The notes beneath the pieces are model-generated. The model had not been told where the DNA came from. It was given only the letters and a program-made list of their open reading frames with translations, and did not search any database. The position numbers were made by a program, and so were the translations under genes. From positions 64,001 to 128,000 of IMG/VR virus record IMGVR_UViG_3300028833_000074: a stretch of DNA of 64,000 bases; one strand, given 5' to 3'. Of the stretch, positions 1 through 64,000 are shown piece by piece (positions within the stretch are counted from its first letter, which is position 1; the number at the start of each line of letters is the position of its first letter). Source of the DNA: a virus (Duplodnaviria > Caudoviricetes).

Positions 1-3000
1 ACCAACACTAACTGCTATTGACAGTAATACACACCCATCTTTTAATGAAAATAGTCGTATTCTTACTTTTCCACTTTTAGAAGCAAATAGCAGTAAATAT
101 ATTTTAGAAATATGTTATAAAGCACAAAAAAAGGGTATTTACGATTTCATTATTAAAACATTAGATGATAAAAAATCAACTGAAGATGACCAATATGCTA
201 ATATGTATCAACATAAATTGCTGGTAAACATTGACAGTAGCGTTGACGTCAGAACAACAGTTACCAACAATCATCCATATTTAGATGAAATTTTTGACTT
301 TAAAATTTATGTTAAAAATTATTTTAAAAATCAAAATGAATTTATTTTTAATATTAAAGACATAGGTCAATATGAAAATGCGCATGAACAAAATCACTTT
401 ATAATTGAAAATGTTGAATGTCAAGATGGCGTTTTTTACCCAAGTGATAATCAAAACCAACTTGGTATTTGGAAAATCACGAATATTAAAGCCGGAGACA
501 TATTTGAATTAATATTATCTTTAAGACCAACTGATACAAAAATACATGTCATTGAAACAGAATTTATCGATACACAATTAAATAGACAAAAATATCGTAA
601 TGAAATTGATGTATTAGAACCGAATAAAAAAATTGATTTCAACGTTTATCACGCAGTCAATCATAGCGATGAAGATATTGATTGTCAAAACTGTGACAAA
701 TTGACAATTATATGTGATGATGATTTTATTAATCTTAATGATGACATATATTATATTTTTGAAATTACTAATAATAATAAAAATCCTATTAATTATATCA
801 ATTTATATGCACGACTACCATCATCCTTCCTCAATAATGGTATCAAATGCTATAATAAAAATTATCCACCAAGTATTAATAGTAATAATTTAGTAAGTTT
901 TCGTATTAATAGTATTGATGGCTGTCAAACTAAAAAATTCTGTATTAAAGTTACACCATCACAACAAGGTACATTCTTATCTAACTTTATGCTATCTACA
1001 CACAATGCACATGTATTACATCGTCAATTAAAATTAACTGTTGACTCTCACTATAATGCTCGTACAACTGAACATGAAATTACAATTTATAATTTTGAAA
1101 AAACTAATAGATATTTCAGACGTGAGATGGATAATCAAGGTAATTTATTCAAATTTTTTAACAAAGGAGATATTTCCAAAAGAACACTCGATATAGAAAA
1201 ACATAATGCTTCTAAAGTTGAAACATACAAAGGTAGCACCTTAAAAGATATTATCCAACAAATTAAGGATAATTCTAAATATGTTGAGCCAGAATTATTA
1301 AGAATAGGCAACAATCATTTAGCAACCAAATCATATGAAATGTATCCAAATGGGTTCATAAATCGTTTTGGATTGCTTAATTCAGAGGTTTTCCATTACG
1401 CCGGACAATTACCTACAACAAGTAATTTAGTAGATTATGCTATGCGTTGGGATGTAGATACATGGGATACTAAAGTATGGACTGGCAATGATTATCAAAA
1501 TGGTGTTTTTGACCTTACAATAGATTACGCTAAAATACCAACCAATTTCAACATTTTAGAATTAGATAACCCTATCGGTAATTTACAATCATTAGTAAAT
1601 CGAGTAAAACCATTTGGTACTAAAGCGATATGTTATTATTCAAATAGTATTAAACTTACATTAAAAATGGAATTAGATTTATTATCAACAACAATTGATA
1701 ATAATTTTTTATTTGATATTGAACTGGATAAATTAGGTATTATCACGTGGTACAATAGACATGATAATAGTATCTATACAACATATGATATACATTATTT
1801 TGAAAGTGAATTTGACGATATAAAAGTTAAAACACTCAACAATATGGGCAAAATTGATGTAAATGATGATTTAGAAACAAATATGACTTATAGTATTGAT
1901 ATATTCAAAGATAAAATGTCTCAACAATATATTCATGAATGCTATAATATTGTACAAAATTTATTATCAAGTAATATTGCAATTACAAAAGAAAAAAATA
2001 ATCTTAATTTGCCATTACAAAAAATCAATCGTAATTCTTATATCAATAAACTTTATGATGGCGATATATATGAATTCTATTTTAATGGAGATATTGAAAA
2101 TGAACAAATAGCCGGTATTTATATAGAAAATGATAGGGATATTATTGCTTGCTTGCGTCAACGCATCGACCCATTCATTAATCATTTTACCCTACAAGAG
2201 AATGATAACACAATCAGTAGCACAAATATTTCCAATCCATATAATTTCAGTATCCAAGTCCAATGCTGTACATTGCAAAATAATACCAAATATCGCATAT
2301 TGCACTTTTGGATATCAACTAACGACAGAAAATATCAATATTTAGGTTATTATTTTGTAACAAATTATAATGATATTGTTCTATATGTTAACAATAGCGC
2401 TGGTCTCCCAATTACATATACACAAACATCCACTAAAATTGATATAGAAGAAGAATATGATTTAACGAAAGATACACCAATTACCTTTTCTATTGATGAC
2501 AGCATTAAAAAAATCAACGAAACACACAATGATATTCATTTGCAGTCATCAGCATTAAAATGGGATAATATTAATAATCTTAACGCAAGCAATAAATATG
2601 CTATCGTCTATAATGATAGTAACGTGGATAAAGAATGTAAGGCTTCATCATTACAAACACCAAAAATCATGTTGCGATATGATAACATTAACATAGATGA
2701 TACAGATGAAATACAAAATATCTATGTCAATTTAAAAGCAAACGCCAATTATGATTTCATTAACAATACCACTATTAATATTCAAAAAGATGGTGACTAT
2801 TATTTACCAAATAATAATACCAGTCATAAGACATATTATCCAAATAACATTACAAATGTAAATCAAACATTTATATCTGCGTTAAACATTCAACAACCAA
2901 ATATTACTATATGTGGCAATTGTTTGCGTACAAGTTTAGGATATTATGATGAATGTCCATATTGTAATTCAAACAAAGTTTCACATTCAGATGAAAAAGA

Positions 3001-5215
3001 AGCAATTACTATATGTTATGAATGTAATTGGGTGTCAAATGGTTGGAATAATTATTGTCCACATTGTTTATCAAAGCATATTGAAAAAACCTTCGCTGAC
3101 TACAACAAAACATACTGCAACAAATGTCATACTTTACATGATAATTATTATTCAACATGTCCATCTTGTTTCTCAAAAGATGTTACATATCTACAAAATA
3201 ATGAAAAAATATACCAAATTTTTGATATTAATACACAAAATATTGAACCTATTATCATCAAAAGTAATATTAATAAAATTAATGTTTGCAATATAAAAAT
3301 ACCATTAAATAAACATACGAATGAACTTACTCAATTGAAAACATTATCTTTAATATTGACAACCACAAATCATAATGATGGAAAATATTATTATTGTCCG
3401 GATTGTGAAAGTGGTGGATTAGGTAATTATGATAAATGCCCTTATTGTAATAGTGTATCTATTGAAAATAATATCATTAATAATATTAATTTCGACATTT
3501 ATGCAACTGTCAATAATCAAACATCATTGCTTCAATCATATAATCAATTTACAGATACAAATAAGATATTTATTGATATATTAGATTTAGCAAAAACCAA
3601 TGCTAAAGAATATTTCACGCTATCTATATATGCAGAGAATCCATTTTATCAACAAAATAATAATGAGTTACATGCATTAAATATCGCCGAAGAATATCAA
3701 CAAGAAATACTAACAATTAATAATATAAATATTAGTATTGACAATATTGGTTTAGAATCCAAATATAAAAATGAACATGAATGGGAAAACTTAAATTCAT
3801 TATATGGACAACAACATCAAGGAGTAATATATCAGACAAATGAATATAATAATGATTATATTAATTTTTCTAACTTCAATATTGACGAAAAAAATTTAAA
3901 ACATTTATATTTGCATATTAATGGTATCAATAAAACGTTATCACATATACATGCAGATATAAAAATATCCGATAGCAAAGGACACACTTCATCAATAACA
4001 ATATACAACGTAGATAATGATTTATTTAATATACAAGAAGACATCTTGCCTTATATTAAAGATAAAAACGTTTCAATTCAAGTTAGATTTATTAATGCAA
4101 ATATTAATAAATATATCATTATTACCGATTGTTATTTAATCGCTGAAAAAGACAATAGTCACATTATTACACCATCATTATTGGAAGAAAATACCATTAT
4201 TAACCATTATGACAACAACTCTTATTTAATTTCAACCGAAAACCTCTGGCATCTTAACGATACCAAACCTTACTATTTGAGTGGTAGACAACTCCATAAT
4301 GGTTTATTATGCTATTTAGATTTTGGTAAATTAAATAGTGATGAATATATTAGATTATACGATATACAACTTGTAATTGAATATAAAAATAAATATGGTG
4401 TATTTATCACCGACAGTATTGATATATCTGACAATCCATTCCCAAAACAATTGCTCTCTGGAGATATTGTCAAAAATCAAGGTGAAAATTGGGGTGCAAT
4501 TAAGGTATCTGAAATAAGTTTAAATAATTTAGAATACGAAGTTAATATTAATACAGATAATGAAGATTTATTAAATTCATTGCCACTATTTAAAGCAATA
4601 TCACAATCTTTTATTGCCGATACAAGTAATATATATAAGATTGACTTTAAATATGATGGTCGAAGTGGTTATCCAAGTGAATATATCTATGTAGCGTTAT
4701 ACGATGACAATGGTAATACACCAGACAATTTAATCGCTCGTAAAAAAATCCAAACACCAAATGTTAGTAGCATTTTCAGTTTTGATTTTTACATTGATAA
4801 AATTAATGTTGGTGAAAAATATTGGATAATAATTGAAGATGACAACGCTGACAGATATAATCACCATAATTTTAAATATAATTTAAATAGCGATGTCGGT
4901 AATCTTATTATAACTGAAGAAAACAACTTCAGTACCAAATATGAAAATATGGCTTTAAGTTTTGCAATTGAAAGCAGTTATAATATTTCTGAATATCATG
5001 ATTTACCAGTTACATGGGAATTAGATACAGATATTGACAGCGATTTTAAGTTATATAATGCATTATATCGTTTTAATACAACATCATTGAGCAATGTATT
5101 TATTAAAGATTTATTAATCCGAAGTGGATATACAGAAACTGATGACGATTTTATTGATGAATCTTCAATAATAGATGTTGATGCTGATAATTTTGAAGAA
5201 GATGATAACTTATGA
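1..5215 (+). CDS. Very large virion structural protein, probably baseplate/tail (5'-truncated), with DUF11-like beta domains and several CxxC zinc ribbons
   Basis: The frame is open from position 2 through the ATG at 203, giving >1730 aa rich in Asn/Ile. 'NRVKPFGT' resembles baseplate-wedge KPxG motifs, and there are repeated CxxC-x(n)-CPxC units. It lies upstream of tail-fibre-like genes. Confidence 0.6.
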   Translation, partial: PTLTAIDSNTHPSFNENSRILTFPLLEANSSKYILEICYKAQKKGIYDFIIKTLDDKKSTEDDQYANMYQHKLLVNIDSSVDVRTTVTNNHPYLDEIFDFKIYVKNYFKNQNEFIFNIKDIGQYENAHEQNHFIIENVECQDGVFYPSDNQNQLGIWKITNIKAGDIFELILSLRPTDTKIHVIETEFIDTQLNRQKYRNEIDVLEPNKKIDFNVYHAVNHSDEDIDCQNCDKLTIICDDDFINLNDDIYYIFEITNNNKNPINYINLYARLPSSFLNNGIKCYNKNYPPSINSNNLVSFRINSIDGCQTKKFCIKVTPSQQGTFLSNFMLSTHNAHVLHRQLKLTVDSHYNARTTEHEITIYNFEKTNRYFRREMDNQGNLFKFFNKGDISKRTLDIEKHNASKVETYKGSTLKDIIQQIKDNSKYVEPELLRIGNNHLATKSYEMYPNGFINRFGLLNSEVFHYAGQLPTTSNLVDYAMRWDVDTWDTKVWTGNDYQNGVFDLTIDYAKIPTNFNILELDNPIGNLQSLVNRVKPFGTKAICYYSNSIKLTLKMELDLLSTTIDNNFLFDIELDKLGIITWYNRHDNSIYTTYDIHYFESEFDDIKVKTLNNMGKIDVNDDLETNMTYSIDIFKDKMSQQYIHECYNIVQNLLSSNIAITKEKNNLNLPLQKINRNSYINKLYDGDIYEFYFNGDIENEQIAGIYIENDRDIIACLRQRIDPFINHFTLQENDNTISSTNISNPYNFSIQVQCCTLQNNTKYRILHFWISTNDRKYQYLGYYFVTNYNDIVLYVNNSAGLPITYTQTSTKIDIEEEYDLTKDTPITFSIDDSIKKINETHNDIHLQSSALKWDNINNLNASNKYAIVYNDSNVDKECKASSLQTPKIMLRYDNINIDDTDEIQNIYVNLKANANYDFINNTTINIQKDGDYYLPNNNTSHKTYYPNNITNVNQTFISALNIQQPNITICGNCLRTSLGYYDECPYCNSNKVSHSDEKEAITICYECNWVSNGWNNYCPHCLSKHIEKTFADYNKTYCNKCHTLHDNYYSTCPSCFSKDVTYLQNNEKIYQIFDINTQNIEPIIIKSNINKINVCNIKIPLNKHTNELTQLKTLSLILTTTNHNDGKYYYCPDCESGGLGNYDKCPYCNSVSIENNIINNINFDIYATVNNQTSLLQSYNQFTDTNKIFIDILDLAKTNAKEYFTLSIYAENPFYQQNNNELHALNIAEEYQQEILTINNINISIDNIGLESKYKNEHEWENLNSLYGQQHQGVIYQTNEYNNDYINFSNFNIDEKNLKHLYLHINGINKTLSHIHADIKISDSKGHTSSITIYNVDNDLFNIQEDILPYIKDKNVSIQVRFINANINKYIIITDCYLIAEKDNSHIITPSLLEENTIINHYDNNSYLISTENLWHLNDTKPYYLSGRQLHNGLLCYLDFGKLNSDEYIRLYDIQLVIEYKNKYGVFITDSIDISDNPFPKQLLSGDIVKNQGENWGAIKVSEISLNNLEYEVNINTDNEDLLNSLPLFKAISQSFIADTSNIYKIDFKYDGRSGYPSEYIYVALYDDNGNTPDNLIARKKIQTPNVSSIFSFDFYIDKINVGEKYWIIIEDDNADRYNHHNFKYNLNSDVGNLIITEENNFSTKYENMALSFAIESSYNISEYHDLPVTWELDTDIDSDFKLYNALYRFNTTSLSNVFIKDLLIRSGYTETDDDFIDESSIIDVDADNFEEDDNL

Positions 5216-5373
5216 AACTAACAACAGAGGCAGAAATCAAACAAATTATTGAAATAGTAGACAAGGAAACTGGTCAAAAAAATTTTCTCATTGAAGAAGA
5301 TGGCGAATGGATACAAATAGCAAAAGAAAAATATTATCAAATATTACAAGGTGATAAAAATGGCGAACAATAA
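5212..5373 (+). CDS. Small hypothetical protein (53 aa, MKLTTEAEIKQ...), not in the ORF track
   Basis: The ATG overlaps the upstream stop (ATGA); the frame is open to TAA at 5371-5373 and fills the intergenic gap. Confidence 0.6.
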   Translation: MKLTTEAEIKQIIEIVDKETGQKNFLIEEDGEWIQIAKEKYYQILQGDKNGEQ

Positions 5374-5776
5374 ATATATAACACCAGAAGGTAAAACAAA
5401 ACTTTTACAATTGGGTTTTCTTAATAATACAAGTGGAACATTTAGTTATCTTGCATTAGGTGGCGAAGGTAGTTCTGCAGCAATATCTAACGATAAAAAT
5501 CAATTTTCAGAAGTGACTGGAGATAATTATCATAGAGTTCAATTAGAACAAGAAGGAGAAATTAGAACAGACTCCCAGTCTATTACATTATCAGCATTTT
5601 TTGAAGATATGAATTATAACCCATCTCAAGGGGGAACTATTACTGAAATAGCAGTTGTAGACAATGACGAAAACTCTGGTGAATTAGATACATTTTTCGC
5701 TTTTGCAGATGTACCGGACATTGAAAAAAACGACAATATTAGTTTAAAATATTCTATTATTATATCCATTTTATAG
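5360..5776 (+). CDS. Tail-collar/baseplate-associated protein
   Basis: GGTGAT RBS before ATG 5360. The pattern 'ITPEGKTKL...YLALG...TITEIAV' is typical of phage tail-fibre anchoring proteins. Confidence 0.55.
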   Translation: MANNKYITPEGKTKLLQLGFLNNTSGTFSYLALGGEGSSAAISNDKNQFSEVTGDNYHRVQLEQEGEIRTDSQSITLSAFFEDMNYNPSQGGTITEIAVVDNDENSGELDTFFAFADVPDIEKNDNISLKYSIIISIL

Positions 5777-8700
5777 GTGAATATTATGCCATCTTATTAT
5801 AATCGTGTCAAAGGCACATTGGAAGTTGCCAAATTGGCACAATCTTCAGACATACATTTAATTCAATCAAGCATACAAGATGCTATTTCAAGTTTAATCG
5901 TTGATATGTTTGGACCGGCATATATATTAGGACAACAAGAAGATGACTTAAAACTTGTACCTACAGCGATTCACGTTGACCAATCTAATACATATTATGA
6001 CAATGAACAACAATGGATTTCTTGTTATGAACGATACTTACGTCAAAATATTAGCATTAATAAATCTTCAATTGAAAGTATTAAAGTACATATGAAAAAT
6101 GATTCAAACTTAACTATCCCAGTTTATGCTGAAATTAGGGATATTAATTTTGATTTTATTCAAGAATCAAACGCTATTTTAAATCCAACCGACGAAGATG
6201 GATATCAAGAAGTAGAATTTAATTTTAACTTACATCATTTAGGCGTTGGTCATTATTATTTTGTCATCAAACCTATTGATATTTCAACCGCCGACTTAAT
6301 CGTAAATGGTGACGAAACCGAATACGATAACATTAATGAAGATACATTCCTTATCAGATATGATAGGGGTGGAAATTATCGTGAAGGATTAGAAGCATCA
6401 TATAATGGGGTTGATTATCTTAATGCATATTTATTAGAAGACCAACTTGAAAGTGATGATGATTTTAACATAGTATTACACGAAAATAATTTTGATTTAT
6501 ATTTTGAACAAGTTTTTAGTTCCGGTAACACATATTTGATTACACCGGGCGCAGCAGTTGTACATGGACAAAAGGTTTACCCTATCGATACTCACGTTAC
6601 TATTGATGGTCCTTCTCCATTAGGCGATAGAACCGACCTTGTAACCTTATCACAAGAAGGTATTTTAAATGTGATTAAAGGTAAAGTATATACTGGTAGT
6701 TTGGAAAATAATCGCCCAAAAAGTGATAATGGTTTAAAGATTGCATACATTACAACCTTTAAAAATGGTGTATCACAATGGAGATGCCCTATATGTGGTA
6801 ATATTAATGATGGTAATATTAAAAAATGTTTAAAATGTAATGAGGGTGAATTATCCATATCCAACAAAATTCCACTTGTTGAACAAAATGATGATAATTA
6901 TATCACCAGACAAAGAGATGTATTAGAACGCCTACGTCGTTTAGAGAAAAAAATTGACTATCAAAGCGAATATAATTCTCCAACAAGAATTAAATATATT
7001 TGTACTACCGACCCTATTCTTACAGAAAATACAAGTACAAATTACCAAGGTGATGGAACATATGGTATGACAACCATTAAAAATTCTGATGGACAATCTA
7101 TTACCATACCACAAACAGATACAAATATCATACAATTAGCATGGTCTATTATCAAAAGAACATATACACGTTCATACATCGATAGTTATACAACAACATA
7201 CTCAACAAACAAAAAAACAGTTACAACAAAATATATTTTAGACGCAATGGATGTGGCTATACCATATAAAAAGCCAAAGAAAATGACGTCTGCTGATTAT
7301 TATATTCTTAATTTTGTATATAAAGACGAGTATGTTAATAGCACAAAAACATCATCTAAAACAGTTAATAATACTTTAAAAACCACAGAAACTACAACTA
7401 CTCGTAATAAAGGTGTCAGTAAGGTAGACATAAAACTTACATTAAAATATGGTAAAAAAGTGGTTTATGAAAATACGCATACAACAACAAATAGTGGTCA
7501 AATTAAAATTGATATCTATAAGACTTTTAACTTTTTAAAAGCCGGCGAATATACAATGACCGCTACATATACAGATGCTAACAAAACTAAACATAAAATT
7601 ACAAGTAAAATCACAATATATTCTGGTAGTTTTACATCTAAACTAAAGGAAAACAAACAAACTTTTAGCGTTAAACAAGTTGTTGAAACACAAACAGCAA
7701 ATGGAAAAACACCAAATTATAAGGATATCACATATGATATACCAGATGATATTATTGCCGGCAATGATTCATTTTATCTTGATGGAGTGTCAGTCGATAC
7801 AGACAATGGTAAGGTTTATATTGATAAGGTAAGCAATCCAAATGAAAAATATATCGTAAATACACCATTGGAAAAAAGCAAGCAATACACATCACAAGAA
7901 ATTACTTATCAAATAAGCAATAATACAAAATCATTAAACAGTCAATATCCAGTATTAAATCTTGTATTTGAAAAAGATACATTTGTACATAGTTTGACAC
8001 CATATATTAACACGTTTAAAAATATGAAAAACTTTGGTATCATTTTATTCCGCAATGATGAAGTTTTTAATTTAACTCAATCTAAACGTATTTCTTACCA
8101 AAAGAAACTTGAAAACGACCCAGTCTTTGAAAATGTTTATTCAAGTACCTTAATTAATATTGCACCAATTTCAACATCTAAAAATGGTAAACGTGTATTG
8201 AAAGAATATCATAAATTTATTGTAGACAAACAAATCCCAGAAGGTACATACTCATTGCTTGTTTATGGACAATTAGAATCTAATCAAAGTGAAGGTGCTA
8301 TTTATATTAATGAATATGAAACCATGAGACAAATTGATAAATATGGTACATCTACAAAATGTTTAGGTTCATGTAATCCTTCTGTTATCTATTTAGAAAG
8401 CAATAATGTCTCAAGCAGAAGTTGGGATTTAGTTATTGAACAACAAAATGATAAATACAAAGATAGTGGTATCTTAATTTCCAAACCATATTCAGTCGGA
8501 GCCAACATCAAAAGTTGTACAATAGATAAAAATACAAATATACCAAATGGATGTAGTTTATCTATTCAAGTATCTAACGATGGTGGAAGTAATTGGATTA
8601 CAATGGATAGCGAACATATTACTTTTCCGGGTTTAGGAACTAAATTTGCTTGGAAATTAATTTTAAAAGGTAATGGTGAATATTCACCAGAATTACTCTT

Positions 8701-10771
8701 TGATGAAACCAAAAAATATGCTATCAATTTTAACATTGCTACTGAAGAATATTACGTTGCTTATGAAGATTATCAAAGATGTTTAGAAACACCTTTAATT
8801 GATGCTAATTATGTCACACGTTTATTATTAAGCGATTATACACTTCAAAATCGTTTTAGCGAATGGGAATTTGCAAGAATCTTTATGGAAGACCCAGATA
8901 AAACAAGTAAAATTGATATCTTAACATCAAACTCAAGTACAAGTAATGTTCCAGCAACACAAAAAAAAGATAACTGGGATAGAAGCATTTTCTTCAATCA
9001 AATATTTGCAGATTTAACGCTTGATGACTTTAAACATACCTCTGTTGATTACAATAATTACGATGGCAATCTTGAATATGACGAGCATAATTATCGTTTT
9101 AAATATGAAACCGATAATAATTACAATTATCAAGCCGGTGAAGTAATTGCGACAGCAAATGACGCATTAAAATTTACTAATTACGACAATATTGATACAA
9201 GTAATTTTACTGTAGACAATCATTTAAATGATACTTATGCATATTATGGCAACGATGATGAAGGCAGTATTCATACTGGTATGCATATTGAAACAGCCCC
9301 ACACTATGGAAATAAATATATGCCGGATAACCCAAATAATGATACTATTTATTATAATTCAGCAGAAGATGCAACTTACGACCCACAAATGATTATTGCT
9401 GGTGTCGTATTTGATAATGGTTTTGATATTACCGATAACTATACCGGATTAAATATAGATATTATACCATATATTTATGGTAAAGATAGACCACAAAATG
9501 AAAATGGACAAAATATCTTACCAGCCGGTACACTTGAAATTGTTGTATCACTTAATGAATATGGATTAGTTGAAGATAGCACAGCAACATATGGAAAAGC
9601 ATACACAATTGATGTAGACCTTGTAAGTGGCGAACATAATAATATCTCTGTACCTAATATATATGATGATTTTTATGGATATCAAGATGTACGCTGTATA
9701 GGTATTAGAGTAAAAGATATTACACCAACCTTTGAAGATGACAACCATGTAACAAAAGAAATTACTACAACAATCAGAAATGATGGTACAAATGGTGACA
9801 GTATATGTATTGGTAATATCGTTTTAAGTGGATATAACGTCAGACACTATTTCCCAACTGATTCATATAAATGGGTTAGGGGAGAAGTTGATGGTGGTGT
9901 CACAAAAGATAGCGCATCAATACAAAATCAACAATCTTGTGCATATATTGAGTATGCTATCGGTACCAATAGTGCTGGAAATTACGCATCTTATCGATAT
10001 GGAAGATATTTATTGGATTCAACTGCAACCCCTTCAATTAGTAATACATTAAATAGTCAAGCCATTAAAATTTTCAATAAAAATAATACTTTTGTAACAA
10101 CTACATCTACAAACAATGCCAATAAGGCTGTACTATCCAATAAAAAAATTACAACCACTATTAATAACCAAGAATATACAAGTAGTTTATTAAGTTACCC
10201 TAATATGCTATTTAAATTTACTAATGCAGAAACCGGATATCTATTTTATATAGACACAGACTTCTCTTTAAGCCCATATGACCTCATTGATGTTAGATAT
10301 TATATGGATACAGAACAAGTTGAAGGTGGTAATGCATCTAATAATGGCGCTACCAATATCAATACTTGGGGTGGAAACACATGGCAAACAAATGGTCAAT
10401 TTAAAACCGGTGATATTATTATTGAGTTTTATGATAACAGAGACCATTTGAATACCGAGCCTATTGAAAGTTTCCCATTGCCAGCATGGGGTCAAGTGCA
10501 AACAAGAGCGCAACAAACTAATAAAGTTGTATCAGCATGGTTTAAAAAACGTAATGGTGGAAGAGTTAAACGTATTGTTTTGAGAAGAAATAATCCAACA
10601 CATGATGAACTTTATGATATACATTTACATATCGAAAGTATTCGTATGTTTAATTCAAAAACAATGCCAGCATTAGGACCACAACTACAAATGAGAATCT
10701 ATCCAAACAACATTGATAATTTAACTAATACAAAAATTAGAAAATTTGGTGTTGTTTATAGATTGGCATAG
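5777..10771 (+). CDS. Large tail fibre/receptor-binding structural protein
   Basis: 1664 aa, Thr/Asn-rich and beta-like, with 'LERLRRLEKKIDY' coil, one zinc ribbon and 'VSNDGGSNW' Asp-box-like motif; structural gene context. Confidence 0.55.
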   Translation: MNIMPSYYNRVKGTLEVAKLAQSSDIHLIQSSIQDAISSLIVDMFGPAYILGQQEDDLKLVPTAIHVDQSNTYYDNEQQWISCYERYLRQNISINKSSIESIKVHMKNDSNLTIPVYAEIRDINFDFIQESNAILNPTDEDGYQEVEFNFNLHHLGVGHYYFVIKPIDISTADLIVNGDETEYDNINEDTFLIRYDRGGNYREGLEASYNGVDYLNAYLLEDQLESDDDFNIVLHENNFDLYFEQVFSSGNTYLITPGAAVVHGQKVYPIDTHVTIDGPSPLGDRTDLVTLSQEGILNVIKGKVYTGSLENNRPKSDNGLKIAYITTFKNGVSQWRCPICGNINDGNIKKCLKCNEGELSISNKIPLVEQNDDNYITRQRDVLERLRRLEKKIDYQSEYNSPTRIKYICTTDPILTENTSTNYQGDGTYGMTTIKNSDGQSITIPQTDTNIIQLAWSIIKRTYTRSYIDSYTTTYSTNKKTVTTKYILDAMDVAIPYKKPKKMTSADYYILNFVYKDEYVNSTKTSSKTVNNTLKTTETTTTRNKGVSKVDIKLTLKYGKKVVYENTHTTTNSGQIKIDIYKTFNFLKAGEYTMTATYTDANKTKHKITSKITIYSGSFTSKLKENKQTFSVKQVVETQTANGKTPNYKDITYDIPDDIIAGNDSFYLDGVSVDTDNGKVYIDKVSNPNEKYIVNTPLEKSKQYTSQEITYQISNNTKSLNSQYPVLNLVFEKDTFVHSLTPYINTFKNMKNFGIILFRNDEVFNLTQSKRISYQKKLENDPVFENVYSSTLINIAPISTSKNGKRVLKEYHKFIVDKQIPEGTYSLLVYGQLESNQSEGAIYINEYETMRQIDKYGTSTKCLGSCNPSVIYLESNNVSSRSWDLVIEQQNDKYKDSGILISKPYSVGANIKSCTIDKNTNIPNGCSLSIQVSNDGGSNWITMDSEHITFPGLGTKFAWKLILKGNGEYSPELLFDETKKYAINFNIATEEYYVAYEDYQRCLETPLIDANYVTRLLLSDYTLQNRFSEWEFARIFMEDPDKTSKIDILTSNSSTSNVPATQKKDNWDRSIFFNQIFADLTLDDFKHTSVDYNNYDGNLEYDEHNYRFKYETDNNYNYQAGEVIATANDALKFTNYDNIDTSNFTVDNHLNDTYAYYGNDDEGSIHTGMHIETAPHYGNKYMPDNPNNDTIYYNSAEDATYDPQMIIAGVVFDNGFDITDNYTGLNIDIIPYIYGKDRPQNENGQNILPAGTLEIVVSLNEYGLVEDSTATYGKAYTIDVDLVSGEHNNISVPNIYDDFYGYQDVRCIGIRVKDITPTFEDDNHVTKEITTTIRNDGTNGDSICIGNIVLSGYNVRHYFPTDSYKWVRGEVDGGVTKDSASIQNQQSCAYIEYAIGTNSAGNYASYRYGRYLLDSTATPSISNTLNSQAIKIFNKNNTFVTTTSTNNANKAVLSNKKITTTINNQEYTSSLLSYPNMLFKFTNAETGYLFYIDTDFSLSPYDLIDVRYYMDTEQVEGGNASNNGATNINTWGGNTWQTNGQFKTGDIIIEFYDNRDHLNTEPIESFPLPAWGQVQTRAQQTNKVVSAWFKKRNGGRVKRIVLRRNNPTHDELYDIHLHIESIRMFNSKTMPALGPQLQMRIYPNNIDNLTNTKIRKFGVVYRLA

Positions 10772-10779
10772 GTGATAAA

Positions 10780-11196
10780 ATGGAAGAAGAATTTAGCGTA
10801 CAAATGGCTGATGAAGTTCAAGGCGTTGATTATAGAAGAGGTATCCAAGAATCATTAAATCAACAACAAAATGCTCAAATTGAAATCGTCAATCAAATCG
10901 GTGATAAAATTGATAACATCGCCGATTCTATTACTCCAGAAGTAGATTTAACTGAAGTAACCGACATGCTCAATGAATTGGATACAAATACTCTTGCAGC
11001 ACAGAATGAAGATATCATCATGATAGTGCAAGAACAACAAGATGTAATTAATGCTCTTGATGCTAAATTAGACGCAAGTAATACAGATGCAATTACCAGA
11101 CAAAATGATAATATTTTAGGAATAATTGAAGAACAAGGCAATAAAATTAGCACACTTGAATCTAAAATTGATTTAATTTTAGAAAAATTAGAATAA
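10780..11196 (+). CDS. Acidic coiled-coil hypothetical protein
   Basis: GGTGAT RBS, heptad pattern and an internal repeat (LDxxxxxxxxQNxxIxxIxxEQ). Confidence 0.6.
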   Translation: MEEEFSVQMADEVQGVDYRRGIQESLNQQQNAQIEIVNQIGDKIDNIADSITPEVDLTEVTDMLNELDTNTLAAQNEDIIMIVQEQQDVINALDAKLDASNTDAITRQNDNILGIIEEQGNKISTLESKIDLILEKLE

Positions 11197-11206
11197 GGTG
11201 TTGTAA

Positions 11207-11791
11207 ATGGAAAATAATTTACGTAAGGAAATACATGATATGTCTGAAAAGATATATCGTTTGCAAGAAAAATCAGAAAAATTAACAAATGGCCAACGAT
11301 ATGCCGCCATTAACGAAATCGAAAAAAGCATTCAACCCTTACGTAGTGATTTACGCCATCTTGAGCATGAGTTATATTCTCAAAACTCCGATAAAAAAAT
11401 TATTGTTGAACAAATTGAAAAAATAGAAAGACAAATTAACGAGTTGGAAAATATTAAAAGTGACCTTATTACTCGTATTCATACAGAAACAGAGCATACC
11501 AGACAACAATTAAATGATAAAATTATCAACTACATGCGAGAGGAGTTAACTCCTCTTAAACAAGCAGTTGAAAGTAACAAGAACGAAGTAAACAAAATTT
11601 ACAATGAAATTTATGAATTAAAGATTGACATCAAAGAATCAGAATCAAAGAGAGAAATAAGAGATGCAGAAAAATTTGACCGATTTAAGTGGGTTATTAC
11701 CGCAGTAGTAGCCACTTTGGCCGCCATCTCTTCATTATCCCTTTGGCTTGAACCAAGTGTGAAAATGTTAGTACACATTTTCTTTGGTTAA
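11207..11791 (+). CDS. Coiled-coil protein with C-terminal transmembrane helix (holin/XhlA-like candidate)
   Basis: Long coiled coil followed by hydrophobic 'WVITAVVATLAAISSLSLWL'; last gene of the + strand structural block. Confidence 0.45.
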   Translation: MENNLRKEIHDMSEKIYRLQEKSEKLTNGQRYAAINEIEKSIQPLRSDLRHLEHELYSQNSDKKIIVEQIEKIERQINELENIKSDLITRIHTETEHTRQQLNDKIINYMREELTPLKQAVESNKNEVNKIYNEIYELKIDIKESESKREIRDAEKFDRFKWVITAVVATLAAISSLSLWLEPSVKMLVHIFFG

Positions 11792-11793
11792 AC

Positions 11794-12000
11794 TTACCAA
11801 TCTTTTAATGCTAATTTAACATCTTGGGCTTGGACAGTTTTTCTACCAGCGTGTTTTGCGTAAGTAGTAGCCTTTTGAGATACAGAGATAACATAATCTT
11901 CTGCAGCTTGACCCAAAATGTCAATTGCGTCTGTGCTTACTCTTTCTGCACCTACACCTTTAAGTAATCTTGCAGTTGGTGCTTTTGGATATTCACTCAT
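11794..12000 (-). CDS. Archaeal histone (HMfA/HMfB family), 68 aa
   Basis: MSEYPKAPTARLLKGVGAERVS...AKHAGRKTVQAQDVKLA matches HMf histone signatures; GGAGG RBS before ATG 12000. Confidence 0.95.
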   Translation of the reverse strand: MSEYPKAPTARLLKGVGAERVSTDAIDILGQAAEDYVISVSQKATTYAKHAGRKTVQAQDVKLALKDW

Positions 12001-12090
12001 ATTTTTAGCCTCCATGTTTTTTTTATTTCGCACGAAACTTAAACGTTGTAATACAACATTTTAATCTCACACAATATAATATTAGCATAA

Positions 12091-12483
12091 TCAAGTATTT
12101 AAACTTTTCGATTTTATCCATATTTTATTCTGTTGACATAAATCGACAAACAACTTATATTCTTCATAAGTTAAATTATATTTTTCAAGGAAAATGGGTA
12201 AATCTACCAATAAAGAATGTAAAACACCCGGAAAATCATATAATGTAATTGATAAATTTTTCATTTTTTCCTTATCTATACCTTTAATTGGTATATTATG
12301 TTTTTTTAATTCATCTATGATAACTTTTTCATAATGCTCATTGCCATCCAATTGGAATAAGTATAAACTTTGCTGTTTTTTTGTACATTCACGACAATAA
12401 TATGATAAGCCATCCGGATTATTTCTATTTTTTGAAAAACAAGATTCATCTAAAATTCTTTTACAATTATTACATTTTTTCAT
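12091..12483 (-). CDS. Zinc-finger protein (CxxC...F...DGL...CxxC type seen on phage HNH-associated proteins)
   Basis: N-terminus MKKCNNCKRILDESCFSKNRNNPDGLSYYCREC. Confidence 0.6.
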   Translation of the reverse strand: MKKCNNCKRILDESCFSKNRNNPDGLSYYCRECTKKQQSLYLFQLDGNEHYEKVIIDELKKHNIPIKGIDKEKMKNLSITLYDFPGVLHSLLVDLPIFLEKYNLTYEEYKLFVDLCQQNKIWIKSKSLNT

Positions 12484-12522
12484 TTTTTAATCACAAAAAA
12501 AAAATAAATAAAGGGATATATT

Positions 12523-12906
12523 TTAAAACCATGTTGTTAAAGTATATGGTGGATAATCTCCAACATAATATTTCCAATATGGTGGGCGATATGTGTATGT
12601 TTTAGTGGATGTATAATCTTTTTTTTCCTCTAATTCTTTTAAGATATCTTCAACCAATTGTTTGACATCTATAGTTGTATCGCATTCATCACAATCACAA
12701 TCACAATCACAATCACATGTATCATTATCTTTTGCTCTTTCATACTCGGCTTCTTGCTTAAGTTGTTCCCACGCTTCTTCTTTGATTCGTTTATGTTCTA
12801 ATATTTTTTTAATAAATTGAATTTCTTCTTCAATATGACTTAATCTTTCAATAAGATAATCATAGTCTCTGTCATCTTCATAATTAACATCACAACAATT
12901 ATTCAT
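12523..12906 (-). CDS. Hypothetical protein with a (Cys-Asp)n tract
   Basis: GGTGAT RBS before ATG 12906; contains TCDCDCDCDCDECD. Confidence 0.6.
   Translation of the reverse strand: MNNCCDVNYEDDRDYDYLIERLSHIEEEIQFIKKILEHKRIKEEAWEQLKQEAEYERAKDNDTCDCDCDCDCDECDTTIDVKQLVEDILKELEEKKDYTSTKTYTYRPPYWKYYVGDYPPYTLTTWF
12688..12717. repeat. Hexanucleotide tandem repeat (ATCACA)x5 encoding Cys-Asp
   Basis: atcacaatcacaatcacaatcacaatcaca is read directly. Confidence 0.85.
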
Positions 12907-13150
12907 CTGTATCACCAGTTTTATTATTAAAATTTTCCAATAATTTATCATGTTCACGTAACCATTCGGTACAATAAACAAGATTACTAATTTTTTCCTC
13001 TTCATCATCTTCATTATGCAATACACCTTGTGCAAATGAAAAAAAAATTGATGAAGCCAATTTTTGTGAATCTAATATTTTTAAATTATCTGGTTTAGTA
13101 AACTCCTTGATAATTTCAATTAATATTAAATCAATGTCATCTTCATGCAT
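12899..13150 (-). CDS. Hypothetical protein
   Basis: 83-aa ORF whose end overlaps the next gene's start. Confidence 0.55.
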   Translation of the reverse strand: MHEDDIDLILIEIIKEFTKPDNLKILDSQKLASSIFFSFAQGVLHNEDDEEEKISNLVYCTEWLREHDKLLENFNNKTGDTDE

Positions 13151-13174
13151 ATCAAAAACCTTTAAAAATTATCC

Positions 13175-13213
13175 AAAAAAAAATCCCCATTAAACATATA
13201 TTTAATGGGGATT
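13175..13213 (-). terminator. 13-bp hairpin followed by a U-tract
   Basis: aatccccattaaa (13182-13194) / tttaatggggatt (13201-13213), with an A9 run on + that is a U-tract on -. Confidence 0.7.
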
Positions 13214-13286
13214 ATATTTAGTTATCAAGTTTGTCATGAGCCAAATGTTGAGAATAAAATATTCTACAATAATATATTTACAATCA

Positions 13287-13303
13287 TCATATATAAAGTT
13301 TTC
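13287..13303 (-). promoter_or_regulatory. Archaeal BRE/TATA promoter
   Basis: The - strand reads GAAAACTTTATATATGA, the same motif as at 26797, 35362 and 60278. Confidence 0.55.
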
Positions 13304-13305
13304 GA

Positions 13306-13605
13306 TTACTGAAACATCATATCAACATTTTCTTCTTGCTCATCATTTGGCTGTTGCAAATCATCCGCATAAACAATTTCTATATCAGATATATTTTGCT
13401 TATTAATAATAACAAACCTTTCTGTACCATCATCAACTGTATAACTTACACCCAAACAATCATCGTCTTCATAATCGATAAAGGCAAAATTATATAATGT
13501 ATCGTACGTAAGAACACGTACACATACTTTATTGACTTCATCTTTATTTACATTCATACCTTTTGATATCATTAAACTATAATTATTTGGCATAGTATCA
13601 TACAA
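13306..13605 (-). CDS. Acidic hypothetical protein (possible small beta-barrel/Sm-like fold)
   Basis: 99-aa ORF; the 'INKQNISDIEI' ending resembles Sm-like strands (weak). Confidence 0.5.
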   Translation of the reverse strand: MYDTMPNNYSLMISKGMNVNKDEVNKVCVRVLTYDTLYNFAFIDYEDDDCLGVSYTVDDGTERFVIINKQNISDIEIVYADDLQQPNDEQEENVDMMFQ

Positions 13606-13634
13606 TATTTCTTTTTTGTTCTAATGTTTATAAA

Positions 13635-15656
13635 CTATTCGGTAAGTTTATGTCTATGACGCTGATTAAACTCTTCACGCTTGCCGGCATTGAATGTATT
13701 AATGCATAAATAATATCCGGTGATTCTGTCGAACAGTCTTAAATCTTTACTACCACAAATAGGACATACTTCAAGTTTATCATTAATTGTAAAACCACAC
13801 TCGGCGCAAAATGTAAAAACCTTACTATACGCCCAAAATATTGGATTACCAAATTCTAAAATACGTTGGTTTAATTTCCAAATGGCTTCTGCATCTGACC
13901 ATACTTCACCAGACCAAATATGAAGAATGTCACCACCAAGGGATAAGTGTGCAAATTTTCCAGCATTTTCAATATGCTTAATCCAATCCACACCACTTGA
14001 AACTGGGATATGATGGCTATTAGTAAGATAATAAGCGCCTTCCTTACCTTGAACCGGACATTGAGGATATTTTTCTCTATTTATTGTAGCAAATCTAAAA
14101 ACTGTAGATTCTGCTGGTGATGCAATCACACTCCAACGAAGACCATCTCTTTCAAAAAATTCTTGTTTTTTCTTGTTAATAAATTTAACAATTTGTACGC
14201 CCTCATCTTCGGCTTCAACAATATTTTTGCCAAATAATACTTCAAGACATTCATTTAAGCCAGCATATCCTAAAGTAATGGTTGTACGATTAATATCCCA
14301 GAGTGGCTCTTTTGTATCTTTATCGACTTGCAGTAAGAAATCTGATGTATGTTTATTATAGATAATATCTTTAACGACTTCTCTTCTATGTATTAAACTT
14401 TTGTAACAAATTTCACAAACATTATCTAATAATTCATAGAAATCATCGACATCACCATCAACTTCTAATGCCAATAAAGGAAGATTTATTGTGTTATACA
14501 TAAAATTACCAGTATTACAACAATCTTTGAAATAATCACCGGTATAATTCATAGGTAAAGAACTTCTGCAACCCATTGTGCTTCTTTCTAAATCAATACA
14601 ATTATTATAATAAATAGTTGGGTTATTCGCCCCAGTTTCATGGAGTATTTTGCAAGTTCCTTTATATTCATCCAAATCACCCTTACGAATGTTAAAGAGT
14701 ATATTTGGGAAACGATGATAAGCGTTTTGACCATCTTTATTGTTTGAAACTTCACAAACAGCCTTAAAGATTAGGTCTGCCTCTTCTTGATAGTCTTTAT
14801 ATGTTCCAATTGCAACTCCTTCAAAAGAAATTGCTGGCTCATCTGCTAAAACTGGTGGACAAGAAAGGTCTAATGCAATAGAAGAGAACAATACTTGGCC
14901 ACCACGACAAATAAGTGACATGTTACAGTTGAAAATGAATCCCTCAATTGCTTGTTTGATATCTCGGTAAGAGCGCCCCTTACAGAATGGTGATAATAAC
15001 GTATTGAAATTTACATAGCCTTGCCCCCCAGAAAAGACTGTAGCACCGGCCATCCATGCTTGAAGCATATGATTAAGTAATACTTCAAGAGATTTAGCCG
15101 GCTTTGCTACTGAACCCATTTCACCTTTACCATCTATTTTGAGTCCATTTTTAGCAAAAAATCTCAAATCATAGTTCATACAATTAGGTCTTGTCATATA
15201 GTACTCTAAATCATGAATGTGAATCAACCCTTCACGATGGGCTTCAGCACACTCTTCTGGCATCTTCAATAAAGCGTATTCCTTTGCTATAGAGTCGTAT
15301 GCATATTTGGCAATCATCTCTGGACTATAACCAATGTTAGCATTATCCTTACATCCATTTGCAATAAGGTCTTCAAACTCCTTAACACTCATACCAAGTT
15401 TACGATAGTGTTCTTCGGCTTCAAATTCTCTTTCTTGCAATAATTGTGATGATACTTCAGCACGAATTGCTGATGTAGAAATTTCAGCCATTCCATCTTT
15501 TTTTAATTTATAAAGTTTATTAGAAATTCTACGCTGAATTTTTTCGGCAAGTTTCTCATCAACATTAGTTTCGTCCATAATAGTCTGTGCAATCAAACGT
15601 GGTTTAAATTGCTCTTTACTTCCATCATTATGTATTACAATAATTTTTTCTGTCAT
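13635..15656 (-). CDS. nrdD: Anaerobic (class III) ribonucleoside-triphosphate reductase with ATP-cone
   Basis: N-terminal ATP-cone, 'IHIHDL', 'SGGQG', finger-loop 'TMGCRS', zinc site CAECG...CPICG and glycyl-radical 'RITGY'. Confidence 0.95.
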   Translation of the reverse strand: MTEKIIVIHNDGSKEQFKPRLIAQTIMDETNVDEKLAEKIQRRISNKLYKLKKDGMAEISTSAIRAEVSSQLLQEREFEAEEHYRKLGMSVKEFEDLIANGCKDNANIGYSPEMIAKYAYDSIAKEYALLKMPEECAEAHREGLIHIHDLEYYMTRPNCMNYDLRFFAKNGLKIDGKGEMGSVAKPAKSLEVLLNHMLQAWMAGATVFSGGQGYVNFNTLLSPFCKGRSYRDIKQAIEGFIFNCNMSLICRGGQVLFSSIALDLSCPPVLADEPAISFEGVAIGTYKDYQEEADLIFKAVCEVSNNKDGQNAYHRFPNILFNIRKGDLDEYKGTCKILHETGANNPTIYYNNCIDLERSTMGCRSSLPMNYTGDYFKDCCNTGNFMYNTINLPLLALEVDGDVDDFYELLDNVCEICYKSLIHRREVVKDIIYNKHTSDFLLQVDKDTKEPLWDINRTTITLGYAGLNECLEVLFGKNIVEAEDEGVQIVKFINKKKQEFFERDGLRWSVIASPAESTVFRFATINREKYPQCPVQGKEGAYYLTNSHHIPVSSGVDWIKHIENAGKFAHLSLGGDILHIWSGEVWSDAEAIWKLNQRILEFGNPIFWAYSKVFTFCAECGFTINDKLEVCPICGSKDLRLFDRITGYYLCINTFNAGKREEFNQRHRHKLTE

Positions 15657-15711
15657 GTTTTACAATCCTTTTTTATTCATTATGATGTATATTTTCTATC
15701 ATATATAAAAA

Positions 15712-16362
15712 TCATATTCCATATACACCAACATTTAAACATAATTTGGTAAACATAATATCAAGTTCACTAATTTTTTTTTCAGAAATTTTACTTACAC
15801 GAATTATTTCTAATTTATTCATAATGTTATCTATATACACTTGTAATTTTATAATATAATTATCATCATCTTGCGTTAAATTCATTTCATCATCAATAAT
15901 TTTATAAATCTTATCAAAACTTTTAATTTCTACAAGCGTATTTTCAATTTCCTTATATTGAAAATCATTTGCACGTAATGATAAAATCATATTTTGTAAT
16001 TGACCAATGAATTTTTCAATAGGGGGATTGTCTATCACAAAAGAAATTATCTCATTAAACTCTTCGTTATCAGATGTAGCATTAATTAATAAATTATAAC
16101 ATGATGGTGAACCAATATTATAAATATAATATAAAATCACACCAAGTTCAATAAATATTACTTGATGTCCATCTATTTCCATTGTGATATCAGACTCTGG
16201 TTGCTTTACAAAAGATAAATAATTATTTAGCGAATTAATAAAAATACCATAAATATTATTATATTGCGTATAGCAACTTAAAACAACTACTTGCTTGTTA
16301 TCTTCAAAAGAATCAGCAATTAAACGTAATGTTTTATCATCAATAGGTTTATCTTCATTCAT
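15712..16362 (-). CDS. Hypothetical protein, possibly a degenerate nucleotidyltransferase-fold protein
   Basis: 'NIYGIFI...YLSF' and 'GSPSCYNLL' weakly resemble phage nucleotidyltransferases, but there are no catalytic GS/DxD residues. Confidence 0.35.
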   Translation of the reverse strand: MNEDKPIDDKTLRLIADSFEDNKQVVVLSCYTQYNNIYGIFINSLNNYLSFVKQPESDITMEIDGHQVIFIELGVILYYIYNIGSPSCYNLLINATSDNEEFNEIISFVIDNPPIEKFIGQLQNMILSLRANDFQYKEIENTLVEIKSFDKIYKIIDDEMNLTQDDDNYIIKLQVYIDNIMNKLEIIRVSKISEKKISELDIMFTKLCLNVGVYGI

Positions 16363-16864
16363 TATAATCCCCATCGTATTTTGTATCCACTCCTTGCGCT
16401 TGTAAATCAACTAATTGTGCAAATCTTGCACCTTTTTCAATGCAAAAATCTGTATTACGATGATTGATAATCAAAAAACTTAAATGTCCATCGAAACCAG
16501 CATCACCTAATGCTGTTTGTACAGACACGCCAGCACGCAACAAAGAAGAACGTGGCAAATAAAATTGCGCAGAGTCTGGAGCAATTTTAATTTTTTCTTT
16601 AGTAACCGCAATATAAGGTGTATTTGGTTGTAATGTATATACTTGCCTTAAACTACCTTTGACTTGTACAGTATTTGTATTAACATCGGTTTGTTGAGGT
16701 AAAACTTTAATATCTTTAAATAAACCATATATATGCATATTTGTATCTTCTATTGTTTTAATACAATCTAAAGTTAAATCAATACCAGTAGGTTGATATT
16801 GTTTATCATCCAGTCCATTATAACGTTCTCTTAAAATTAATTCACCATTAATCACTTGAATCAC
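16355..16864 (-). CDS. Trimeric dUTPase / dCTP deaminase family
   Basis: Motifs 'QPTGIDLT', 'PRSSLLRAG', 'DAGFDG', 'RFAQL' and C-terminal 'YDGDY'. Confidence 0.9.
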   Translation of the reverse strand: MIQVINGELILRERYNGLDDKQYQPTGIDLTLDCIKTIEDTNMHIYGLFKDIKVLPQQTDVNTNTVQVKGSLRQVYTLQPNTPYIAVTKEKIKIAPDSAQFYLPRSSLLRAGVSVQTALGDAGFDGHLSFLIINHRNTDFCIEKGARFAQLVDLQAQGVDTKYDGDYNE

Positions 16865-17060
16865 CTAATTTTAATATTTTTCCTTGAGAAATATCCATAA
16901 AAATTTCAGTAGGTAATATTTCTCTCACTTCATAATTTTGTTTTATTGCTTTATCAATATCATCAACACTAATAATACCTATAAACTCATCATGTTCATA
17001 GATTAACAAAAAATTTTTCCACAACTCCCATACACTAATTCCTAATAAATCTTTATACAT
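16848..17060 (-). CDS. Hypothetical protein
   Basis: GGAGG RBS before ATG 17060; overlaps both neighbours. Confidence 0.5.
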   Translation of the reverse strand: MYKDLLGISVWELWKNFLLIYEHDEFIGIISVDDIDKAIKQNYEVREILPTEIFMDISQGKILKLGDSSD

Positions 17061-17712
17061 TTTCTTCCTCCGCAACACGTTTGAAATTTGCGTAAACATC
17101 TTTAGCAAACACAATTGATGTTTTCTTTAAGGCCATCAAATGTAATCTTTTCTTATTATATGTTGGATTTTTATATTTATATTGCGTTTTATAATAACGA
17201 TATAATTCTGCAAACTCATCATCGTTTGCAATTAATTTACTCGTACATCGTATGATTGCTTTTTTTAAATCTTCACAGTAATCAATAGGGTCTTGTTTTT
17301 TATTGGCAACAATCTGCCCCCTACTGTATTTCTTAATTTTAGAATAATAATTTTTATTTCTTACAACTGGAGATAAACCAGCATATGATAAAAAATGCTT
17401 ACGATTTTGAAAACGCTGAATGTCACCTATCTCGACAATAAGTTCGGCAGCATCATATAAATTAATATAAGGTACTTTGCGTAAAAAACTCATATATTCT
17501 TCTGAAAAAAATAAAATATTTTGTATTTCATCTCTTAACATTTGCAAAGGACTATCAAAAGGTAATATACTAATATTTTCAAGCCTATTATATCTTGATG
17601 ATGATATATCACCAAAACTTATTAAACGATGTTTATTACTCTTTTGTGCATTAAAAACAGTTTTATTCGTGTTAAATAATATTGATAAAACTTTACGCTC
17701 ACTTGAATCCAT
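17053..17712 (-). CDS. IS110-related Nop-domain protein lacking a nuclease domain (TasA-like)
   Basis: 'LRKVPYINLYDAAELIVEIGDIQRFQNRKHFLSYAGLSP' matches the IS110 C-terminal/Nop domain. There is no DEDD RuvC domain and no catalytic SSG loop. The C-terminus reads 'LYRYYK...KRLHLMALKK...FAKDVY'. Confidence 0.7.
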   Translation of the reverse strand: MDSSERKVLSILFNTNKTVFNAQKSNKHRLISFGDISSSRYNRLENISILPFDSPLQMLRDEIQNILFFSEEYMSFLRKVPYINLYDAAELIVEIGDIQRFQNRKHFLSYAGLSPVVRNKNYYSKIKKYSRGQIVANKKQDPIDYCEDLKKAIIRCTSKLIANDDEFAELYRYYKTQYKYKNPTYNKKRLHLMALKKTSIVFAKDVYANFKRVAEEENV

Positions 17713-17716
17713 TGTT

Positions 17717-18343
17717 TCACATCCTTAAAATATTATTTTTGGCTTTTTTAGATAAACGTGGTATTTTATCTAATTCATCTTCAGTTGCTGTTAATACTTT
17801 GCTTGGTTTTTTAAAATTTTTCAATAATGTGCGAGCAGTTTGTTTTCCTACACCATCAATACCAATTAAAACATTAATAAAAGCATTGGAATCTTTTTTT
17901 CTTACAATAGGATATTCTAATGGTTCTGTAGATTTATCAATATTATTAATAATTGATGAAATGCAAGAAACAAATTGTTTAAAGTTACTTGCAACAAATA
18001 CTGGGGTTTTATAACGAATCATCAACGACGCAATATTTCCAAATTTTTCATTATTTGTTTGTTGTGTCACATATTGTTCGTTCATTTTAAAATCATCATA
18101 AATAATAATAAATGAAAAAGGCGTTAATTCTTTCATTTGCAAAGCCTCTTTCTGAATTTGTCTATTTCGACAAGATGTGATAAAATCTTGAATTGTTTTC
18201 GTCTCAATTAATATATCTTTTTTACCTTCTTGTAAAATTGCAATATCACCAGAAATTAAACGTTCTACTTTCAAATCTGGAAAATAATTACGTAATTTTG
18301 CAATACGTTCATCATCTTCTCTATCATCAACAAGAATATGCAT
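17717..18343 (-). CDS. ERCC4/XPF (Hef-like) nuclease with C-terminal HhH
   Basis: 'VDDRE', 'GDI', 'IETKTIQDF' (ERKxxxD-like) and HhH 'IDGVGKQTA'. Confidence 0.9.
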   Translation of the reverse strand: MHILVDDREDDERIAKLRNYFPDLKVERLISGDIAILQEGKKDILIETKTIQDFITSCRNRQIQKEALQMKELTPFSFIIIYDDFKMNEQYVTQQTNNEKFGNIASLMIRYKTPVFVASNFKQFVSCISSIINNIDKSTEPLEYPIVRKKDSNAFINVLIGIDGVGKQTARTLLKNFKKPSKVLTATEDELDKIPRLSKKAKNNILRM

Positions 18344-18351
18344 ATAATCAC

Positions 18352-19281
18352 CTATAAATATAAATTAGCGCCACAACAATCAGATGAATTACAAATACCA
18401 TTACACTTTTGTGATTCACAACTTGAAAACAATATATCTTCTCTACCAAATAGATAGGAAACTTGATGTTCTTCTTCTACACAATGTTGAAATTTTTCAT
18501 CAGATAAATGATTTCGCAAAATCTCAACAACTTCTTCTTCAGTATATCCATCATCACGTAAATATATAATTAATTCACGACGCTCATGATATCCTAAATT
18601 TGCATTAGATAGAAGATAATCAATACAAGGTGGAAACTTGGCACTAAAATGAATATCATTCAATATAACTTCGTGTTTAGTTGTGATAATATCTTCATCC
18701 AATGGCAACAAAGAAACATAATCTTGACCGATAATATAATCGGCATGTCCATTGTATGATTTTGCCATTTGACAAATGTCTTCGTAAGATAATTCACATA
18801 ATTGATGATATTCAATTGGTATGCAATATAAACCAGTTTTTAAATTTTTAGTGCCAAGTATACGAGAAACTCTACGAGTATCTCCAACAACAGATGGGTC
18901 CGAATATGTGTTGGTTCTCCGATGTAAATTTTTTACCCACTTTTTTATCGCCAATTTAGGTTGTTTTAATTGTTCGTTATGAGTTAAAATAAAAATATGA
19001 AAGCCTCGACCACTAAAACGAATATAAAATTTTACACCCAAATCGTAAAGATAAAACGCAACCTTACGTACATCATCATAGAACTTTAAATCTGTATCAT
19101 AATCAAAATCAAGAAAAATTTTATCAATATAAGCATTTGGTGCTATTGGTTCTCCAACATAAGAATATACAGATTGATAAATATTTTTTTTTCCATTATA
19201 TAATGCAATAAATTTATCAATATCAGCATCATCTGTAATTGTTATTCTTATTTTGGGAATAAAAATTTCTTTAACCATCAT
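18352..19281 (-). CDS. Fused archaeo-eukaryotic primase (PriS catalytic domain + PriL Fe-S domain)
   Basis: AEP motifs 'FLDFD', 'FSGRGFH', 'DTRRVSR'; PriL-CTD motifs 'FPPCI', 'HERR', 'SC...C...C'. Confidence 0.85.
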   Translation of the reverse strand: MMVKEIFIPKIRITITDDADIDKFIALYNGKKNIYQSVYSYVGEPIAPNAYIDKIFLDFDYDTDLKFYDDVRKVAFYLYDLGVKFYIRFSGRGFHIFILTHNEQLKQPKLAIKKWVKNLHRRTNTYSDPSVVGDTRRVSRILGTKNLKTGLYCIPIEYHQLCELSYEDICQMAKSYNGHADYIIGQDYVSLLPLDEDIITTKHEVILNDIHFSAKFPPCIDYLLSNANLGYHERRELIIYLRDDGYTEEEVVEILRNHLSDEKFQHCVEEEHQVSYLFGREDILFSSCESQKCNGICNSSDCCGANLYL

Positions 19282-19667
19282 TCTAACATCTCGATATAAT
19301 GTTCAAATTCATTGTCTAAAACCATTTCGGCTAATTTAATCGCAAATTGACATCCGGGGTCAAGCATTAGGCCACTATTATAATCAATCACATAAAATGG
19401 CCATTCGGTACATGCATCGAATCTCGTTTCATATTCATTACATGTTTTACCATTAAAATATTGACAATCAATTGTGCGACAACAATCACCACATTGCTTA
19501 CAAAATTCTGGATGTTCTTGCACCATATTATATGTGAAATAAGAATCTGGTGCTTGTAATAAAACTGTTTCAATAATATCTGCTACCATTTCATCCCCTA
19601 TATTAGGATATTTAAGTGTGTATTTGTCTAACATTTTTTTTATAAATTTTAAATGATTAATAGGCAT
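19278..19667 (-). CDS. YkgJ-like zinc/iron-chelating cysteine-cluster protein
   Basis: CKQCGDCC...C...C..YETR...C..WPF. Confidence 0.8.
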   Translation of the reverse strand: MPINHLKFIKKMLDKYTLKYPNIGDEMVADIIETVLLQAPDSYFTYNMVQEHPEFCKQCGDCCRTIDCQYFNGKTCNEYETRFDACTEWPFYVIDYNSGLMLDPGCQFAIKLAEMVLDNEFEHYIEMLE

Positions 19668-20383
19668 TAAAAACCACCTTCTTCTTCACACACTTCTTTA
19701 TAAGCACAATAATCACATAAGAATTGCCTTTCTGCATAAAAATTTTCTTCTTTAATTTCTTCTCGAATAAAGTTTAATAATTCAATAGTGGCTTCTTCAT
19801 CTGCATGCGTAACAAAAGAACCCTTCTCTTGTGATTCGCAAAAATTAACGAATTTCATGCCACCATCTTTAGTGAATACAATGCCAGCAGATATAACCTT
19901 TTTGTTAGGAAATTCTTTTTCAACTAATAATTTATAATAAGTCAATTCTAACCGATAATTTTTAATAGGTTTACTTTTACCGGTTTTATAATCAATAATG
20001 ATTAAATCGCCAAACTCATCTTCTAAAATTAAATCACATAATCCAGAAAAATTAATATCTTCATTATATAAATATTCCTCTGCACTAAATACTGTATATG
20101 TTTCTTTTTCATCATGAAAAACTTCATCATAAAAACGTGCTAAATTAAATAAATGTGTTTTAAGATTAAATTTAGAACCACTTTCATTATATATTTTTAT
20201 TAATTGTTCATAAAAATCTCCATCTATATCGATATTTTTAATAAATGTTTCCGCAATATTATGTACATCAGTACCTAATTGCATAAATTCATTAGGTTGT
20301 TGTTTAAGTTTATCTATATACATATATTTAAATTCTCTACGACATTTTAAAAAACTATTGACAGCACTTTTACTTAACTTCAT
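19667..20383 (-). CDS. PD-(D/E)XK Cas4/RecB-like exonuclease
   Basis: 'LSKS...C', 'GTDVH', 'GLCD', 'IIDYKTG' and C-terminal 'CDYCAYKEVC' Fe-S ligands. Confidence 0.9.
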   Translation of the reverse strand: MKLSKSAVNSFLKCRREFKYMYIDKLKQQPNEFMQLGTDVHNIAETFIKNIDIDGDFYEQLIKIYNESGSKFNLKTHLFNLARFYDEVFHDEKETYTVFSAEEYLYNEDINFSGLCDLILEDEFGDLIIIDYKTGKSKPIKNYRLELTYYKLLVEKEFPNKKVISAGIVFTKDGGMKFVNFCESQEKGSFVTHADEEATIELLNFIREEIKEENFYAERQFLCDYCAYKEVCEEEGGF

Positions 20384-20838
20384 AATATCTCTCCCTCTTC
20401 ATCAATTAATTCCCATACAATCTCTGCCGATATCCAATCTTCAAAATAACCTAAATTAATATAATGACTATGATAATACAATCTAAAAGGTTTATTGCGC
20501 TTTTGATTGATATGACTAATGTATTTAATTTTAGATGTATCCCATAAATCATATTTACGCAAGCCACCATCAGAATTATACTGATAATCACCACCCTTGG
20601 TAAAATTATATTCTGGTGAATATAAATCAATATAATATCGTTCTTTGTCATTCAATTCCGAAACAGCACATTCACATTCAACACGTAATTGATATCGAAT
20701 GGGGTCATCTTGTATTAATATATCAATTGGTTGACGCCCATGTGCATGATTTCTGTGTCTTTTATAAATATTACGACTTTGCCCAATATACAAAACCTTC
20801 ATTGTTTTTATATCAACATACGAATATATACCAATCAT
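20380..20838 (-). CDS. GIY-YIG endonuclease (homing-endonuclease-like)
   Basis: 'IGIY...LYIGQS..I.KR...H', 'E..YI', 'YNFTKGG'. Confidence 0.85.
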   Translation of the reverse strand: MIGIYSYVDIKTMKVLYIGQSRNIYKRHRNHAHGRQPIDILIQDDPIRYQLRVECECAVSELNDKERYYIDLYSPEYNFTKGGDYQYNSDGGLRKYDLWDTSKIKYISHINQKRNKPFRLYYHSHYINLGYFEDWISAEIVWELIDEEGEIL

Positions 20839-20872
20839 TCAATAACTTTAAAAAATCAATATGGGATTTTAT

Positions 20873-21592
20873 TTATATTCTTATTTGTCTAACATTATTT
20901 ATAAATGTTTCACTATCATTTGTTTGATACTCAACAAACATTCCAGTCATGATATCTCTTGGAATATCATTATAAGCATTTTGACAAGTAATATAATTTT
21001 TTACATTTTCTGGAGTACGCAATGACAAGCGTAAACATTTAGTACCCTTTTTAGATGTAAAATATGTTGCTTGTTTCACTAAAGCAATATCATTGTCGTA
21101 TTCATATGGATTGGCTTCGGTAATAGTTTCTTCAGCAATACCATTAATATAATTTGCTTCTAATACAAAACTATCATCTACACTAAAGTCAATCATGAAA
21201 TGCATATACAATCGCCCACCATATGAATGACAATTAATGATAATAACATGCCCAGTTTCAAAATATTTACCATAACGATGCACCAAAACCTCGCTACAAG
21301 AAACACTTTGATTTACATCCTTATTTTGAATATGCAAAATGGTGTATCCTTTTTTATTATCAACATCAATAATAATGCCCTTGACATATAACTCTTCTGT
21401 GTCATCTTCAATATCATTAAGGTCAGTAAGCAAATCATCATAAGGTGTTTCGATATTATCAATATATTCTTCCCTAATTGAAAAAGATAATGCAGAAAAT
21501 TCTTTAGCAAGAACATCTTTTTTAGAGTAATATTGATTTTCATTTTTAAAATAATTAATTAAGTCTGTCCTTTTTTTAATAATATCTTCCAT
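20873..21592 (-). CDS. Putative C-terminal OB-fold subunit of split DNA polymerase III alpha
   Basis: 'LAKEFSALSFSI' resembles the DnaE ExxxLGxxxS motif, followed by OB-like 'LYVKGIIIDV' and 'TSKKG..CLRLSL'; directly downstream of the DnaE core gene. Confidence 0.55.
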   Translation of the reverse strand: MEDIIKKRTDLINYFKNENQYYSKKDVLAKEFSALSFSIREEYIDNIETPYDDLLTDLNDIEDDTEELYVKGIIIDVDNKKGYTILHIQNKDVNQSVSCSEVLVHRYGKYFETGHVIIINCHSYGGRLYMHFMIDFSVDDSFVLEANYINGIAEETITEANPYEYDNDIALVKQATYFTSKKGTKCLRLSLRTPENVKNYITCQNAYNDIPRDIMTGMFVEYQTNDSETFINNVRQIRI

Positions 21593-21596
21593 AATA

Positions 21597-23387
21597 TCAC
21601 ATCAATGTTGTTTGTTTGTATTGATTTTCATGAACGATTGGGATATCATCAAAAGCACCAGCCCATATTAATGATTCTCTAACTCTTTTGTTACATGCAC
21701 GTGGAGCAATACGTAAACAAAAGTCTTCAAATGATAAAAATTTACCCTTTTTACGTTCTCGTAAGATTGCTTGAGATATTTTATTAGATACATTAGCAAC
21801 CAAATTTAAGCCCATATAAATTTTATTATCAGCAATAATTGTATTTGCTTCACTAATATTAATATTTGGTCCACATAATTCCGCATCACTTTCTTTTATC
21901 ATATTTAAAATCTCTACACGTTTTTCTTCTTCTTTAGTATTTTGGAGCATTGCAATTGCAAATTCCAAAGGATAATAAGTTTTCAACCATGCAGATTGAT
22001 AAGACACAGCAGAATATGAATAACAATGTGCTTTGTTGAAAGAATATTCAGAAGCATTTTCAATATCTGACCACAATTTCTCTGCCACTTCTTTTTGAAC
22101 ATTATTATCTATACAACCTTGTATAAATTTAGGTTTATATAAGTCAAAGGCTTCTTTTTTCTTTTTGGATACTGCTCTACGTAAATTATCTGTGTCAAGG
22201 TCAGACATACCGGCAAGTTGATTAGCCACTTGCATAATATTTTCTTGATATATCATAAGACCGAATGTATCACCAAGAATATCTTGTAAACGTGGGTCTG
22301 CATATGTAACTTCTTTCCTACCAAATTTATAATCACAATAAAGGTCTAAATAACCACTATTTCTTGCTCCGGGCCTAATAAGTGCAATAACATCCATTAA
22401 TTCGTTAAAATTATCTGGATGTATTTGCTTTGTACCAGATATACCAGCACCTTGTTCTAATTGAAAAATACCCATTGTATTACGATTGATTGTTTCAAAA
22501 ACTTTTGGGTCATCAAAATCATAAGGCAAATGAACATCATCATCAATTAATTCTAAAGTGTCCTTATGAATATCTAATACTGCCACACCAAGACAGTCAT
22601 TCTTTAGAAAACCCATCGCTTCACATTCACTACCATCATTAGAGATAACATCCTTACCAGTTACTGATATAGTTGAACAATAATTATCAATATCACCATC
22701 AAGAATTATCATACCACCGGCATGCACCCCATATGATTTAGTCAAACCGACAAGGTCATCAATATAATCTCTAACTTCAGTATGTTCATTTAAAAAATCC
22801 ATAACTTTAACATTATCATGATAATCTTCATTAGGTGCTAAATAAGATGTAACCTTGTTAACAACTTGAAAGTCAATACCTTGTCTTGCTGATAAATCCT
22901 TGATTAGCATTTTAGGTGTAAATTTTAATTTTGTTATCATTTGCCCAGTACATTCTTCACCATATATATCACGAATATATTGTAAGGCTTCATCTCTTTG
23001 TGATGAAGCAAAATCTGAATCTATATCCGGTAATGATGTCATTACTCTTGTTTTATTTAGAAAACGAGAAAATGATAATCCAAAGCCTTTGGGTGGAAGT
23101 TTAGTAATGTTTAATGCATAACAAACCACACTACCTACTGCAGAACCCCTACCGGCACTTCTAATAATACCTTTATCATCCAAGTAAGCAAGAATATAAG
23201 CAGTATTTAAAAAAAAGTTTTCCAAACCACAATCAAATATTACATTCAATTCATATTCTAATTGTGATTGGTACCATTCATCATCGCCAACACCTTTAAT
23301 GCGTAAACCACGTTGGCACATTTGTTTGATAAAATTTTTGTTATCTTCTTCAAAATCAAAAAAAGTTTGTTGCGCATCTCTTATCAT
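21597..23387 (-). CDS. dnaE: DNA polymerase III alpha (family C) catalytic core
   Basis: 'GRGSAVGS', 'LPDIDSDF', 'HAGG', 'KNDCLG', 'GIFQLE', 'IRPG', 'YQE', 'YSFNKAH'. Confidence 0.95.
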   Translation of the reverse strand: MIRDAQQTFFDFEEDNKNFIKQMCQRGLRIKGVGDDEWYQSQLEYELNVIFDCGLENFFLNTAYILAYLDDKGIIRSAGRGSAVGSVVCYALNITKLPPKGFGLSFSRFLNKTRVMTSLPDIDSDFASSQRDEALQYIRDIYGEECTGQMITKLKFTPKMLIKDLSARQGIDFQVVNKVTSYLAPNEDYHDNVKVMDFLNEHTEVRDYIDDLVGLTKSYGVHAGGMIILDGDIDNYCSTISVTGKDVISNDGSECEAMGFLKNDCLGVAVLDIHKDTLELIDDDVHLPYDFDDPKVFETINRNTMGIFQLEQGAGISGTKQIHPDNFNELMDVIALIRPGARNSGYLDLYCDYKFGRKEVTYADPRLQDILGDTFGLMIYQENIMQVANQLAGMSDLDTDNLRRAVSKKKKEAFDLYKPKFIQGCIDNNVQKEVAEKLWSDIENASEYSFNKAHCYSYSAVSYQSAWLKTYYPLEFAIAMLQNTKEEEKRVEILNMIKESDAELCGPNINISEANTIIADNKIYMGLNLVANVSNKISQAILRERKKGKFLSFEDFCLRIAPRACNKRVRESLIWAGAFDDIPIVHENQYKQTTLM

Positions 23388-23396
23388 ACTATCCCC

Positions 23397-24335
23397 CTAA
23401 TAAATTTTATTGCAAAATATTTTTTTAAATTTTTTATGTTGAGTAAAATTTGGAATAATTCTTTCATATTCTGGCATCTCAAAATAGCATTTTTCTGCAA
23501 TTTTATGTGTATTGTCAATGCAAGTTTGTATCAACTTGTCATCTTCTAATCCACTTTGATGCGCAAATTGATATGAATAGTCACTATTGCCTAAAATATT
23601 ACTAATTAATGTTTCGTTAATTTCGCTCTCTGGCTTTTTCCAATTGATAGATTGTATTTTCCTTCTTAATTTTCTGTCTTCATCCAATAGGACATGACTA
23701 TCAAAGGTATTAATAATGTATTTTGCATCTGTATCTTCATATAATTCTACCAATTTATTGTTTAAATAATTTTGAACCGGCAATCCAGTTTTATCATCAA
23801 TGTATGTTGGGTGATATTGCAATTCAACTGCAACATTGTCTTTTCCAAAGTAATCTAATAATTTATTGAAAAAATCATATGCTATATCATCTTTTTGATT
23901 TAAAAAGCATTGATTGATGTAAGAAAGTGAGCAAGCAGTTGATACAAAAATGCCTTCTGGATTGGTATTAAATAAAACTGGATGTGGCAATAAAGGTTTG
24001 TAATAAAAATGCTGTTTAACTGATAATCTTTGCATTTTTCTAATACTTTTAGCACCTCGCTCATTCATAGCCAACAAGACTAAATGATATCGTGTTTGAC
24101 CTTGTGGCTTACCCATCATAGTTTTACAATAAAATTCATTTCCAAACAATGGTTTAACATTGGTATCTTTACATGCTTCCTTTAGGGCATACCAATTCGC
24201 AAGACTACCATGGTCTGTAACTGCTACATATTCTTGCTCATAAATTTGAATTTGATTAATTAATTCTGGCACTTTAATGACAGAATCACCTACAGATGCA
24301 TCAGTATGTAAATGTAAATTTACGAAATTATCCAT
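23397..24335 (-). CDS. dnaE: PHP domain subunit of split DnaE
   Basis: 'NLHLHTDAS', 'TDHG', 'GNEFY', 'HLVLLA', 'STAC', 'DSH' and the ending 'NTHKIAEKC'. Confidence 0.9.
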   Translation of the reverse strand: MDNFVNLHLHTDASVGDSVIKVPELINQIQIYEQEYVAVTDHGSLANWYALKEACKDTNVKPLFGNEFYCKTMMGKPQGQTRYHLVLLAMNERGAKSIRKMQRLSVKQHFYYKPLLPHPVLFNTNPEGIFVSTACSLSYINQCFLNQKDDIAYDFFNKLLDYFGKDNVAVELQYHPTYIDDKTGLPVQNYLNNKLVELYEDTDAKYIINTFDSHVLLDEDRKLRRKIQSINWKKPESEINETLISNILGNSDYSYQFAHQSGLEDDKLIQTCIDNTHKIAEKCYFEMPEYERIIPNFTQHKKFKKIFCNKIY

Positions 24336-24344
24336 ACTCTCACC

Positions 24345-24545
24345 TTAAAATTTGGCTATATCTTTAATCCCAAATAAAATATCTGGTTCCGGAAAATCAA
24401 TACAAGTAATTTCATTATTGATATCTCGATGAACTACAATGCCATATTTAGCAGTTTCAACTGTAACCGAATTTTTACTTGGGATTTTATATATAGACCA
24501 TATATCATTTGTTTGATTATATATAATATCGTACTTTTGCATCAT
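24345..24545 (-). CDS. Small hypothetical protein (DUF2283-like pattern)
   Basis: 66 aa 'YN...DIWSIY...IVVHRD.NNEITCIDF'; operon-coupled. Confidence 0.45.
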   Translation of the reverse strand: MMQKYDIIYNQTNDIWSIYKIPSKNSVTVETAKYGIVVHRDINNEITCIDFPEPDILFGIKDIAKF

Positions 24546-25438
24546 TTTTTATTCCCTTTAGCATTTGCTTTTGGGAATATTAAATCATACACTTTATCAT
24601 ATTGTAAATCAATTGTTTCTTCTTTATTATTTGCGCTCATAAATACTTGTTTTTTACCAACAGAGAAGATATTAGACCTATCTTTTCTAATAGTTGCAAC
24701 ATAATCTTCTACATTAACATCTTCTACACTTGGTATTTTTTCGATTGTTAATCTCATAGAACATTCATCTATAAGTCTTTGTTTAACAGAAGATAAATCC
24801 TTACCTTGCTCTACAAGTTCTGGTATAAAATCAGAATGAGTTACATAAATGACCGGAGTATCAAGACTCATGAATGCTGAAGTACATTCTCTAAAAAATT
24901 TATTTCTAATTTTCCATACACTTAATTGTGCGCCTTGGTCAGCATCAAGATTCTTTTCTAATCTCATTCTTGCTTCAGCATATTCAAGTAAAAATGAAAC
25001 ACCATCAAGAATAACACCCTTAACATGAATATCTTGTTCTAATGCTTGTCTAACTGCTTCGGCTGCAGATGTAACATTATTAACAATAGTTTCTTCATCC
25101 TTAACAGTTGCACCTTTCTCATTTTCGGTAAAAGCATCTGGATTATATATTCTAATATTACCAGATTGATATTCATCTAAATAAAATGATTGAATGATTT
25201 CTTCACCGCTATTATCAACACTAATATAAACAATAATTTCATCATCCTTTAAATCATAAGTTAATAAATAAAGTGCTAAAGAAGTTTTACCAGTACCATT
25301 CTCACCACTTAATAATATTTTCTTATTAATTTTATCATTTATCTTTTGTTTTTTTGCATCAAAAATTTGTCCAAAAATCTCATCCTTCATTGATTCTTTT
25401 GGTTTACGTGTTTTCTCTCCCATATTACGAATTCCCAT
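24542..25438 (-). CDS. AAA_24/Sak4-like RecA-fold ATPase
   Basis: Walker A 'GENGTGKT', Walker B 'VILDG', 'YVTH'. Confidence 0.8.
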   Translation of the reverse strand: MGIRNMGEKTRKPKESMKDEIFGQIFDAKKQKINDKINKKILLSGENGTGKTSLALYLLTYDLKDDEIIVYISVDNSGEEIIQSFYLDEYQSGNIRIYNPDAFTENEKGATVKDEETIVNNVTSAAEAVRQALEQDIHVKGVILDGVSFLLEYAEARMRLEKNLDADQGAQLSVWKIRNKFFRECTSAFMSLDTPVIYVTHSDFIPELVEQGKDLSSVKQRLIDECSMRLTIEKIPSVEDVNVEDYVATIRKDRSNIFSVGKKQVFMSANNKEETIDLQYDKVYDLIFPKANAKGNKK

Positions 25439-25628
25439 AGTTTTCCACCTCTTTCATTAATTTTAATAGTCTTGTTTCTTTCTGTTCTATAATAGTTTTA
25501 AGTTTAATTTTCACAAAGATATCTGAAATGTTATTATAATCTTGCACCAGAATCTTGATATCATTAGTCAGAGTTGTCATCTGTCTGTGCAACTCTTGTG
25601 AATAAGGACTTTCGCTCAACATAATCAT
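25425..25628 (-). CDS. Small helical hypothetical protein
   Basis: ORF in the coupled operon. Confidence 0.5.
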   Translation of the reverse strand: MIMLSESPYSQELHRQMTTLTNDIKILVQDYNNISDIFVKIKLKTIIEQKETRLLKLMKEVENYGNS

Positions 25629-25788
25629 CTGTAATTGTATTCAGTTCATCAATAATAATCCCCTTTGTAATGATATGTCTCGCTACGACTAAATCATTTT
25701 CAAGAATTTGAATTCGAGAACGCACTTCTCGAGTGCGTATCTCAAATAAAGTATAAGGGTTTGATAAATCTTCTGGGGTATATCCCAT
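25564..25788 (-). CDS. Small helical hypothetical protein
   Basis: ORF in the coupled operon. Confidence 0.45.
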   Translation of the reverse strand: MGYTPEDLSNPYTLFEIRTREVRSRIQILENDLVVARHIITKGIIIDELNTITDDYVERKSLFTRVAQTDDNSD

Positions 25789-26747
25789 TATAAATCATCC
25801 TCAATTGGTAAAAATCCACCACAATTGTACCTTAAAGTACCATCTCTACGTGGTGTAACATTCATAAATAAGATACCATCAATACCATCGGTAATGTTTA
25901 ATCCAGCAAAAGATGTTGGATGCACCCATACGATAAAGTCATCATCTTCTGTTTCAAAGTTGATTGAGATATCTCTTGTTGGGTCTTCATTAGGGAAGAT
26001 ATCCATACAAGTTGCTCTAACACCAATAAAAGCGTTTTTATCGTATTTTTTATCTTCAAGGTATTTTAATCCATCAATCATACTGTCAAATATGATATCT
26101 CCAAAGAATTGTTCAACATATCCAAGATAAATTTTAACTGCATCTTCATCATATGCATCTACATCTTCAAGAACAGTTGCCCCATTGAAATAAAGAATGT
26201 TTGCGTTTTTAACAAGTTGACCAGATTTTTTACCTTCTTTAAAAGTAAATTTGGATTCTTTACAAACCGGTAATACTTTGTCCATTGCATAACTACCGAT
26301 TGATACATCTCTTGCGACAATACCTTCATCGGTTTGGAAGATACCTACAGCACTACCATAAATTGCTTTCTTATCAATGACTTCACCTTTACTAAATCCT
26401 TGGGTATGAATATATTCGCCTTGTTCATTAGCCATACCCTTTTTGATAGCATTTTCAAGACCATTTTCCTTGACATATCTGTCTACTTGGTTCCAAGCAT
26501 AAAGATTGTATTCTTGGTCTGGGAATCTCATGATAATGAAACCATCCATTCTTTGACCAGATTGCACTAATCTTCTTAAACTACCACGTGTTTTTCTCAA
26601 AGAACGAATTATTTTCTTGTTTTCATCCATGTCTTCTGGCATACCTTCAAAAATTTCTTGATAGATTCTTTCCATTTCTGATTCATTTATACCATGTTTT
26701 TCCGCAAATTCTTGATTTTTTTGTTTCTCTGTGTCAATACTACTCAT
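25788..26747 (-). CDS. First gene of the replication operon; putative ssDNA-binding/OB-fold protein
   Basis: Strong GGAGGT RBS at ATG 26747, beta-rich C-terminus with acidic tail, and position next to a Sak4-like ATPase. Function inferred from context only. Confidence 0.4.
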   Translation of the reverse strand: MSSIDTEKQKNQEFAEKHGINESEMERIYQEIFEGMPEDMDENKKIIRSLRKTRGSLRRLVQSGQRMDGFIIMRFPDQEYNLYAWNQVDRYVKENGLENAIKKGMANEQGEYIHTQGFSKGEVIDKKAIYGSAVGIFQTDEGIVARDVSIGSYAMDKVLPVCKESKFTFKEGKKSGQLVKNANILYFNGATVLEDVDAYDEDAVKIYLGYVEQFFGDIIFDSMIDGLKYLEDKKYDKNAFIGVRATCMDIFPNEDPTRDISINFETEDDDFIVWVHPTSFAGLNITDGIDGILFMNVTPRRDGTLRYNCGGFLPIEDDL

Positions 26748-26796
26748 AAATTTTACCTCCTTTAAAATTGATTGACATATTAATATATCCACTTAA

Positions 26797-26825
26797 TCAT
26801 ATATAAATGTTGTGGTTTATATATG
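26797..26825. promoter_or_regulatory. Divergent back-to-back TATA promoters
   Basis: tcatatataaatgtt (- strand AACATTTATATATGA) and tttatatatg (+) lie between divergent genes. Confidence 0.6.
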
Positions 26826-26845
26826 TTAGAAAAACAAGTATTATT

Positions 26846-27442
26846 ATGGATAGCAGAGAAAACTTTTATATTAATAATTATGCTTTTTTTGGGTCTACAA
26901 CGCAAAAACATTGTGGATTAAGCAATCAAGAAAGCAAGGCTATCAAGGAAAAATATAAGAAAAGAGGAGTATATATGCTACCGATACGAAGAATGGCAGA
27001 AGATAAATTACCAAGTAAAAATGGTAAGCAAACAGAATTTAGTGCCATCACTTTCGCAGTATCAAGTTTGGATATTGAAGACCAAGAAAAAATTATTGAA
27101 TTGGCAAAAAATATGCCAGAACCGGAGTCTTTAATTGACCAAAGCATAGCAATCCAACAATATAGAGTTAAAGTGGGATTGCAAAATGAATATGACCAAG
27201 GCAGATTGCTTGATACAACTGAAACAGCAATCAGTAATTTAATTAATATGATTCAAGCAAAAAAAACTATATCTGATGGTCAAGAAGTTAATCTTAATGT
27301 GAAAAGCACAATATCTTCATTGATTGATGAAATTGATGACGAAGAGAAAGAAGATATAATTAATATTGATATTGATGAAATTAATCGCAAAGAAGCGCTC
27401 AAAGAATTAAGATTAAAAGATATTGATAACATTAAAGAATGA
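26846..27442 (+). CDS. Hypothetical protein, possible terminase small subunit
   Basis: Helical protein ending '...KTISDGQEVNLNV', like TerS C-terminal strands (weak). Confidence 0.3.
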   Translation: MDSRENFYINNYAFFGSTTQKHCGLSNQESKAIKEKYKKRGVYMLPIRRMAEDKLPSKNGKQTEFSAITFAVSSLDIEDQEKIIELAKNMPEPESLIDQSIAIQQYRVKVGLQNEYDQGRLLDTTETAISNLINMIQAKKTISDGQEVNLNVKSTISSLIDEIDDEEKEDIINIDIDEINRKEALKELRLKDIDNIKE

Positions 27443-27451
27443 GGCGATAAC

Positions 27452-27736
27452 ATGGCTGATAATGAGGAAATTTCTAAAGAAGAATTTATAAATGAAATGG
27501 AAAAATTTGAAAAAGAAACAGCACGTAAAATTTTAGAATTAATGGAAAATGAACAATATATGTTACCGGTAACTGTATTAGGATTAATTAGTATTGTACG
27601 TGCATTAATTGAAAATTTTGGAAACGAAGCATTAAGAGAAGAAGCAACTCATTTCCTTAATTTAGATACAAGCAAATTACACGAAATGTCATCTGATATT
27701 CCAGAAGCGGATGATATTGTTAAAGAAGAAGAATAA
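27452..27736 (+). CDS. Acidic hypothetical protein
   Basis: GAGG RBS; 94 aa. Confidence 0.6.
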   Translation: MADNEEISKEEFINEMEKFEKETARKILELMENEQYMLPVTVLGLISIVRALIENFGNEALREEATHFLNLDTSKLHEMSSDIPEADDIVKEEE

Positions 27737-27772
27737 ATAAAAAAAAGCCCACCTAAAAAGGTGGGCCAAAAA
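27737..27772. terminator. GC hairpin between convergent genes
   Basis: gcccacct-aaaa-aggtgggc with a flanking A-run (U-tract on -). Confidence 0.7.
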
Positions 27773-27787
27773 GGAATAACAAATGAG

Positions 27788-28003
27788 TTAACATGATTTA
27801 ATAACTTGTAAACTTGTTTTAAATTGATAAGTATCAATTAATTGTCTATTAAAAATTTTATATTTATGAACAATATATAAATTATCTTTTTTTGTAATAA
27901 TATAAGCAATATTATTATCCTTATAATATATTAATTCATATTTATCAATAGTATCAAAATCATCTTTTTTTAAACTACGATTAAAAACTATCATTGTACA
28001 CAC
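27788..28003 (-). CDS. Hypothetical protein
   Basis: 71-aa ORF downstream of the tRNA. Confidence 0.4.
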   Translation of the reverse strand: MCTMIVFNRSLKKDDFDTIDKYELIYYKDNNIAYIITKKDNLYIVHKYKIFNRQLIDTYQFKTSLQVIKSC

Positions 28004-28013
28004 ATCTTATCAA

Positions 28014-28086
28014 AGCTACATGAGAGACTTGAACTCTCGACATCCAGATTACAAGTCTGGCGGTCTACCAACTAACCTAATGTAGC
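28014..28086 (-). tRNA. tRNA-Thr(UGU)
   Basis: GCTACAT acceptor stem, anticodon arm CCAGA-CTTGTAA-TCTGG, T-arm GAGAG-TTCAAGT-CTCTC; no encoded CCA. Confidence 0.92.
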
Positions 28087-28100
28087 ATAGGTGGTGTTAA

Positions 28101-28270
28101 TTTTACTTCTTAACCCAAGAAGACTTTTTATGACTCTTATATACGAATGTGGGGGTAAAAATATATAAGTCTTGTCAGTAGGACGATATTATGAGTCTTT
28201 TTACTTCTCTACTTCAGAAGACTTTTAACGACTCTTATAGTAAAACATAAAAAAACTATAAGTCTTGTCA
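28101..28270. repeat. Two ~75-nt structured direct-repeat units with variable loops
   Basis: ttttacttct-n7-agaagactttt..gactcttata-[variable]-tataagtcttgtca at 28101-28177 and 28199-28270. Confidence 0.75.
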
Positions 28271-28403
28271 AGGAGTTAAAAAATTACAATTTGCAATGAA
28301 GTGAAAATTTATAAGCCCCGATTACATAATCCCAAAAAATTAAATCATGATAACTTATTATTATATCCTTTCGGATAACGAGGCTTATTATATCATGATT
28401 AAG

Positions 28404-28475
28404 TCAGTATAAGTGGATTTGCACCACTATCTCCCACCACGTGTATTGGGTGTTTTACTATTAAACTATATACTG
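28404..28475 (-). pseudogene. tRNA-like element with an abnormal anticodon arm
   Basis: Acceptor CAGTATA/TATACTG, D-arm GTTT/AAAC and T-arm AGTGG-TGCAAAT-CCACT pair fully. The anticodon arm CCCA-ATACACGTGG-TGGG is non-canonical. Confidence 0.65.
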
Positions 28476-28476
28476 A

Positions 28477-28567
28477 TTATGTCGAATGGGGAAAGGAAAT
28501 GATTTAATGATTAGTACACCTAACAATTGTGCATAGTAAACGAAGGTAAAAAACCCATTCGACATAA
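28477..28567 (-). ncRNA. Candidate small RNA closed by a perfect 14-bp stem
   Basis: ttatgtcgaatggg (28477-28490) / cccattcgacataa (28554-28567), with a pyrimidine-rich interior on the - strand. Confidence 0.5.
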
Positions 28568-28608
28568 CGACAGTTGAATTCGAGAAATGGAGAAATAACA
28601 TGCTCCAA

Positions 28609-28681
28609 AGCCACAGACCGGAATCGAACCGGCACTCTACGACTTACGAAGTCGTCGCATTGCCAATTATGCTACTGTGGC
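28609..28681 (-). tRNA. tRNA-Thr(CGU)
   Basis: GCCACAG acceptor, anticodon arm ACGAC-TTCGTAA-GTCGT, T-arm GCCGG-TTCGATT-CCGGT. Confidence 0.92.
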
Positions 28682-28691
28682 GGACAAAGGC

Positions 28692-29051
28692 TTAAACACC
28701 TTCATCCCCAATCATGTCATCAAAGGCATGTTCATCATTACCAGCAATATATCTTGTTCCAGCAGTAATTATACCATCAGTAATTTGTGGAGCAGTATAC
28801 GCTGTAATAGCGGCCACATACCAATTACTGAATAATTCTGGTTGAGAATAGGATAAAGCAATTGCTGCTAATACACCTACAATAATAGTTGTAATTGAAC
28901 CAAGATTAAAACTAATCTCTTTTCCATTACGATAAAATGTAGGCAATACAAAACTACCTTTCATAATGACCAGTCTAAAGATTATTGCAATAATTATTGC
29001 AACATAAATAGTACTATTCAAAATAGTTCCTCCTACGTATGCTATATACAT
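28692..29051 (-). CDS. Small multi-pass membrane protein (holin-like candidate)
   Basis: Two to three hydrophobic segments and an acidic C-terminus. Confidence 0.45.
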   Translation of the reverse strand: MYIAYVGGTILNSTIYVAIIIAIIFRLVIMKGSFVLPTFYRNGKEISFNLGSITTIIVGVLAAIALSYSQPELFSNWYVAAITAYTAPQITDGIITAGTRYIAGNDEHAFDDMIGDEGV

Positions 29052-29069
29052 ATATAACTTTTCTTATAT

Positions 29070-29375
29070 TTAAATATTTTGGTTTTTTAACTCATCACAA
29101 TCAAATTTCAAATTAGCAAAATTACCATCAATATTCAAAGTGACATGCATAGTATTATTATCATCAATAATAATGTTTTCAACTTGAATGTTATTAATAT
29201 TATGGCATCCGCCTAATCTTTGCAATAGATTAGGAAAAAGTATAGATGCCAATTCATTGTTAATAAATTCAAATTCAATACCACTTTTTAATCTAACAAT
29301 CTTGCTGTTATTTTGATTATATTCTTTATGACAAACGATAAATAAATCGTCATCAATAATATCAGTTTGTAACAT
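29070..29375 (-). CDS. Hypothetical protein
   Basis: 101-aa ORF coupled to its neighbour. Confidence 0.5.
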   Translation of the reverse strand: MLQTDIIDDDLFIVCHKEYNQNNSKIVRLKSGIEFEFINNELASILFPNLLQRLGGCHNINNIQVENIIIDDNNTMHVTLNIDGNFANLKFDCDELKNQNI

Positions 29376-29742
29376 TATATACCTTCAAAATATAACTATA
29401 TTGACTTGGTTCTTCGATACTATTATCTTGTAGGATAAAATTATATGTTTCATTAGTTTTAATTTGGTCATATAATATTTTGGCATCACCGCTACCATCA
29501 TCTAAAATACAAAAAGTATCGCCATCTTCTGTCGCAATAAGATAATAATTCGATTCATGACTATGACTATAAATCTTATTAATGACAAGGTCTTGTTCTT
29601 CTCGAATATGTTTATTGGTAAAGGCTTCATCTGTTAACATTATACCAAAATATAAACCTACAAAAATAATGCTAAATATCACACAAAAGCCAATGCAATA
29701 TTTATATTTTGTCAGAAATTGCATTATTTTTTCGTGCTGCAT
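29362..29742 (-). CDS. Membrane-anchored hypothetical protein
   Basis: TM segment 'CIGFCVIFSIIFVGLYFGIML' after MQHEK. Confidence 0.5.
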   Translation of the reverse strand: MQHEKIMQFLTKYKYCIGFCVIFSIIFVGLYFGIMLTDEAFTNKHIREEQDLVINKIYSHSHESNYYLIATEDGDTFCILDDGSGDAKILYDQIKTNETYNFILQDNSIEEPSQYSYILKVYNVTN

Positions 29743-30409
29743 TTTTCTCACGCTCCAATCTTGCTTGTTCACAAGTAGAACATTCACTTTTTTTATCAAA
29801 ATCAAAATTAATAACAAATTTTAATTCTTGTTTTAAATCCGCATCAAGTTGTTGTACACGTTTATTAAACTCTTCTAATACCATGTTCTCTAAATGTGTC
29901 TCTTCGGCGTCCTTAAAAAAGGTTAAATGATATACAACTTCTTCATCACCATTAATATAATAATTATACCTAATATCTTTTAATATTGTAGTAAAATTAT
30001 TTTGAATATCATATAAAATATCCATAATAGGTTGATATTTTTTAGAGAGTTGTAAATAATTAATCTCATTTGATACTAATGATTCAAATAAATCTTGAGT
30101 GTGGAATAGCCATAACACTTCATTGCCATTCCAATATTTAAAACGAAATTTATCATTCCTAATATCAATTGTTAAAGATTGTATATTATCAAATTCATCA
30201 ATATTTTCTGCTCTTATAGAATCATCATACATTAAAACAAGATTAGTTATAAAACCATTTGTATTTAAATAATTTAAAATTTCGGTTATCTTCTTTATTC
30301 TACCTTCACAGCATAAAAAAGCGCAAATACGTAACTCGATAAGAACCATATTAGCATTATACTCTTGAATAAAATACTTATTCATTTTCTTCCTCTGATA
30401 ATATGTCAC
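29702..30409 (-). CDS. Hypothetical protein with C-terminal CxxC
   Basis: 235-aa ORF. Confidence 0.55.
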   Translation of the reverse strand: MTYYQRKKMNKYFIQEYNANMVLIELRICAFLCCEGRIKKITEILNYLNTNGFITNLVLMYDDSIRAENIDEFDNIQSLTIDIRNDKFRFKYWNGNEVLWLFHTQDLFESLVSNEINYLQLSKKYQPIMDILYDIQNNFTTILKDIRYNYYINGDEEVVYHLTFFKDAEETHLENMVLEEFNKRVQQLDADLKQELKFVINFDFDKKSECSTCEQARLEREKNAARKNNAISDKI

Positions 30410-30564
30410 GAGCCATTAATGCACCCGGATATAAAATGCTTATCATATAGTTATTAAAAGATTGTACATACTCTTGTTGCATATTTGGATTTAATATTTT
30501 AGAATGGTTTATCATTTTACACGCTCCATATTGTATATATGTATATATAATTTCATTATACTAT

Positions 30565-30975
30565 TTATATGTTACCATTCCCATGATATAAATTTGTTTT
30601 TCTAAAATATTTTAAGGGATGAAGCAAATGTAATGGAACATCATAAACTTCATGCAAAAAAATATAATATGTTTTGCGTTTCCATTTAGGATATATTACC
30701 TTCCATTCTTCTACTTGATTGTAATAAAATCGCTTACGTCTTAAACTTTGCTTATGCAATTCTTGGCTTTGCAATGTTAAAAGTCGTTTGATTTCTAAAC
30801 GTAACGAATTCATCTCTCGATATTCTTGTATAGATAAAGGATATTTTAAATTGTAATATCGTGATTTAAAATGTAATATTTTCCGATTAATTTCTTTTTC
30901 TCGTTCATAAAATATTTGATTACGACGTGGTCCTCTTTTTTTACCATGATTACCTTTCTTATATCTTTTACCCAT
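30565..30975 (-). CDS. Highly basic hypothetical protein
   Basis: K/R-rich, 136 aa. Confidence 0.55.
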   Translation of the reverse strand: MGKRYKKGNHGKKRGPRRNQIFYEREKEINRKILHFKSRYYNLKYPLSIQEYREMNSLRLEIKRLLTLQSQELHKQSLRRKRFYYNQVEEWKVIYPKWKRKTYYIFLHEVYDVPLHLLHPLKYFRKTNLYHGNGNI

Positions 30976-31700
30976 TTTTAGACATCTCTTTATCTAATTC
31001 ACGATTGCTTTTTTGCATACAAGATTTAAATCTCTTGCAATCACCGGCTTCGCATTCGATAATAGGGATATCTTTATCTCTTTTTAAGCAAAAACATATA
31101 TTATTCTTTAATTTTTCAAGTGTATTCTTTTTTACCATTTTGTCACCCCATATTTTTGAATTTTAATAATTGCATTATACATATAATCAATATTACGTTG
31201 ATTAGTAAAAACTGTAAAAGAATCTTGATTAATCTGAACATCTTCTTTTCTTACGCCACCTTGACCAATATCAATCTCTTCACCATCCATCATATAAACT
31301 GTGATGAGTGGGTATTTAGATAATAAGCCGGAGAAATAAGAAGACATACTACTTTCGTTAATAAGTGATAATAAGTCTTCTTCAGACATCGCTATCATCC
31401 ACCCATGTATAATAAAATGCCACATGAAATCTGCTGTCTAATCCATATTTATATAATTTATACAATTGCTCATTGGGTACTTTATCATATACATACTTTG
31501 GATGACTATCAAAATGCATGATATTATAATAATCTCTATATTGATACTCGGTCTCTTGAGAAATTTCTTTTAAAATTTCAAATTCATCATCACTTATATG
31601 AATTTCTCTATCGCATAATTCAATATTATGTCTTGACATTTTACTTAAATGATTAATCTGTATTTGATGATTTAAAATTAACTTTAGTATATACATAAAA

Positions 31701-32279
31701 TCACCCAAATATCACATCTTTAATAATCTGATTAAACTGTTCCATTGTAATATTATCATTGAAATGCATCTGTGATAAATGATGCACCATTGCAACAGTT
31801 CTATATAAGTCACCATCATTATTGATATGGATATCAATTTCAGATTCCGGTGGTAACATAATAAGACGTGCTAATCGCTCAATATACTCATCTGTATCAT
31901 ATAATGTTCTTGAAATTAATACTGTACAAGTAGATACATCATCATCAATATCACAAGTCAATTTAATAAAATTCTTGACATCCAACACACCTAATTCATC
32001 AACAATATAAATATTAATTTTATCATCTACAAACTGTTCTGGTGTTGTAAAATAAAAATTGCCATCAATAAGTGTGCGAGCGACCAAACCTTGTTGATGC
32101 ATTTTATCCCACATTTTTTCTTCTGTGACAAAAATATGTCCATATTCATCTTCGGACCTTTTTGGTCTTGTTGTGTAAGACATAATTGGGTGATAAAGAT
32201 AAGGATATGTCTGACATAATTTTTTCATGATTGTGGTTTTTCCAGTCATAGATTCTCCACATAATAATAAAATCTTCAT
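31701..32279 (-). CDS. Guanylate kinase-like nucleoside monophosphate kinase
   Basis: P-loop 'GESMTGKTT', 'SYTTRPKR..E', 'HIFVT', 'GNFY'. Confidence 0.85.
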   Translation of the reverse strand: MKILLLCGESMTGKTTIMKKLCQTYPYLYHPIMSYTTRPKRSEDEYGHIFVTEEKMWDKMHQQGLVARTLIDGNFYFTTPEQFVDDKINIYIVDELGVLDVKNFIKLTCDIDDDVSTCTVLISRTLYDTDEYIERLARLIMLPPESEIDIHINNDGDLYRTVAMVHHLSQMHFNDNITMEQFNQIIKDVIFG

Positions 32280-32388
32280 ATTATTACCTCATCATACATT
32301 CAAGTTTATATAAAATCGCAAGCAATAAAAAACCTACGAATATCAATAAGAAAAAACCTTGATACATCATTTTTGTTTTCAATCTCCA

Positions 32389-32796
32389 TTATAATATAAT
32401 TTCACCATTTAAATATTTTTCACGCAATTCTTCTGGCCACCAGATATCATAACTATTTACCATATCATCTTGCTCATAATAACATGTATATGCAATATCT
32501 GCATCAGCATCATATAAGCAAGGTGTTGCCCAGATAGATACAATACAAAAATCATATGGAAAATTATCATAAATTTCACATATTTCACCATCTTGTAACA
32601 TTTGTGCTTTAGTATAAAACCAATCTTCAGCCAAGCCAACCCATGCATTTTTAATATTATGTCTACGACATAATTTAATAGCATATTTAAAATCAAAAAC
32701 CTTAAAAGGCTTACCTAATTGATAAAAAACTTGCGCAGTAAATAAAGAAATATCTTGTGGTGTAACTCGTGTTAAATCAATCTTCCTTCCTTTCAT
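32389..32796 (-). CDS. Hypothetical protein, paralogue of 32777-33226
   Basis: Shares 'KPFKV', 'VGLAEDW', 'S.WATPCLYD.DA.IAY.CYYE', 'WWP'. Confidence 0.65.
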   Translation of the reverse strand: MKGRKIDLTRVTPQDISLFTAQVFYQLGKPFKVFDFKYAIKLCRRHNIKNAWVGLAEDWFYTKAQMLQDGEICEIYDNFPYDFCIVSIWATPCLYDADADIAYTCYYEQDDMVNSYDIWWPEELREKYLNGEIIL

Positions 32797-33226
32797 ATAG
32801 ATAACGCTCCTTTGTGTCATTTGGCCACCATGCTTTTGCATGTTTATCCCAGTCAAAGTTGTAAGTTTCATAATAACATTCATATGCAATCTCTGCATCT
32901 TCATCGTACAAACAAGGTGTTGCCCATCGAGATGCTAAACAATAACCATATGGTACATTTACACCATAGTCATATGGTATACCATAGTCAAGCAAAGCGC
33001 TACATGTAGGCATCCAATCTTCAGCCAAACCTACAGAAGCATTTATAATATCATGTTCGATGCATAAATCCACAACTTGTTCCCAATATAAAACTTTAAA
33101 GGGTTTATCATTATAGGTACTAATCATATTTTGTAATTCACCTTCAAAAGGATTAGCCTCATATGTTAACTGTATTATTTTATCCATCATTATCACCCCA
33201 TTTCCAACCATATAAAAATACATCAT
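32777..33226 (-). CDS. Hypothetical protein, paralogue of 32389-32796
   Basis: Same shared motifs. Confidence 0.65.
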   Translation of the reverse strand: MMYFYMVGNGVIMMDKIIQLTYEANPFEGELQNMISTYNDKPFKVLYWEQVVDLCIEHDIINASVGLAEDWMPTCSALLDYGIPYDYGVNVPYGYCLASRWATPCLYDEDAEIAYECYYETYNFDWDKHAKAWWPNDTKERYLYERKED

Positions 33227-34586
33227 TAAGTGTGGTATGATACTGATATTGTAAATTTAATTCAAGAGAAATAGTATCTTTTTCATCTTTGGTAAACTCT
33301 TTATCAGAACAAAACTCAATAACACCATGACCCTTATATTCAACATATTGAATATTCGCATGCATTTTCTTATCAAACCAATAAATGATAAAAGTTTTTG
33401 ATTGAATAAATAAATCCTTGAGATATTCTTCTTCGATGATATAACGTTTTAATAGATATTTTGTATAATTCCCCATCAATTTATCAGACATTATTCTTCA
33501 CCTTGATTGACAAATATCAAATTACAATAGATACTACTAATATTACGAATTGGTACAGTATAATTAGTTTTTGATACATCATCAGAATATGTTATCGATA
33601 TAGATTCTGGATGTTTGCCATCCATATCAATAATGCGCATATCATCAAAACTTTGTGAATCTAAAAAAAACATACTATTGTGTAAACCTAATTCAATTTC
33701 AAAATCACAACAATTTTTAGCAGAATTAATTACTTGTATTAAATTTTCAATATCCTTTCTTGTTACACTATGAATATCATTTCTACTAATATCTATATTA
33801 TTAAAATTTTCTTTCATTCCAGAAAAATATTTTCTAAAATTTTCCAACACTATCTCATCTCCTTTGTAATTGTATTTAAATAATAAACAACGACATCTTT
33901 CATCTCTTCTTTTATTAAAGGTAAATCAACATTTTTATCTTTAATGAAATCATTATAAAAATCAAAAGATTCTTCAATTTCATGAAAGATGTCTTCAGTT
34001 GTTATTGGCGCATCAATAATGTCAGATAACATTTTTGATATATTTTGCACCAATAAAATTCCAATATCATTTTCATCTTTATTATATTGCTTAATGGTAT
34101 TAAGTATCAATACCATTCGCTGTTGGTCAGTTAATATCATATTATTCTTTTGCCAAACGATATTTTGTTCTGCCATCTTTTGTCTTGTTAGTTAAGAACA
34201 AAGAACTGCCGGCAAGCAAGGAAGAAACCTTTTGCTTACTTGGTGCGCCACCGACAAAACTAAAAGGTCCTTTTCTTAAATATCCAACGATATTTTCAAT
34301 ATCGGCTTCTGTAAAAAAATATAAATATGATTCAACATAACATTTAATTCTATCATTTTCGCTACTCACCATAATATCTTATCCCCTTACAATAATTTCA
34401 TTATTGTTTAATCTTGTGCATATTTGTTCCATTTCTTCTTGCACTAAAGATTTTGTATCAGCATTAAATTTCATCTCAACAATGTCTTTGTGTTTAACCA
34501 TATCAGTAATCAACATGCGTTGACCACGAATAACAATTTGGTATCTTGCACTATCATTAAGAAAATCATCTATCATCGCTTCAACA

Positions 34587-35057
34587 TTAATTTTGCATTT
34601 CTTCATCTGTATCACCTTGTGAATTATCTTCTGATATAAAAGTTACTATTTGTATATTTATCTTATTATTAACATCAATACCATCAATAATATTATCATT
34701 AATTAATATATTATAATGACCAAAAAGAATATTATCAAATTTAGCCAAACCACGTTCATCGGTTGTTTGTGTTTGCGTAAATGATTCATTTTGAATAACA
34801 ACATCGATATTAGGTAATAATGTATGCATTCCATTATCAACACCAATGAAAACAACACCTATATTATTATCATAAGTCGCTTCATTTAAATTATCATCAG
34901 ATTCAGTATTTTCAATTTCTTCGCAGATAATATATTCATTAATATCTCTATGTGATAACCACTCTAAAAATTCTGGAATAGTAAAATCATGAATTGTTAA
35001 ATCCTTTCCATGTATATTTCCAGATTCACATGCGTTTTTTTTACAACATCTTTTCAT
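34587..35057 (-). CDS. Protein with a prealbumin/Cna-B-like domain
   Basis: 'QTTDERGLAKFDNILFGHYNI' motif. Confidence 0.55.
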   Translation of the reverse strand: MKRCCKKNACESGNIHGKDLTIHDFTIPEFLEWLSHRDINEYIICEEIENTESDDNLNEATYDNNIGVVFIGVDNGMHTLLPNIDVVIQNESFTQTQTTDERGLAKFDNILFGHYNILINDNIIDGIDVNNKINIQIVTFISEDNSQGDTDEEMQN

Positions 35058-35345
35058 TAAATTTCCTCCATATCTAAAATTATATAAAATATTACTTCTT
35101 TTCTATCATGATGCATTTGTATCTTAAAGGTTTTGATATTACAACATCCAATATATTTGTAAATATCATTAACATCAAAAACCCTATGCATTTTTTTACG
35201 ACAGAAAACAATCTTAAAACCACCATTGAAATATTCAATTTTAAAATCTCTTCCAACGTGGTAACCTTGCTCCATTAGAGCATATTCAATCGAATCAAAA
35301 CCTTCTTTGATATTCAATAATTTCACCTCCATCAAGGTATAATAT

Positions 35346-35378
35346 TATATATGACTCGATGTCATATATAAATGTTTC
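35346..35378 (-). promoter_or_regulatory. TATA promoter overlapping a 10-bp inverted repeat (possible operator)
   Basis: tatatatgac-tcgat-gtcatatata; the - strand reads GAAACATTTATATATGA. Confidence 0.55.
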
Positions 35379-35380
35379 TA

Positions 35381-37318
35381 TTATTTTTTGCGCTTGCCCC
35401 ATTGAGTAGGGTCTACAACAAAAGTCTTTTCCCAATCTTCTCCATATGTATCAATCCATTCTTGCATTGTTAAACCCTTGTGAAAGGCAGCAAATTCACC
35501 ATGCTGGTATGCTGTATCAAAATAATGCTGTAAATATGCTAAATTCCTTGCATCAAGTTGAATATTGCGTGGTTTTGAAAATGGTCCACTACGTCTATTA
35601 CCACCAAATGCTTGAATATCTCGCACTTCATCATCAGTTAAAGTATGCTGACCCATTGATGATAGAGCCAATAATTTTGCAACTCGCACCATAGGTTCAG
35701 ATTTCGCAAAAAAATCTTCTTTAGTTGGTAATTCACCATCAATAAATTTACCTTCCTCCCAATTGTAAAATTTACTATCTGGTCTATCTCCCATTACATT
35801 TTTTTTCTGTTTATTGGCTAAACCAACCATTGCTGGCCAATTATTTCCAATATAATGCTCTGGGTTAGCACCACGTAAAGTAACCGGACCATCTTCTTTG
35901 TCTGGTATCCAAACATCATTTTTTGGTCCATGAATAGCATTACGCATTATATTACGTGTTTTATCATCATTCTGACGTACTTGTTCTTCGATAATAGCAC
36001 CTTGCAAATCTGGAGCATAACATAAGGCTACTCCATATTGTGCCTCACATAATTCACAATTTGATGAACAATGATAAATAGGGAATAACTTATATTTGCC
36101 ATCGCCTAATAATTCATTTTCCATATATAAATCATCATCTTCCGCCTCTATATATTCACCTTTAGCATCTTGCGCCACACCAAAAACCATATCATATTCT
36201 TCAAGATATTTTACATCAATACGCCCATCAATATTATCTTTAGTTGTAAATTGACCTTTAGGTACTGGTCGAAATTCATTAGTGGCCATAAAACTACTAC
36301 CCATAATGGTAAATCCTTGTTCAATATTTCTACGCTCATCTTCATCAAGTTCATTCAATTCATCTAAATATTTCAAATATACATCTGTACGATGTGTATA
36401 AATAGTGCTATAAATACGTTTAATGTTATTTTCCTCTTGTCTTTTGGTCCAATATTTTTGTATACGTTCACCTTTACTATTTGTAATGATTCCTTCAAAT
36501 AATTTACCAGCACTACGTGCAATCCATAACAATTCTTTACCACTTGCTACATCACCGGCTTCATTCCATCTAACAAAACGAACAGTATTAGAATTACCCG
36601 GTCCAGTTCGTTGCTTATTTAATAAAGCATTAGCAAAATCTTGTGGGTCAAACTCATGTATCATCTTACGTACCATAGCACTATTTTTGCGTTTACCATT
36701 CTCAACATTACCAATACCGGCAAAAACACCATACTGTATTCTTGTACGAATTTCGTCACCTAATGCATAACAATGTTCACAAAATTCACACATTGAACGA
36801 ACTTTACCATCTGCACCTTGTATCAAAGTGTTTCTTGATACACAATCAACTGCTGGTGATGTATTTATAATCATAATAGATGTGCTAATTGGCTTATTAT
36901 TACCACGTTTTGCGTCAAATACAATACTCTTACCCTTCTCTTTTAATTTTTTTACCTTTAAGGTAAAAGCGCTACCATAAGTACCGCCAATTAACCTTCC
37001 AAATAATCTGGCACGAAATGATTTAGCCGGTCCTTTATCCTTTATTTTAGAATAATATTGCAAATCGGGAACTTTTTGCAATGGAATCACAGCATCGTCG
37101 TCAAGACCTAATGCTTGATGAATGGTTTTATTATATGTAGGCTGCATCTTTGTTTTCTTCTTATCTCGCACATGTGTAACATATACTTTAAGTAATGTAC
37201 GATTTGTAGGATTTAAAGAACCCTCTTCAATTAATTCTTCTGACACATCGTACTGACGTGCTAATTTTTTAATCTCACCCCAACTTATACCTTCAATAAT
37301 ATCGCTATCTTCCACCAT
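35381..37318 (-). CDS. gp88-like (radical-SAM-related Fe-S) phage protein with extensions
   Basis: 'CEFCEHCYA', 'VRWNEAGD', 'YTHR' and 'HCSSNCELC...CY' resemble the mycobacteriophage gp88 family pattern. Confidence 0.55.
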   Translation of the reverse strand: MVEDSDIIEGISWGEIKKLARQYDVSEELIEEGSLNPTNRTLLKVYVTHVRDKKKTKMQPTYNKTIHQALGLDDDAVIPLQKVPDLQYYSKIKDKGPAKSFRARLFGRLIGGTYGSAFTLKVKKLKEKGKSIVFDAKRGNNKPISTSIMIINTSPAVDCVSRNTLIQGADGKVRSMCEFCEHCYALGDEIRTRIQYGVFAGIGNVENGKRKNSAMVRKMIHEFDPQDFANALLNKQRTGPGNSNTVRFVRWNEAGDVASGKELLWIARSAGKLFEGIITNSKGERIQKYWTKRQEENNIKRIYSTIYTHRTDVYLKYLDELNELDEDERRNIEQGFTIMGSSFMATNEFRPVPKGQFTTKDNIDGRIDVKYLEEYDMVFGVAQDAKGEYIEAEDDDLYMENELLGDGKYKLFPIYHCSSNCELCEAQYGVALCYAPDLQGAIIEEQVRQNDDKTRNIMRNAIHGPKNDVWIPDKEDGPVTLRGANPEHYIGNNWPAMVGLANKQKKNVMGDRPDSKFYNWEEGKFIDGELPTKEDFFAKSEPMVRVAKLLALSSMGQHTLTDDEVRDIQAFGGNRRSGPFSKPRNIQLDARNLAYLQHYFDTAYQHGEFAAFHKGLTMQEWIDTYGEDWEKTFVVDPTQWGKRKK

Positions 37319-37334
37319 TTTAAAAACCTTCTCA

Positions 37335-37616
37335 TTATCTATTATTATTCTCTTGTATTAAATACATATATTGTGGATGATTATAACACCAATTCTTTAA
37401 CTCTAAAATACGTTGTTCCATATCATCAAAACGATTCTGATGTATCTTGCGCATCACTTGTTGATATGTTAATGGCTTCTTGCTTTCTAAATTACGCAAA
37501 TATTTAACTGTATCAAACGCTGGTATACGCAATAAAGATGGCACATACTCTTCTAACAATTCAAGTTCGGATACAATTTTTTGAATTTCTGCAAAATTAT
37601 AATAAAAATCAGACAT
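37335..37616 (-). CDS. Small ART-partner protein (paralogue 3)
   Basis: Shares EL..(I/L).(D/E)Y(I/V)P.L and EL..W....P.Y with 40184-40450 and 41665-41934. Confidence 0.75.
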   Translation of the reverse strand: MSDFYYNFAEIQKIVSELELLEEYVPSLLRIPAFDTVKYLRNLESKKPLTYQQVMRKIHQNRFDDMEQRILELKNWCYNHPQYMYLIQENNNR

Positions 37617-37624
37617 TTTTTCAC

Positions 37625-38974
37625 CTAATTTATCAACATAATTTCAACTTGTTTTATATCATGGTTTACACCAATTACTTGATATTTTTGCCCTTTGCCT
37701 AATATAAGTTCATGTAAATCTGTTAATCTTGCATCTGGTACAGCATTCTTATCAACAGATGCAATATGAGAGCCTTTAGGAGCATAAATAGTAATTAAAT
37801 ATTCATCACGTCCATCTTCATGTGCAAATTCAAGCGCAACACTTTTATCAAATGATGCAGATGTAATATATTTAAATTCACCGACATCACCAACTTCAGC
37901 ATTTTCATCAAATCTACCGCCCCTATAAAATATCGTATCATTTTCTACACCCGGCAACATACTAATCATCTCATTTAAACTCTCACTATATTCTTCAATA
38001 CTTTTAAAATATTCTGGGTCATCTCCATATTTGCGTATAAATTTTTCTTTAGATTCCTCATCTCCATATACATATTTGCCATAATAATCACCTACAGTAT
38101 AAGTCATATCTAATACATATTTAGAAAGATTTTTATAATAATCATACCATTCATCCTTAAGATTAAAAATACCTTGTGTATCCCATTCAAATACTTTACT
38201 TAAATGCACATTATTTGCATAAGCATTGACTTGATTAATAATTAATGAACGTTCTTGGTCTCCCCATTGAGTATGTGAGCGTCTGTCATTAATTAATACT
38301 TCTTCATAATCCGAACGATAATTTCTCAAGTCAATAATTTCACCATTAACTTCACGCATCCACATACTGCCATCTTGCATACTTTCCAATCTACGTATAT
38401 GTTCATCTAAAAACTCTAAATAATCCTCTAAATTTTTAATACCTTTCAAATAATTATTCTGGCGACTCACCATATCCGCAAATTTTGTATCTAATCCATC
38501 TTCAACTTGTGGTAACATTGCTTTAACTTGCCTATAGGAATACATCATCATATTACCATATGTTGATGGACCAAATTCATCAGCAATTTCCTTAAATCTT
38601 TCTCGAGTTAATGGCATACGCAAATAATCCTCTGGATACTTATTTTTTAATGATTCTAATCTTTCTTGAGCATATTTCTTAAATAATTCATCCCCCAATT
38701 CTTGCGCTGACTGATTAGTGTTTGTAGCAAACTCTTCATAAAAATCATCTTCAAGACCGGCTTCCATTAAGCCAACTCGAAAATCAAATTCTTTACTACC
38801 AAGTTGCTTTTGAACAATAGGAATCAATGCCATCTTTTCATCAAAAGTTAATTTTTTACGTTTTCTAACTGTATGATTTTTAATGGTCACTTCACCACTA
38901 AAATTATCTAATGTTGATTGACCTTGCACTCGTTTAGTGATACGTCTATTTTTACCTTGTCTTCTACGTGCCAT
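37625..38974 (-). CDS. ADP-ribosyltransferase, VIP2/Alt-like C-terminal domain (paralogue 4)
   Basis: 'FYRGG', 'ITSASFDKSVA..F', 'APKG', 'LHELIL' give an R-S-E fold; basic N-terminus. Confidence 0.85.
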   Translation of the reverse strand: MARRRQGKNRRITKRVQGQSTLDNFSGEVTIKNHTVRKRKKLTFDEKMALIPIVQKQLGSKEFDFRVGLMEAGLEDDFYEEFATNTNQSAQELGDELFKKYAQERLESLKNKYPEDYLRMPLTRERFKEIADEFGPSTYGNMMMYSYRQVKAMLPQVEDGLDTKFADMVSRQNNYLKGIKNLEDYLEFLDEHIRRLESMQDGSMWMREVNGEIIDLRNYRSDYEEVLINDRRSHTQWGDQERSLIINQVNAYANNVHLSKVFEWDTQGIFNLKDEWYDYYKNLSKYVLDMTYTVGDYYGKYVYGDEESKEKFIRKYGDDPEYFKSIEEYSESLNEMISMLPGVENDTIFYRGGRFDENAEVGDVGEFKYITSASFDKSVALEFAHEDGRDEYLITIYAPKGSHIASVDKNAVPDARLTDLHELILGKGQKYQVIGVNHDIKQVEIMLIN

Positions 38975-38984
38975 ACTATCTTTA

Positions 38985-40190
38985 CTATCTGTTTTGCCAT
39001 TTTCGCTTCATATCATCATCAATCAATAACACAAGGGCCTCACGATTAACTGTGTCAACTGATAATACAATAAATTCTTGATTCAAACTATGAATAAACT
39101 CACTACGACCAGTACTCGTATGAAACCACATTCCTAAATAACGCTGAATTCCAGCAGAAATACCTTTAGTACCTTTAGGAGCCAATATAGTTATCCTATA
39201 ACGTTCACTTTTTTCACTATCAAGACGTTGATAACTTTTATAAATATCTTCTGAATCATAAGAACTAAAAGCAAAACCAGCAAAATTAGATATATCACCG
39301 GCTTTTAATTCTTGATGATTAAATAAACTACCAAATCGAATAAGAACTGTATCAACTTCTAAACCGGGAGTTTTATCAATAATACCTTGAACAGCATTAG
39401 TCACACTCGTAATGTAATCAATATCCCAATCCGATGATACCCCATCACCTTCAAATATCTCCGCCCAATATTGAGCGATGCTACGCCAATTACCTCGCTG
39501 AAACTCTGTTAAAGTCTCATGAATATATTCCAAACGACTATCTGTATCATACTGAACATTTTGCATAAAAGCCGGTAACATTTTACGCACATGAGTGGCT
39601 TGAACTTCACCAATTATATCCGCTCCTATATCTTGATAAAAAGCATTAATATTTATTCCTAATACATCGGCAATTTCATTAGATATTGATTGAAGATTTC
39701 CATCTTGTTGCCAATGTAATGATGTATTATATACAGAAGCAGTATTCGGTACTTCCGGTAAAAATATTCGACCGGAAAACATAGGATTATCTTCATAATT
39801 ATCCGGTGAAAGAGTTGGGTCCCATGCTATTGCATCTTCATATTCCATAACTTTTGGACCAAATTCTTTTTGCAATTCTGTCAAAGGATGTATATTTATT
39901 GCTTGAACATAACGTTTTAAGTCCATTTCATCTGCCAAATATTTTTTCCAATCCCACCAATCACCTTCATATTCTTCCATTTCTCTACGATAATCTATGA
40001 TTTCATTATGCAAATCTTCAACATCTACAGACTCTCTCCAACGTAACCTTTTATTAACAGTAATAGTTTGACGATTACCATTACGTATTTTAATATCCTT
40101 ATTTACTTTTGGCGCTTGTCGATTTTTATATTTTCTTTTCATCAATTCAAGTCTTGCACGCCTTTTACGCTCTTCGTATGAATCTACCAT
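38985..40190 (-). CDS. ADP-ribosyltransferase-like protein (paralogue 3, divergent motifs)
   Basis: 'LIRFG', 'AFSSYD', 'ILAPKGTKG', 'RSEFI'. Confidence 0.7.
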   Translation of the reverse strand: MVDSYEERKRRARLELMKRKYKNRQAPKVNKDIKIRNGNRQTITVNKRLRWRESVDVEDLHNEIIDYRREMEEYEGDWWDWKKYLADEMDLKRYVQAINIHPLTELQKEFGPKVMEYEDAIAWDPTLSPDNYEDNPMFSGRIFLPEVPNTASVYNTSLHWQQDGNLQSISNEIADVLGININAFYQDIGADIIGEVQATHVRKMLPAFMQNVQYDTDSRLEYIHETLTEFQRGNWRSIAQYWAEIFEGDGVSSDWDIDYITSVTNAVQGIIDKTPGLEVDTVLIRFGSLFNHQELKAGDISNFAGFAFSSYDSEDIYKSYQRLDSEKSERYRITILAPKGTKGISAGIQRYLGMWFHTSTGRSEFIHSLNQEFIVLSVDTVNREALVLLIDDDMKRKWQNR

Positions 40191-40450
40191 ATCAACACGT
40201 CTTTATATTGTGGATAATTATCGAGCCACGTGATAAGTTCTTGCATTTTTTCTTGCTCGCTGAATAATGTGGATTTGCTTAAGCGTCTTCTGATGCTTAC
40301 TTCATCGGTTGCAGAACAAAATTCTTCAATATTGTCAATCCATAGACGATATTCAAACCATTTTGTACGCAATAAAGAAGGAATGTAATCACGAATGTAT
40401 GGCAATTCATCGCTAATAGAACAAATATAACTTTTATTGAGGTTTGGCAT
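40184..40450 (-). CDS. Small ART-partner protein (paralogue 2)
   Basis: GGGGG RBS before ATG 40450; 'DELPYIRDYIPSLLR...ELITWLDNYPQY'. Confidence 0.75.
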   Translation of the reverse strand: MPNLNKSYICSISDELPYIRDYIPSLLRTKWFEYRLWIDNIEEFCSATDEVSIRRRLSKSTLFSEQEKMQELITWLDNYPQYKDVLIW

Positions 40451-41654
40451 ATGGTTGCCCCCTTCTGCTTCTATATTGGTCACCTTCATTTAATAATAAA
40501 ACAGTAACAATATGATTTGTAACATCTTTTTCCAATACAACATATTTTTGATGCGCCATATTAAAAACTTCTCCGGCACTATAGTGATAACCTTTAAAAC
40601 GTGAAGCAGCGTTTACTGCTGCTAATTTGCTTTTTTCTGGTGCATATACCACATATAACCAATTACCCCTATCGGCATAAGCCTCTGCAACATCACGCTT
40701 AAAACTAAAAGACGTTGGAGATTTAAACTCTGAAATTTCACCCACTTCTAATGTTTCATCAAAAGGTCCACCCCTAAAGAGCATAACATCTTCGGGAAGC
40801 CCCGGCAATTGTTTAACAACATTACTGATACTATCAATCATCCATTCCATATACTCAAACTCCTCTTCCATATATTCTTCTAAAGTCATATCTTTATTTG
40901 TATGATTATATCTATTTTCTACCCCATTGTTATAATCTTGAATCATCTCTTCCATAACCTTTACTTTTTGATATACAGCACGATTAATAGTGGCGGATAT
41001 ATCGTTAAAGAAGTTTTCAATCGGCCATAATCCATCTTTACCACGAAACGACATACCATCAATATTGATATCAGCATCACGTTGTAGTTCAATTAATTCA
41101 AATTCCATATCAGTTAAAAAATCAGTAAAAGGGTCGCCTTTCATTCTTTCTAAATGGCGCATTACTATTGGATAAGCAGCATTATAAAAATCATCATCTA
41201 AATTATCCTTTAAGAATTTTTGAAATTTTGGTTTTACAGTCTTAAAATAACTTTCTCTTTTATATTGATATAAACTACGCTTCATTTTAAAATTTTCGTG
41301 CGCCCAGTCATCTAACAAGTCAGACTTTGCATCATACAAGGCACCCGGCATAGCATCAATAATAACTTGACGTGGAACTACAAAACCATCATCAACAATA
41401 TAACTATCCTTAAAGAAAAATTCAAAATCTTGTATAACTGGAGATTCCCAATCAATAAATTCTCTACTTTGACTTGGACGTGTATTTTTTACACGTTTAG
41501 TAAATTTTTGTAAATCTTCACCTTTGGAACTTTTAAATACTGCACGTGTGGCTGTTGTATCTGTTTCAACTTCCATACTGCCAATCGTAGCCCCAACTTC
41601 AACTATAGTATTTTTACGTACATTAATATTACGTTTTCTTTTTCTTCTACCCAT
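40434..41654 (-). CDS. ADP-ribosyltransferase, VIP2/Alt-like (paralogue 2)
   Basis: 'LFRGG', 'PTSFSF...VA', 'YAPEK', 'AGEV'. Confidence 0.8.
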   Translation of the reverse strand: MGRRKRKRNINVRKNTIVEVGATIGSMEVETDTTATRAVFKSSKGEDLQKFTKRVKNTRPSQSREFIDWESPVIQDFEFFFKDSYIVDDGFVVPRQVIIDAMPGALYDAKSDLLDDWAHENFKMKRSLYQYKRESYFKTVKPKFQKFLKDNLDDDFYNAAYPIVMRHLERMKGDPFTDFLTDMEFELIELQRDADINIDGMSFRGKDGLWPIENFFNDISATINRAVYQKVKVMEEMIQDYNNGVENRYNHTNKDMTLEEYMEEEFEYMEWMIDSISNVVKQLPGLPEDVMLFRGGPFDETLEVGEISEFKSPTSFSFKRDVAEAYADRGNWLYVVYAPEKSKLAAVNAASRFKGYHYSAGEVFNMAHQKYVVLEKDVTNHIVTVLLLNEGDQYRSRRGQPYAKPQ

Positions 41655-41664
41655 AGAATATCAC

Positions 41665-41934
41665 TTATATAATAAATTTCATATATTTGGGATTTTCATG
41701 ACACCATTTGGCAAGTTCTTCATATTCAACTTCAACATCAAATTGATTTTCTCGCATTTTTTGCAGCATTTGATACTGTTTATTTCGCACGTCATCATAC
41801 ATATTATGTTTTTTTAAATTATCATAATATCGATTCATATCAAAAATATAATGCGTAATTAAAAAAGGAATATAATCCGGTATCATTTCTAATTCTTCTT
41901 TTGCCTCTTCGATTAAACTATAATTAATTTGCAT
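41665..41934 (-). CDS. Small ART-partner protein (paralogue 1)
   Basis: 'EELEMIPDYIPFL...ELAKWCHENPKY'. Confidence 0.75.
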   Translation of the reverse strand: MQINYSLIEEAKEELEMIPDYIPFLITHYIFDMNRYYDNLKKHNMYDDVRNKQYQMLQKMRENQFDVEVEYEELAKWCHENPKYMKFII

Positions 41935-41942
41935 AAAAAACC

Positions 41943-43118
41943 TCATATCTTAAAGTTATCATCTATTAATAACACTTCTACAACTTTTACTTTATTACGT
42001 TCGTTTGGAGTAAAACGACCTATTCTGGGGCGTGTATCAAACACAAACATATCATATTCTTCGTGAATACTCATCACATAAAATTTTTGATTAGGTGGAA
42101 ATGTAACTTCATGTTCACCCCCCCAACCACGAAACGCTGGGGATGATGCATGCAGACCACGCATACCTTTAGGTGCATGTACAACAATAATATATCTGTC
42201 CGGTTCTGTACCGGCAAATTCTTGCGCAACATCAATATTGTATGATGTTGATGTTGGCACTAAAAACTCACCAATATCACCGACCTTTAATGAAGCATCA
42301 ATAGTACCACCATGAAAAAAGGTAATATCTTGTGATAATTCTGGCGCTTTTGAAAAGGCACTTTTAACACCATCTATCATTGGAATAATTTCTTGCTCTA
42401 AATATTTTTTTTGTTCAGAGATACGCATACTGGCCATTTTATCATTAAAAGAACGTACGTAATTATTATCATTAGATACTCCATGTGTATGTAACATATA
42501 TCCTTTCATATTATAATACGAACCACCATAATATTGATTCATACCCCATACTTCATTATCATCAAAATACATAGGAGTTTCTATTAGAGGAGTCAATTCT
42601 GATGCTTCTAATCTTGATGTGGTATCAACAACATCACTAAAATTAAAAGCATCAATATCAATATTGTTTTTTGCTAATGTTTCTAAAACTTTAGGGTCAC
42701 GTTGTCCTTGACAAAATTTTATTAACTCTGGTATTGTTTCTAATTTACGTTTCTTAATACGCTCTTGCTTTTGAGCCATAATTTTAGCATTTTTATCTGC
42801 AATTTTTTTATGAATCAATGCTGATTCTAATGCATTAATATCAAGACCAGCATTTAACATAGCCATATCTAACTCATCAGCGTTTTTAGACTCGTTAACA
42901 ATACGAGAATACTCATCAAAATCCATTAAGTTATTTAATATATAATCACTATAAACTTTTGAAAAAATTCTTTTATATTTTTGTTGTAATTTTCGTAATT
43001 TTCTTAAATGATAATTTGATATTTTTCCACGATTATAAATCGTTACACTATTCTTTCCACCACGAGCCTTATTTGCTTGTCCTACACGTTCCCTTGAATG
43101 TGATGTAAATCTTGCCAT
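41943..43118 (-). CDS. ADP-ribosyltransferase, VIP2/Alt-like (paralogue 1)
   Basis: 'FFHGG', 'PTSTSY...A..F', 'APKG', 'GEHEV' (ExE motif). Confidence 0.85.
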   Translation of the reverse strand: MARFTSHSRERVGQANKARGGKNSVTIYNRGKISNYHLRKLRKLQQKYKRIFSKVYSDYILNNLMDFDEYSRIVNESKNADELDMAMLNAGLDINALESALIHKKIADKNAKIMAQKQERIKKRKLETIPELIKFCQGQRDPKVLETLAKNNIDIDAFNFSDVVDTTSRLEASELTPLIETPMYFDDNEVWGMNQYYGGSYYNMKGYMLHTHGVSNDNNYVRSFNDKMASMRISEQKKYLEQEIIPMIDGVKSAFSKAPELSQDITFFHGGTIDASLKVGDIGEFLVPTSTSYNIDVAQEFAGTEPDRYIIVVHAPKGMRGLHASSPAFRGWGGEHEVTFPPNQKFYVMSIHEEYDMFVFDTRPRIGRFTPNERNKVKVVEVLLIDDNFKI

Positions 43119-43121
43119 AGT

Positions 43122-43148
43122 AAAGATTTCCTTGATTTTTTGCGAATT
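43122..43148. repeat. Degenerate copy of the dispersed 32-bp repeat
   Basis: aaagatttccttgattttttgcgaatt, immediately upstream of the first ART start codon. Confidence 0.6.
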
Positions 43149-43203
43149 TTATTTGATGTCCTATATAAGTACTTCTATATTCGATAGTATATAAACACCT
43201 TTT

Positions 43204-43242
43204 AAAAAATAAAAAAAAGAACGCAAGAAATTAATCTTGCGT
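43204..43242 (-). terminator. Hairpin plus U-tract after the adhesin-like gene
   Basis: acgcaaga-aattaa-tcttgcgt with an upstream A-run on +. Confidence 0.6.
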
Positions 43243-43806
43243 TTATGCTTTTTGGAGATACTTGCGACTGTATCCCATCTTCTCTTTTCCGCAATTGCCA
43301 CAAAAATCGCTGTCACATCTTGAACAAGTCAGTTCTCGTTCATGACGTGCGTTGTGCTTGTGTGCATTATATATAGTTCCATAATGGTGGCAATTCGGGC
43401 AATAACTGACGTATTTTCTTGTTCGCCAAGTGTACGATTTTGAACAGCGTCCACAACTTGGTTTACAAGTAATTGATACTGTCGGTTTAGGAATTGTAAA
43501 CTTGCCTTTTGTTGTGACTTTTTTATATTTCTTGTCACCGGCAAATTTTGCTGTAAAAGTATGTGTGCCAATTTTAGAATAAGTTGTTTTTACTTTTGCA
43601 ACACCTTTGGCATTTGTTGTTGCATGATAGTTCGAGCCTTTTACAGAAAACTTAATTTTCTTTCCTTTAATAGCCTTGCCTTTTGCTGTTGTTAACGTGG
43701 CGTATAAGTTTTTGCCTTTTGATTTGACAGTTAATTTAGTTTTTTCAACAGTCTCATCGCTTACAGCAGCAAGCGGCACAAGAGTTCCTATTATAAATAA
43801 TATCAA
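43243..43806 (-). CDS. Secreted adhesin-like protein (Ig-like domain + Cys-rich C-terminus)
   Basis: Signal/TM segment ending 'AAVS', Methanobrevibacter adhesin-type repeat 'GKAIKGKKI.F...TTNAKGVA...F.GD..Y', and multiple CxxC. Confidence 0.7.
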   Translation of the reverse strand: MILFIIGTLVPLAAVSDETVEKTKLTVKSKGKNLYATLTTAKGKAIKGKKIKFSVKGSNYHATTNAKGVAKVKTTYSKIGTHTFTAKFAGDKKYKKVTTKGKFTIPKPTVSITCKPSCGRCSKSYTWRTRKYVSYCPNCHHYGTIYNAHKHNARHERELTCSRCDSDFCGNCGKEKMGYSRKYLQKA

Positions 43807-43942
43807 TATGATTGATATTATTATTTGATTTGTTTTAATGTTTTCAATAACACGCTCCTATGTGCGAGCAAATGCATTTAAACTCGAGATTTATTATTTT
43901 GTTGTCTAAAACATATAAATGTCTTATACTTAACTTTTTTAA

Positions 43943-44137
43943 TTATTCTGAAACGACTCCTTTATTTTTGGAATCTTTAAAGATTAATTCTCCTTTTTCG
44001 GTTATTCGATATTGTGGCTCTACAGTTATTCTTTCCCTACAAGAAAAACATATATATTTTTCAACTTGTGTAATATTATTTCTGCTTAATAATCTTAATG
44101 TAGCCTTTCCACATCTTGGACATATCATTATACTCAC
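43943..44137 (-). CDS. Small zinc-ribbon protein
   Basis: CPRCG...CFSC; GAGGTGA RBS. Confidence 0.6.
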   Translation of the reverse strand: MSIMICPRCGKATLRLLSRNNITQVEKYICFSCRERITVEPQYRITEKGELIFKDSKNKGVVSE

Positions 44138-44333
44138 CTCTCATTATTGTATATTAAATTTTAACTTGTATCTTCGCCTATTAAGACGATAGAAAAGTTA
44201 TATTTTTCTGTTTTATTGATATCAGAAGTTAATGAAATTCGACTGGCTAATCCTATGTTTGATGATGTGATGCATACCTTTACATCCATATCATCATCAT
44301 ATTGTTGTAATATTTCTTGTAAATGTTTGTTTT

Positions 44334-44621
44334 TCATTTTATTCTCCTATCCCATATATTTCGATTTAATTCTTTTTCTTTTTTATCGGTATGGTCCGGC
44401 ACCATATTATAGGTGGTGCGCCAACAAGTTGTTTTGTGGCATTTTGGGCAAGAAACATATTTTTTATCTGAAAATAAAAAAAATATCTTAAGCAAGAAAA
44501 AAGGAAAGAAATTATCTGTGCCGCAATAATTACAGCGCAGATTATATTTTTTATATAATTTTCCTTGTTTAATTTTTGTTGAAATCACACCATTCACCAT
44601 CCTTAATACGTAAATATACAC
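44334..44621 (-). CDS. Small zinc-ribbon protein
   Basis: CNYCG...CPKC. Confidence 0.5.
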   Translation of the reverse strand: MYIYVLRMVNGVISTKIKQGKLYKKYNLRCNYCGTDNFFPFFLLKIFFLFSDKKYVSCPKCHKTTCWRTTYNMVPDHTDKKEKELNRNIWDRRIK

Positions 44622-45025
44622 CTAAATCACTAATGATACATAAATATGAAATACCTTTAACCTCTAAAAATAATTCCATTGTATCATTGACCTTGATGCG
44701 TATAAATTTTTTATGGTCACGAAAATACTCAATTGCAGTATGCATATGAATATTGTCAACTTCAAGATGCATATACATATTATCACCTATGATAAATAAA
44801 GAAAATCACCTACAAATACGTCATCTTCACAAAAAGGCACATAAAAATCATCTTTATGAAAATCAGCCAATATTGTTTCACATGGCAATCCATGACAGTC
44901 ATTGTATACACATACATTAACATTACCATATTCTTCTTGACATTTTTGTAGATATTCAATAAGTTCATCTAACATCATATTTTCACCCTTACTTATATAT
45001 ATGACATTTATAGTATATATACTTT

Positions 45026-45057
45026 AAAGATTTTCTCTATTTTTTGCGAATCTGATT
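45026..45057. repeat. Dispersed 32-bp repeat copy
   Basis: aaagattttctctattttttgcgaatctgatt. Confidence 0.85.
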
Positions 45058-45817
45058 ATTGCACTAATCTTCATTTCCATCCCATTCGTGTATATGGCTT
45101 CTTGTACTATATGTTGAGCCACTTCCTTCTTGCACAACAATAATAAATTCACCAATCTCACTATCATATGTGATATAATCAATATCATAATACATATCTT
45201 GCTCTTTGATTACAACATTCACCGGCAAATTAGCGCCTAATTGAGCCAACCTTGCAATAATCTCTAAACTCATCATCATTGTATCACGCTTTATCATTCA
45301 ATATCGCAACTACCTCTTTGATATTTAAAGCCCTATTTGTTTCTGTATCCCATATCGTATTCACATATTGGTCAGATATCTTATATCTATCACTTTTAAA
45401 CACTTTAAAATAATCTTTCCCATTTTTCCATTCCATCCAATCACTCATCATCTTCCCTTTCGCTATTGGATTCCACTACAAAATATTTCTTCTCTAAATA
45501 TGGACAGTCTTCCCATAAGACAAAAATATCATTGCTGTGCAAACAATTTGGTTTGCAAATATATTTTTCATCTGCTTCTTCATTATATACGAAATATTCA
45601 CACCAAGTGCAAGTTGGTGGCGCTTCAATAATTCTTTTGTTGGCATTGCGAATTTCTTCTTCCAACATTTTAATCTTATCTTCTTGCTTATTCAATAAGT
45701 CGCATACATCTTTTGCACCATAATATGTTAGACAAATGGTCACCAATTCTTTATCGACCACATCATAAACCATTATCGGTTGTCCATCTGCATCGACATC
45801 AATCATATATCTTGACA

Positions 45818-46693
45818 TTATAAATCACTCCTATTGTTTTCATTGTATAATTGGAAATATTTCGGCTCTAATCTGTTATATAGTTTTACAACCATATTCT
45901 TTTCTATCAAATTGTACACTACACTATATATGGTATACTCAAATTTATCTTGCACATCTGTAACGCCATAAATTTGCTCAACGCTGCCAAGCAAATGCAT
46001 TGTTTCATTAATGGGGCTAAAGATATCTTCGCAATTATTTAAGCAACCAAGCAAGTAAGTAAGACGCTCGAAACGCTCATCTGATGAGTATCCACCGGCA
46101 AGTCCATCGGTTTTGCGCCCCCTTGAGTACCATACTGGGTCATTGCCATAATTAGATACACTATCTCCAATCATACTTAAGCCGAATTCACAAATATCTT
46201 TTTGCAATGGATATGGGGGATTATTGGTCATCACATCATTATGATATACTTTTAAGCCATCAATGGTTTGCTCAACAATGATAGCATCGTTCTCATCACA
46301 AATAAACCAATGCATATCAGTATTTTGTATTGTATCTGAATAGTTCTCATTGGTGATATTTACATCAATAAGCCATTCTTCAACTGTAGCAACATCCCTA
46401 AATTGTCCTAATATTTCAAAAACAAATTGATATGCTGGTATATTTATCATAAATTCTTCTGGCTCATTATAGTGAGCATTACCAGTAAACGCTAATGCCC
46501 CACAAAATAAGCCACATTCATTAATCCCATCATATAGAAGGGGATATTCTTCGGCTATTCCACTACATATTCCTAAAATTGCGAATCCACTATCGTATTC
46601 GTCTCTTTTGATTTTTATTATTTGCTCTTGGTAGGACATTTCATAGTCAAAATTCCTACCGACGCAATGTTTATATTTCAATGCGGTACACAT
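45818..46693 (-). CDS. Choloylglycine hydrolase / linear amide C-N hydrolase (bile salt hydrolase-penicillin V acylase, Ntn family)
   Basis: N-terminal M-C-T nucleophile, 'GRNFDY', 'DGINECGL', 'HWFI.D', 'MTNNP', 'LAGGYSSDERFER', 'YTIYS'. Confidence 0.9.
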   Translation of the reverse strand: MCTALKYKHCVGRNFDYEMSYQEQIIKIKRDEYDSGFAILGICSGIAEEYPLLYDGINECGLFCGALAFTGNAHYNEPEEFMINIPAYQFVFEILGQFRDVATVEEWLIDVNITNENYSDTIQNTDMHWFICDENDAIIVEQTIDGLKVYHNDVMTNNPPYPLQKDICEFGLSMIGDSVSNYGNDPVWYSRGRKTDGLAGGYSSDERFERLTYLLGCLNNCEDIFSPINETMHLLGSVEQIYGVTDVQDKFEYTIYSVVYNLIEKNMVVKLYNRLEPKYFQLYNENNRSDL

Positions 46694-48131
46694 CTTATTC
46701 ACCCACTTTAAAAAAAATCACCATAACAATAATCAATGACATCAATAACACAAAAAATAACCATATATCACTTATCATCAATAGATATAACAGTAATTCC
46801 CACATTTAATTATCCTCTCTTTCTTTTAATTCATCATCAATCATTTGCTTAAGATTTTGCAAATCATCAACAGTAAAATATTCTAAAGGCAGATATTTCA
46901 ATTGCATTGTAATGGCAAACATAAGAAATCGACTATCAAGGGTTGTTATTTCATCATATAATGTAATGCAATCATCGATACGATTTACTTCATCAACAAA
47001 ACATTCCCAACTAACTGCTGTATCCCATAAGAATTTTTGACCCCAGTTTGTATCTAATGCAATATTCATCTGCTCTTCAAGCAAAATAGCCCAATCAGAT
47101 AAATATTTGTCCAATTGCTCTTGTGTTAAATCACTCATTCATATCACCTTGCATCTTCTTTAATTTTCGTATTTCATCTTCTTTTTCATTTAGTATTTTT
47201 ACAACTTGTTTGCCTAATCTTTGATGCTTAATTGATGTCATAATAGCACCATCATTTTCATTATCAACTATGAATCCAGTTGATTCCTCATATTCATACC
47301 TATCCATATCAATCACTCAAGTTAATAATAACACGACATATATAGAAAATAAACCAAAAATATATTATTATGAAAACCAGCCAACTTAATCCCATAAGAT
47401 TGAAGACATATGTTGCCAAGTATATGCCACTTCCTAATACCACGCACATAAACAACAATACAAGCAAGTAAGCAAGAAGTTTAATCCAATCCATTTTATT
47501 TCAACTCCACTTTTCTGCTGTTTAGGTCATCGACCCATTTTTTAAGTCTATAATCACGAACAACATATTTGTCATGTCCATCATATGATGCAAACGCAAC
47601 TATAACATGAGTATCTCTATCTATAATGACCCATCGCTTATTGTCAACATCATCTTTAAGGGCATATCTCTCTTGCCATTGATAAAAATCATTTACCATT
47701 TTATCAACTGCAAACTTGTTATCAGTAATATATGCACTTGTATCATCAATTGACTCTAAAAAATCTACAAAGTATTTCGCTTCCCAATCCCATAAAGAAT
47801 TTAACGCTCTTTCGTTTTCTATTGTATGTTCCATATTATCTTCTCTTAAACCATAAATAATCATATCTTCTATGAAAATCATATTTTGCTGTATGAATCA
47901 TCGGATGTTTTACCCAATGTCCGCCGGCATTTTCATCTTCGGATTCAAAAAATAAATCTAAATCATCAATTTTAAACCATTCTGTAGCAAATGTTTTATA
48001 TGGTCGATTCTGACTTCTAAACATTGGGCAACTAAATGGCCAATTATATGATGTTCGTTCATCCCAATAATCCTTTAATTTGATGCGATTACAAAATCTC
48101 GCCCAAGCATAAAGGTAATCTCGGTCTTTTC

Positions 48132-51100
48132 TCATTTTTCACACCATTCTTGAAACTCTAACAATTTTTCGCATTGATGCTTGTAATGATTCACTTCAAA
48201 TCGCAAGAACACATTCTCTTCTGCAAGTTCATTTAATAAATTAACAACCTTATCTATTTTATACAAAGTATTATGCTCAACCACAACATAAGGCATATCT
48301 CGTATAATGTCTTCGCTTACAGCACACCGAAATCGTTTATCACTCATCTTTTAACCTCTCAAATTTCTCACAATATCCTTTTTTAAATTCATCAAAAACC
48401 AAACAATAGCAATCTGAATCATATTCATCAAAACAATAACTTTGAAAATAAACACAAGATTCACAACGATTAAAATAATCATAACTATCAGTCATCATCA
48501 TCACCCACAAATCGAATACAAGTACTGTCTGTAATATCTCCTTTTTCTAAATAACTCCTCCAAATCTTATTTAATACCTTTTCCTTTTGTTTTAATATTT
48601 CTATTTCCTCTTTTAACTGCTCATTCTCTTCTTTCAATTTCTCATTTTCTTCTGCAAGATTGGATTCAAAGGTTTCTGTTCCCTCATTGAATTTACTTTT
48701 CCAGTAATTTCTTTGTTTTATAAGAAATGTGTTTTCCTTTTGCAGTTGCTCGTTCTTTCCTCTTAATTGTGAAATAGTGGCTTGTTGCTCATTTAATTTA
48801 TCAACAACCTTATGGGAATCAACAACATCAAGATGAGCAAAATATTTTCCATCTTTTTCAAATTGGTATTTATTTACATTAAAAGCAAATCGTTCTTCAC
48901 TCATCTTTATCACTCTTCACATTAACTTTGCCTATTCTTTCTACATCTTGATTTCTCCTTTTTTCCTCTTTTTTGAATTCTTTGAATATTCTTTTTATCT
49001 CTTCTTTTGTTGTTCCATCATAATATACAATTAAAACCATCAGTCATCACCATTTCAATCTTCTCATTCATCATTATTCCTCTGTCTTGGTTCTGCAACA
49101 ATCTTATAAGTATAATCCCACTTCTCATCCTTATCTTTTGCAAAATATGAAACTGCATACACATTTCCGATGTAATTATAATGGTGTTTGCAACGATAAT
49201 CTCTTAAACAATAAACCATATACTCATCATCTGACCAACCAGCAATCCAAATGGATATTATACCATTTTCTTCTTCTTCTAAACTCCCCATTTCTAAAGA
49301 ACCTTTTATAATGGGAATTAATTCTTCAAATGTATGTTTATTATAAAATTTTATTAGTTCTTCTTCTCCTAAATCAATCATTATTCATTCTCCTTTTCTA
49401 ATTTTATTTTTTTCATTCATTTTTTCACTCCCCAAACTACCTCTTCATTAATTTTATTAACTTCACCAGTAAAATAATTAATAACATATTTAAGAGCAAG
49501 TTTTTCAAGATAAAATTCCTTACCTTTTTCTTTTTTTATTATTTCATTTTTTTCACCCCATTCATCTAAAAGAAGTTTTTTCTTATTTTGCACATTTGTA
49601 TAATGTCCTATTTCATTATTGCATTTTATTCTTTTCTCTAAAAAAGATGTTTTATTTTTCAATTGTTCATTTTCTTTTTCTAAATCTTTGACTTCTGCTT
49701 GCAAAAAAGCATTATAATCACTTGTTGCATTCATAGTAGTTTCAAGTGATTTCACTTGTTTTTGTAACTGCTCATTTTCTTCTTGTAATGAATTAAGCCA
49801 ACCAACAACCATTCTTTCCTTATTTTCAATTGATTTTCCAGTAATATTATCTGTAATTCTCCACCAAGTTGATTGAATATAATCTAATGTAAATCGTTCC
49901 TCACTCATCATCAATCACCTTTTCACCCATACCTTTCACCTATTTCAATAACAACTAAACACCATCTTTTTACTTTTCAACAATTTATAAACCATAAGCA
50001 TCTGCTCTTCTGTCAGAAAATACATATTAGGGATTTTCCCTTTTCTATCAATTATCCTAAAATGAGTAAATGGAGTAGTTTCATCTTCTCTCCATTTATG
50101 CATAATAAATCTTTCACTCATCTTTCTCACCATCGGATGTTGTGAATGTTATTCTCTTTCCTTTTGGTAGTGGAGGAATTTCCCACACTTGAATCTGACC
50201 ATCATCACTCTTGGGTTGTTGGCAGATTAACAATTGTGTTCGCAATAGTTGATAATCAATTATCATTTCATCGATAGCAATTTTCTGCTCATCAATAATA
50301 GATTGTTGTTCATTCAATAAATCTATGACATCATCTATTTCTATAAAAAACTTATCTTGATTGGAGTCAAATATATATTCTCCCCTATCGAAAGGATAGG
50401 CATTTTTAAGTACAAATCTTTTATTGCTCATTTTATATCCACTCATCGAATGTTCCATTATAAATATTATAAATTATTCTCCCAGTTACATTACTGTCAA
50501 ATTTTGTATGAAACTTATTCTTTATTTCTTGAAATATTTCTGCATTAAAATCTTCAAAAGGGGGTAGCATATTTTTTATGGTTCTGACATCTTTTATTCG
50601 CCATTGTGCTTTATGCCCATTCCCTAATCTGACTATCCCATTTGGAGAAACATTTCTGATATGATATTTTTTTACATGACTGGAATTAAATACAAATCGT
50701 TTTTTACACCTTCCAACATCTTCTATTATTTCAGTATTCCCATTCGCCCAAATAAGAATATCATTCTTTTCTTCAAGTGCAACATAATGAGAAAACAATT
50801 CACGATAATCATTTTTGCAATTATCATTCTCTTCTTTGAGTTCCGCAATGATTGTTTGAAATCTTTTGTTTTCTTGATGTTTTTCAATCGTAAGATGTTT
50901 GATGATAGATTGTTGCTTGTTCAACCTTTCAGTTACTTCTAAAGCAGTCATTTCCCTTTCTTTTTCGTTATCCCATACAAAAAAGGTATGCTCATCAAAC
51001 ATCAAAGTATATCTGCCATCAGTCCATTTATGAATATCTTTACTCATTATCAATCACCTCTTTAATCTCATAAGCGACACCAAATGGAATAAACATCTGA

Positions 51101-51735
51101 CAGAAACTCATAATATTCTCTCTTTTTCCATAATTACAATACACCATCAATTTCGGTTCTGACTCGTAAGACATTTCTAACTTGACAATATCATCATATG
51201 CAATCGCTTTAAACTCCAAATCTGCTAAACTACCTTCCCTATACTTTCCGAAAACATTTCCTTTTATCAATTCTTTTAACTTATCATTCTCCTCTTTCAG
51301 ATTTTGAATAAGTTTATTTTGCTCACCAATTTTTACAATGTCTTTGCTATGTTGCTCTATCCATTCGCTTATCTGTTTATCTTTTTTCTTAAGTTCTCTT
51401 TCTTGCCCTTGAATTAGCCATTCATTTGCAGTTAATCCCTTATAATGTGTCAAATTCCCATATCCACCATTAATCTTTTCCAATCTTCTCTTTAACTGCT
51501 CATTCTCTTCATACAAGGAATTTATCAAATCACAACTTTTATGAATATCATATTCAGTAGTGTTTTTGTTGACTGCATAAATATCAATTATTCTCTTTTC
51601 ATCAAAACTAACTTCAAATCGTTTTTCGCTCATTCGTTTCACCACATCTACTTCAAATCGTTTCTTCATATTAACTTCCTCGTTATTACTCTTCTTCATT
51701 GTAGGACATCCAAAAGACATAAAAAAAGAAATCAA
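48132..51735 (-). other. Cluster of small paralogous/mosaic ORFs ('MSxxRF...LN....ENEQLK' family)
   Basis: ORFs at 48132, 48488, 49417, 49945, 50114, 50433 and 51040 share start and/or coiled-coil motifs and DNA-level repeats. Confidence 0.65.
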
Positions 51736-51932
51736 GAAACCAAAAAAGCAAACGACATAGTAAATTTATATGAAAATTGTTTCTTTTTTGTCTGCTTCCT
51801 CTAAAAATGCCTTTATGATGCCATTAGGTAATGTAATACCACGAATTGATAAATATTTTTCAAACTCTTCCAATACATAATCATATTTTTGACTTGGCAA
51901 TGCACCCATTCTATCACCATAACCTTAAAATT

Positions 51933-51964
51933 AAAGATTTTCTCTAATTTTTGCGAATCTGATT
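51933..51964. repeat. Dispersed 32-bp repeat copy
   Basis: aaagattttctctaatttttgcgaatctgatt. Confidence 0.85.
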
Positions 51965-52339
51965 TCGTAGAATATATGGCTCAACATCTTATGAGAGAGT
52001 GGTTTCTCCAGCGTTAATAAAGTGTATATATCTTGCCTTTTCAAAGGGATATGAATATCGATATGTGTGTGTATTGGTCAAAACAATATCAATAATAGGT
52101 TTGCCATCGTTGTCTTTTGATATACGAATACTATGTATATCATCACTTATGAAAGTTAATGTATTTGTTTGTGTACGATTGGTAATTTTAACCAAAGCAT
52201 TGTGTACTGTTGGATTTACACAATTTTTGATATGAAAGCCATAGTCCATTTCCATTAAGGCATCACAAAATTTTAATAATTTGTCTGTACCAGTAAATTC
52301 TATCATAATGTTAGTTATATATTCTATTGTTTAAAAACT

Positions 52340-52371
52340 AAAGATTTTCTCTAAATTTTGCGAATCTGATT
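52340..52371. repeat. Dispersed 32-bp repeat copy
   Basis: aaagattttctctaaattttgcgaatctgatt, directly after the stop codon of 52372-52770. Confidence 0.85.
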
Positions 52372-52770
52372 TTATGCATTTGCATCGTTATCGTATGCGA
52401 TTTTTTCTAAACGCTCTGTAATGTCATGTTGTTTTTCTTTTTCAAGATAACTATCATTCATTGATGATATGTAATCATAATATTCATGTATAGCATCAAC
52501 AACTTTTTTAGGGTCAAAATGTTTAACTTGTATTAAAAAGCGAATAAAACCATCGATAGTGCTTTGTTCGATTTCAACTGCATAATCTTGTTTTCTTTTC
52601 GTATCTACATATTTGTTTTTTTCATATTCAAGATAAGAGATTTTTTCAATGTAATCTTTAATTTCAAGATATGAATCTGATTCTTCTGCTTTTTCCTTTA
52701 ATAATCCTATAATTTCATTGTATATATCATTAGATAATTGTAGTCTATAATAATCATTCATTTTCTTCAC

Positions 52771-53286
52771 CTAAAATCCATATTTTTGCATTTCTGCATC
52801 AAGTGTTCGCCATCCAACACCATTCATACTTTTTGCCACAACATCAATGGGTTCATCAAGCAATAATATTTTATGTACTGCAAGACGCTTAATGCGTTTT
52901 TTCAATATCATATTTTTCTTGTTTTCTTCTGCGACCATTGTCATAAAAAAAGTAAGCCAAAGCAATAATGTGTCTTCTGCATATTTTTGAGCAACTTTTC
53001 TGCAGACATCCACACATTGCCTTTTTGCTTCCAAATCCCAATTTTCAGTTACAACATCATACACCAAACAAAAAGAATCATACACATATTGCGAACCATA
53101 TTGCTGTTTTAAATAGTATAATTCTTGAAAATAATCAATATCTGTTGGTCTTTTCGCATTGCCATTGGTGTCTTCAATATAAACACACCATTCATCAAAA
53201 CTACCAACATCAAAATATATCTTATATCCATTGGACAATTCAAATCCCCTATTATAGTTCACCACTTGTGTAAATTTTCTTATCAT
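52771..53286 (-). CDS. Hypothetical protein
   Basis: Likely start MIRKF at 53286; 'FDVGSFDEWCVY', 'MVAEENK', 'KRIKRLAVH'. Confidence 0.6.
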   Translation of the reverse strand: MIRKFTQVVNYNRGFELSNGYKIYFDVGSFDEWCVYIEDTNGNAKRPTDIDYFQELYYLKQQYGSQYVYDSFCLVYDVVTENWDLEAKRQCVDVCRKVAQKYAEDTLLLWLTFFMTMVAEENKKNMILKKRIKRLAVHKILLLDEPIDVVAKSMNGVGWRTLDAEMQKYGF

Positions 53287-53360
53287 TTTTACATCAATCC
53301 ATATATTATGAAAGACAGTAATAATACTAATATTACAATAAGTATGATAATTCCAAAAGT

Positions 53361-53392
53361 AAAGATTTTCTCTAAATTTTGCGAATCTGATT
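53361..53392. repeat. Dispersed 32-bp repeat copy (inside ORF 53289-53576)
   Basis: aaagattttctctaaattttgcgaatctgatt. Confidence 0.85.
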
Positions 53393-53992
53393 TGGGGTCG
53401 GCTTGAAGCCATTGCAAAATCACGAATGCTTGAGAATAATTTAGTCCATAGGCAGTATTGCCATTTTCATCGGAGATGTTGTAGTATGGTTCGTTCGTAA
53501 TTTTATCAACAGATTCTTCCAATGTATATTTACTCATCCAATTCACCATATTTGGCTTTGTACAGATGCAAGACATAACTTCTGCAGAAATATAATATCA
53601 AAAAGCCAGTTGATAAAAAGATTTCCCCTATAAGATAAGTGCTTATTCTATGTGAAAAAATGGTCTGCAAAAAAATCAATACCGAAAGCACTACACAAAA
53701 TACTCCTACGATTTCGCAAACATTTGCTATCATCATCTTATTCATTTATATCACCATTATAATTTATGTAAAATTTTATTTTTTATCATATATAAATATT
53801 GTTATTTTTACTACTTTTATTAAAAATAGTCATTACATATATATGTCCTACCATTTTTTTGGCATTTTCGCACAAAAGTATGAAAAAAAGCAAAAAAGGA
53901 GCAAGGAAATCGCTTCTTTTGAAGTTGAATATCGTTTCTTTGGGCTTCTTTTTGATTTCCTTAAACCGATTTTTTGGGCAGTCAGATATATT

Positions 53993-56203
53993 TTACTGAC
54001 CACCTAATTTTTGGATGGCTTCGACACTTTTTGGTTTTATGCCTACAAAAATGACTTCACCATTTCTTGTCTTTGTGTGATATTCAGATGGGAGATTCAA
54101 GGCTTCTTTGACTTCCTTGATGAAAGTTTGGCTATTTCCTAACTTGATTGTTGGCTCAAGCATTTTATCAAGCAAGTAATTATGAATGAAAGTATGCATT
54201 TCAGTATATGTTACTGATTCTTCTTGGTCTATTTTACCTTTATCATCATATACTGGAGCGAAATGCTCTTTAACGAAATATCGCTCTGGATATGTGCATT
54301 TCTCTATCCTATTTTTCTTTTCTTGGGCAGAAATAGATGGAATAGGGATAGATTTCTTATCAAGTTCCAGTTCGATATAGGTTCTTGTTGCTTGTTGGAC
54401 TAACCATTGCTTACATTCATCGGTTATTAGGTCTTGCCAACGATATCCCAAGTCCTTTATTGATTTCTTTGGTATTATGACAAGTACTCGCCTAAAAACG
54501 CCCTCTCCAGCAAATTTATCGTACATATTTCGTGGAAATTGGTTACCTATAAACCAACATCTTGGTACAGTTTCTGATGGAATATTAATGGTATTTTTAT
54601 TTTTCTTTTCTACTGCAAGGTTACTTCCAGTACTGATTGTTTTCAATATCTCTGCAAAATCGTTTTTCGCCCCTTGTATCTCATCTATGATGATGCAATC
54701 ATTTTCACCGAACATAGATAAACCGAATTTTTCATCTGAAAGTTTGGTGACTATTTGGGATTCCCATTGATAAAATATTTCGCAGATAGCCTTAATGAAT
54801 GTTGTTTTTCCAGTTTCACCTTTAGAGAGCAAGAATATGGATTCTTGTCTTTGTGTATACCCTTTATCATACAAGCAACAACCCAAGTAAGCAAGTAGGG
54901 CTTCTCTATCTTGTTTTGTAAAGCATTCGTTGAAGATATGCTCCATTGCTCCACCATCAATATCTTCATCAAGATATAATTCAGTCTTTGTGTTTCTCAA
55001 TGGTAACAAAGGCACATTATAGTTTAATTTCTCTATCTTCTGCTCTTCGATGTTGTAAAAGCAGTTATTGAACCCTACAAGGTTTTGATTTTTGTACTGT
55101 TTCCCTTGTATCCAGTTAGGTATTTTCTCAAAAATATCGGTAGCAGAGATAAGTATGCCATCCTTATATTGAGTGCTATTGGCAGTTTCCTTGATAAAGG
55201 TTGTGTTATTTTGTATTTGTTTAACTATATCCCTATCGTGCTTAAAAGGTACAAATCTGCCTTCCCCATTGTTAAAATAATATTCATTTGTGGTCGGCTC
55301 TTCGCACAATCCTATTTGCTTTTCCAATTCCTTGCACAATGCAGAAAGCATATCATTAGGAGAGAAAGAAGAAACTACAATATTACCTTGATATGTCCAA
55401 ATATTCTTCAAATTAGATAATAAGAAATACAATCTTTTAAATTCATTAATGGTTTGATAATATAATGAGTTTTTCACCTTTTCCATATTCCTTGTTGGTG
55501 GAATCCTTGTTCGTGGAATCTTTTTCCATTCCTTGATGTTTGCTATATCATCTTCAAGTTTTGCTATATTCTTTTCCAATGTGCTTACTGTAGTAATGTT
55601 ATATAGGTCAATCACCTTATTATCTACATACTTTTCCCAATCATCGCCATATTCTTCTTTCTTTTCTTCGACAGATAGGAGCAAATCAATGTTTGCCTTT
55701 TCGTTATCAATTGCATTTTGCTTTAATTTGATTTGTTCATTTAACATATTGGTTATGGTAGATTTGATAAATGTACGATTCGGATATTTCTGAACCAATT
55801 CGTAAAAATGGTCGAAAACGATATTATCAACATTCGGACACCCATTAATGCTCTGAATACTATATTGCTCATTGAAATCTTTAGCCATTCTTTGCCATAA
55901 TGCCTTTTTATCATCGGAAATCTTCGGTATCTTGGTGTGTTGCATATCTCTCAATTGCATTTTTTCATACTTTTTATTCGCTTTTTTTAAGGCTTCATTC
56001 TCTTCCCTTAACTTTTTATTCCTTGCAGTAATGCTTTTATTGTTTTTTCTATATTGCTCCAAGATTGATGGAGAGCCACCCCTAACTTGTTGCAAAAGTT
56101 TAGCATTCTGCTTCTTTAGGGCTTCATAGTTCGCCTTATCATACTCTTCTTGTAATTCATTATATAAATCTTCATCTATTTGATTGAAGTCTTCTTCTCC
56201 CAT
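53993..56203 (-). CDS. SF3 (D5/P4-type) helicase with coiled-coil N-terminus
   Basis: 'VGFNNC' D5_N-like segment, Walker A 'KGETGKTT', Walker B 'IIIDE', motif C 'FIGN', arginine finger 'FRR'. Confidence 0.85.
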   Translation of the reverse strand: MGEEDFNQIDEDLYNELQEEYDKANYEALKKQNAKLLQQVRGGSPSILEQYRKNNKSITARNKKLREENEALKKANKKYEKMQLRDMQHTKIPKISDDKKALWQRMAKDFNEQYSIQSINGCPNVDNIVFDHFYELVQKYPNRTFIKSTITNMLNEQIKLKQNAIDNEKANIDLLLSVEEKKEEYGDDWEKYVDNKVIDLYNITTVSTLEKNIAKLEDDIANIKEWKKIPRTRIPPTRNMEKVKNSLYYQTINEFKRLYFLLSNLKNIWTYQGNIVVSSFSPNDMLSALCKELEKQIGLCEEPTTNEYYFNNGEGRFVPFKHDRDIVKQIQNNTTFIKETANSTQYKDGILISATDIFEKIPNWIQGKQYKNQNLVGFNNCFYNIEEQKIEKLNYNVPLLPLRNTKTELYLDEDIDGGAMEHIFNECFTKQDREALLAYLGCCLYDKGYTQRQESIFLLSKGETGKTTFIKAICEIFYQWESQIVTKLSDEKFGLSMFGENDCIIIDEIQGAKNDFAEILKTISTGSNLAVEKKNKNTINIPSETVPRCWFIGNQFPRNMYDKFAGEGVFRRVLVIIPKKSIKDLGYRWQDLITDECKQWLVQQATRTYIELELDKKSIPIPSISAQEKKNRIEKCTYPERYFVKEHFAPVYDDKGKIDQEESVTYTEMHTFIHNYLLDKMLEPTIKLGNSQTFIKEVKEALNLPSEYHTKTRNGEVIFVGIKPKSVEAIQKLGGQ

Positions 56204-56245
56204 ATCATCACCTTTTAAATCATTTATTGTCTTGAAATTTTTCAG

Positions 56246-56359
56246 ACACTTTTTTGTCTTTCTACTCCCTTACTTTATATATATATTTTTATTAAATACC
56301 TACTATTTATTTTTTTTTATTTTTTTATAATATTAAGGGGTAGAAAAGTGAAAAAGTGT
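56246..56359. other. Candidate replication origin: imperfect inverted repeat around an AT-rich core
   Basis: acactttttt...tttctactccctta / taaggggtagaaa...aaaaagtgt flank ~60 bp of almost pure A/T, upstream of the helicase. Confidence 0.4.
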
Positions 56360-57372
56360 TGGTAATATATATCTTGTATATAATATTTAAGCCTTACTAT
56401 GTTCGTAAAAGCACGAACGAAAGCAAGAAAGAAAAAAAATTAGATTGTGGACATTATTCTGATTACATCGGTTTCATCGATGGTGCTTGTGTCATCATAA
56501 TGCCATACATTTTCATCATTATATGTTTCAAATTTGCTATAAATCATTTCTTCAAAAACTTCAGTAATTTCGGCTATCAAATCAATAATAGTAAAATTAT
56601 CTAATCTATTTAAACTATCAAGCCATTTTACAATATCTTGTACTGCATAATTCCATTCAGTAGGATAAATGTAAATTAATTCTATAAGGGAGATTTTTGC
56701 ATCTCCCTTTTTATACATTAGACTCATCTTTATCACCTTTATCCTTATTCATCATAAATAAATTCATTTTCAACACTTTGTAATATCAAGGTTGCACAGA
56801 TTTCTGCACTAACTTTATTCAAATCATCTATTGTCTTTTTTAATTGCTTATTTTCTTCTCTCCCATCCTTAAATTTATTTTTCCAGTAATCTCTCTCTTG
56901 TTTTAATTGCTTATTCTCTTCTTTAAGTTTATCCACTTCAACGAAGTAATTAAGCAATTCTTCATCTATATTAATATTTACATTTGTAAATTTACTCATC
57001 ATTATCACCTTTAGAGTATAGTATGACAGTTCCCTTTCGTGCATCTTGAAAGATTACTGGCTTAAAACTATCCAATTCTTTCTTTAACTGCTCATTTTCC
57101 TTATTCAATCGCTTCACATCTGCTTCCAAATCTGCAGAATACTCCACAAAAGATTTTATCACACACATAATTTGCTCATTTGAAAGTTTAATTCGCTCTC
57201 CAATCACAATATCACCTTTAGAACAATCCCCTTTCAGATATCAGAGCCATTATCATCACCTAAAAAAACCAATGACCCATCAATCTCCACTAACTCAACA
57301 CATAAATCTTGGTCAACCATTTGATAGGGGTATCTTTCGGCATCTTCCTTATCAAAGAACAATGCTTTAATC

Positions 57373-57738
57373 TCATTCTGTTTGGTTATTGCGTACATCT
57401 TCGGCATCGATATCATCCCCTAATGTATTCTTTAAATCAAGTTTCATCAACTTACAATCGCTTTCTATCGCTTCCAAGTGTTTTACAAGCCTTTCTCTTT
57501 CTGCCCTTAACTTATCCTTATCCATATATGGAGCGATGCATTCCTTGAGCATTGAGTAATCCAATACTGTATATGGATACTTATCCAGTTCTGCACAAAC
57601 TTCCTTAAGAATGCAAGAAAGAAAGACATTCATTTCCACTTTCACTCTTTCTGATATCATCTTGTTTTCGCCGATGTTCTCTTTCATTAGTCTGACAACT
57701 TCGTTTTTCGCAAATAACATTTTATCTGTCATTATCAC
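57373..57738 (-). CDS. Second, divergent histone-fold protein with C-terminal coiled coil
   Basis: 'LFAKNEVVRLMKENI...MISERVK....FL..IL..V......YTVLDY' follows the NF-YB/HMf helix pattern. Confidence 0.6.
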   Translation of the reverse strand: MIMTDKMLFAKNEVVRLMKENIGENKMISERVKVEMNVFLSCILKEVCAELDKYPYTVLDYSMLKECIAPYMDKDKLRAERERLVKHLEAIESDCKLMKLDLKNTLGDDIDAEDVRNNQTE

Positions 57739-59344
57739 TCACTCTCCTTATATATCTAATTGTTCTTCTGCCACTTCTAATTTTTCTTCAAAATCTGTTT
57801 TTAAGTTCTCTTGTATTTTATCAATTTCAACACCAATATATTTCATATTAATAAGTGATGGCTTGATATGAAATTTGATAATCAAATCTTTATCACTCAA
57901 ATCATCTAATATCTGAAAGCCATTGATTTTTTCCATTTGTTTTTTCCAGTATTCCAACTCCATTTTGATTTTTGGTTTTTGATATTCGTATAAAGGTTCG
58001 CAACTTTTTCTTAAGGCAGTCAAGTAAGCAATTAGGATTTCTCTTTTATTCAGAATCATCCACATCACTTCCTACCTTATTGAAAGGATTTCCTTTGAAG
58101 ATAATACGATTAAGTTTATTGAGCAAGGTTTCTTCCATCCAATAAATTTCTTCTGCGATATTATCTTCTTCCAATTTGTGATAATCTAATTCAATATCCC
58201 ATCTTTCGCATAATGCGATAAGCCATTGGTCATATTCATCATTCTTTGCAAGATTATACCAGTATAAAGGCTCTATATCACCATCATTGAGATATTTGAA
58301 GTCATTGTAAGCGATATATTCATATTTCGCTATATTTTCCCTTAAATGAATATAGTCATATAGGGCTTCTTCTTTATCGTATGCAAGAAAGAAAGCACAA
58401 TCGCTTGGATTTGTGCAGACATTATCATTTACATATTCACATTCGCATATTGTTCCATTTTGATATTCACACATTTTATTGACCCTCTTTGACAAAATCA
58501 TCTTTTTTATTACAGAATACTATGTTTTTGAAAGCATAGAATTCTCCATTTTCTTCATCTTTAAAATATATTGGTTCTGAATATTTACAGTTTTTACATT
58601 CTTTGCACATTATATTACCCCCTATTTGCTATCCAATACATAAGCGACATCGCCTACTACATTAGTTAAATGCTTTATTGCATTTTCAAGTGATTCTAAT
58701 TTTTCATTCATTTCTGCTAATTCTTTTTGTAGAATTACATTTTGTTCATATAACTGATTTGCTATTCTTGATACCATTTTATATATCCCCAAAAAATTTA
58801 TTATTCAACATAAATCTATTTCCAACATAAAATCATTCAACAATCTAAAAACTTCAGAATCAACATCAAAACAAGCATCTTGATTTTTTGATGCAATTAG
58901 AAGTTCTGCACACATTTCTCTATAATTTTTTGCTTGATTCTTTATTCCTAATTTTTCAAAAAGAATCATATTCAAATCAAAGAATGAAAGAACCACTTCT
59001 GCATCTTCTAATCCTATTTTATGCAGATGATAGGTACTATCATAATCTTTTTGAATTTTCTGTTTTACACTTATCATAATATCACCATTTTAATATTTTT
59101 TCAATTTCTCTTAATTCACCACTATCGGCAAATAATTCAATATAATTTTTAATACATTCGCTTTTAATATAATTCATATTTGTTTCTTTCATATCTATGA
59201 ACCAATCATATAATTCCCAATCAAAAAACCCCAATAACATTATTGCATCGATTTGTTGCTTATTTGCTTGATTTACTTCACAAACCAATTGTGGAATCGG
59301 ATAACAATATGATTCAATATTTTCTGACTTAATTTGCAAGGATA

Positions 59345-59659
59345 TCACCACCTTGTGATATCCATCGCATCATTAGGGCAAATATGGTTGCAGAGATAAC
59401 CTTTAATTTCAATGGCATTCTTATTTTCTGCATCTTTTCCAAGAATAGCAGTAAGTTTGCCATTTTCATCTCTCAAGATTCTTGCTCCACAATGGTGGCA
59501 AGAGCAACCATATGATTCGCCATTAAACCATACTTTCCCATTTGGACTAATGGTTAAAAATCCTAAAAAGCCATCATCCTTGTTAACAAAAGAACAAGCC
59601 CTTACACAAGTGTAGCATTGCTTACACTTATTTGAATTAATGCTCCATACTGTATCCAT
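59345..59659 (-). CDS. 4Fe-4S dicluster ferredoxin-like protein
   Basis: CKQCYTCVRAC...CHHC...CNHICPNDAM. Confidence 0.8.
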   Translation of the reverse strand: MDTVWSINSNKCKQCYTCVRACSFVNKDDGFLGFLTISPNGKVWFNGESYGCSCHHCGARILRDENGKLTAILGKDAENKNAIEIKGYLCNHICPNDAMDITRW

Positions 59660-60277
59660 TATATCACCTACGAAAAATTATTGCAGATGGTTTAATAGCA
59701 CCATCTGTATTTGTTCTTGGTATTCTGAAGAAGTTCAGAGAAAAATTCTCCATTTTCTAAATCTTTGTCAATCGCTTCTTTTAATTTAGGAGCGATGACT
59801 TCAATGGCATTTGCCATTATATCTAATTTCTGTTCCATATCACATTTGTCTTTAAAGACAGATTGATATTCATCGTGCCAGTAGTGGTTAATGTCAGAAA
59901 TTCTATCCATCTCTTCTTCTTGCTTACCTATTTGTTTTTTTAGGTTAGCAATTTCCTTATGAAGTTTAATGATTTCTTCATTTTTTTGATGAAGTTTATC
60001 ATTTAACTCCTTAATTTCTGCACCAGTTTCTCTGATATATTGTAAATATGTTTCACTCATATTTTATCTCCTTTAATTAAATCTCTCATTTCATCTTCAA
60101 GGTCAAGAATTCTATCGATGATTTTATCTCTAATATTATCATCACATTTTATTCTTAATGTTGATAATTGAGATTCGAGTTCGTATAAACTTGAAATTTC
60201 CTTACAATAGTCATATAATGTTTTTTCATTAGCCATAATATTTCTCCTATCATTGCATACATATAGTATCTTTTTCA

Positions 60278-60294
60278 TCATATATAAATGTTTC
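60278..60294 (-). promoter_or_regulatory. Archaeal BRE/TATA promoter
   Basis: The - strand GAAACATTTATATATGA is identical to 35362-35378. Confidence 0.6.
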
Positions 60295-60824
60295 TATTCT
60301 TGATATAAAAAATCAATACAAAACATTTGTTCTTCATTTTCTTCTTTATCATATAATTTTATATGATGAGAAAGGAAAGGATATTTTTCAGTAATAATTT
60401 CAATCAATTGATATGCTCCCATTAATGCCCTTGATGTGTTATTAAACATATCCATAAATTCGCAAGACATACCATTGAGTTGAAGTGATGAACAAGTCAT
60501 ATTGACCCCTACTGGACAGTAAAAGTTTGCAAGGTCGAAGATTTCATTATCAAGTGTTAAATTTGAAAACTCAATCATCCAAACTTGTTGCCCATCATCA
60601 TTAATTTCATATGGGCTATATTTAACTGTAAGCAAGGGAAGATGGGTGATAACAAATTGAGATAATTGATTTAAGCCAGTTTCTGCATATATCATATTAT
60701 CATCTTCTTCTATAATATCAAAAAAGACTGCATCCCCACTATCTCCTTGATTAACGATAGTTAGGTTGACTGGGCAATAATTACTTACTAATCTTTTGAC
60801 TTCATTATTAATCTTAATGCTCAT
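60294..60824 (-). CDS. Hypothetical protein with an internal duplication
   Basis: Two repeats of 'YCPV....A..G..QL...IT...P.L'. Confidence 0.55.
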   Translation of the reverse strand: MSIKINNEVKRLVSNYCPVNLTIVNQGDSGDAVFFDIIEEDDNMIYAETGLNQLSQFVITHLPLLTVKYSPYEINDDGQQVWMIEFSNLTLDNEIFDLANFYCPVGVNMTCSSLQLNGMSCEFMDMFNNTSRALMGAYQLIEIITEKYPFLSHHIKLYDKEENEEQMFCIDFLYQE

Positions 60825-61316
60825 CGGATTCCCCCTTGGTTATAACTGTAGTTTTGTAATATTTTTTTGTGACTGGGTCAAAAACCACATTTGCTTTCTC
60901 TTCTTCTTCGTATAATTCTTTTCCCCATTTGGTTAATTCACCATTATTTCTGATGACTCTATCATATTCAAGGTATTCAGAGCCATCTTTTTTAATTTCA
61001 ATTTTTTTACAATCTCTAATCATTTATATCATCTCATCCACTAACATATGTTGAATTTTCATTGTACTCTTAATGTTTTCAATTTCTTCTTTAAGTTTTT
61101 GTATGTCTTTAATATCTGATTCCACAGTTGTTTCAAGGGATTCAATTCTTGCTTTAATTTCACTATCATCATTATTATTGATGTATTGATTCATCTCCTT
61201 AAGTGTGCCTTTTTTTAATGCTCTCATATCTTCCTTTAAATCTTTAACTTCATCATTTAAATCTTCAAGAGTATTTGTAATACTCTGAAGAATATCTACA
61301 AGTGCTTGTTCATCCA

Positions 61317-61604
61317 TTATTCCACTTCCATACATTTTTGTAGTTTATCATTCAATGTAGCGAACATTAATTTCGCTTCTTTGATATGTCTGCAGTATCC
61401 TTTGCGATAATGATAATATTCGCAAGTACATCTCCAAGATTCGCCATCGAAGATTGTAGTGTGATAGCCATCCCTTGATGATTTAATTCTGAATTTGATT
61501 TCCCCATTATCCATATAAATGTCTTGGGATTGTTTTTCACTTTTTTCAACCAACAATTCCTTTAATGATTTATTTATGTCATTTATTCTTGCTTGTGTGG
61601 TCAT
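61317..61604 (-). CDS. SWIM zinc-finger protein
   Basis: 'WRCTCEYYHYRKGYCRHI'. Confidence 0.8.
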   Translation of the reverse strand: MTTQARINDINKSLKELLVEKSEKQSQDIYMDNGEIKFRIKSSRDGYHTTIFDGESWRCTCEYYHYRKGYCRHIKEAKLMFATLNDKLQKCMEVE

Positions 61605-62311
61605 TTAATTCCCCCTATAATTTTGTGCTTAATATCCAAGCCTTTTGTAGTTTGCCTTGATATAAGGCATCTGCTATTTGTTCAACAATCTGTTTTTCAC
61701 CACTTTTTTGTAAGCGATGAAACATACACATATATTTGGTCATTACAGTATTATAATTGTTTTCAAAATTAATCAAAGCCCAATTACAATTACTTTCATC
61801 ACCAAAGCAATGATGATAATTATCATCAATTTCCTTTAATCTAACATTTTTTTTCTTCGCTTCTTGGAACATTTCGTATCACCATTCCATATATATAGTA
61901 TGTCCTTAATGGTATATAAATGTTTGTGTTGTTTGTATAAAATAGAATGAAAAATATGATTGATTTAGAAATCATATTCTTCATCCATATAGAGAATCGC
62001 TTCTTCTTCACAATGAATTTGTGGTACAAATTTACCAAAAGCATATAGTAAGTCATCTGAAGAAAATGGTTCTATTGCATCTTTAAAATCTTTAATGACA
62101 GTTAAATATATAACTGCATCTGTTTCATCCATATAATCGCAAAATGGCACTAAAATGCTTAATTGAATTGGCTTATAAGTACCATAAATAATTTGCATAC
62201 CTATTCTTCTGATACAAGCAAGAAATTCTACTTGTTTTTTGTTGTTTAAACTATAAAAGTCGCTTTCCATATATATCACCTTGTTTATTTTTTATAGAAA
62301 AAATGGGGTTT

Positions 62312-63586
62312 TTAGACATTCCAACACCAAGAAAGAGCGATGTGTTGCCTTTTAGCCCAATTTTTTATGAATTTAAGTTCTTCATCAGTCGGTTTACTAT
62401 CTTCTTTCCCATATGCTTGGAGCAATACACCCTTTTTAACTTCTATGGTTACCAAAGGAGTATCCAAGTCTTTAGTTTCTCTCAAAAAGAGAATGCAAGT
62501 TTTACCATCACACATTGGTTGAATATAAGACCTAACACAATGTTTAAGTGTATCGGCTTCTACTTCAATCTCTGTTGAATGTTTTGGTACAACAATAGAA
62601 TATTTTTGTGTTTGATATTCATAATGTTGATTCTTTGCAGACATTCTTGCGAAACTTATTTCATTGATACTCTGTTTCATAATTGCAAAATCTTTTTTAG
62701 TAATCAGAAATTGTGTAGCGAAAAATTTTGGATATTTTTCCACTTTTACTGATTTCCCTTTTTTTAGAGAATATTGCATATTCAGATAGTCATAATAATG
62801 TCTGCCATTAAAGAGATATTCAATATCAATACTTTCCACTCTTTTCATTCTATCTAAAAACCTAATAAAAGCCTTAATATCTAAATTAAAATCTTCTATA
62901 GTTTCTAATATAGAATCTCTAATGGAAGATGGATGTTCATTATTGAATGCATATTCTAAACAGTTTTCAATTCTTTGATAAGCAGAATAACTAACTCTTT
63001 TACATCCAAATAAATCTGAAAATTGAGGCATATGGCTATATTCAAGCAATTCGTGATATATTTTTAATTGCTTTACATTATAACTATGCATTACATACTG
63101 AAATTCTTTCATACTTAATTGCATATTGTATTTTTTAATTATCTTTAACATTTGCTTGTCAAATTCTGATGGTTCAAAATCGAATAGAAAATGATGATAT
63201 GTATAAATTTCGCCATCATTTCTTTCCATCACTTCCAAATGCTCATCAACATCCTTAAAATGCATATCAATCGCATCCCATTTCTCAAATGTTAAAGTAG
63301 GCTCAAATGTAGCAAAATGCTCAATGTATCTGACTGGAGATTTATATCTCCTTAATAGTTTATGTGATTTGTTAAACCAAAATAATCTTGCAAATTTATG
63401 CTCTTTTGTAACTAAAGTGCAATCTGTAAACCATTTTGTGATATTCGCTACTTTTACTGGAGTTACTTTAACTCCAGTTGTTTTATAGTGATTAATTCGT
63501 TCAAAATTGCCATTTTTAAGATTGTATCTATATTGTTTAGGGTCATTTTCTTTTTCAAGATAAATGAATTCCTTATCTTTTGTCAT
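62312..63586 (-). CDS. PcfJ-like domain protein
   Basis: 'YYDYL.M', 'P.....I..EA..LKHCVRSY', 'ILFLR', 'P.VTIEV', 'Q.YG'. Confidence 0.85.
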   Translation of the reverse strand: MTKDKEFIYLEKENDPKQYRYNLKNGNFERINHYKTTGVKVTPVKVANITKWFTDCTLVTKEHKFARLFWFNKSHKLLRRYKSPVRYIEHFATFEPTLTFEKWDAIDMHFKDVDEHLEVMERNDGEIYTYHHFLFDFEPSEFDKQMLKIIKKYNMQLSMKEFQYVMHSYNVKQLKIYHELLEYSHMPQFSDLFGCKRVSYSAYQRIENCLEYAFNNEHPSSIRDSILETIEDFNLDIKAFIRFLDRMKRVESIDIEYLFNGRHYYDYLNMQYSLKKGKSVKVEKYPKFFATQFLITKKDFAIMKQSINEISFARMSAKNQHYEYQTQKYSIVVPKHSTEIEVEADTLKHCVRSYIQPMCDGKTCILFLRETKDLDTPLVTIEVKKGVLLQAYGKEDSKPTDEELKFIKNWAKRQHIALSWCWNV

Positions 63587-64000
63587 AAAGATTCTTGGGG
63601 CATTTACTTGCCCCTTGTGTAAAGTATATATAGTTATAATATCATCCCCTTATATATTATAATAAGAAGTGCGAAGTTTTTCTGTCATATCTTCAAAATC
63701 ATCCTTGTCGATATCTAATAAATATAGCCAAGTGTCAATGATATTTTCTTCATAATCAATTGTGATTGTTTCAATATCACAACGATGAATGAAGATGTCT
63801 TGAATATCCCTTTGACCATTAAAGGTGACTTCGTAGCAGTCACTATAATCAATATTGTCGATATATGTTTTTGTAAAAGTCATATAGATATCAAAATCGA
63901 TATTAACTTCAGATAAATGACATACACCAATTTTTAGGCTTTGTAATTTGATATCTTGCCTTTGCAAGAGTATAGAAAGCATTCTCCATCTTTCTGTTTG

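Follow-up and report, generated by a model that had tools for sequence, protein, structure and literature searches.

Gene pair and replication operon

The analysed stretch of 64,000 nucleotides, here referred to as the window, spans positions 64001-128000 in a virus record of 152,284 bp (G000) that is classified as complete by CheckV. On its minus strand, positions 17053-17712 carry a gene with an ATG start that encodes a solo Nop-domain protein of 219 aa, termed TasA-like protein in the following, and the complete record contains a single copy of this gene. The encoded protein can be divided into an N-terminal coiled-coil hairpin (residues ~3-68), a helix-hairpin-helix (HhH)-like core harboring the EIGDIxRF and SYAGLSP motifs, a basic β-hairpin or 'wedge-loop' (~116-146) and C-terminal helices. 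Its sole significant Pfam match is PF02371 (Transposase_20; E 2.5e-8, 34.6 bits with a cut-off of 21.3), in which residues 77-119 align with positions 4-46 of the 87 profile positions, i.e. with the first half of Transposase_20. In PHROGs, the protein is labelled 'transposase' (phrog_2199, E 2.2e-10).

The catalytic parts of such transposases are missing. With Pfam, no match to the DEDD RuvC-like domain PF01548 was found in the TasA-like protein, whereas the IS110 hits P0123 and P0126 do carry it. A nuclease domain is absent, as reflected by the length of 219 aa, by PF02371 as the only Pfam match and by a structural model that aligns to nothing but the Nop part of TasR (chain 108-300). In an alignment that includes the IS110-type sequences P0117 and P0125 (alignment A2), these two feature the 'SG' catalytic-serine motif after YxGxxP, while the TasA-like family has K/N at this position, followed by a basic β-hairpin that is longer than in the IS110-type sequences. 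Across the family alignment (A1), no conserved Ser is found in the catalytic loop. A preliminary description of the locus had proposed a 219-aa protein with the IS110 C-terminal signature that lacks both the DEDD domain and the catalytic serine; this is borne out by the presence of VEIGDIQRF...SYAGLSP, the unmatched PF01548 and the replacement of SG by K/N.

Directly upstream and in the same orientation lies the gene for an ERCC4/XPF-type nuclease of 208 aa with C-terminal (HhH)2 (17717-18343, minus strand; PF02732 E 2e-9, HHH_5 E 9.6e-8), with 4 nt between its end and the start codon of the TasA-like gene. Its catalytic signature (D6, R8, E9, D10, G32-D33, E47, K49, D53) is invariant in eight orthologs. 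The upstream side of the operon continues with an archaeo-eukaryotic-type primase gene (18352-19281, minus strand; PF04104 E 8.5e-7, phrog_16345 primase E 3.8e-9), a 129-aa gene, a Cas4-like PD-(D/E)XK nuclease gene and the replicative polymerase, which is of bacterial DnaE type and split in two (21597-24335, minus strand; PHP-domain gene 23397-24335, core gene 21597-23387). On the downstream side, a dCTP deaminase/dUTPase-like gene (16355-16864, minus strand; PF22769 E 6e-22, PF00692 E 2.5e-11) and NrdD belong to the same operon. The TasA-like gene had been described as tightly coupled between the ERCC4 and dUTPase genes, with no adjacent non-coding space. This holds for the upstream side with its 4 nt, but the downstream neighbor is better named dCTP-deaminase-like and is separated by 188 nt, although these are filled by a small variable ORF (16848-17060, minus strand; ~70 aa from an ATG at 17060) that was recognized from the sequence and overlaps the TasA-like stop codon. 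This ORF is lacking in most relatives (absent in loci L001, L002 and L006-L009, with a weak match only in L081) and thus lies outside the conserved pair.

Conservation was assessed with 12 related loci, drawn from IMG/VR, from JGI/ENA metagenomes and from a single MAG contig, whose proteins share 39-100% identity with that of the window. All 12 have the ERCC4 gene followed by the TasA-like gene, with a gap of at most 8 nt or a 1-nt overlap. This adjacency corroborates the previously suggested tight coupling of the two genes, and the catalytic motif of the nuclease is intact. Insertions occur on the outer sides of the pair and comprise 0.6-1.7 kb upstream of ERCC4, including a 200-aa gene and a cytosine methyltransferase, and 0.3-2.2 kb downstream of the TasA-like gene. 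The interval between primase and ERCC4 is a variable hotspot that spares the ERCC4/TasA-like pair.

Within this interval, L081 carries an inserted DNA cytosine-5 methyltransferase gene at its positions 2498-3496, and L002, L004 and L076 also bear inserts of ~0.6-1.7 kb.

Homologs, predicted fold and host

A search of 5.8 billion proteins afforded 86 full-length homologs of 188-232 aa with 48-100% identity, all of which match PF02371 only and many of which are encoded on contigs of 140-155 kb. Alignment A1 covers 34 family members over their entire length and has 39 invariant columns, of which many hold basic or aromatic residues, and the family is kept full-length and free of stop codons at 40-100% identity. 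When 1.8 billion cluster representatives were searched exhaustively without a profile, the family was found to be surrounded by a thin shell of solo relatives of 190-260 aa, beyond which the true IS110 transposases follow. Scanning viral contigs with two of the distant solo relatives (P0091 and P0093) gave no matches, and the sole match among cultured phages by tblastn with the TasA-like protein was an unrelated Inovirus transposase. Fused ERCC4-Nop proteins or other longer forms of the TasA-like protein were not found, which is weak evidence. The preliminary description had named a truncated IS110 pseudogene without conservation in related viruses as the outcome that would speak against it; the 86 full-length homologs and the 12 syntenic loci show the opposite. 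The TasA-like gene is under purifying selection and fixed in the replication operon, beside an intact XPF-type nuclease gene and without an array.

AlphaFold2 modelling on the family alignment yielded a confident and complete predicted fold (pLDDT 89, pTM 0.82) in which a helical hairpin at the N-terminus and a helix-hairpin-helix-like core are combined with three long helices at the C-terminus; a three-stranded basic hairpin at residues 116-135 is predicted with lower confidence. When the model was compared to the PDB using Foldseek, TIGR-TasR (9MTY) ranked first (E 8.6e-7, TMq 0.72), followed by IS621 and TasH, and a search of the PDB sequences with the family profile returned TasR as the only match (E 1.1e-3). 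Based on this ranking and the profile match, the TasA-like protein is the complete module of coiled coil and C-terminal 'Nop' domain and is closest to Tas effectors. According to the model, it has the Tas-type Nop-domain fold, in which a coiled-coil dimerisation hairpin is combined with a C-terminal RNA-binding domain. The initial assignment as a nuclease-less, TasA-like protein with a Nop/IS110 C-terminal domain agrees with this result, as Tas effectors are structurally nearest.

With regard to the host, the pseudomurein-binding repeat PF09373 was detected at 37.8 bits (cut-off 24.9) in an ORF of 369 aa that lies outside the window in the same genome (G000:52776-53885, corresponding to L086:1279-2388, plus strand) and in 0 of 14 control genomes; judged by this repeat, the protein is probably a lysin. 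A search of 50,697 phage records with the ERCC4 protein gave matches only in Methanobacteriales viruses. Three smaller viruses among these (Drs3, vir249 and vir080) have ERCC4, and no TasA-like gene is detectable in them. The PF09373 repeat, the ERCC4 matches and the synteny with the cultured virus PhiF1 (see below) together point to a pseudomurein-walled methanogen host (Methanobacteriales), which is probably a Methanobrevibacter in light of the gut and rumen samples and a G+C content of 31%. A bacterial host, as could be suspected from the DnaE polymerase and from the 'Bacilli' and 'Clostridia' labels of homologous MAG contigs, was rejected on the same three grounds. DnaE is uninformative in this respect, because many phages have DnaE-like polymerases, and the two taxonomic names are most likely binning labels.

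PhiF1, a cultured Methanobacterium virus that infects Methanothermobacter thermautotrophicus, was reached only via the ERCC4 neighbor search. Its genes are arranged in the order DnaE, PD-(D/E)XK, primase-like ORF55, ERCC4 ORF54, a small ORF, ORF53 ('transposase 20-like'), ORF52 and NrdD, and its DnaE is split in the same way (ORF57/58) as the polymerase of the window. ORF53 (MK994522, QGH71209.1), which has so far been annotated only as a 'transposase 20 superfamily-like' protein (MK994522), matches the profile of alignment A2 with E 1.4e-12 and alignment A1 in hhalign with a probability of 80%. It is a distant member of the same superfamily that occupies the same module, between the ERCC4-type nuclease and the gene for the anaerobic ribonucleotide reductase. 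Differences concern the high divergence of ORF53, which was missed by tblastn and by Pfam at E 0.01, the ORF of ~75 codons that separates it from ERCC4, the genome size of 74 kb and the thermophilic host. The intervening ORF is unannotated (L083 3628-3843, PhiF1 53108-53323) and opens with three GTGATAGAT repeats.

Search for a guide RNA

In the TIGR-Tas literature, arrays are described either as dual-repeat arrays (repeats of 8-12 nt, spacers of ~9 nt) or as tandem stem-loop units with two spacers of 8-12 nt and box C/D flanks, and both may lie upstream, downstream or inside of tas. Stem-loop tigRNAs have a size of ~54 nt and contain CUU/UG or CCA/UG boxes. Using TRF, no dual-repeat TIGR array was found in the window. 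Likewise, a period-autocorrelation analysis (periods 24-109) gave only coding repeats and no interspaced array, both for the complete genome (152 kb) and for three related genomes of 85-139 kb (G001-G003). The rest of the genome, which had been suggested as a place to search for a TIGR array, thus yielded none in this analysis. The coding repeats behind the autocorrelation signals are located outside the window (G000:50589-51296 and 14509-15303) and consist of a 23-aa BspA-type leucine-rich repeat with a period of 69 nt and ~88% identical copies, as well as of Ser/Gly/Lys-rich low-complexity sequence with periods of 27 and 33.

Several further candidates were dismissed. Two apparently large non-coding gaps (G000 7198-7635 and 24604-25818) are both coding and gave no Rfam matches. 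A tigRNA inside the TasA-like gene was rejected as well, since the RNAalifold consensus over eight CDSs showed no meaningful conserved structure. The interval 13175-13270, which had been put forward as a guide candidate, contains a 14-bp hairpin followed by a T7 run and is terminator-like. In PhiF1 (L087), clusters of identical 12-nt iterons GTATTACTGAGG are found at 3621-3748, 4842-4930 and 5470-5543, in a region of ~2.3 kb without annotated genes that is adjoined by TATA-like boxes and small unannotated ORFs. These repeats (3621-5543) were rejected as a TIGR array, because the iterons are identical and variable spacers are lacking; their sequence rather suggests operators or an origin. The complete genome is thus devoid of a recognizable guide-RNA array, and the TasA-like protein may or may not be RNA-guided.

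The second interval that had been proposed to encode guides, 28087-28608, proved to be a tRNA island with structured RNAs and without the tigRNA layout of two variable spacers. It lies between two tRNA-Thr genes and includes a third tRNA-like gene (28404-28475, minus strand; 50.4 bits with Infernal, no ARAGORN call) with an odd anticodon loop, in which the anticodon region is one nucleotide too long. Two tandem units at 28101-28270 (minus strand) share the constant scaffold ACAAGACTTATA ... TATAAGAGTC ... AAGTCTTCT ... AGAAG and contain two variable hairpin loops each. This motif was rejected as a guide, since it occurs only in this genome among those checked and since its variable parts are hairpin loops, which does not correspond to the topology of tigRNAs.

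Between these units and the tRNA-like gene, a conserved structured RNA of ~97 nt that is not in Rfam is encoded at 28307-28403 (minus strand). A 10-bp outer stem is followed by the invariant 13-nt strand UAAUAAGCCUCGU, after which come a 5-bp hairpin, a strand of 11 nt, a U-run and GGGAUUA; the next segment is complementary to the 13-nt strand, consistent with a pseudoknot or an alternative fold. Using a covariance model, five viral lineages were found to have one copy each, and in four of them the copy follows a tRNA or tRNA-like gene at a distance of 0-54 nt. Pairing in the outer stem reaches 100% and includes four compensatory pairs, and four of the five pairs of the inner hairpin are compensatory. 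No copy was detected in G003 or PhiF1, both of which have the TasA-like protein. Pattern scans for this RNA gave mostly chance matches and close copies.

When genomes were scanned for the layout of stem-loop tigRNAs, a single unit per genome was obtained, namely a pseudo-symmetric 58-nt hairpin at 28343-28400 (minus strand) within this RNA, which is composed of a stem, a UAA...GU strand, a 5-bp hairpin, a second UAA...GU strand and the closing stem. The five lineages share an identical 5' strand AAGCCUCGU, which pairs with conserved sequence 45 nt downstream, and only five nucleotides vary in the 3' strand. Being invariant and paired in cis, AAGCCUCGU hence appears to be part of a pseudoknot rather than a spacer. 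From these sequence comparisons, we rate the RNA at 28307-28403 as an independent, real and uncatalogued viral RNA, while its function as a guide would be a long shot.

Possible roles and comparison with known systems

Taken together, the TasA-like gene may best be viewed as a vertically inherited core gene of the replication module of a lineage of Methanobacteriales viruses that encodes a TasA-type protein free of nuclease and catalytic serine, lacks an array and acts as the partner of an active-looking ERCC4 nuclease. We favor this interpretation, albeit tentatively. By homology with TasR and Nop5, the protein would dimerise through its coiled coil, and the basic C-terminal domain together with the wedge-like hairpin would bind nucleic acid. 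The TasA-like protein and ERCC4 could then act jointly on flaps, forks, RNA-DNA hybrids or similar structures that arise during replication or recombination. The nuclease precedes the Nop domain in TasR and TasH (PMC12045711), and the order of the ERCC4 and TasA-like genes mirrors this domain order, which suggests that the two proteins cooperate. The pair would provide in trans what TasR and TasH combine in a single polypeptide, and any RNA cofactor would be an unlinked, non-array RNA. Synteny extends over the whole module, however, so that the adjacency seen in related genomes is weak evidence of a physical partnership, and the argument is further weakened by the (HhH)2 dimerisation domain of ERCC4 itself and by the occurrence of ERCC4 alone elsewhere.

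An alternative that we consider unlikely, yet worth weighing, is a classical RNA-guided TasA that binds DNA and represses transcription independently of ERCC4, with single stem-loop guides encoded elsewhere, for example in the tRNA island. An overlooked guide is conceivable, because characterized TasA proteins are RNA-guided repressors (bioRxiv 10.64898/2026.09.09.750476). Under RNA guidance, TasA and dead TasR repress transcription, and the positions of stem-loop tigRNAs are flexible. Moreover, only 6,685 arrays are catalogued for 20,096 tas loci, and the conserved, covarying hairpin at 28343-28400 is close in size to a stem-loop tigRNA. Yet, only one such hairpin is present per genome, its 5' strand is fixed and engaged in cis, and its motifs are unlike the CUU/UG or CCA/UG boxes. 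Neither the failure to detect this RNA in G003 and PhiF1 nor the absence of a conserved RNA fold inside the gene favors this scenario.

Even more doubtful is a split RNA-guided nuclease, in which the XPF-family enzyme would replace the fused RuvC or HNH domain in trans and which would constitute a previously unknown type of Tas effector. Such a two-subunit nuclease might use the pseudoknot RNA of the tRNA operon or a replication-derived RNA as guide and cut specific viral, host or competitor DNA while the methanogen viruses replicate. This is consistent with a constant, translationally coupled gene pair that is ordered like the fused domains and persists while its flanks vary, with the intact ERCC4 motif and with a predicted fold that is nearest to the nuclease-bearing TasR. 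However, the scans for arrays, for the tigRNA layout and for structures inside the gene identified no guide, fusion proteins were not encountered and other methanogen viruses have ERCC4 on its own. The location in the replication module also fits a structure-specific nuclease that needs no guide.

A role as decoy or adaptor for host box C/D sRNPs, which would involve binding of host C/D sRNAs or of K-turn RNAs bound by L7Ae, seems very improbable. The probable pseudomurein-walled methanogen host does have Nop5/fibrillarin/L7Ae sRNPs, and the Nop fold is shared; compared with Nop5 and Nop56/58 of box C/D sRNPs, the TasA-like protein does not display the defining combination of a fibrillarin-binding N-terminal domain and a Nop5-like Nop domain. 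Finally, a decaying, functionless fragment of an IS110 transposase is scarcely credible despite the 'transposase' labels in Pfam and PHROGs and the NCBI name 'IS110 family transposase' for one homolog, given full-length, stop-free sequences with 39 invariant columns at 40-100% identity, a confident and complete predicted fold, a single copy at a fixed syntenic position and a start codon 4 nt after the ERCC4 gene that leaves no room for IS ends.

The TasA-like protein lacks every feature that defines an IS110 transposase. Unlike IS110-family recombinases (IS621, PDB 8WT6/8WT9; ISCro4, 9T56), it has neither DEDD/RuvC domain nor catalytic serine, and its gene is present as a single copy in a fixed syntenic slot in 12 loci, without IS ends or a bridge-RNA region. 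TasR and TasH (PDB 9MTY, 9W04) carry a fused RuvC or HNH nuclease, whereas XPF/ERCC4 is encoded by a separate gene here, and the sequence identity to them amounts to only 11-20%. Short XPF/Mus81-type ERCC4-(HhH)2 nucleases of archaea resemble the neighboring enzyme in the ERCC4 domain, the C-terminal (HhH)2 and the conserved GDxn-ExK-x3-D signature; the enzyme described here differs in being virus-encoded, in its size of ~208 aa and in its constant pairing, within this lineage, with a Nop-domain protein.

The closest counterpart is TasA (PMC12045711; bioRxiv 10.64898/2026.09.09.750476), which shares the coiled coil and the C-terminal Nop domain, the size of ~220 aa, the lack of a nuclease and the origin from viruses. 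In contrast to TasA, no dual-repeat or stem-loop TIGR array was found beside the gene or in the complete genome, and the gene is located inside a replication operon, where it is coupled to an ERCC4 nuclease. Judged from the model, the protein has the structure by which TasA is defined but, as far as tested, no array, and any RNA binding is putative. ERCC4 or XPF is not mentioned in the main texts of PMC12045711 and bioRxiv 10.64898/2026.09.09.750476, and the accessible parts of the supplements of Faure et al. (PMC12045711) contain neither these terms nor any accession or contig name of the present family. In a full-text literature search, no joint occurrence of 'TIGR-Tas' with ERCC4, XPF or Mus81 was present among the matches listed. 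XPF/ERCC4 is therefore a nuclease family that has not previously been linked to Tas proteins in the TIGR-Tas literature examined.

The definition of TIGR-Tas dates from 2025, and for most of the tas loci catalogued no array has been detected. The present family provides a clean case of such a Tas protein, with complete genomes, no array and a strictly conserved place in the replication module. Since the same pair occurs in the cultured PhiF1 of M. thermautotrophicus, the role of the array-less protein can be addressed at the bench. Either outcome would be informative, as the protein could turn out to be a guide-less Nop-domain accessory of a structure-specific nuclease or part of a new split nuclease that is guided by a non-array RNA. 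In both cases, it would add to the picture of Nop-domain proteins from Tas, IS110 and Nop5 that have been recruited to different enzymes.

What the first reader, a model, noticed from the sequence alone, without database searches (positions are those of the whole stretch)
20873..24335. Bacterial family-C replicase (DnaE) split into three genes in an archaeal virus
Seen: the PHP domain, the catalytic core and a putative OB-fold part are separate ORFs in native domain order. Each has its own RBS (GGTGA, GGGGAT, GTGAT) and stop codon, and there are no intein motifs. Known: archaea replicate with PolB/PolD, DnaE is bacterial, and the best-known split DnaE (cyanobacteria) is rejoined by a split intein. 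Inference: a non-covalent heterotrimeric polymerase paired with an archaeal-type primase and an SF3 helicase, i.e. a chimeric replisome.
Basis: partly seen in the sequence, partly recalled or inferred. Interest (0 to 1): 0.72.

Follow-up and report, generated by a model that had tools for sequence, protein, structure and literature searches.

The report
Three-gene DnaE polymerase, methanogen virus
A 152-kb virus that most likely infects gut or rumen methane-producing archaea encodes its only recognisable DNA polymerase, a bacterial-type (family C, DnaE) enzyme, as three separate genes that probably reassemble without protein splicing. The split is real and conserved, and is a further step beyond a two-gene layout already on record for one cultured methanogen virus.

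Summary
Three adjacent minus-strand genes encode, in native DnaE order:
- a PHP domain (312 aa) with all nine metal ligands;
- the palm-fingers-(HhH)2 core (596 aa) with its catalytic aspartates;
- a 239-aa piece with no Pfam hit.

I show that the third piece is the DnaE C-terminal module. Its profile matches the C-terminal ends of one-gene and two-gene DnaE proteins in related viruses, and its model holds an OB fold.

The stops are not errors:
- A strain 95% identical in DNA has identical junctions in four independent assemblies.
- 118 of the 120 best core homologues are stand-alone cores.
- Some relatives carry methylase or homing-endonuclease genes between the pieces.
- dN/dS is 0.03-0.07 for each piece.

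There are no inteins. A complex model supports binding of the core to the C piece (0.63 against 0.00 in controls).

An archaeal host is supported by a pseudomurein-binding repeat protein and by synteny with Methanobacterium virus PhiF1.

PhiF1 already has a separate PHP gene, so this is a new variant of a known kind. The scan has found the same layout before in related genomes.

The parts
23397..24335 (-). Gene 1: stand-alone PHP domain (312 aa), predicted metal-dependent 3'-5' proofreading exonuclease subunit
   Evidence: Pfam PHP E 6e-28; phrog_405 positions 42-339. Aligns with the PHP domains of Taq DnaE and PolC. The nine metal ligands H8 H10 D17 H42 E67 H84 C135 D212 H214 are conserved in all relatives checked. 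dN/dS 0.03.
23388..23399 (-). Junction 1: TAG stop of the PHP gene plus a 9-nt spacer carrying GGGGAT; PHP and core are in the same frame here
   Evidence: Sequence. Identical in three independent assemblies of a strain with 95.4% DNA identity. In relatives the two genes overlap out of frame (L005, L008, L010, L013). The junction falls in the variable PHP-palm linker of one-gene forms.
21597..23387 (-). Gene 2: DnaE catalytic core (596 aa): palm, thumb, fingers, (HhH)2
   Evidence: Pfam DNA_pol3_alpha, finger and HHH_6. E 1e-86 to Taq DnaE 387-945 and E. coli DnaE 321-891. Catalytic motifs PDIDSDF at 120 and KNDCLG at 262. dN/dS 0.03.
21593..21599 (-). Junction 2: TGA stop of the core plus a 4-nt spacer; the next gene is in the +1 frame
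   Evidence: Sequence. Identical in four independent assemblies. It falls just after the conserved AGAFD helix, before the segment that in one-gene forms leads into the OB domain.
20873..21592 (-). Gene 3: detached DnaE C-terminal module (239 aa): N-terminal helices, OB fold, second small beta barrel
   Evidence: 31 stand-alone homologues of 190-258 aa. The profile hits the C-termini of fused DnaE proteins. hhalign 95% to the PhiF1 ORF57 C-terminus. AF2 pLDDT 87. OB match to M. tuberculosis DnaE1 residues 990-1099, Z 12.3, rmsd 2.4, 96 aligned, tied with other OB folds. Matches in the viral structure library. dN/dS 0.07.
20380..20838 (-). Context: small GIY-YIG endonuclease-like gene directly downstream of gene 3, variable between near-identical strains
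   Evidence: Pfam GIY-YIG E 1e-3, below the cut-off. It is 152 aa in L019 and L021 but replaced by a 127-aa ORF in L018. In most relatives gene 3 overlaps the PD-(D/E)XK gene directly.
19667..20383 (-). Context: PD-(D/E)XK (Cas4-like) nuclease of the replication module
   Evidence: Pfam PDDEXK_1 E 9e-24; PHROG exonuclease. Found in the same place in PhiF1 and all relatives.
18352..19281 (-). Context: PriL-like (primase large subunit Fe-S domain) protein
   Evidence: Pfam DNA_primase_lrg E 8.5e-7, 29 bits against a cut-off of 22.4; PHROG primase 4e-9.
24542..25438 (-). Context: RecA/KaiC-fold ATPase (Sak4-like)
   Evidence: Pfam ATPase (KaiC) 1e-7; PHROG Sak4-like 3e-11.
25788..26747 (-). Context: 319-aa multi-OB protein, probable RPA-like ssDNA-binding protein
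   Evidence: No Pfam or PHROG hit. AF2 pLDDT 92. Foldseek best hits are archaeal RPA, RPA70, Teb1 and HIN domains.
53993..56203 (-). Context: 736-aa primase-helicase-like protein (D5-type NTPase)
   Evidence: Pfam DUF5906 E 3.5e-10, above the cut-off; PHROG 'DNA primase' families, C-terminal parts.

Best explanation
The virus makes a family C (DnaE-type) replicative DNA polymerase from three separately translated polypeptides. The ancestral gene was cut at two inter-domain linkers.

- Gene 1 gives a PHP subunit with a complete metal site, the likely 3'-5' proofreader.
- Gene 2 gives the palm-thumb-fingers-(HhH)2 catalytic core.
- Gene 3 gives the C-terminal module. Its N-terminal helices dock on the (HhH)2 region of the core, and its OB fold would hold the single-stranded template.

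The three genes are co-transcribed (spacers of 9 and 4 nt). Each has its own Shine-Dalgarno-like motif, start and stop. The products assemble non-covalently, with no intein splicing and no need for recoding.

Shown here: that the three genes are real, what each one is, that they are conserved and under selection, that gene 3 is homologous to the DnaE C-terminus, and that fused and split relatives form an evolutionary series.

Inferred: physical assembly (modelled only for core plus C piece), exonuclease activity of the PHP piece, and that this enzyme replicates the viral genome in a pseudomurein-walled methanogen (probably Methanobrevibacter).
For: **Identity of the pieces.** Searches show the PHP ligands, the catalytic aspartates, and E 1e-86 to the DnaE proteins of Taq and E. 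coli.

**Gene 3 is the DnaE C-terminus.**
- Its profile matches the last ~220-230 residues of proteins whose Pfam domains end with HHH_6: core+C forms of 798-817 aa, a 1128-aa PHP+core+C form, and a 1271-aa UDG+PHP+core+C form.
- hhalign gives probability 95% against the PhiF1 ORF57 C-terminus.
- The top viral structure matches cover both domains: a 1176-aa protein (the length of PhiF1 ORF57) at TM 0.68, then actinophage DnaE polymerases.

**The split is real.**
- A strain with 95.4% DNA identity (160 substitutions, no indels) has identical junctions, in three independent assemblies for junction 1 and four for junction 2.
- 118 of the 120 best core homologues are 576-607 aa.
- There are 31 stand-alone gene-3 homologues, down to 43% identity.
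- In L005, L006 and L008, methylase genes (0.3-3.6 kb of inserted DNA) lie between core and C piece. In L015 a GIY-YIG/NUMOD3 endonuclease gene lies between PHP and core.
- dN/dS is 0.03, 0.03 and 0.07.

**A series of fused and split forms shares one synteny:** one gene (L012, L014), two genes (L004, L013, PhiF1) and three genes (the window, L010).

**Assembly.** Complex prediction of core plus C piece scored 0.63 against a best control of 0.00 in 3 controls.
- That mark was reached by 58 of 80 solved complexes and 2 of 110 mismatched pairs. These counts hold only roughly, because my own alignments were used.
- The runs agree in at least 87% of contacts, and the partner's pLDDT is at least 86.
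- The interface joins core residues 487-507, 525-531, 553 and 570-584 to C-piece residues 4-39 and 75-94.
- The pass may partly reflect memory of solved single-chain DnaE structures.

**Only polymerase found.** There is no PolB or PolA match in the 152-kb genome.

**Host.**
- A pseudomurein-binding repeat scores 37.8 bits against a cut-off of 24.9 in a 369-aa protein.
- The best phage-database E-value and the module synteny point to the Methanothermobacter virus PhiF1.
Against: - No experiment or RNA or protein data exists, and the read-level check could not be run.
- PHP-core binding was not modelled.
- In several relatives gene 3 is separated from the core gene by other genes and is translationally coupled to the PD-(D/E)XK nuclease gene instead. 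It might therefore act partly on its own.
- The C module has no detectable sequence similarity to the C-terminus of a bacterial-phage DnaE (Moorella phage) or to any solved structure. Its match to the DnaE OB domain is tied with many generic OB folds.
- No sliding clamp (PCNA_N, beta-clamp domain 3) was found in the genome, so how processivity is achieved is open.
- The host is inferred, not demonstrated.
Confidence: 0.75

Rival explanations
1. The C piece has left the polymerase. After fission, gene 3 became an independent OB-fold DNA-binding factor, for example a partner of the PD-(D/E)XK nuclease in recombination or end processing. The working polymerase would then be PHP plus core only.
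For: Gene 3 overlaps the PD-(D/E)XK gene in most relatives and stays next to it when methylase genes separate it from the core. The E. coli alpha subunit truncated at residue 917 was stable enough to crystallise (2HQA; the chain is listed), and from established knowledge it retains polymerase activity. Foldseek matches of gene 3 are led by tandem-OB DNA binders.
Against: The complex model places its conserved N-terminal helices against the core's (HhH)2 region. Fused core+C forms persist inside the same clade, at 58% identity to the window's C piece. The gene order DnaE then PD-(D/E)XK also holds when the C module is fused (L013, PhiF1). A separate RPA-like protein already fills the ssDNA-binding role.
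Confidence: 0.15
2. Recoding restores a fused protein: read-through of the in-frame TAG at junction 1, a +1 shift at junction 2, or both, would produce a single chain.
For: In the window and in L004, PHP and core are in the same frame and separated by one TAG.
Against: In L005, L008, L010 and L013 the two genes overlap out of frame. A homing-endonuclease gene (L015) or methylase genes (L005, L006, L008) sit between the pieces in relatives. Each piece has its own SD-like motif and start. At junction 2 the +1 frame carries a TGA four codons upstream of the ATG.
Confidence: 0.05
3. The host is a bacterium (for example a gut Clostridia member), so this is an ordinary phage DnaE and not an archaeal-virus one.
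For: The only hit among species-representative genomes is a 146.8-kb contig in a MAG labelled 'Clostridia bacterium'. GC of 29% fits many gut Firmicutes.
Against: That contig has the length of a whole virus genome and itself encodes two pseudomurein-binding repeats above the Pfam cut-off, so it is most likely mis-binned. The window's genome also encodes such a repeat. The best E-value among deposited phages and the gene order match a cultured Methanothermobacter virus.
Confidence: 0.04
4. The stops are sequencing or assembly errors, or the gene is decaying.
For: None found. Reads could not be inspected.
Against: The junctions are identical in independent assemblies of a diverged strain. More than 100 clusters of stand-alone cores exist. 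dN/dS is 0.03-0.07 in every piece, and the active-site residues are intact.
Confidence: 0.01

Closest known systems
Methanobacterium virus PhiF1 ORF58/ORF57 (GenBank MK994522, annotated 'putative DNA polymerase III DnaE superfamily protein'; host Methanothermobacter thermautotrophicus)
   Same: DnaE-type polymerase in a virus of a pseudomurein-walled methanogen. The PHP domain is on its own ORF and ends at the same place (28% identity). The core is 37% identical. The C-terminal module is homologous to gene 3. The module order is the same: DnaE, PD-(D/E)XK, primase-like, ERCC4, Transposase_20-like, NrdD.
   Different: The PhiF1 PHP ORF carries an N-terminal uracil-DNA glycosylase domain. Its second ORF holds an intein-like insert in the palm and keeps the C module fused, giving two pieces rather than three. 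Its two annotated ORFs overlap by 80 nt.
Bacterial DnaE1 with an active PHP proofreader (Thermus aquaticus 2HPI/3E0D; M. tuberculosis DnaE1 5LEW/7PU7; PMC5636811, PMC3919608)
   Same: Domain order PHP, palm-thumb-fingers, (HhH)2, OB. All nine PHP metal ligands and the catalytic aspartates are present. The OB fold superposes (Z 12.3).
   Different: The bacterial enzyme is a single chain of about 1100-1200 residues that works with the beta clamp and tau. Here there are three chains, no clamp or tau gene was found, and the second C-terminal domain has no detectable sequence similarity to the bacterial C-terminal domain.
Cyanobacterial split DnaE with the Npu/Ssp DnaE split intein (mentioned in PMC3919608)
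   Same: A DnaE encoded by separate genes.
   Different: There the halves are ligated by protein trans-splicing, and the break lies inside the catalytic region. Here there are no intein halves and no room for them, two breaks, and both lie at domain linkers.
E. coli Pol III core (alpha-epsilon-theta) and the alpha(1-917) crystallisation construct (2HQA/2HNH)
   Same: Proofreading is carried by a separate subunit bound to the polymerase. A stable polymerase fragment ends close to where junction 2 lies: the core aligns to E. coli residues 321-891.
   Different: The E. coli proofreader is a DEDD exonuclease, not the PHP domain, and its truncation is man-made.
Phage genes fragmented around free-standing homing endonucleases (e.g. 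Aeromonas phage Aeh1 nrdA-a/mobE/nrdA-b; from my own knowledge, also named in earlier finding e1-5324391)
   Same: An essential replication-related enzyme is encoded in pieces that reassemble. Homing-endonuclease genes sit in or beside the breaks (L015: GIY-YIG/NUMOD3 between PHP and core; the window: GIY-YIG-like gene after gene 3).
   Different: In the window itself both junctions are empty (9 and 4 nt). It is not shown that an endonuclease caused either break.

Membership tests
Family C DNA polymerase, DnaE type (Pol III alpha) | N-terminal PHP domain with the nine metal-binding residues | tested here: met
   Pfam PHP 6e-28. H8 H10 D17 H42 E67 H84 C135 D212 H214 align with the Taq DnaE ligands and are conserved in 9 of 9 relatives.
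Family C DNA polymerase, DnaE type (Pol III alpha) | Pol-beta-like palm with three catalytic aspartates, plus fingers and (HhH)2 | tested here: met
   DNA_pol3_alpha, DNA_pol3_finger and HHH_6. PDIDSDF and KNDCLG are aligned to Taq PDIDTDF and KMDFLG.
Family C DNA polymerase, DnaE type (Pol III alpha) | OB domain C-terminal to the core (DnaE order, not the N-terminal position of PolC) | tested here: met
   Gene 3 follows the core and has an OB barrel at residues 68-135. Homologous modules are fused after HHH_6 in relatives. Weak PF01336 hits at the same place in P0048 and L015.
Family C DNA polymerase, DnaE type (Pol III alpha) | Tau-binding C-terminal domain | tested here: inconclusive
   A second beta barrel (168-237) occupies that position and matches the C-terminal ends of actinophage DnaE models. 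There is no sequence match to solved bacterial DnaE, and the domain was not searched alone.
Family C DNA polymerase, DnaE type (Pol III alpha) | One polypeptide carrying all domains | tested here: not met
   Three genes with their own starts and stops. It therefore works like a DnaE but departs from the canonical single-chain form.
Family C DNA polymerase, DnaE type (Pol III alpha) | Beta-clamp-binding motif and a cognate clamp | tested here: inconclusive
   No DNA_pol3_beta_3 or PCNA_N match in the genome. A conserved tail Q-[SAT]-[RKT]-L-[IVM]-COOH ends the split cores, near where E. coli alpha has QADMF (PMC3201878). Binding was not tested.
Split-intein DnaE (cyanobacterial type) | N- and C-intein halves flanking the break | tested here: not met
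   No intein Pfam hit in any of the three proteins, although inteins are detected in relatives by the same library. The terminal extensions are only 12-15 residues.
PhiF1-like replication module of methanogen tailed viruses | Separate PHP gene upstream of the DnaE core, followed by PD-(D/E)XK, primase-like, ERCC4, Transposase_20-like, dUTPase/DCD and NrdD genes | tested here: met
   Window genes compared with PhiF1 and with L006, L008, L010, L013.
Virus of a pseudomurein-walled archaeon (Methanobacteriales) | Pseudomurein-specific cell-wall-binding or lytic protein | tested here: met
   PMBR repeat, 37.8 bits against a cut-off of 24.9, in a 369-aa protein of the same genome. The Peptidase_C71 search was uninformative because its controls were silent. 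No CRISPR or culture evidence.

The most novel reading that the evidence does not exclude
The fissions are adaptive rather than neutral. Cutting DnaE at its linkers created new free termini, and these evolved short conserved peptides: YQ[SQ]TF at the core's N end, and Q-[SAT]-[RKT]-L-[IVM]-COOH at its C end. The C-end peptide lies at the position of the bacterial internal clamp-binding motif. Through these peptides a bacterial-type replicase could be plugged into the archaeal host's PCNA or other host replisome parts. The detached PHP piece would act as an exchangeable proofreading subunit. Together this would be a natural conversion of a bacterial polymerase to archaeal accessory factors.
Probability: 0.2. 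Interest if true: 0.8.

Novelty: new variant of a known kind. Interest (0 to 1): 0.55.

Why it matters
Surveys of viral replication proteins concluded that family C polymerases are confined to bacteriophages (PMC3201878, PMC4889955). Here a large and abundant group of gut and rumen methanogen viruses uses a DnaE-type enzyme as its only recognisable polymerase. The group comprises more than 100 clusters at 90% identity, many on contigs of 140-158 kb.

This raises the question of how a bacterial-type replicase gains processivity in a cell that offers PCNA rather than the beta clamp.

The group also contains one-gene, two-gene and three-gene forms, some with other genes between the pieces. That is a clean natural experiment on where a multi-domain polymerase can be cut and still work. 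It defines minimal self-assembling modules: a trans-acting PHP proofreader, a catalytic core and an OB module, which could be tested and used in vitro.

The interest is tempered. The two-gene layout is already visible in the PhiF1 GenBank record, and this scan has met the three-gene form before.

Tried and rejected
- **Read-level check.** Independent assemblies served instead.
- **Peptidase_C71 (PeiW/PeiP) search of the genome.** No hit, but no control rang either, so it is uninformative.
- **Sequence search of the gene-3 profile against PDB.** Only chance-level hits, with C1q at E 0.07.
- **hhalign of gene 3 against the Moorella phage DnaE C-terminus.** No similarity, E 0.38.
- **Pairwise BLAST of the PHP piece against PhiF1 ORF57.** Nothing; the PHP homologue is ORF58.
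- **The 319-aa protein upstream as a hidden sliding clamp.** The model looks like an RPA-type multi-OB protein, not a clamp; the Atlas feature search gave only unnamed clusters.
- **PCNA_N, beta-clamp domain 3, UDG, PolB and PolA families in the genome.** All absent.
- **A canonical PIP box (Qxx[LIVM]xx[FYW][FYW]) in the core tails.** 0 of 118. Only L005 has QTTLGFF.
- **Literature.** No paper in the held library links DnaE with archaeal or methanogen viruses or describes a non-intein three-way split. The 2023 compendium of methanogen viruses is not held, so I cannot exclude that it mentions this polymerase.
- **Tree labelling.** In the tree I labelled the intein-bearing P0156 (1000 aa) as two-piece, but its length fits a split core plus an intein. 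The count of architecture changes is therefore an upper bound.

Full report
**What is there.** The window is bases 64001-128000 of a 152,284-bp IMG/VR virus record with about 29-30% GC. On the minus strand, three ORFs lie head to tail:
- 24335-23397, 312 aa;
- 23387-21597, 596 aa;
- 21592-20873, 239 aa.

Pfam assigns PHP to the first (E 6e-28). It assigns DNA_pol3_alpha, DNA_pol3_finger and HHH_6 to the second, and nothing to the third. PHROGs places the first two on successive parts of one 1190-position DNA polymerase family.

The core matches the DnaE proteins of Thermus aquaticus and E. coli at E 1e-86, covering E. coli residues 321-891. It carries the catalytic motifs PDIDSDF and KNDCLG.

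The PHP piece keeps all nine metal ligands (H8, H10, D17, H42, E67, H84, C135, D212, H214). So do its counterparts in eight relatives. In bacterial DnaE1 an intact site of this kind marks an active PHP proofreading exonuclease (PMC5636811, PMC3919608).

**The junctions.**
- PHP and core are separated by a TAG and a 9-nt spacer containing GGGGAT, and here they are in the same frame.
- Core and third gene are separated by a TGA and 4 nt, with GTGAT just upstream of the ATG, and the third gene is in the +1 frame.
- Shine-Dalgarno-like motifs of this kind precede 43 of 120 long ORFs of the genome, against 2.9% of random positions.
- No intein family hits any of the three proteins, although the same library finds inteins in relatives. 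The terminal extensions are too short (12-15 residues) to hold split-intein halves.

**The third gene is the DnaE C-terminus.**
- It has 31 stand-alone homologues of 190-258 aa, down to 43% identity.
- A profile built from them, searched against 1.8 billion representative proteins, hits the C-terminal 220-230 residues of longer proteins (E 5e-28 to 2e-5).
- Pfam shows these to be DnaE proteins in which the matched stretch follows HHH_6. They include core+C forms of about 800-815 aa, a 1128-aa PHP+core+C form, a 1271-aa UDG+PHP+core+C form, and intein-bearing versions.
- The profile aligns with the last 250 residues of PhiF1 ORF57 at hhalign probability 95% over 211 columns.
- The AlphaFold2 model (pLDDT 87) has N-terminal helices, a five-stranded OB barrel with the usual helix between strands 3 and 4, and a second beta barrel.
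- The OB barrel superposes on the OB domain of M. tuberculosis DnaE1 (Z 12.3, rmsd 2.4, 96 residues), tied with PolD DP1 and many other OB folds.
- In the viral structure library, the whole model matches best a 1176-aa protein (the length of PhiF1 ORF57; TM 0.68). Actinophage DnaE polymerases come next.
- No similarity was found to the C-terminus of a Moorella phage DnaE. This fits the earlier remark that viral family C polymerases diverge after the fingers domain (PMC3201878).

**The split is real, old and selected.**
- Independent metagenome assemblies of a strain 95.4% identical in DNA (160 substitutions, no indels over 3463 nt) have the same three genes and letter-identical junctions. Four assemblies were compared, three of them covering junction 1.
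- Against that strain, dN/dS is 0.03, 0.03 and 0.07 for the three genes.
- Of the 120 best core homologues (59-99% identity, many on contigs of 140-158 kb), 118 are 576-607 aa. One is an 830-aa core+C fusion, and one is an intein-bearing 1000-aa form.

**A series of fused and split forms.** All of the following share the same module order: DnaE, PD-(D/E)XK nuclease, a ~129-aa gene, a PriL-like gene, ERCC4, a Transposase_20-like gene, dUTPase/DCD and NrdD.

| Layout | Where found |
|---|---|
| One gene | L012, L014 |
| Two genes: PHP, core+C | L013, L004, PhiF1 |
| Three adjacent genes | the window, L010 |
| Three genes, cytosine-methylase genes between core and C | L005, L006, L008 |
| Three genes, GIY-YIG/NUMOD3 endonuclease gene between PHP and core | L015 |

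Both cuts fall in variable linkers of the one-gene forms.

A quick maximum-likelihood tree of the cores puts the window in a well-supported crown clade that is almost entirely three-piece. The two-piece L004 lineage sits at its base, and the three-piece L006 sits in a neighbouring, mostly two-piece clade. The architecture therefore changed more than once.

**Assembly.** A controlled complex prediction of the full core with the C piece scored 0.63, against 0.00 for the best of three controls.
- That mark was reached by 58 of 80 solved complexes and 2 of 110 mismatched pairs. These counts hold only roughly, because my own alignments were used.
- The runs agree in at least 87% of contacts, and the partner's pLDDT is at least 86.
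- The contacts join the core's (HhH)2 region, including the conserved LIWAGAFD helix, to the N-terminal helices and one face of the OB barrel of the C piece.
- This supports binding but does not show it, and it may lean on solved single-chain DnaE structures.
Its binding is inferred from the extensive PHP-palm packing in DnaE structures and from the wide conservation of the two-gene state.

**Host and replisome.**
- The same genome encodes a 369-aa protein with a pseudomurein-binding repeat above the Pfam cut-off.
- The lowest E-value among 50,697 deposited phage records, and the gene order, point to PhiF1, a cultured virus of Methanothermobacter.
- The one hit among species-representative genomes is a 146.8-kb contig in a MAG labelled Clostridia. 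That contig is virus-sized and itself carries pseudomurein-binding repeats, so I read it as mis-binned.
- No PolB, PolA, PCNA, beta-clamp or UDG family was found in the genome.
- Around the polymerase lie an RPA-like multi-OB protein, a RecA/Sak4-like ATPase, a PD-(D/E)XK nuclease and a PriL-like protein. About 30 kb away in the window lies a DUF5906 primase-helicase-like protein.

**Comparison and novelty.**
- Published surveys state that family C polymerases are confined to bacteriophages (PMC3201878, PMC4889955).
- I found no paper in the held library on DnaE in methanogen viruses. One relevant 2023 paper is not held.
- The PhiF1 GenBank record already annotates two DnaE-superfamily ORFs, so the two-gene state is on record.
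- The third cut, the recognition of the detached C module, and the series of fused and split forms are the new elements.
- Earlier follow-ups of this scan reached the same conclusion on related genomes (e1-5688602, e1-5688598 for three genes; e1-4790737, e1-5753521, e1-5635009 for two).
- I rate this a new variant of a known kind, with interest 0.55.

Noticed in passing
window 21597-21640 and 23340-23387 (termini of the core gene); homologues P0070-P0189: The split cores carry conserved terminal peptides that fused forms lack. The N end of most reads MS[VI]L..YQ[SQ]TF (the window has AQQTFFDF). The C end of 118 homologues reads ..IP[IV].H.E.E.Q-[SAT]-[RKT]-L-[IVM]-COOH (the window has KQTTLM). 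None is a canonical PIP box; L005 alone ends in QTTLGFFK. The C tail lies near the position of the E. coli alpha internal clamp-binding motif, and it was not in the confident core-C interface.
   Followed up: partly
L015:2539-3204 (146.8-kb relative); window 20380-20838: A GIY-YIG/NUMOD3 homing-endonuclease gene sits exactly between the PHP and core genes in L015. In the window a GIY-YIG-like gene follows gene 3; it is replaced by a 127-aa ORF in one near-identical strain. The breaks and flanks of the split polymerase are landing sites for selfish genes.
   Followed up: partly
L005:5588-7051; L006:3035-5980; L008:3626-6008: C5 cytosine methyltransferase genes, one with an intein inside it, are inserted between the core and C-piece genes in three relatives.
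   Followed up: no
L002 (PhiF1) ORF57 residues ~1-440; P0053, P0060, P0156: Inteins interrupt the polymerase at several different sites in relatives: in the palm near GRGS in PhiF1 (the alignment resumes after ...VHN/S) and in P0053, between fingers and HhH in P0060, and in the split core of P0156.
   Followed up: no
window 25788-26747 (-): A 319-aa protein with no Pfam or PHROG hit folds (pLDDT 92) into helices plus several OB barrels, most like archaeal and eukaryotic RPA. It is the probable viral ssDNA-binding protein. The ORF's real start is probably 15 codons inside the longest frame.
   Followed up: partly
GenBank JAGAIU010000011.1 (L015, G001:C64): A 146,781-bp contig in a MAG labelled 'Clostridia bacterium' (water deer caecum) is a near-complete relative of this virus and carries pseudomurein-binding repeats. 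It is probably a mis-binned archaeal virus.
   Followed up: yes
window 45818-46702 (-): A 294-aa protein of the choloylglycine hydrolase (bile-salt hydrolase / linear amide hydrolase) family, E 2.5e-42. This is an unexpected auxiliary gene for a methanogen virus.
   Followed up: no
window 17053-17712 (-): A 219-aa protein holding only the Transposase_20 (IS110 C-terminal) domain is a fixed member of the replication module in PhiF1 and all relatives seen.
   Followed up: no
window 62312-63586 (-): A 424-aa PcfJ-like protein (Pfam 1e-16), a family known from conjugative plasmids of Gram-positive bacteria.
   Followed up: no

Follow-up and report, generated by a model that had tools for sequence, protein, structure and literature searches.

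What do the 522 nucleotides that separate two threonine tRNA genes of a large virus actually encode, and might they act on translation? The question is posed by a spacer in the window, by which we mean the whole 64-kb stretch of DNA analysed here, itself part of an IMG/VR virus record of 152,284 bp. A first-pass annotation had described the spacer as packed with hairpins between two minus-strand tRNA-Thr genes, and had read it as an array of antisense small RNAs whose exposed loops shut off translation initiation on selected messages. The descriptive half of that reading holds up well: ARAGORN and Rfam both call the two tRNA genes on the minus strand, the spacer folds better than its dinucleotide shuffles on either strand (z = -2.7 for minus, -3.1 for plus), and the suggested check for covariation in related viruses turned up compensatory base changes in every named hairpin. 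The functional half fares less well, as will be seen. On balance, and judging from comparative sequence evidence, we incline to an answer in which the spacer holds a set of genuine non-coding RNAs, a cassette read from the tRNA (minus) strand, punctuated by tRNAs and carrying both a look-alike of the 16S rRNA tail, in a unit that we call u5, and an independent RNA, u3. That the minus strand specifies structured RNAs is very likely, and that these would be processed through tRNA punctuation is reasonably likely.

Read 5' to 3' on the minus strand, the region begins with a gene of 119 amino acids (aa) at 28692-29051, which has 175 relatives and is our synteny anchor, and continues with a canonical tRNA-Thr(CGU) at 28609-28681 (Rfam tRNA score 67.1 bits). 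Immediately after it comes a trailer hairpin, hp1 (28588-28607, UGGAG/CUCCA), evident from predicted folds and alignments, then u5 (28477-28567), an RNA with a perfect closing stem of 13-14 bp that appears in the DNA as inverted repeat I2 and pairs in four sequences, and then a tRNA-shaped element, the pseudo-tRNA (28404-28475). The u3 pseudoknot RNA (28311-28400) is followed by two paralogous two-hairpin modules, namely u2 (28196-28281), delimited by direct repeats D1 and D2 and with compensatory changes relative to the related loci L002 and L012, and u1 (28098-28188), which has a CCCCC loop, was likewise delimited by repeats and displays a compensatory change relative to L002. The second canonical tRNA, tRNA-Thr(UGU), lies at 28014-28086 (Rfam tRNA 70.6 bits), and beyond it are a 68-aa gene (27788-27994, MIVFNR...), which comes after the array in all relatives (alignment A5), and a terminator-like hairpin with a T8 run (27746-27767), so placed that the whole cassette sits between a minus-strand gene and the probable end of its transcription unit. 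Two of these features, the third match to the tRNA model and the paralogy of u1 and u2, go beyond what had been noticed earlier.

In which host would such RNAs be made? We think that the host is archaeal and probably Methanobrevibacter, because the virus encodes a histone of the HMf type and the tRNA of a relative bears an intron. The histone gene (window 11806-11988, minus strand; PF00808, 53.5 bits) finds its best genome matches in Methanobrevibacter and other Methanobacteriaceae, its product being at most 59% identical to Methanobacteriaceae histones and 57% identical to the top Methanobrevibacter match. The intron, 31 nt long and of archaeal type, interrupts the anticodon loop of a tRNA-Thr(UGU) in L004 (3382-3488), a gene missed by plain ARAGORN and found both by Rfam (57.5 bits) and by ARAGORN in intron mode. 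One NCBI copy of the 119-aa neighbour gene is labelled 'Bacilli bacterium', which we take as a binning error, and a Pfam search for pseudomurein peptidases is uninformative, having returned no match even in control genomes.

The relatives place the spacer in a wider context. Many of the 175 relatives of the 119-aa gene lie on contigs of 130-158 kb; 14 syntenic loci were obtained through this gene and more through a DNA pattern for u3, and in all of them the gene order is constant, with the upstream gene, an RNA slot and a gene of 68-70 aa. In the 14 loci the slot holds between one and ten tRNAs of changing identity, and in L017, fetched by the u3 pattern, it holds none, so the RNA slot is a hypervariable array of 0-10 tRNAs in a family of viruses of about 150 kb. 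Other routes into the databases gave little: the flanking genes could be assigned to no Pfam or PHROG family, BLAST of the spacer region against a phage database gave no match, and in IMG/VR neither exact patterns for u1/u2 and u3 nor look-ups of single proteins found anything; a motif pattern returned two loci there and a relaxed pattern one more (a pattern match in L117 was rejected as a chance match). Against Rfam 15, the whole spacer and ten relatives matched no family above threshold except tRNA, and within the 152-kb viral genome none of the spacer units has a further copy.

What is shared within the slot emerges from nine distant relatives, where the last tRNA is followed by a UUG...CAA hairpin, a single strand, a strong hairpin (hp2), a U-rich stretch and then u3. 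The stems of the UUG...CAA trailer hairpin covary while differing in sequence, hp2 is unrelated in sequence between lineages, and the single strand between these two hairpins carries an invariant UCCCUCCAA. The hp1, linker and u5 of the window occupy the same positions as the hp1, UCCCUCCAA strand and hp2 of the relatives, and u5 may therefore be read as an expanded hp2. As far as the alignments tell, the family scaffold is tRNA(s), hp1, an unpaired pyrimidine tract, hp2, the u3 pseudoknot and the 68-70-aa gene, with the pseudo-tRNA, the duplicated u1/u2 module and tRNA-Thr(UGU) read as later insertions; three relatives (L009, L010 and L017) are without the pyrimidine-tract module.

The most constant member of this scaffold is u3, which BLAST finds in 14 of 14 loci and the DNA pattern in further ones, and which is present in every related locus of sufficient length, giving 17 distinct sequences for alignment. 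Its structure comprises a 10-bp helix H1 (28391-28400 with 28343-28352, minus strand), in which seven of the ten pairs are compensatory, a 5-bp hairpin H3 (28364-28377), in which four of five are, and an 8-bp helix H2 (28379-28388 with 28311-28320) that crosses H1, with 100% of cells paired and a single swap from A-U to U-A. Taken together, 99.2% of cells are paired and 12 of 23 pairs are compensatory across the 17 sequences, and sliding the 3' partners by one to three columns reduces pairing to 30-48%. RNAalifold, blind to the proposed structure, recovers H1 and H3 with compensatory change in 11 of 15 pairs; H2 is near-invariant, and the pseudoknot is argued for mainly by perfect complementarity together with its one compensatory pair. 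The junction strands CUAUAAUAAGCCUCGUU and AAUAAUAAGUUA and the linker GGG are invariant or nearly so, and all of this is conserved though the neighbouring protein is only about 65-75% identical. At two positions of u3, U-G pairs occur in 9-10 of the 17 sequences, and since the opposite strand would have A-C mismatches in their place, the RNA should be read from the tRNA (minus) strand; frequent U-G pairs bear out the earlier suggestion that the hairpins are RNA elements of that strand.

A covariance model of u3 finds a single copy in the viral genome (99.7 bits) and none in two sets of Methanobacteriaceae genomes (0 of 5 and 0 of 151); a motif scan of genome contigs gave 0 matches, and u3 from the window and ten relatives resembles no family in Rfam 15. 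By these comparisons u3 is an uncatalogued RNA family, present family-wide in these viruses. Compact at about 90 nt, strongly covarying and rich in invariant junction nucleotides, it bears the kind of signature that led earlier to riboswitches, ribozymes and protein-binding RNAs, and we think that it is probably an independent folded RNA, serving as a protein- or ligand-binding regulatory element or as a stabilising one, with any single named role having at best a rather modest chance of being the right one. One further observation is that AUUAAAUCAU in u5 (28499-28508, minus strand) can base-pair with AUGAUUUAAU, which lies at the 3' edge of u3 H1 (28339-28348, minus strand); the match spans 10 bp in the window and, with G-U pairs included, 8-10 bp in L002 and L012. 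This could be a contact between u5 and u3, or a chance match in A/T-rich sequence.

The remaining units are of narrower distribution. For u5, u1 and u2 the evidence comes from just two to four related sequences, within which they are lineage-specific elements with compensatory changes, as far as these alignments reach. The closing stem of u5 is 100% paired with three compensatory pairs in four sequences, and among five copies of the u1/u2 module the upper stem of the first hairpin exhibits swaps from G-C to A-U, U-A to C-G and A-U to G-C, and the second hairpin a swap from C-G to U-A. An alternative pairing in u1/u2, AAGACUU with AAGUCUU, was rejected, being broken in the u2 copy of L002. This locus, the closest relative (86% identity in the neighbouring protein), has hp1, u5, u3, u2 and u1, with a tRNA-Met between u3 and u2 and no pseudo-tRNA; its u1 differs from that of the window by an A-U to G-C compensatory change and by a 39-nt insertion in the loop.

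The pseudo-tRNA is found in the window virus only, being absent from L002, L011 and L012, and among the tRNAs of relatives that we compared none is a clear source of it. It scores 50.4 bits against the Rfam tRNA model RF00005 (gathering score 29), with a 4-bp anticodon stem, a 10-nt anticodon loop, a D loop (AAUAGUA) without GG and a T loop of UGCAAAU, and it fails the canonical decoding features, namely a 5-bp stem and 7-nt loop with U33, G18G19 and T54-Psi55-C56. ARAGORN calls it solely at a lowered threshold, as Cys(ACA); a 'tRNA-Leu' with a 70-nt intron, proposed by the intron mode of the same program, is a chimera of u5 and the pseudo-tRNA and was discarded. Another tRNA-like RNA may lie at 3615-3722 of L009, in a 250-nt gap between tRNA-Cys and tRNA-Gln, where a sub-threshold YrlA-like match (35 bits) overlaps a partial tRNA match (32 bits). 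For the units of the window, a Y RNA identity was rejected, there being neither a TROVE gene nor a YrlA match in the viral genome, and inspection by eye found no defining boxes for C/D-box, H/ACA, k-turn, BHB or CRISPR-repeat readings.

Do any of these RNAs imitate the ribosome? The best candidate is AAUCAUUUCCUUU (28492-28504, minus strand), the sole stretch inside u5 that is invariant among four relatives, its flanks having diverged, and one that is predicted to be unpaired (P(unpaired) 0.86-0.92). It equals the Methanobrevibacter 16S tail GAUCACCUCCUU, whose 3' sequence was read in L115, except that two C residues have become U, and all 11 of 11 positions can pair with AAGGAGGUGAU, including two G-U pairs. 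It binds start regions better than shuffles do, with z between -1.8 and -3.9 for sites taken from a rumen Methanobrevibacter genome (186 sites in about 287 kb) and from the virus (131 sites), values to be read in the light of the fact that the start regions were chosen by their Shine-Dalgarno (SD) match, so that any pyrimidine-rich probe is favoured. A sliding scan, which scored preference for host start regions over gene interiors against 220 random 25-mers of the viral genome, puts the tract in the top 1%. By our measure its preference for start regions is at least as strong as that of the real 16S tail. At -15 kcal/mol or better it would pair with about 10 of the 131 viral start regions, with no single outstanding target. 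It should be added that the u5 tract alone is not statistically rare, because 79 11-mers that pair fully with the SD consensus occur in the 304 kb of both strands, or about 0.14 expected per 522 nt. What the sequences and predicted folds give us is thus a tract that is conserved, predicted to be unpaired and complementary to the SD/start region; that it would act as an anti-SD element is possible, though we would not bet on it.

Regulators of this general kind are familiar from bacteria, for example RsaE/RoxS of Firmicutes, which use unpaired pyrimidine-rich motifs complementary to G-rich SD regions (PMC6158497, PMC8216469). The u5 tract and the UCCCUCCAA tract of the relatives are like them in silico. 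They differ in not being homologous to RsaE/RoxS, in being viral, tRNA-linked and from an archaeal host, and in that the u5 tract copies the 16S tail (AUCAYYUCCUU) where RsaE/RoxS use a UCCC loop; the targets of u5 are, moreover, purely predicted.

How much further can the idea be carried? The original proposal was that each of the units is a small antisense RNA, with an exposed loop that would occlude the ribosome-binding site (RBS) of host or viral mRNAs, and in that complete form we consider it improbable. It is favoured by three minus-strand patches (28608-28585, 28517-28480 and 28202-28171) that fall in the top 1-3% of 25-mers for start-region preference, hp1 by itself reaching the top 2-3%, and by the fact that L002 retains tracts of the UCCU and CACC types in the linker that follows u2 and in the tail that follows u1. 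Tested against shuffles, three of eight segments (the 3'-side tract of u5, the u2-to-u1 linker and hp1) prefer start regions, whereas the other five (the u1 C-run loop, the u2 loop, the u3-to-u2 linker, the 5' side of u5 and the CACCACCU tail) do no better. The RBS-like strings that had been pointed out on the plus strand are present, but strict SD 5-mers are not enriched (2 against 1.8 expected per 522-nt window); the loose pattern of a purine cluster, 3-11 nt and ATG is weakly enriched, with 8 instances against 2.0 +/- 2.2, in the top 2.4% of windows, and this too speaks for the proposal. The other four RBS-like segments that had been listed are unremarkable. Against it also stand u3, the sole universally conserved unit, which has no start-region preference in the sliding 25-mer scan, the 39-nt insertion tolerated in the u1 loop of L002, and a search of about 330 kb of Methanobrevibacter/Methanobacteriaceae DNA that gave no extended match to any unit. 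Of the anti-RBS display, then, one conserved and predicted-unpaired anti-SD-like tract in u5 survives, and u3, the u1 C-run loop and the u2 loop drop out. At the opposite extreme, the spacer could be decaying tRNA genes and neutral filler in a tRNA island of fast turnover, as might be thought from the speed at which array content changes between relatives and from the one crippled tRNA that it contains. Like the tRNA pseudogenes and tRNA-like RNAs of viral tRNA islands, 28404-28475 scores as tRNA without having decoding features; unlike such islands, only one unit in five is of this kind, since u1, u2, u3 and u5 have no match to the tRNA covariance model at E up to 10. Decay is contradicted by covariation, the helices of the other units being maintained by compensatory change, and by the conservation of u3 beside so diverged a protein, and we consider it extremely unlikely. 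Scarcely more credible, and still very unlikely, is the notion that the conserved blocks work at the level of DNA, as promoter/TATA elements or as sites of replication or recombination, or that the plus strand encodes micro-peptides. Invariant A/T blocks of the TATAAT and ATAATAATA types do occur in u3, the stems of u1 are TATA-like, and short plus-strand ORFs with RBS-like leaders are present; yet the frequent U-G pairs argue for RNA of one strand, sigma-70-like sites do not exceed the level in shuffles, none of the units recurs elsewhere in the genome, and a 19-aa plus-strand ORF over u2 differs from L002 by seven non-synonymous and two synonymous changes, from which we conclude that it is not coding.

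For u3 itself, two more specific identities deserve discussion. One is a cis-acting leader of the 68-70-aa gene, which would serve as a translational operator or as a protective structure at the 5' end, the small protein itself perhaps binding to it. This is suggested by a constant spacing in six lineages (L003, L008, L009, L010, L015 and L017), where about 19-24 nt lie between the end of u3 and the start codon and A/U-rich sequence follows u3, and by the invariable co-occurrence of u3 and the gene. A precedent exists in the operator of T4 gene 32 mRNA, a pseudoknot and then A/U-rich sequence upstream of the start codon (PMC3014915), which the arrangement in several relatives resembles; in the window, however, u3 and the gene are about 300 nt apart, with a tRNA between them, and no binding protein is known. 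Indeed, tRNAs, u1/u2 or an extra ORF intervene in three lineages (window/L002, L006/L007 and L013/L014) with u3 still conserved, which argues that u3 acts independently of the gene. The SD lies outside every u3 helix, and the 68-aa protein has no recognisable RNA-binding fold: its confident AlphaFold2 model (pLDDT 92.8) consists of four beta strands and a C-terminal helix, and it has no Pfam match and no PDB match at E <=0.001. (Below significance, the model weakly resembles some small beta proteins, AcrF1 and LSm among them.) The leader is an unlikely reading in our judgement, and a self-cleaving ribozyme that processes the tRNA array, in the manner of the HDV-like theta ribozymes of gut phages, is a very improbable one. 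Here the attraction is that u3 is, like the theta ribozymes, a pseudoknotted RNA in a viral tRNA array, that theta ribozymes adjoin phage tRNAs (PMC10879173), that the order of helix strands (H1 5', H2 5', hairpin, H1 3', H2 3') is similar to that of the crossed P1/P2 in HDV-like ribozymes, and that the junction nucleotides are strongly conserved. But in those ribozymes the first position of J4/2 is occupied by the catalytic cytosine (PMC10879173), and in u3, 16 of the 17 sequences have U and the remaining one has A at the column preceding the H2 3' strand, with no conserved C in the linker; u3 has one crossing helix pair, with long helices, rather than a nested double pseudoknot, and a conserved 11-nt strand separates its hairpin from the H1 3' strand. 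Nor does it abut a tRNA 3' end, the nearest tRNA being 16-100 nt away and L017 having u3 alone between two genes with no tRNA at all, and it matches none of the HDV, twister, pistol, hatchet or hammerhead models.

Returning to the reading that we prefer, a cassette of tRNA-punctuated RNAs, how might it work? Transcription would run on from the upstream gene and end at the 27746-27767 terminator; RNase P and tRNase Z, the established enzymes of tRNA-end processing, would cut at the tRNA borders and leave stable small RNAs. The u5 (or hp1-hp2) module would present its 16S-tail look-alike, which could pair with SD/start regions and so modulate translation initiation, with u3 as a separate folded RNA beside this anti-SD module. 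A single polycistronic transcript is complicated by five U5-U7 runs on the minus strand of the cassette, as such runs are archaeal termination signals and could stop the polymerase inside it. The most ambitious version, in which a family of methanogen viruses encodes two new functional RNAs in its tRNA array, the first a 16S-tail mimic that is released by host enzymes and competes for SD/start regions and the second, u3, a virus-specific pseudoknot class (riboswitch-like, ribozyme or protein scaffold), is rather unlikely to be right as a whole. If it were true, translation initiation would be reprogrammed during infection by such a mimic, and, should experiments agree, the association of viral tRNA arrays with a look-alike of the 16S tail might prove to be a general viral route to translation initiation. 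Methanobrevibacter are the main methane producers of rumen and gut; to our knowledge, very few regulatory RNAs have been described from archaeal viruses, and we know of no RNA family catalogued for the viruses of Methanobrevibacter.

Are there functional relatives elsewhere? Phage T4 makes RNAC and RNAD, small stable RNAs from its tRNA region whose role is unknown (PMC3014915), and the cassette resembles them in comprising structured RNAs encoded in a viral tRNA gene region. There is no relation in sequence or structure, T4 is a bacterial phage where the host here is archaeal, and for the present RNAs the comparison documents conservation as well as covariation over a family of viruses. By analogy, RNAC/RNAD and RsaE/RoxS are the nearest functional counterparts, and neither is a relative. 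Virus-encoded structured RNAs in tRNA arrays are thus already known, and what is new is the u3 family.

Two further genes may be recorded here. Among the relatives, L008 carries between tRNA-Trp and tRNA-Cys a 205-aa gene (3515-4132) with a weak match to NUMOD3, of the homing-endonuclease type, and L009 has the same array without it. In the window, 24542-25438 (minus strand) encodes a 298-aa P-loop ATPase that is KaiC/Sak4-like (Pfam PF06745, 1e-07) and also matches PHROG 124, a Sak4-like ssDNA annealing protein.

Follow-up and report, generated by a model that had tools for sequence, protein, structure and literature searches.

T4 Alt, ModA and ModB belong to the same broad R-S-E clade of ADP-ribosyltransferases (ARTs) as the four viral proteins described here, and to our knowledge none of these T4 enzymes has a dedicated small partner gene. 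They are several ARTs of one large lytic virus that reprogramme host transcription and translation, and Alt is packaged and injected (PMC10468400; PMC2988021); virion packaging of ARTs has been reported to be common in phages (PMC9503650; PMC5576092). In the MuF polymorphic toxins of temperate phages, a conserved N-terminus is joined to an exchangeable C-terminal toxin domain, which is an ART in 14% of them, including the EFV ART toxin of E. faecalis (Jamet et al. 2017, PMC5576092). A small ORF of less than 150 aa follows the MuF toxin in 89% of cases and has been proposed to be an immunity gene, while delivery of the toxin with DNA has also been proposed (PMC5576092). In the interbacterial pairs Tre1-Tri1 (6drh) and Lmo0066-ARH (8za7), too, an immunity gene adjoins the ART toxin gene, and in such systems immunity genes are also known to occur as orphans.

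The locus analysed here lies in a stretch of 64,000 nucleotides (the window) from a virus with a 152-kb genome, and comprises four ART paralogues with three paralogous small genes, which we call S. As in T4, several ARTs are present in one large virus, but the T4 genes are scattered or paired, whereas here they form a four-gene array with distinct N-terminal modules. A tblastn search of ART4 against 50,697 phage records gave no match. The small ORF 3' of an ART, the joint swap of the two and the existence of an orphan partner gene are features shared with MuF toxins, and 6/46 scanned profile relatives of the ART domain carry a Phage_Mu_F domain (the head protein MuF, in fusion). On the other hand, the array ARTs have no MuF domain and lie outside the packaging module, the host is archaeal, there are four tandem paralogues, and S bears no relation to the immunity families described so far, immunity being a putative function in both systems. 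The toxin domains of Tre1 and Lmo0066 are similar to the ART4 model (Z 9.5 and 12.6, respectively), but their immunity proteins are ADP-ribosylhydrolases (ARH) of about 300 aa or more, whereas S proteins are helical, 83-103 aa long and without a fold match. Unlike ART-ARH and ART-Macro pairs (Tre1-Tri1, DarT-DarG), the virus has no hydrolase or Macro partner, as searches of the 152-kb genome with PF03747 and PF01661 gave no match while the positive controls fired. No report of ART arrays in methanogen viruses was found in the searchable literature. Judged by its sequence, the system seems to combine phage ARTs with toxin-immunity logic in a new form, which would be new for archaeal viruses.

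Layout of the array and its virus

The array occupies positions 37335-43118 on the minus strand and is tightly packed, with overlaps or gaps of 8-10 nt between genes that run along this strand in the order ART1-S1-ART2-S2-ART3-ART4-S3 (Table 1). All seven ORFs were found where the first-pass annotation had placed them, and its description of four ART paralogues of 391-449 aa and three paralogous small genes agrees with profile searches of the whole 152-kb genome, in which the ART C-domain profile had exactly four matches (E 8e-50 to 3e-58) and the S profile exactly three (E 4.5e-35 to 6.5e-33). The S proteins are mutually homologous (BLASTP E 5e-5 to 3e-11), which bears out the view that they are one family. 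A small ORF (<150 aa) is located directly 3' of ART1, ART2 and ART4. ART3 is the exception: the genome has three S genes in total and none of them belongs to ART3, so that the earlier claim of a cognate partner for each ART does not hold literally. The longest ORF of S2 spans 40184-40489 (101 aa), and the 88-aa form was taken because the orthologues begin at Met14.

Table 1. Genes and leader of the ART array, with the gene that follows it
Feature	Position	Strand	Description
Operon leader, intergenic	43119-43242	-	Hairpin and T-run after upstream Ig-like gene; TTTATATA box ~70 nt before ART1 start codon
ART1	41943-43118	-	391 aa; the basic leader (33 aa) precedes an unrelated middle region and an ART domain that reads His / S-T-S / E-H-E
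S1	41665-41946	-	93 aa; small helical partner; start codon overlaps ART1 stop (ATGA)
ART2	40434-41654	-	406 aa; ART domain signature Arg / S-F-S / A-G-E
S2	40184-40450	-	88 aa; overlaps ART2 end by 17 nt and ART3 start by 7 nt
ART3	38985-40190	-	401 aa; its ART domain reads Arg / F-S-S / [R,N]-x-E; lacks an S gene of its own
ART4	37625-38974	-	449 aa; aa 1-40 form a basic leader and aa 44-200 a helical bundle; the ART fold covers aa ~205-449 and reads Arg / S-A-S / L-H-E
S3	37335-37616	-	93 aa; small helical partner with a GGTGA ribosome-binding site in front; separated from ART4 by 8 nt
645-aa Cys-rich protein	35381-37318	-	16 nt downstream of S3, same gene string

From motif resemblance, the hairpin with its T-run is likely a terminator and the TTTATATA box an archaeal promoter. 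Family searches with the Cys-rich protein gave no match; the protein is syntenic in the related genomes L005, L011 and L013.

The virus is a rumen methanogen virus that carries lysis genes. As it encodes a PMBR repeat protein, a Methanobacteriales host signal, its host is a pseudomurein-walled methanogen, in agreement with the methanogen host implied in the first-pass annotation. The array is located in a non-structural minus-strand block and not among virion genes. Annotation of the window and of 18 kb upstream of it brought up neither an integrase nor a partition gene.

The ART domain and its catalytic signatures

The C-terminal domains are R-S-E-clade ART folds of the C3/VIP2/Certhrax type. 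The last 125-148 aa of the four proteins are 31-33% identical to each other, and none of them reaches the Pfam gathering score for PF03496 (the best, the ART1 C-domain, has 15.4 bits and E 0.012, against a cut-off of 23.4); a six-frame PF03496 search of the 152-kb genome was silent. The homology to PF03496 is transitive, since a profile of the C-domain reaches relatives (565 at E<=1e-3, 192 at E<=1e-10), 29 of the 46 scanned of which pass PF03496 (best 4.6e-19), these relatives being reached at E 1e-29 and weaker. An AlphaFold2 model of ART4, the one ART that was folded, has a pLDDT of 80.8 and gave 102 Foldseek matches in the PDB at E<=1e-3, the top matches listed being ART toxins or folds that resemble ARTs; matches to Certhrax, CDTa, C3, iota Ia and VIP2 had E values of 3e-7 and weaker. 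VIA Z values for aa 205-449 were 13.5 for Certhrax (rmsd 4.2, 194 aligned), 13.5 for Vis, 13.0 for C3stau2 and 12.5 for VIP2. The shared C-terminal domain proposed in the first-pass annotation is thus supported by transitive homology and by structure.

The likeness to these toxins covers about 245 residues, with the helical lobe and the beta core, the latter being a split beta-sandwich of the NAD+ pocket type, and extends to the order in which the Arg, S-T-S and catalytic Glu motifs follow one another. Besides the low Pfam score, what sets the array apart is the His of ART1 and the missing first E/Q of ART2-4. The catalytic Glu is the sole invariant; it is present in all four ARTs and in 180 of the 181 relatives that are ungapped at that position (191 aligned). 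The strand-1 Arg is kept in ART2, ART3 and ART4 and replaced by His in ART1, as in 27/191 relatives. In place of S-T-S, ART3 has F-S-S, and the other three have S-x-S. The full E-x-E is confined to ART1, with Ala, Arg and Leu at the first E/Q position in ART2, ART3 and ART4, respectively (seen in 9/191 relatives). Of the motif series xRGG / TSxS / APKG / E suggested earlier, the Glu stands for all four proteins, but ART1 departs from it by its His, ART3 by F-S-S and ART2 by APEK instead of APKG. Because three of the four lack the first Glu/Gln of E-x-E, some of these ARTs may be NAD+ hydrolases or may have lost transferase activity.

Within each orthologue group the odd signature is nevertheless preserved between lineages with an overall identity of 62-82%, that of ART2 being conserved in four lineages, and in this sense the set is diversified, as had been proposed. 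For the ARTs dN/dS is 0.12-0.45, with 0.23 for ART2 versus L005 and 0.25-0.37 for the C-part of ART3, which is under purifying selection. From the conserved group signatures and these ratios, the paralogues appear diversified but functional.

The N-terminal regions (~200 residues) have no similarity between paralogues by BLAST or by profile-profile comparison, as the first-pass annotation had noticed, and the fold model, which extends the ART domain of ART4 beyond the conserved block, indicates that the unrelated part is really about 200 aa long. These modules bear no relation to binary-toxin binding domains, and a Pfam search found neither Phage_Mu_F nor any other domain in the four array ARTs. 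All four open with a very basic leader (pI 11-12; ranks 2, 4, 5 and 13 of 197 ORFs). In the ART1 slot the 33-aa leader is conserved in all variants, the remainder being 28-39% identical, and it stands in place of the conserved N-terminus of the MuF type.

Association of the S genes with the ARTs

L005 and L013 have the complete order ART-S-ART-S-ART-ART-S, as do L006 and L007 as far as the contigs reach; partial arrays are found in L008-L012. In a different virus (L014/L015), a single canonical ART is directly followed by an S-family gene (E 9.9e-11), and in L019 and L020, too, an ART was verified to precede S. Although S in L014/L015, L019 and L020 is just 14-33% identical to the window copies, the ART-then-S order is still held. 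In fact, every viral S found follows an ART directly, in about 14 pairs from at least five lineages.

In the near-identical virus L005 the flanking genes are 95-100% identical to those of the array described here, whereas ART1 is 28% and S1 48% identical. At the DNA level, identity is 96-100% in the flanks and falls to ~40-70% from about 43030 to 41745, a span that covers ART1 without its leader and S1 without its tail. The breakpoints fall within the conserved leader of ART1 at one end and within the conserved tail of S1 at the other, and enclose exactly ART1+S1; the two genes were exchanged jointly, as a cassette. Given the same order in every viral context, the ancestral single pair and the joint cassette swap, the sequence comparisons indicate that the small proteins are evolutionarily locked to the ARTs.

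One S occurs outside viruses. P0170 is an S2-type orphan (E 5.6e-20, 56-64% identical to viral S2) present on at least 24 contigs, where it stands among defence genes and adjoins a nuclease-like gene; Azaca (ZacC E 1.4e-293) lies on one side of it and type I R-M genes on the other. Tblastn detected no ART remnant in this island. Over 4.8 kb the island is 95% identical to a 110-kb contig whose SseB-like protein is nearest to Methanobacteriota clusters, and it probably belongs to a Methanobacteriota genome, a placement that comes from one embedding-based look-up. In the first-pass annotation, partners occurring in genomes without ARTs were reckoned as evidence against a functional pairing. P0170 is formally such a case, but its context seems to fit an orphan antidote better than independence from ARTs, and a lone cellular copy in an anti-virus island suggests that S is an antidote to viral ARTs.

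Possible roles of the S proteins

S proteins are mildly acidic (pI 4.6-6.1) and helical; S3 (dN/dS 0.03) gave a helical model of about 90 aa with a pLDDT of 84.7. Family and structure searches found no match to a known sequence family or fold, including immunity, antitoxin and chaperone families. The explanation which we favour, and to which we would give about an even chance of being right, is that the array encodes host-takeover effectors with S proteins as their cognate neutralisers. One operon would supply four ARTs. Each combines a basic leader with an N-terminal module particular to its paralogue and a catalytic domain of the C3/VIP2 type, and with active-site loops that differ among them the four enzymes would probably modify, with NAD+, as many different host targets, for takeover or counter-defence. 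The three S proteins would act as immunity-like antidotes, each produced by translational coupling with its ART and holding it inactive in the producing cell, e.g. until the enzyme is packaged or released. ART and S would evolve and recombine as a two-gene cassette, and a host lineage may have captured a lone S2-type gene in its defence island, which would blunt an incoming ART2-type effector. Several points count against neutralisation. An inhibitor co-translated at 1:1 needs an extra step (packaging, release or degradation), ART3 has no S of its own, S is unlike the families named above, and we know of no characterised viral ART (T4 Alt, ModA, ModB) that works with an inhibitor. The location of the array outside the virion genes, a possible loss of transferase activity in some of the ARTs, and physical linkage as a possible sole cause of the correlated divergence of ART and S count against this explanation as well.

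Another plausible role, though a rather unlikely one, is that of helpers, i.e. dedicated chaperones or adaptors which keep the ART soluble or unfolded for capsid loading and ejection, or which give it target specificity or activation. Small, mildly acidic, helical proteins encoded directly 3' of an ART and translationally coupled to it resemble the small acidic class I chaperones found beside type III secretion effectors, or the host co-factors of ExoS and cholera toxin. The conserved, very basic ART leaders look like a delivery or packaging signal, and both the common virion packaging of phage ARTs (PMC9503650; PMC5576092) and the MuF fusions among the relatives fit such a role. However, a cell without an ART has no obvious use for a helper, whereas many contigs retain an intact S2-type gene by itself in a defence island. 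ART3 also manages without an S, and the structure search found no fold similarity of S to secretion chaperones, an absence which is weak evidence.

It is less probable still that ART+S pairs are addiction or exclusion modules resembling toxin-antitoxin loci, in which loss of a labile S would set the ART free, killing the cell or arresting it, so stabilising a carrier or lysogenic state or excluding competing viruses rather than serving takeover. The layout of toxin and small partner, translational coupling and cassette exchange are also typical of such loci, ART-type toxins occur in them (DarT, ParT; DarTG in PMC9503650), and the orphan S has defence genes around it, with a nuclease-like gene as its neighbour. 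But it would be unusual for an addiction module to occur four times in a single operon, in a 152-kb virus that has lysis genes, annotation of the window and 18 kb upstream brought up no integrase or partition gene, structure searches detected no DNA-binding fold in S for autoregulation, and the genome has no antitoxin-type Macro or ARH domain. Finally, it is quite improbable that S has no functional tie to the ARTs and was tandem-duplicated with its neighbours and kept for an unrelated role, e.g. as a regulator or an anti-defence protein of its own: one S occurs without any ART, ART3 lacks an S, and the correlated divergence of ARTs and S proteins could reflect physical linkage alone, but the ART-then-S order survives great divergence of S in L014/L015, L019 and L020, no viral S was found away from an ART, and the L005 breakpoints enclose exactly one pair.

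If we return to neutralisation, a bolder version can be proposed only tentatively, and we regard it as possible rather than likely. With the S family, small proteins that inhibit ARTs might form a class not described before, and rumen methanogens may have captured an orphan of it (S2-type) into a variable defence hot-spot as a new antiviral defence, directed at neutralising a viral effector enzyme and not at viral nucleic acid. In that case an effector/antidote arms race would be under way in archaea, and the array of four ARTs with exchangeable cassettes would be the half of it that can be seen. Almost nothing is known about host takeover by methanogen viruses, and four ARTs with different conserved active-site loops are ready probes for essential archaeal targets in rumen methane makers. 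Should the S proteins be inhibitors, they would represent a new and very small ART-inhibitor fold, and the host-encoded orphan would be a directly testable example of defence by effector neutralisation.

As a separate observation, a Tri1-like ARH is encoded in the putative host island L024.

Layout of the array and its genomic setting

Seven minus-strand open reading frames were found exactly where the first-pass annotation had placed an array of four ADP-ribosyltransferase (ART) paralogues and three small partner (S) genes. These genes are packed tightly: ART1 and S1 share an ATGA overlap, S2 overlaps ART2 at its 3' end and ART3 at its 5' end, and the remaining gaps are 8-16 nt long. S2 most likely starts at its 14th codon, which gives an 88-aa product, the same as in its orthologues. 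A hairpin with a T-run, followed by a TTTATATA box, precedes ART1, and the array probably starts its own transcription unit, extending into the gene of the Cys-rich protein p645. The whole genome encodes exactly four copies of the ART domain and exactly three of S, and no Rfam match was obtained in window 34000-47000.

Two neighbours of the array deserve mention. The p645 gene is syntenic with the array in all lineages and, like it, variable: the protein is 99% identical in the near-identical virus L005, 81% in L011 and only 45% in L013. It had no match in PDB, nor any above threshold in Pfam, PHROGs, NCBIfam or PADLOC. On the other side, the hairpin comes after the gene of an Ig-like protein which is conserved at 86-98%.

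The IMG/VR virus record (152,284 bp, GC about 31%), of which bases 64001-128000 make up the window, is rated complete by CheckV, and its genes include NrdD, a split DnaE, the large subunit of an archaeo-eukaryotic primase and a choloylglycine-hydrolase-family (CBAH) gene. Just upstream of the window lie tail-fibre genes and a pseudomurein-binding repeat protein (PF09373, E 1.6e-9, over the cut-off). Because of this repeat (PMBR), the sequence points to a pseudomurein-walled methanogen (Methanobacteriales) as the host, and the protein itself would be a host-range marker; a search for Peptidase_C71 gave no match, but its controls were silent too. Sample names place the related contigs in metagenome sets of the rumen and the ruminant gut. 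The CBAH-family gene (PF02275, E 2.5e-42), found here in a presumed methanogen virus, is also present in L014, a relative with a single ART.

Positions of the array and of other genes discussed in the text
Feature	Position	Strand	Remarks
Array: ART1 (391 aa), S1 (93 aa), ART2 (406 aa), S2, ART3 (401 aa), ART4 (449 aa), S3 (93 aa)	window 37335-43118	minus	
p645, 645 aa, Cys-rich	window 35381-37318	minus	16 nt after S3
187-aa protein, Big_1/Big_3_5 Ig-like domain, Cys-rich C-terminal tail	window 43243-43806	minus	directly upstream of array
CBAH-family gene	window 45818-46702	minus	
136-aa ORF	window 30565-30975	minus	
PF09373 pseudomurein-binding repeat protein, 369 aa	whole genome (G000) 52776-53885 (L025:6777-7886)	plus	adjoins tail-fibre-repeat and BspA-type LRR proteins
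ART1-slot variant	L005:3495-4643		
285-aa gene	L022:13529-14386	minus	opposite strand to orphan S
240-aa gene	L022:15013-15735	minus	opposite strand to orphan S
ADP-ribosylglycohydrolase, 340 aa	L024:5922-6944	minus	

Fold and diversification of the ARTs

Scans of the ARTs against Pfam, PHROGs, NCBIfam and PADLOC gave nothing above threshold (the best direct Pfam score was 15.4 bits, the cut-off being 23.4), a PDB sequence search with the C-domain profile gave only a marginal match to the Lmo0066 ART (E 0.61), and tblastn with ART4 found no match in isolated phages. A profile of the four C-termini run against 1.84 billion representatives retrieved 565 proteins at E<=1e-3; PF03496 (ADPrib_exo_Tox) was passed by 29 of the 46 relatives scanned (best 4.6e-19) and Phage_Mu_F was found in 6 of the 46. 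The AlphaFold2 model of ART4 (pLDDT 80.8, pTM 0.76) had 102 Foldseek matches at E<=1e-3, including Certhrax, CDTa, C3, iota Ia, VIP2, Tre1 and the Listeria Lmo0066 ART, and the independent VIA aligner returned Z scores of 13.5, 13.5, 13.0, 12.6 and 12.5. Judged by predicted fold and transitive homology, the C-terminal domains are members of the C3/VIP2/Certhrax-type ART superfamily, lying below the Pfam threshold and carrying non-canonical residues, and the earlier assignment of a C-terminal ART domain is thereby upheld.

As the aligned part of ART4 covers residues ~205-449, the ART domain includes the helical lobe. The earlier idea of variable N-termini was thus right for the N-terminal ~200 residues, which are dissimilar, but not for this lobe, which had been counted as variable. 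Within these ~200 residues, which change faster than the catalytic part, neither BLAST nor hhalign detects homology between the paralogues. ART4 has a separate helical bundle at residues 44-200, modelled with confidence and with generic structure matches only, and before it a very basic leader (residues 1-40); the leaders of all four ARTs (pI 11-12) are among the most basic N-termini of the genome. The most basic one (net +8 in 30 residues) belongs to the 136-aa ORF, which bears no sequence relation to the ART leaders.

An alignment of 191 relatives shows the catalytic Glu in 180 of the 181 without a gap there. At the Arg position, 134 have R and 27 have H; E-x-E opens with E in 134, with Q in 29 and with L, A or R in just 9. 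The array members read H/S-T-S/E-H-E (ART1), R/S-F-S/A-G-E (ART2), R/F-S-S/R-S-E (ART3) and R/S-A-S/L-H-E (ART4). Each signature is retained in orthologues from other virus lineages (62-82% identical overall) and dN/dS of the array versus a close relative is 0.12-0.45, which argues for selected variants and not decay. The possibility that ART3 is a decaying pseudogene was ruled out, since it is intact in four lineages with dN/dS of 0.25-0.37 in its C-part. The first E/Q of the ARTT loop contributes to the choice of acceptor residue in toxins of the C3-like and VIP2-like types; by analogy, we infer that the four ARTs differ in acceptor specificity, or that some have NADase-type activity.

Four orthologue clades are resolved in the ART tree, though not the branching order among them. 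In the ART1 slot, the 33-residue leader is near-constant and the remainder of the protein goes down to 28-39% identity. The L005 variant of this slot has a very long branch and no longer shows the A-P-K-G loop motif, though its His, S-T-S and E-R-E remain; it may be an effector that was imported recently or evolves fast.

Linkage of S proteins to the ARTs

S1-S3 are homologous to one another (E 5e-5 to 3e-11), mildly acidic and helical (model pLDDT 84.7). They matched no Pfam, PHROG, PADLOC or NCBIfam family above threshold and no solved or viral predicted structure (Foldseek PDB E>=2.3, VIA-wide Z<=3.8, BFVD E>=1.9), and a protein-atlas look-up gave no usable feature match. Searches of IMG/VR, GTDB genome contigs and JGI metagenomes did not detect the family, and a widened S profile recovered only 15 clusters out of 5.8 billion.

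In every viral context recovered, S directly follows an ART. The order ART-S-ART-S-ART-ART-S-645 is intact in L005 and L013, and in L006 and L007 as far as the contigs extend; L008-L012 carry partial arrays, and L019 and L020 single pairs in which the gene upstream of S was confirmed as an ART. In a different virus (L014/L015), a single canonical ART (R, S-T-S, E-H-E; PF03496 on record) comes immediately before a 101-aa match to the S profile (E 9.9e-11). This pair is the most telling case, and we conclude from it that ART+S is an old two-gene module, amplified in the array clade. By these comparisons, the S proteins are a new, narrow family apparently locked to ARTs.

Comparison with L005 bears on the pairing as well. 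Neighbouring genes are 95-100% identical at the protein level, and ART2/S2, ART3 and ART4/S3 90-99%, while ART1 and S1 are only 28% and 48% identical. DNA identity falls from ~100% to ~40-70% between ~43030 and ~41745, the drop starting within the conserved ART1 leader and stopping within the conserved C-terminal tail of S1. Read from the sequences, ART1 and S1 have been swapped as one unit, just as toxin/immunity cassettes are replaced at polymorphic toxin loci.

An orphan S protein and possible roles of the pairs

The first-pass annotation had reasoned that partners occurring without ARTs would speak against the pairing. One does: P0170, an 89-aa S2-type protein 56-64% identical to viral S2 proteins, present on at least 24 contigs, has no ART remnant nearby. 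It stands by itself and has an upstream region of its own, with a complete Azaca system (ZacB; ZacC E 1.4e-293) on one side and a type I restriction-modification system on the other, and we read this defence-island context as that of an antidote. A fragment of an integrated copy of the window virus was ruled out, as the DNA match to that virus is confined to 165 nt within the S gene and the genes around it have no counterpart there. A stretch of 4.8 kb, 95% identical in DNA, is common to the island and the 110-kb rumen contig L024. At the same place, L024 carries different defence cargo (GmrSD, another type I system), which marks a variable defence hot-spot. For an SseB-family protein of L024, the closest Atlas clusters are those of Methanobacteriota (score 0.92), a lead, though not proof, that the island belongs to this phylum.

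We propose, at roughly even odds, that the ARTs act as effectors in host takeover or counter-defence, aimed at different targets, and that the S proteins are their cognate neutralisers, each pair acting as a toxin-immunity cassette. S proteins would be made together with the ARTs and would neutralise, presumably by binding, the cognate enzyme. The ARTs might thus be kept inactive in the producing cell and act once delivered to the next one, which could explain why a virus carries antidotes; delivery is a role that would suit the conserved basic leaders. Action upon delivery to the next cell has been suggested both for MuF toxins (PMC5576092) and for phage ARTs packaged in virions (PMC9503650). 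On the other hand, the antidote reading has weak points: S is unlike any known inhibitor, ART3 lacks an S of its own, and the operon lies outside the virion gene block.

The main alternative, that S is a chaperone or adaptor, seems unlikely to us: a chaperone would be useless to a cell without the enzyme, yet the orphan S lies without an ART, and a cell would gain from an antidote to a virus-brought enzyme. A toxin-antitoxin-like role of ART+S in addiction or exclusion is less probable still, and least probable is that S, which follows an ART in every viral context recovered, has no functional tie to it.

In the way it works, the proposed cassette would resemble the polymorphic toxins of phages, which have immunity ORFs downstream, except that there is no MuF domain; it would likewise resemble the T4 set of three ARTs, but adds partner genes. 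Tre1-Tri1 and DarTG have a hydrolase partner, whereas none is present in the window virus. In the literature searched, two haloarchaeal viruses have ARTs, given only as annotations (PMC8651126), and no paper ties ARTs to methanogen viruses, although an earlier mention in the main methanogen-virus compendium is possible. New here are the S family, the presence of a four-fold ART array in a virus of archaea and the orphan S of the defence island.

Two further observations concern the defence islands. The orphan S is flanked by, and always goes with, a 285-aa gene with a weak NucS_C/PD-(D/E)xK-like signal and a 240-aa gene of no family; the three may form an uncharacterised defence module. L024 encodes an ADP-ribosylglycohydrolase, surrounded by four SseB-family paralogues, a ParE toxin, GmrSD and type I R-M genes. 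It matches the NCBIfam model of the Tri1 ADP-ribosylarginine hydrolase best (E 1.8e-41, under the equivalog cut-off), and it could be a host eraser of viral ADP-ribosylation.
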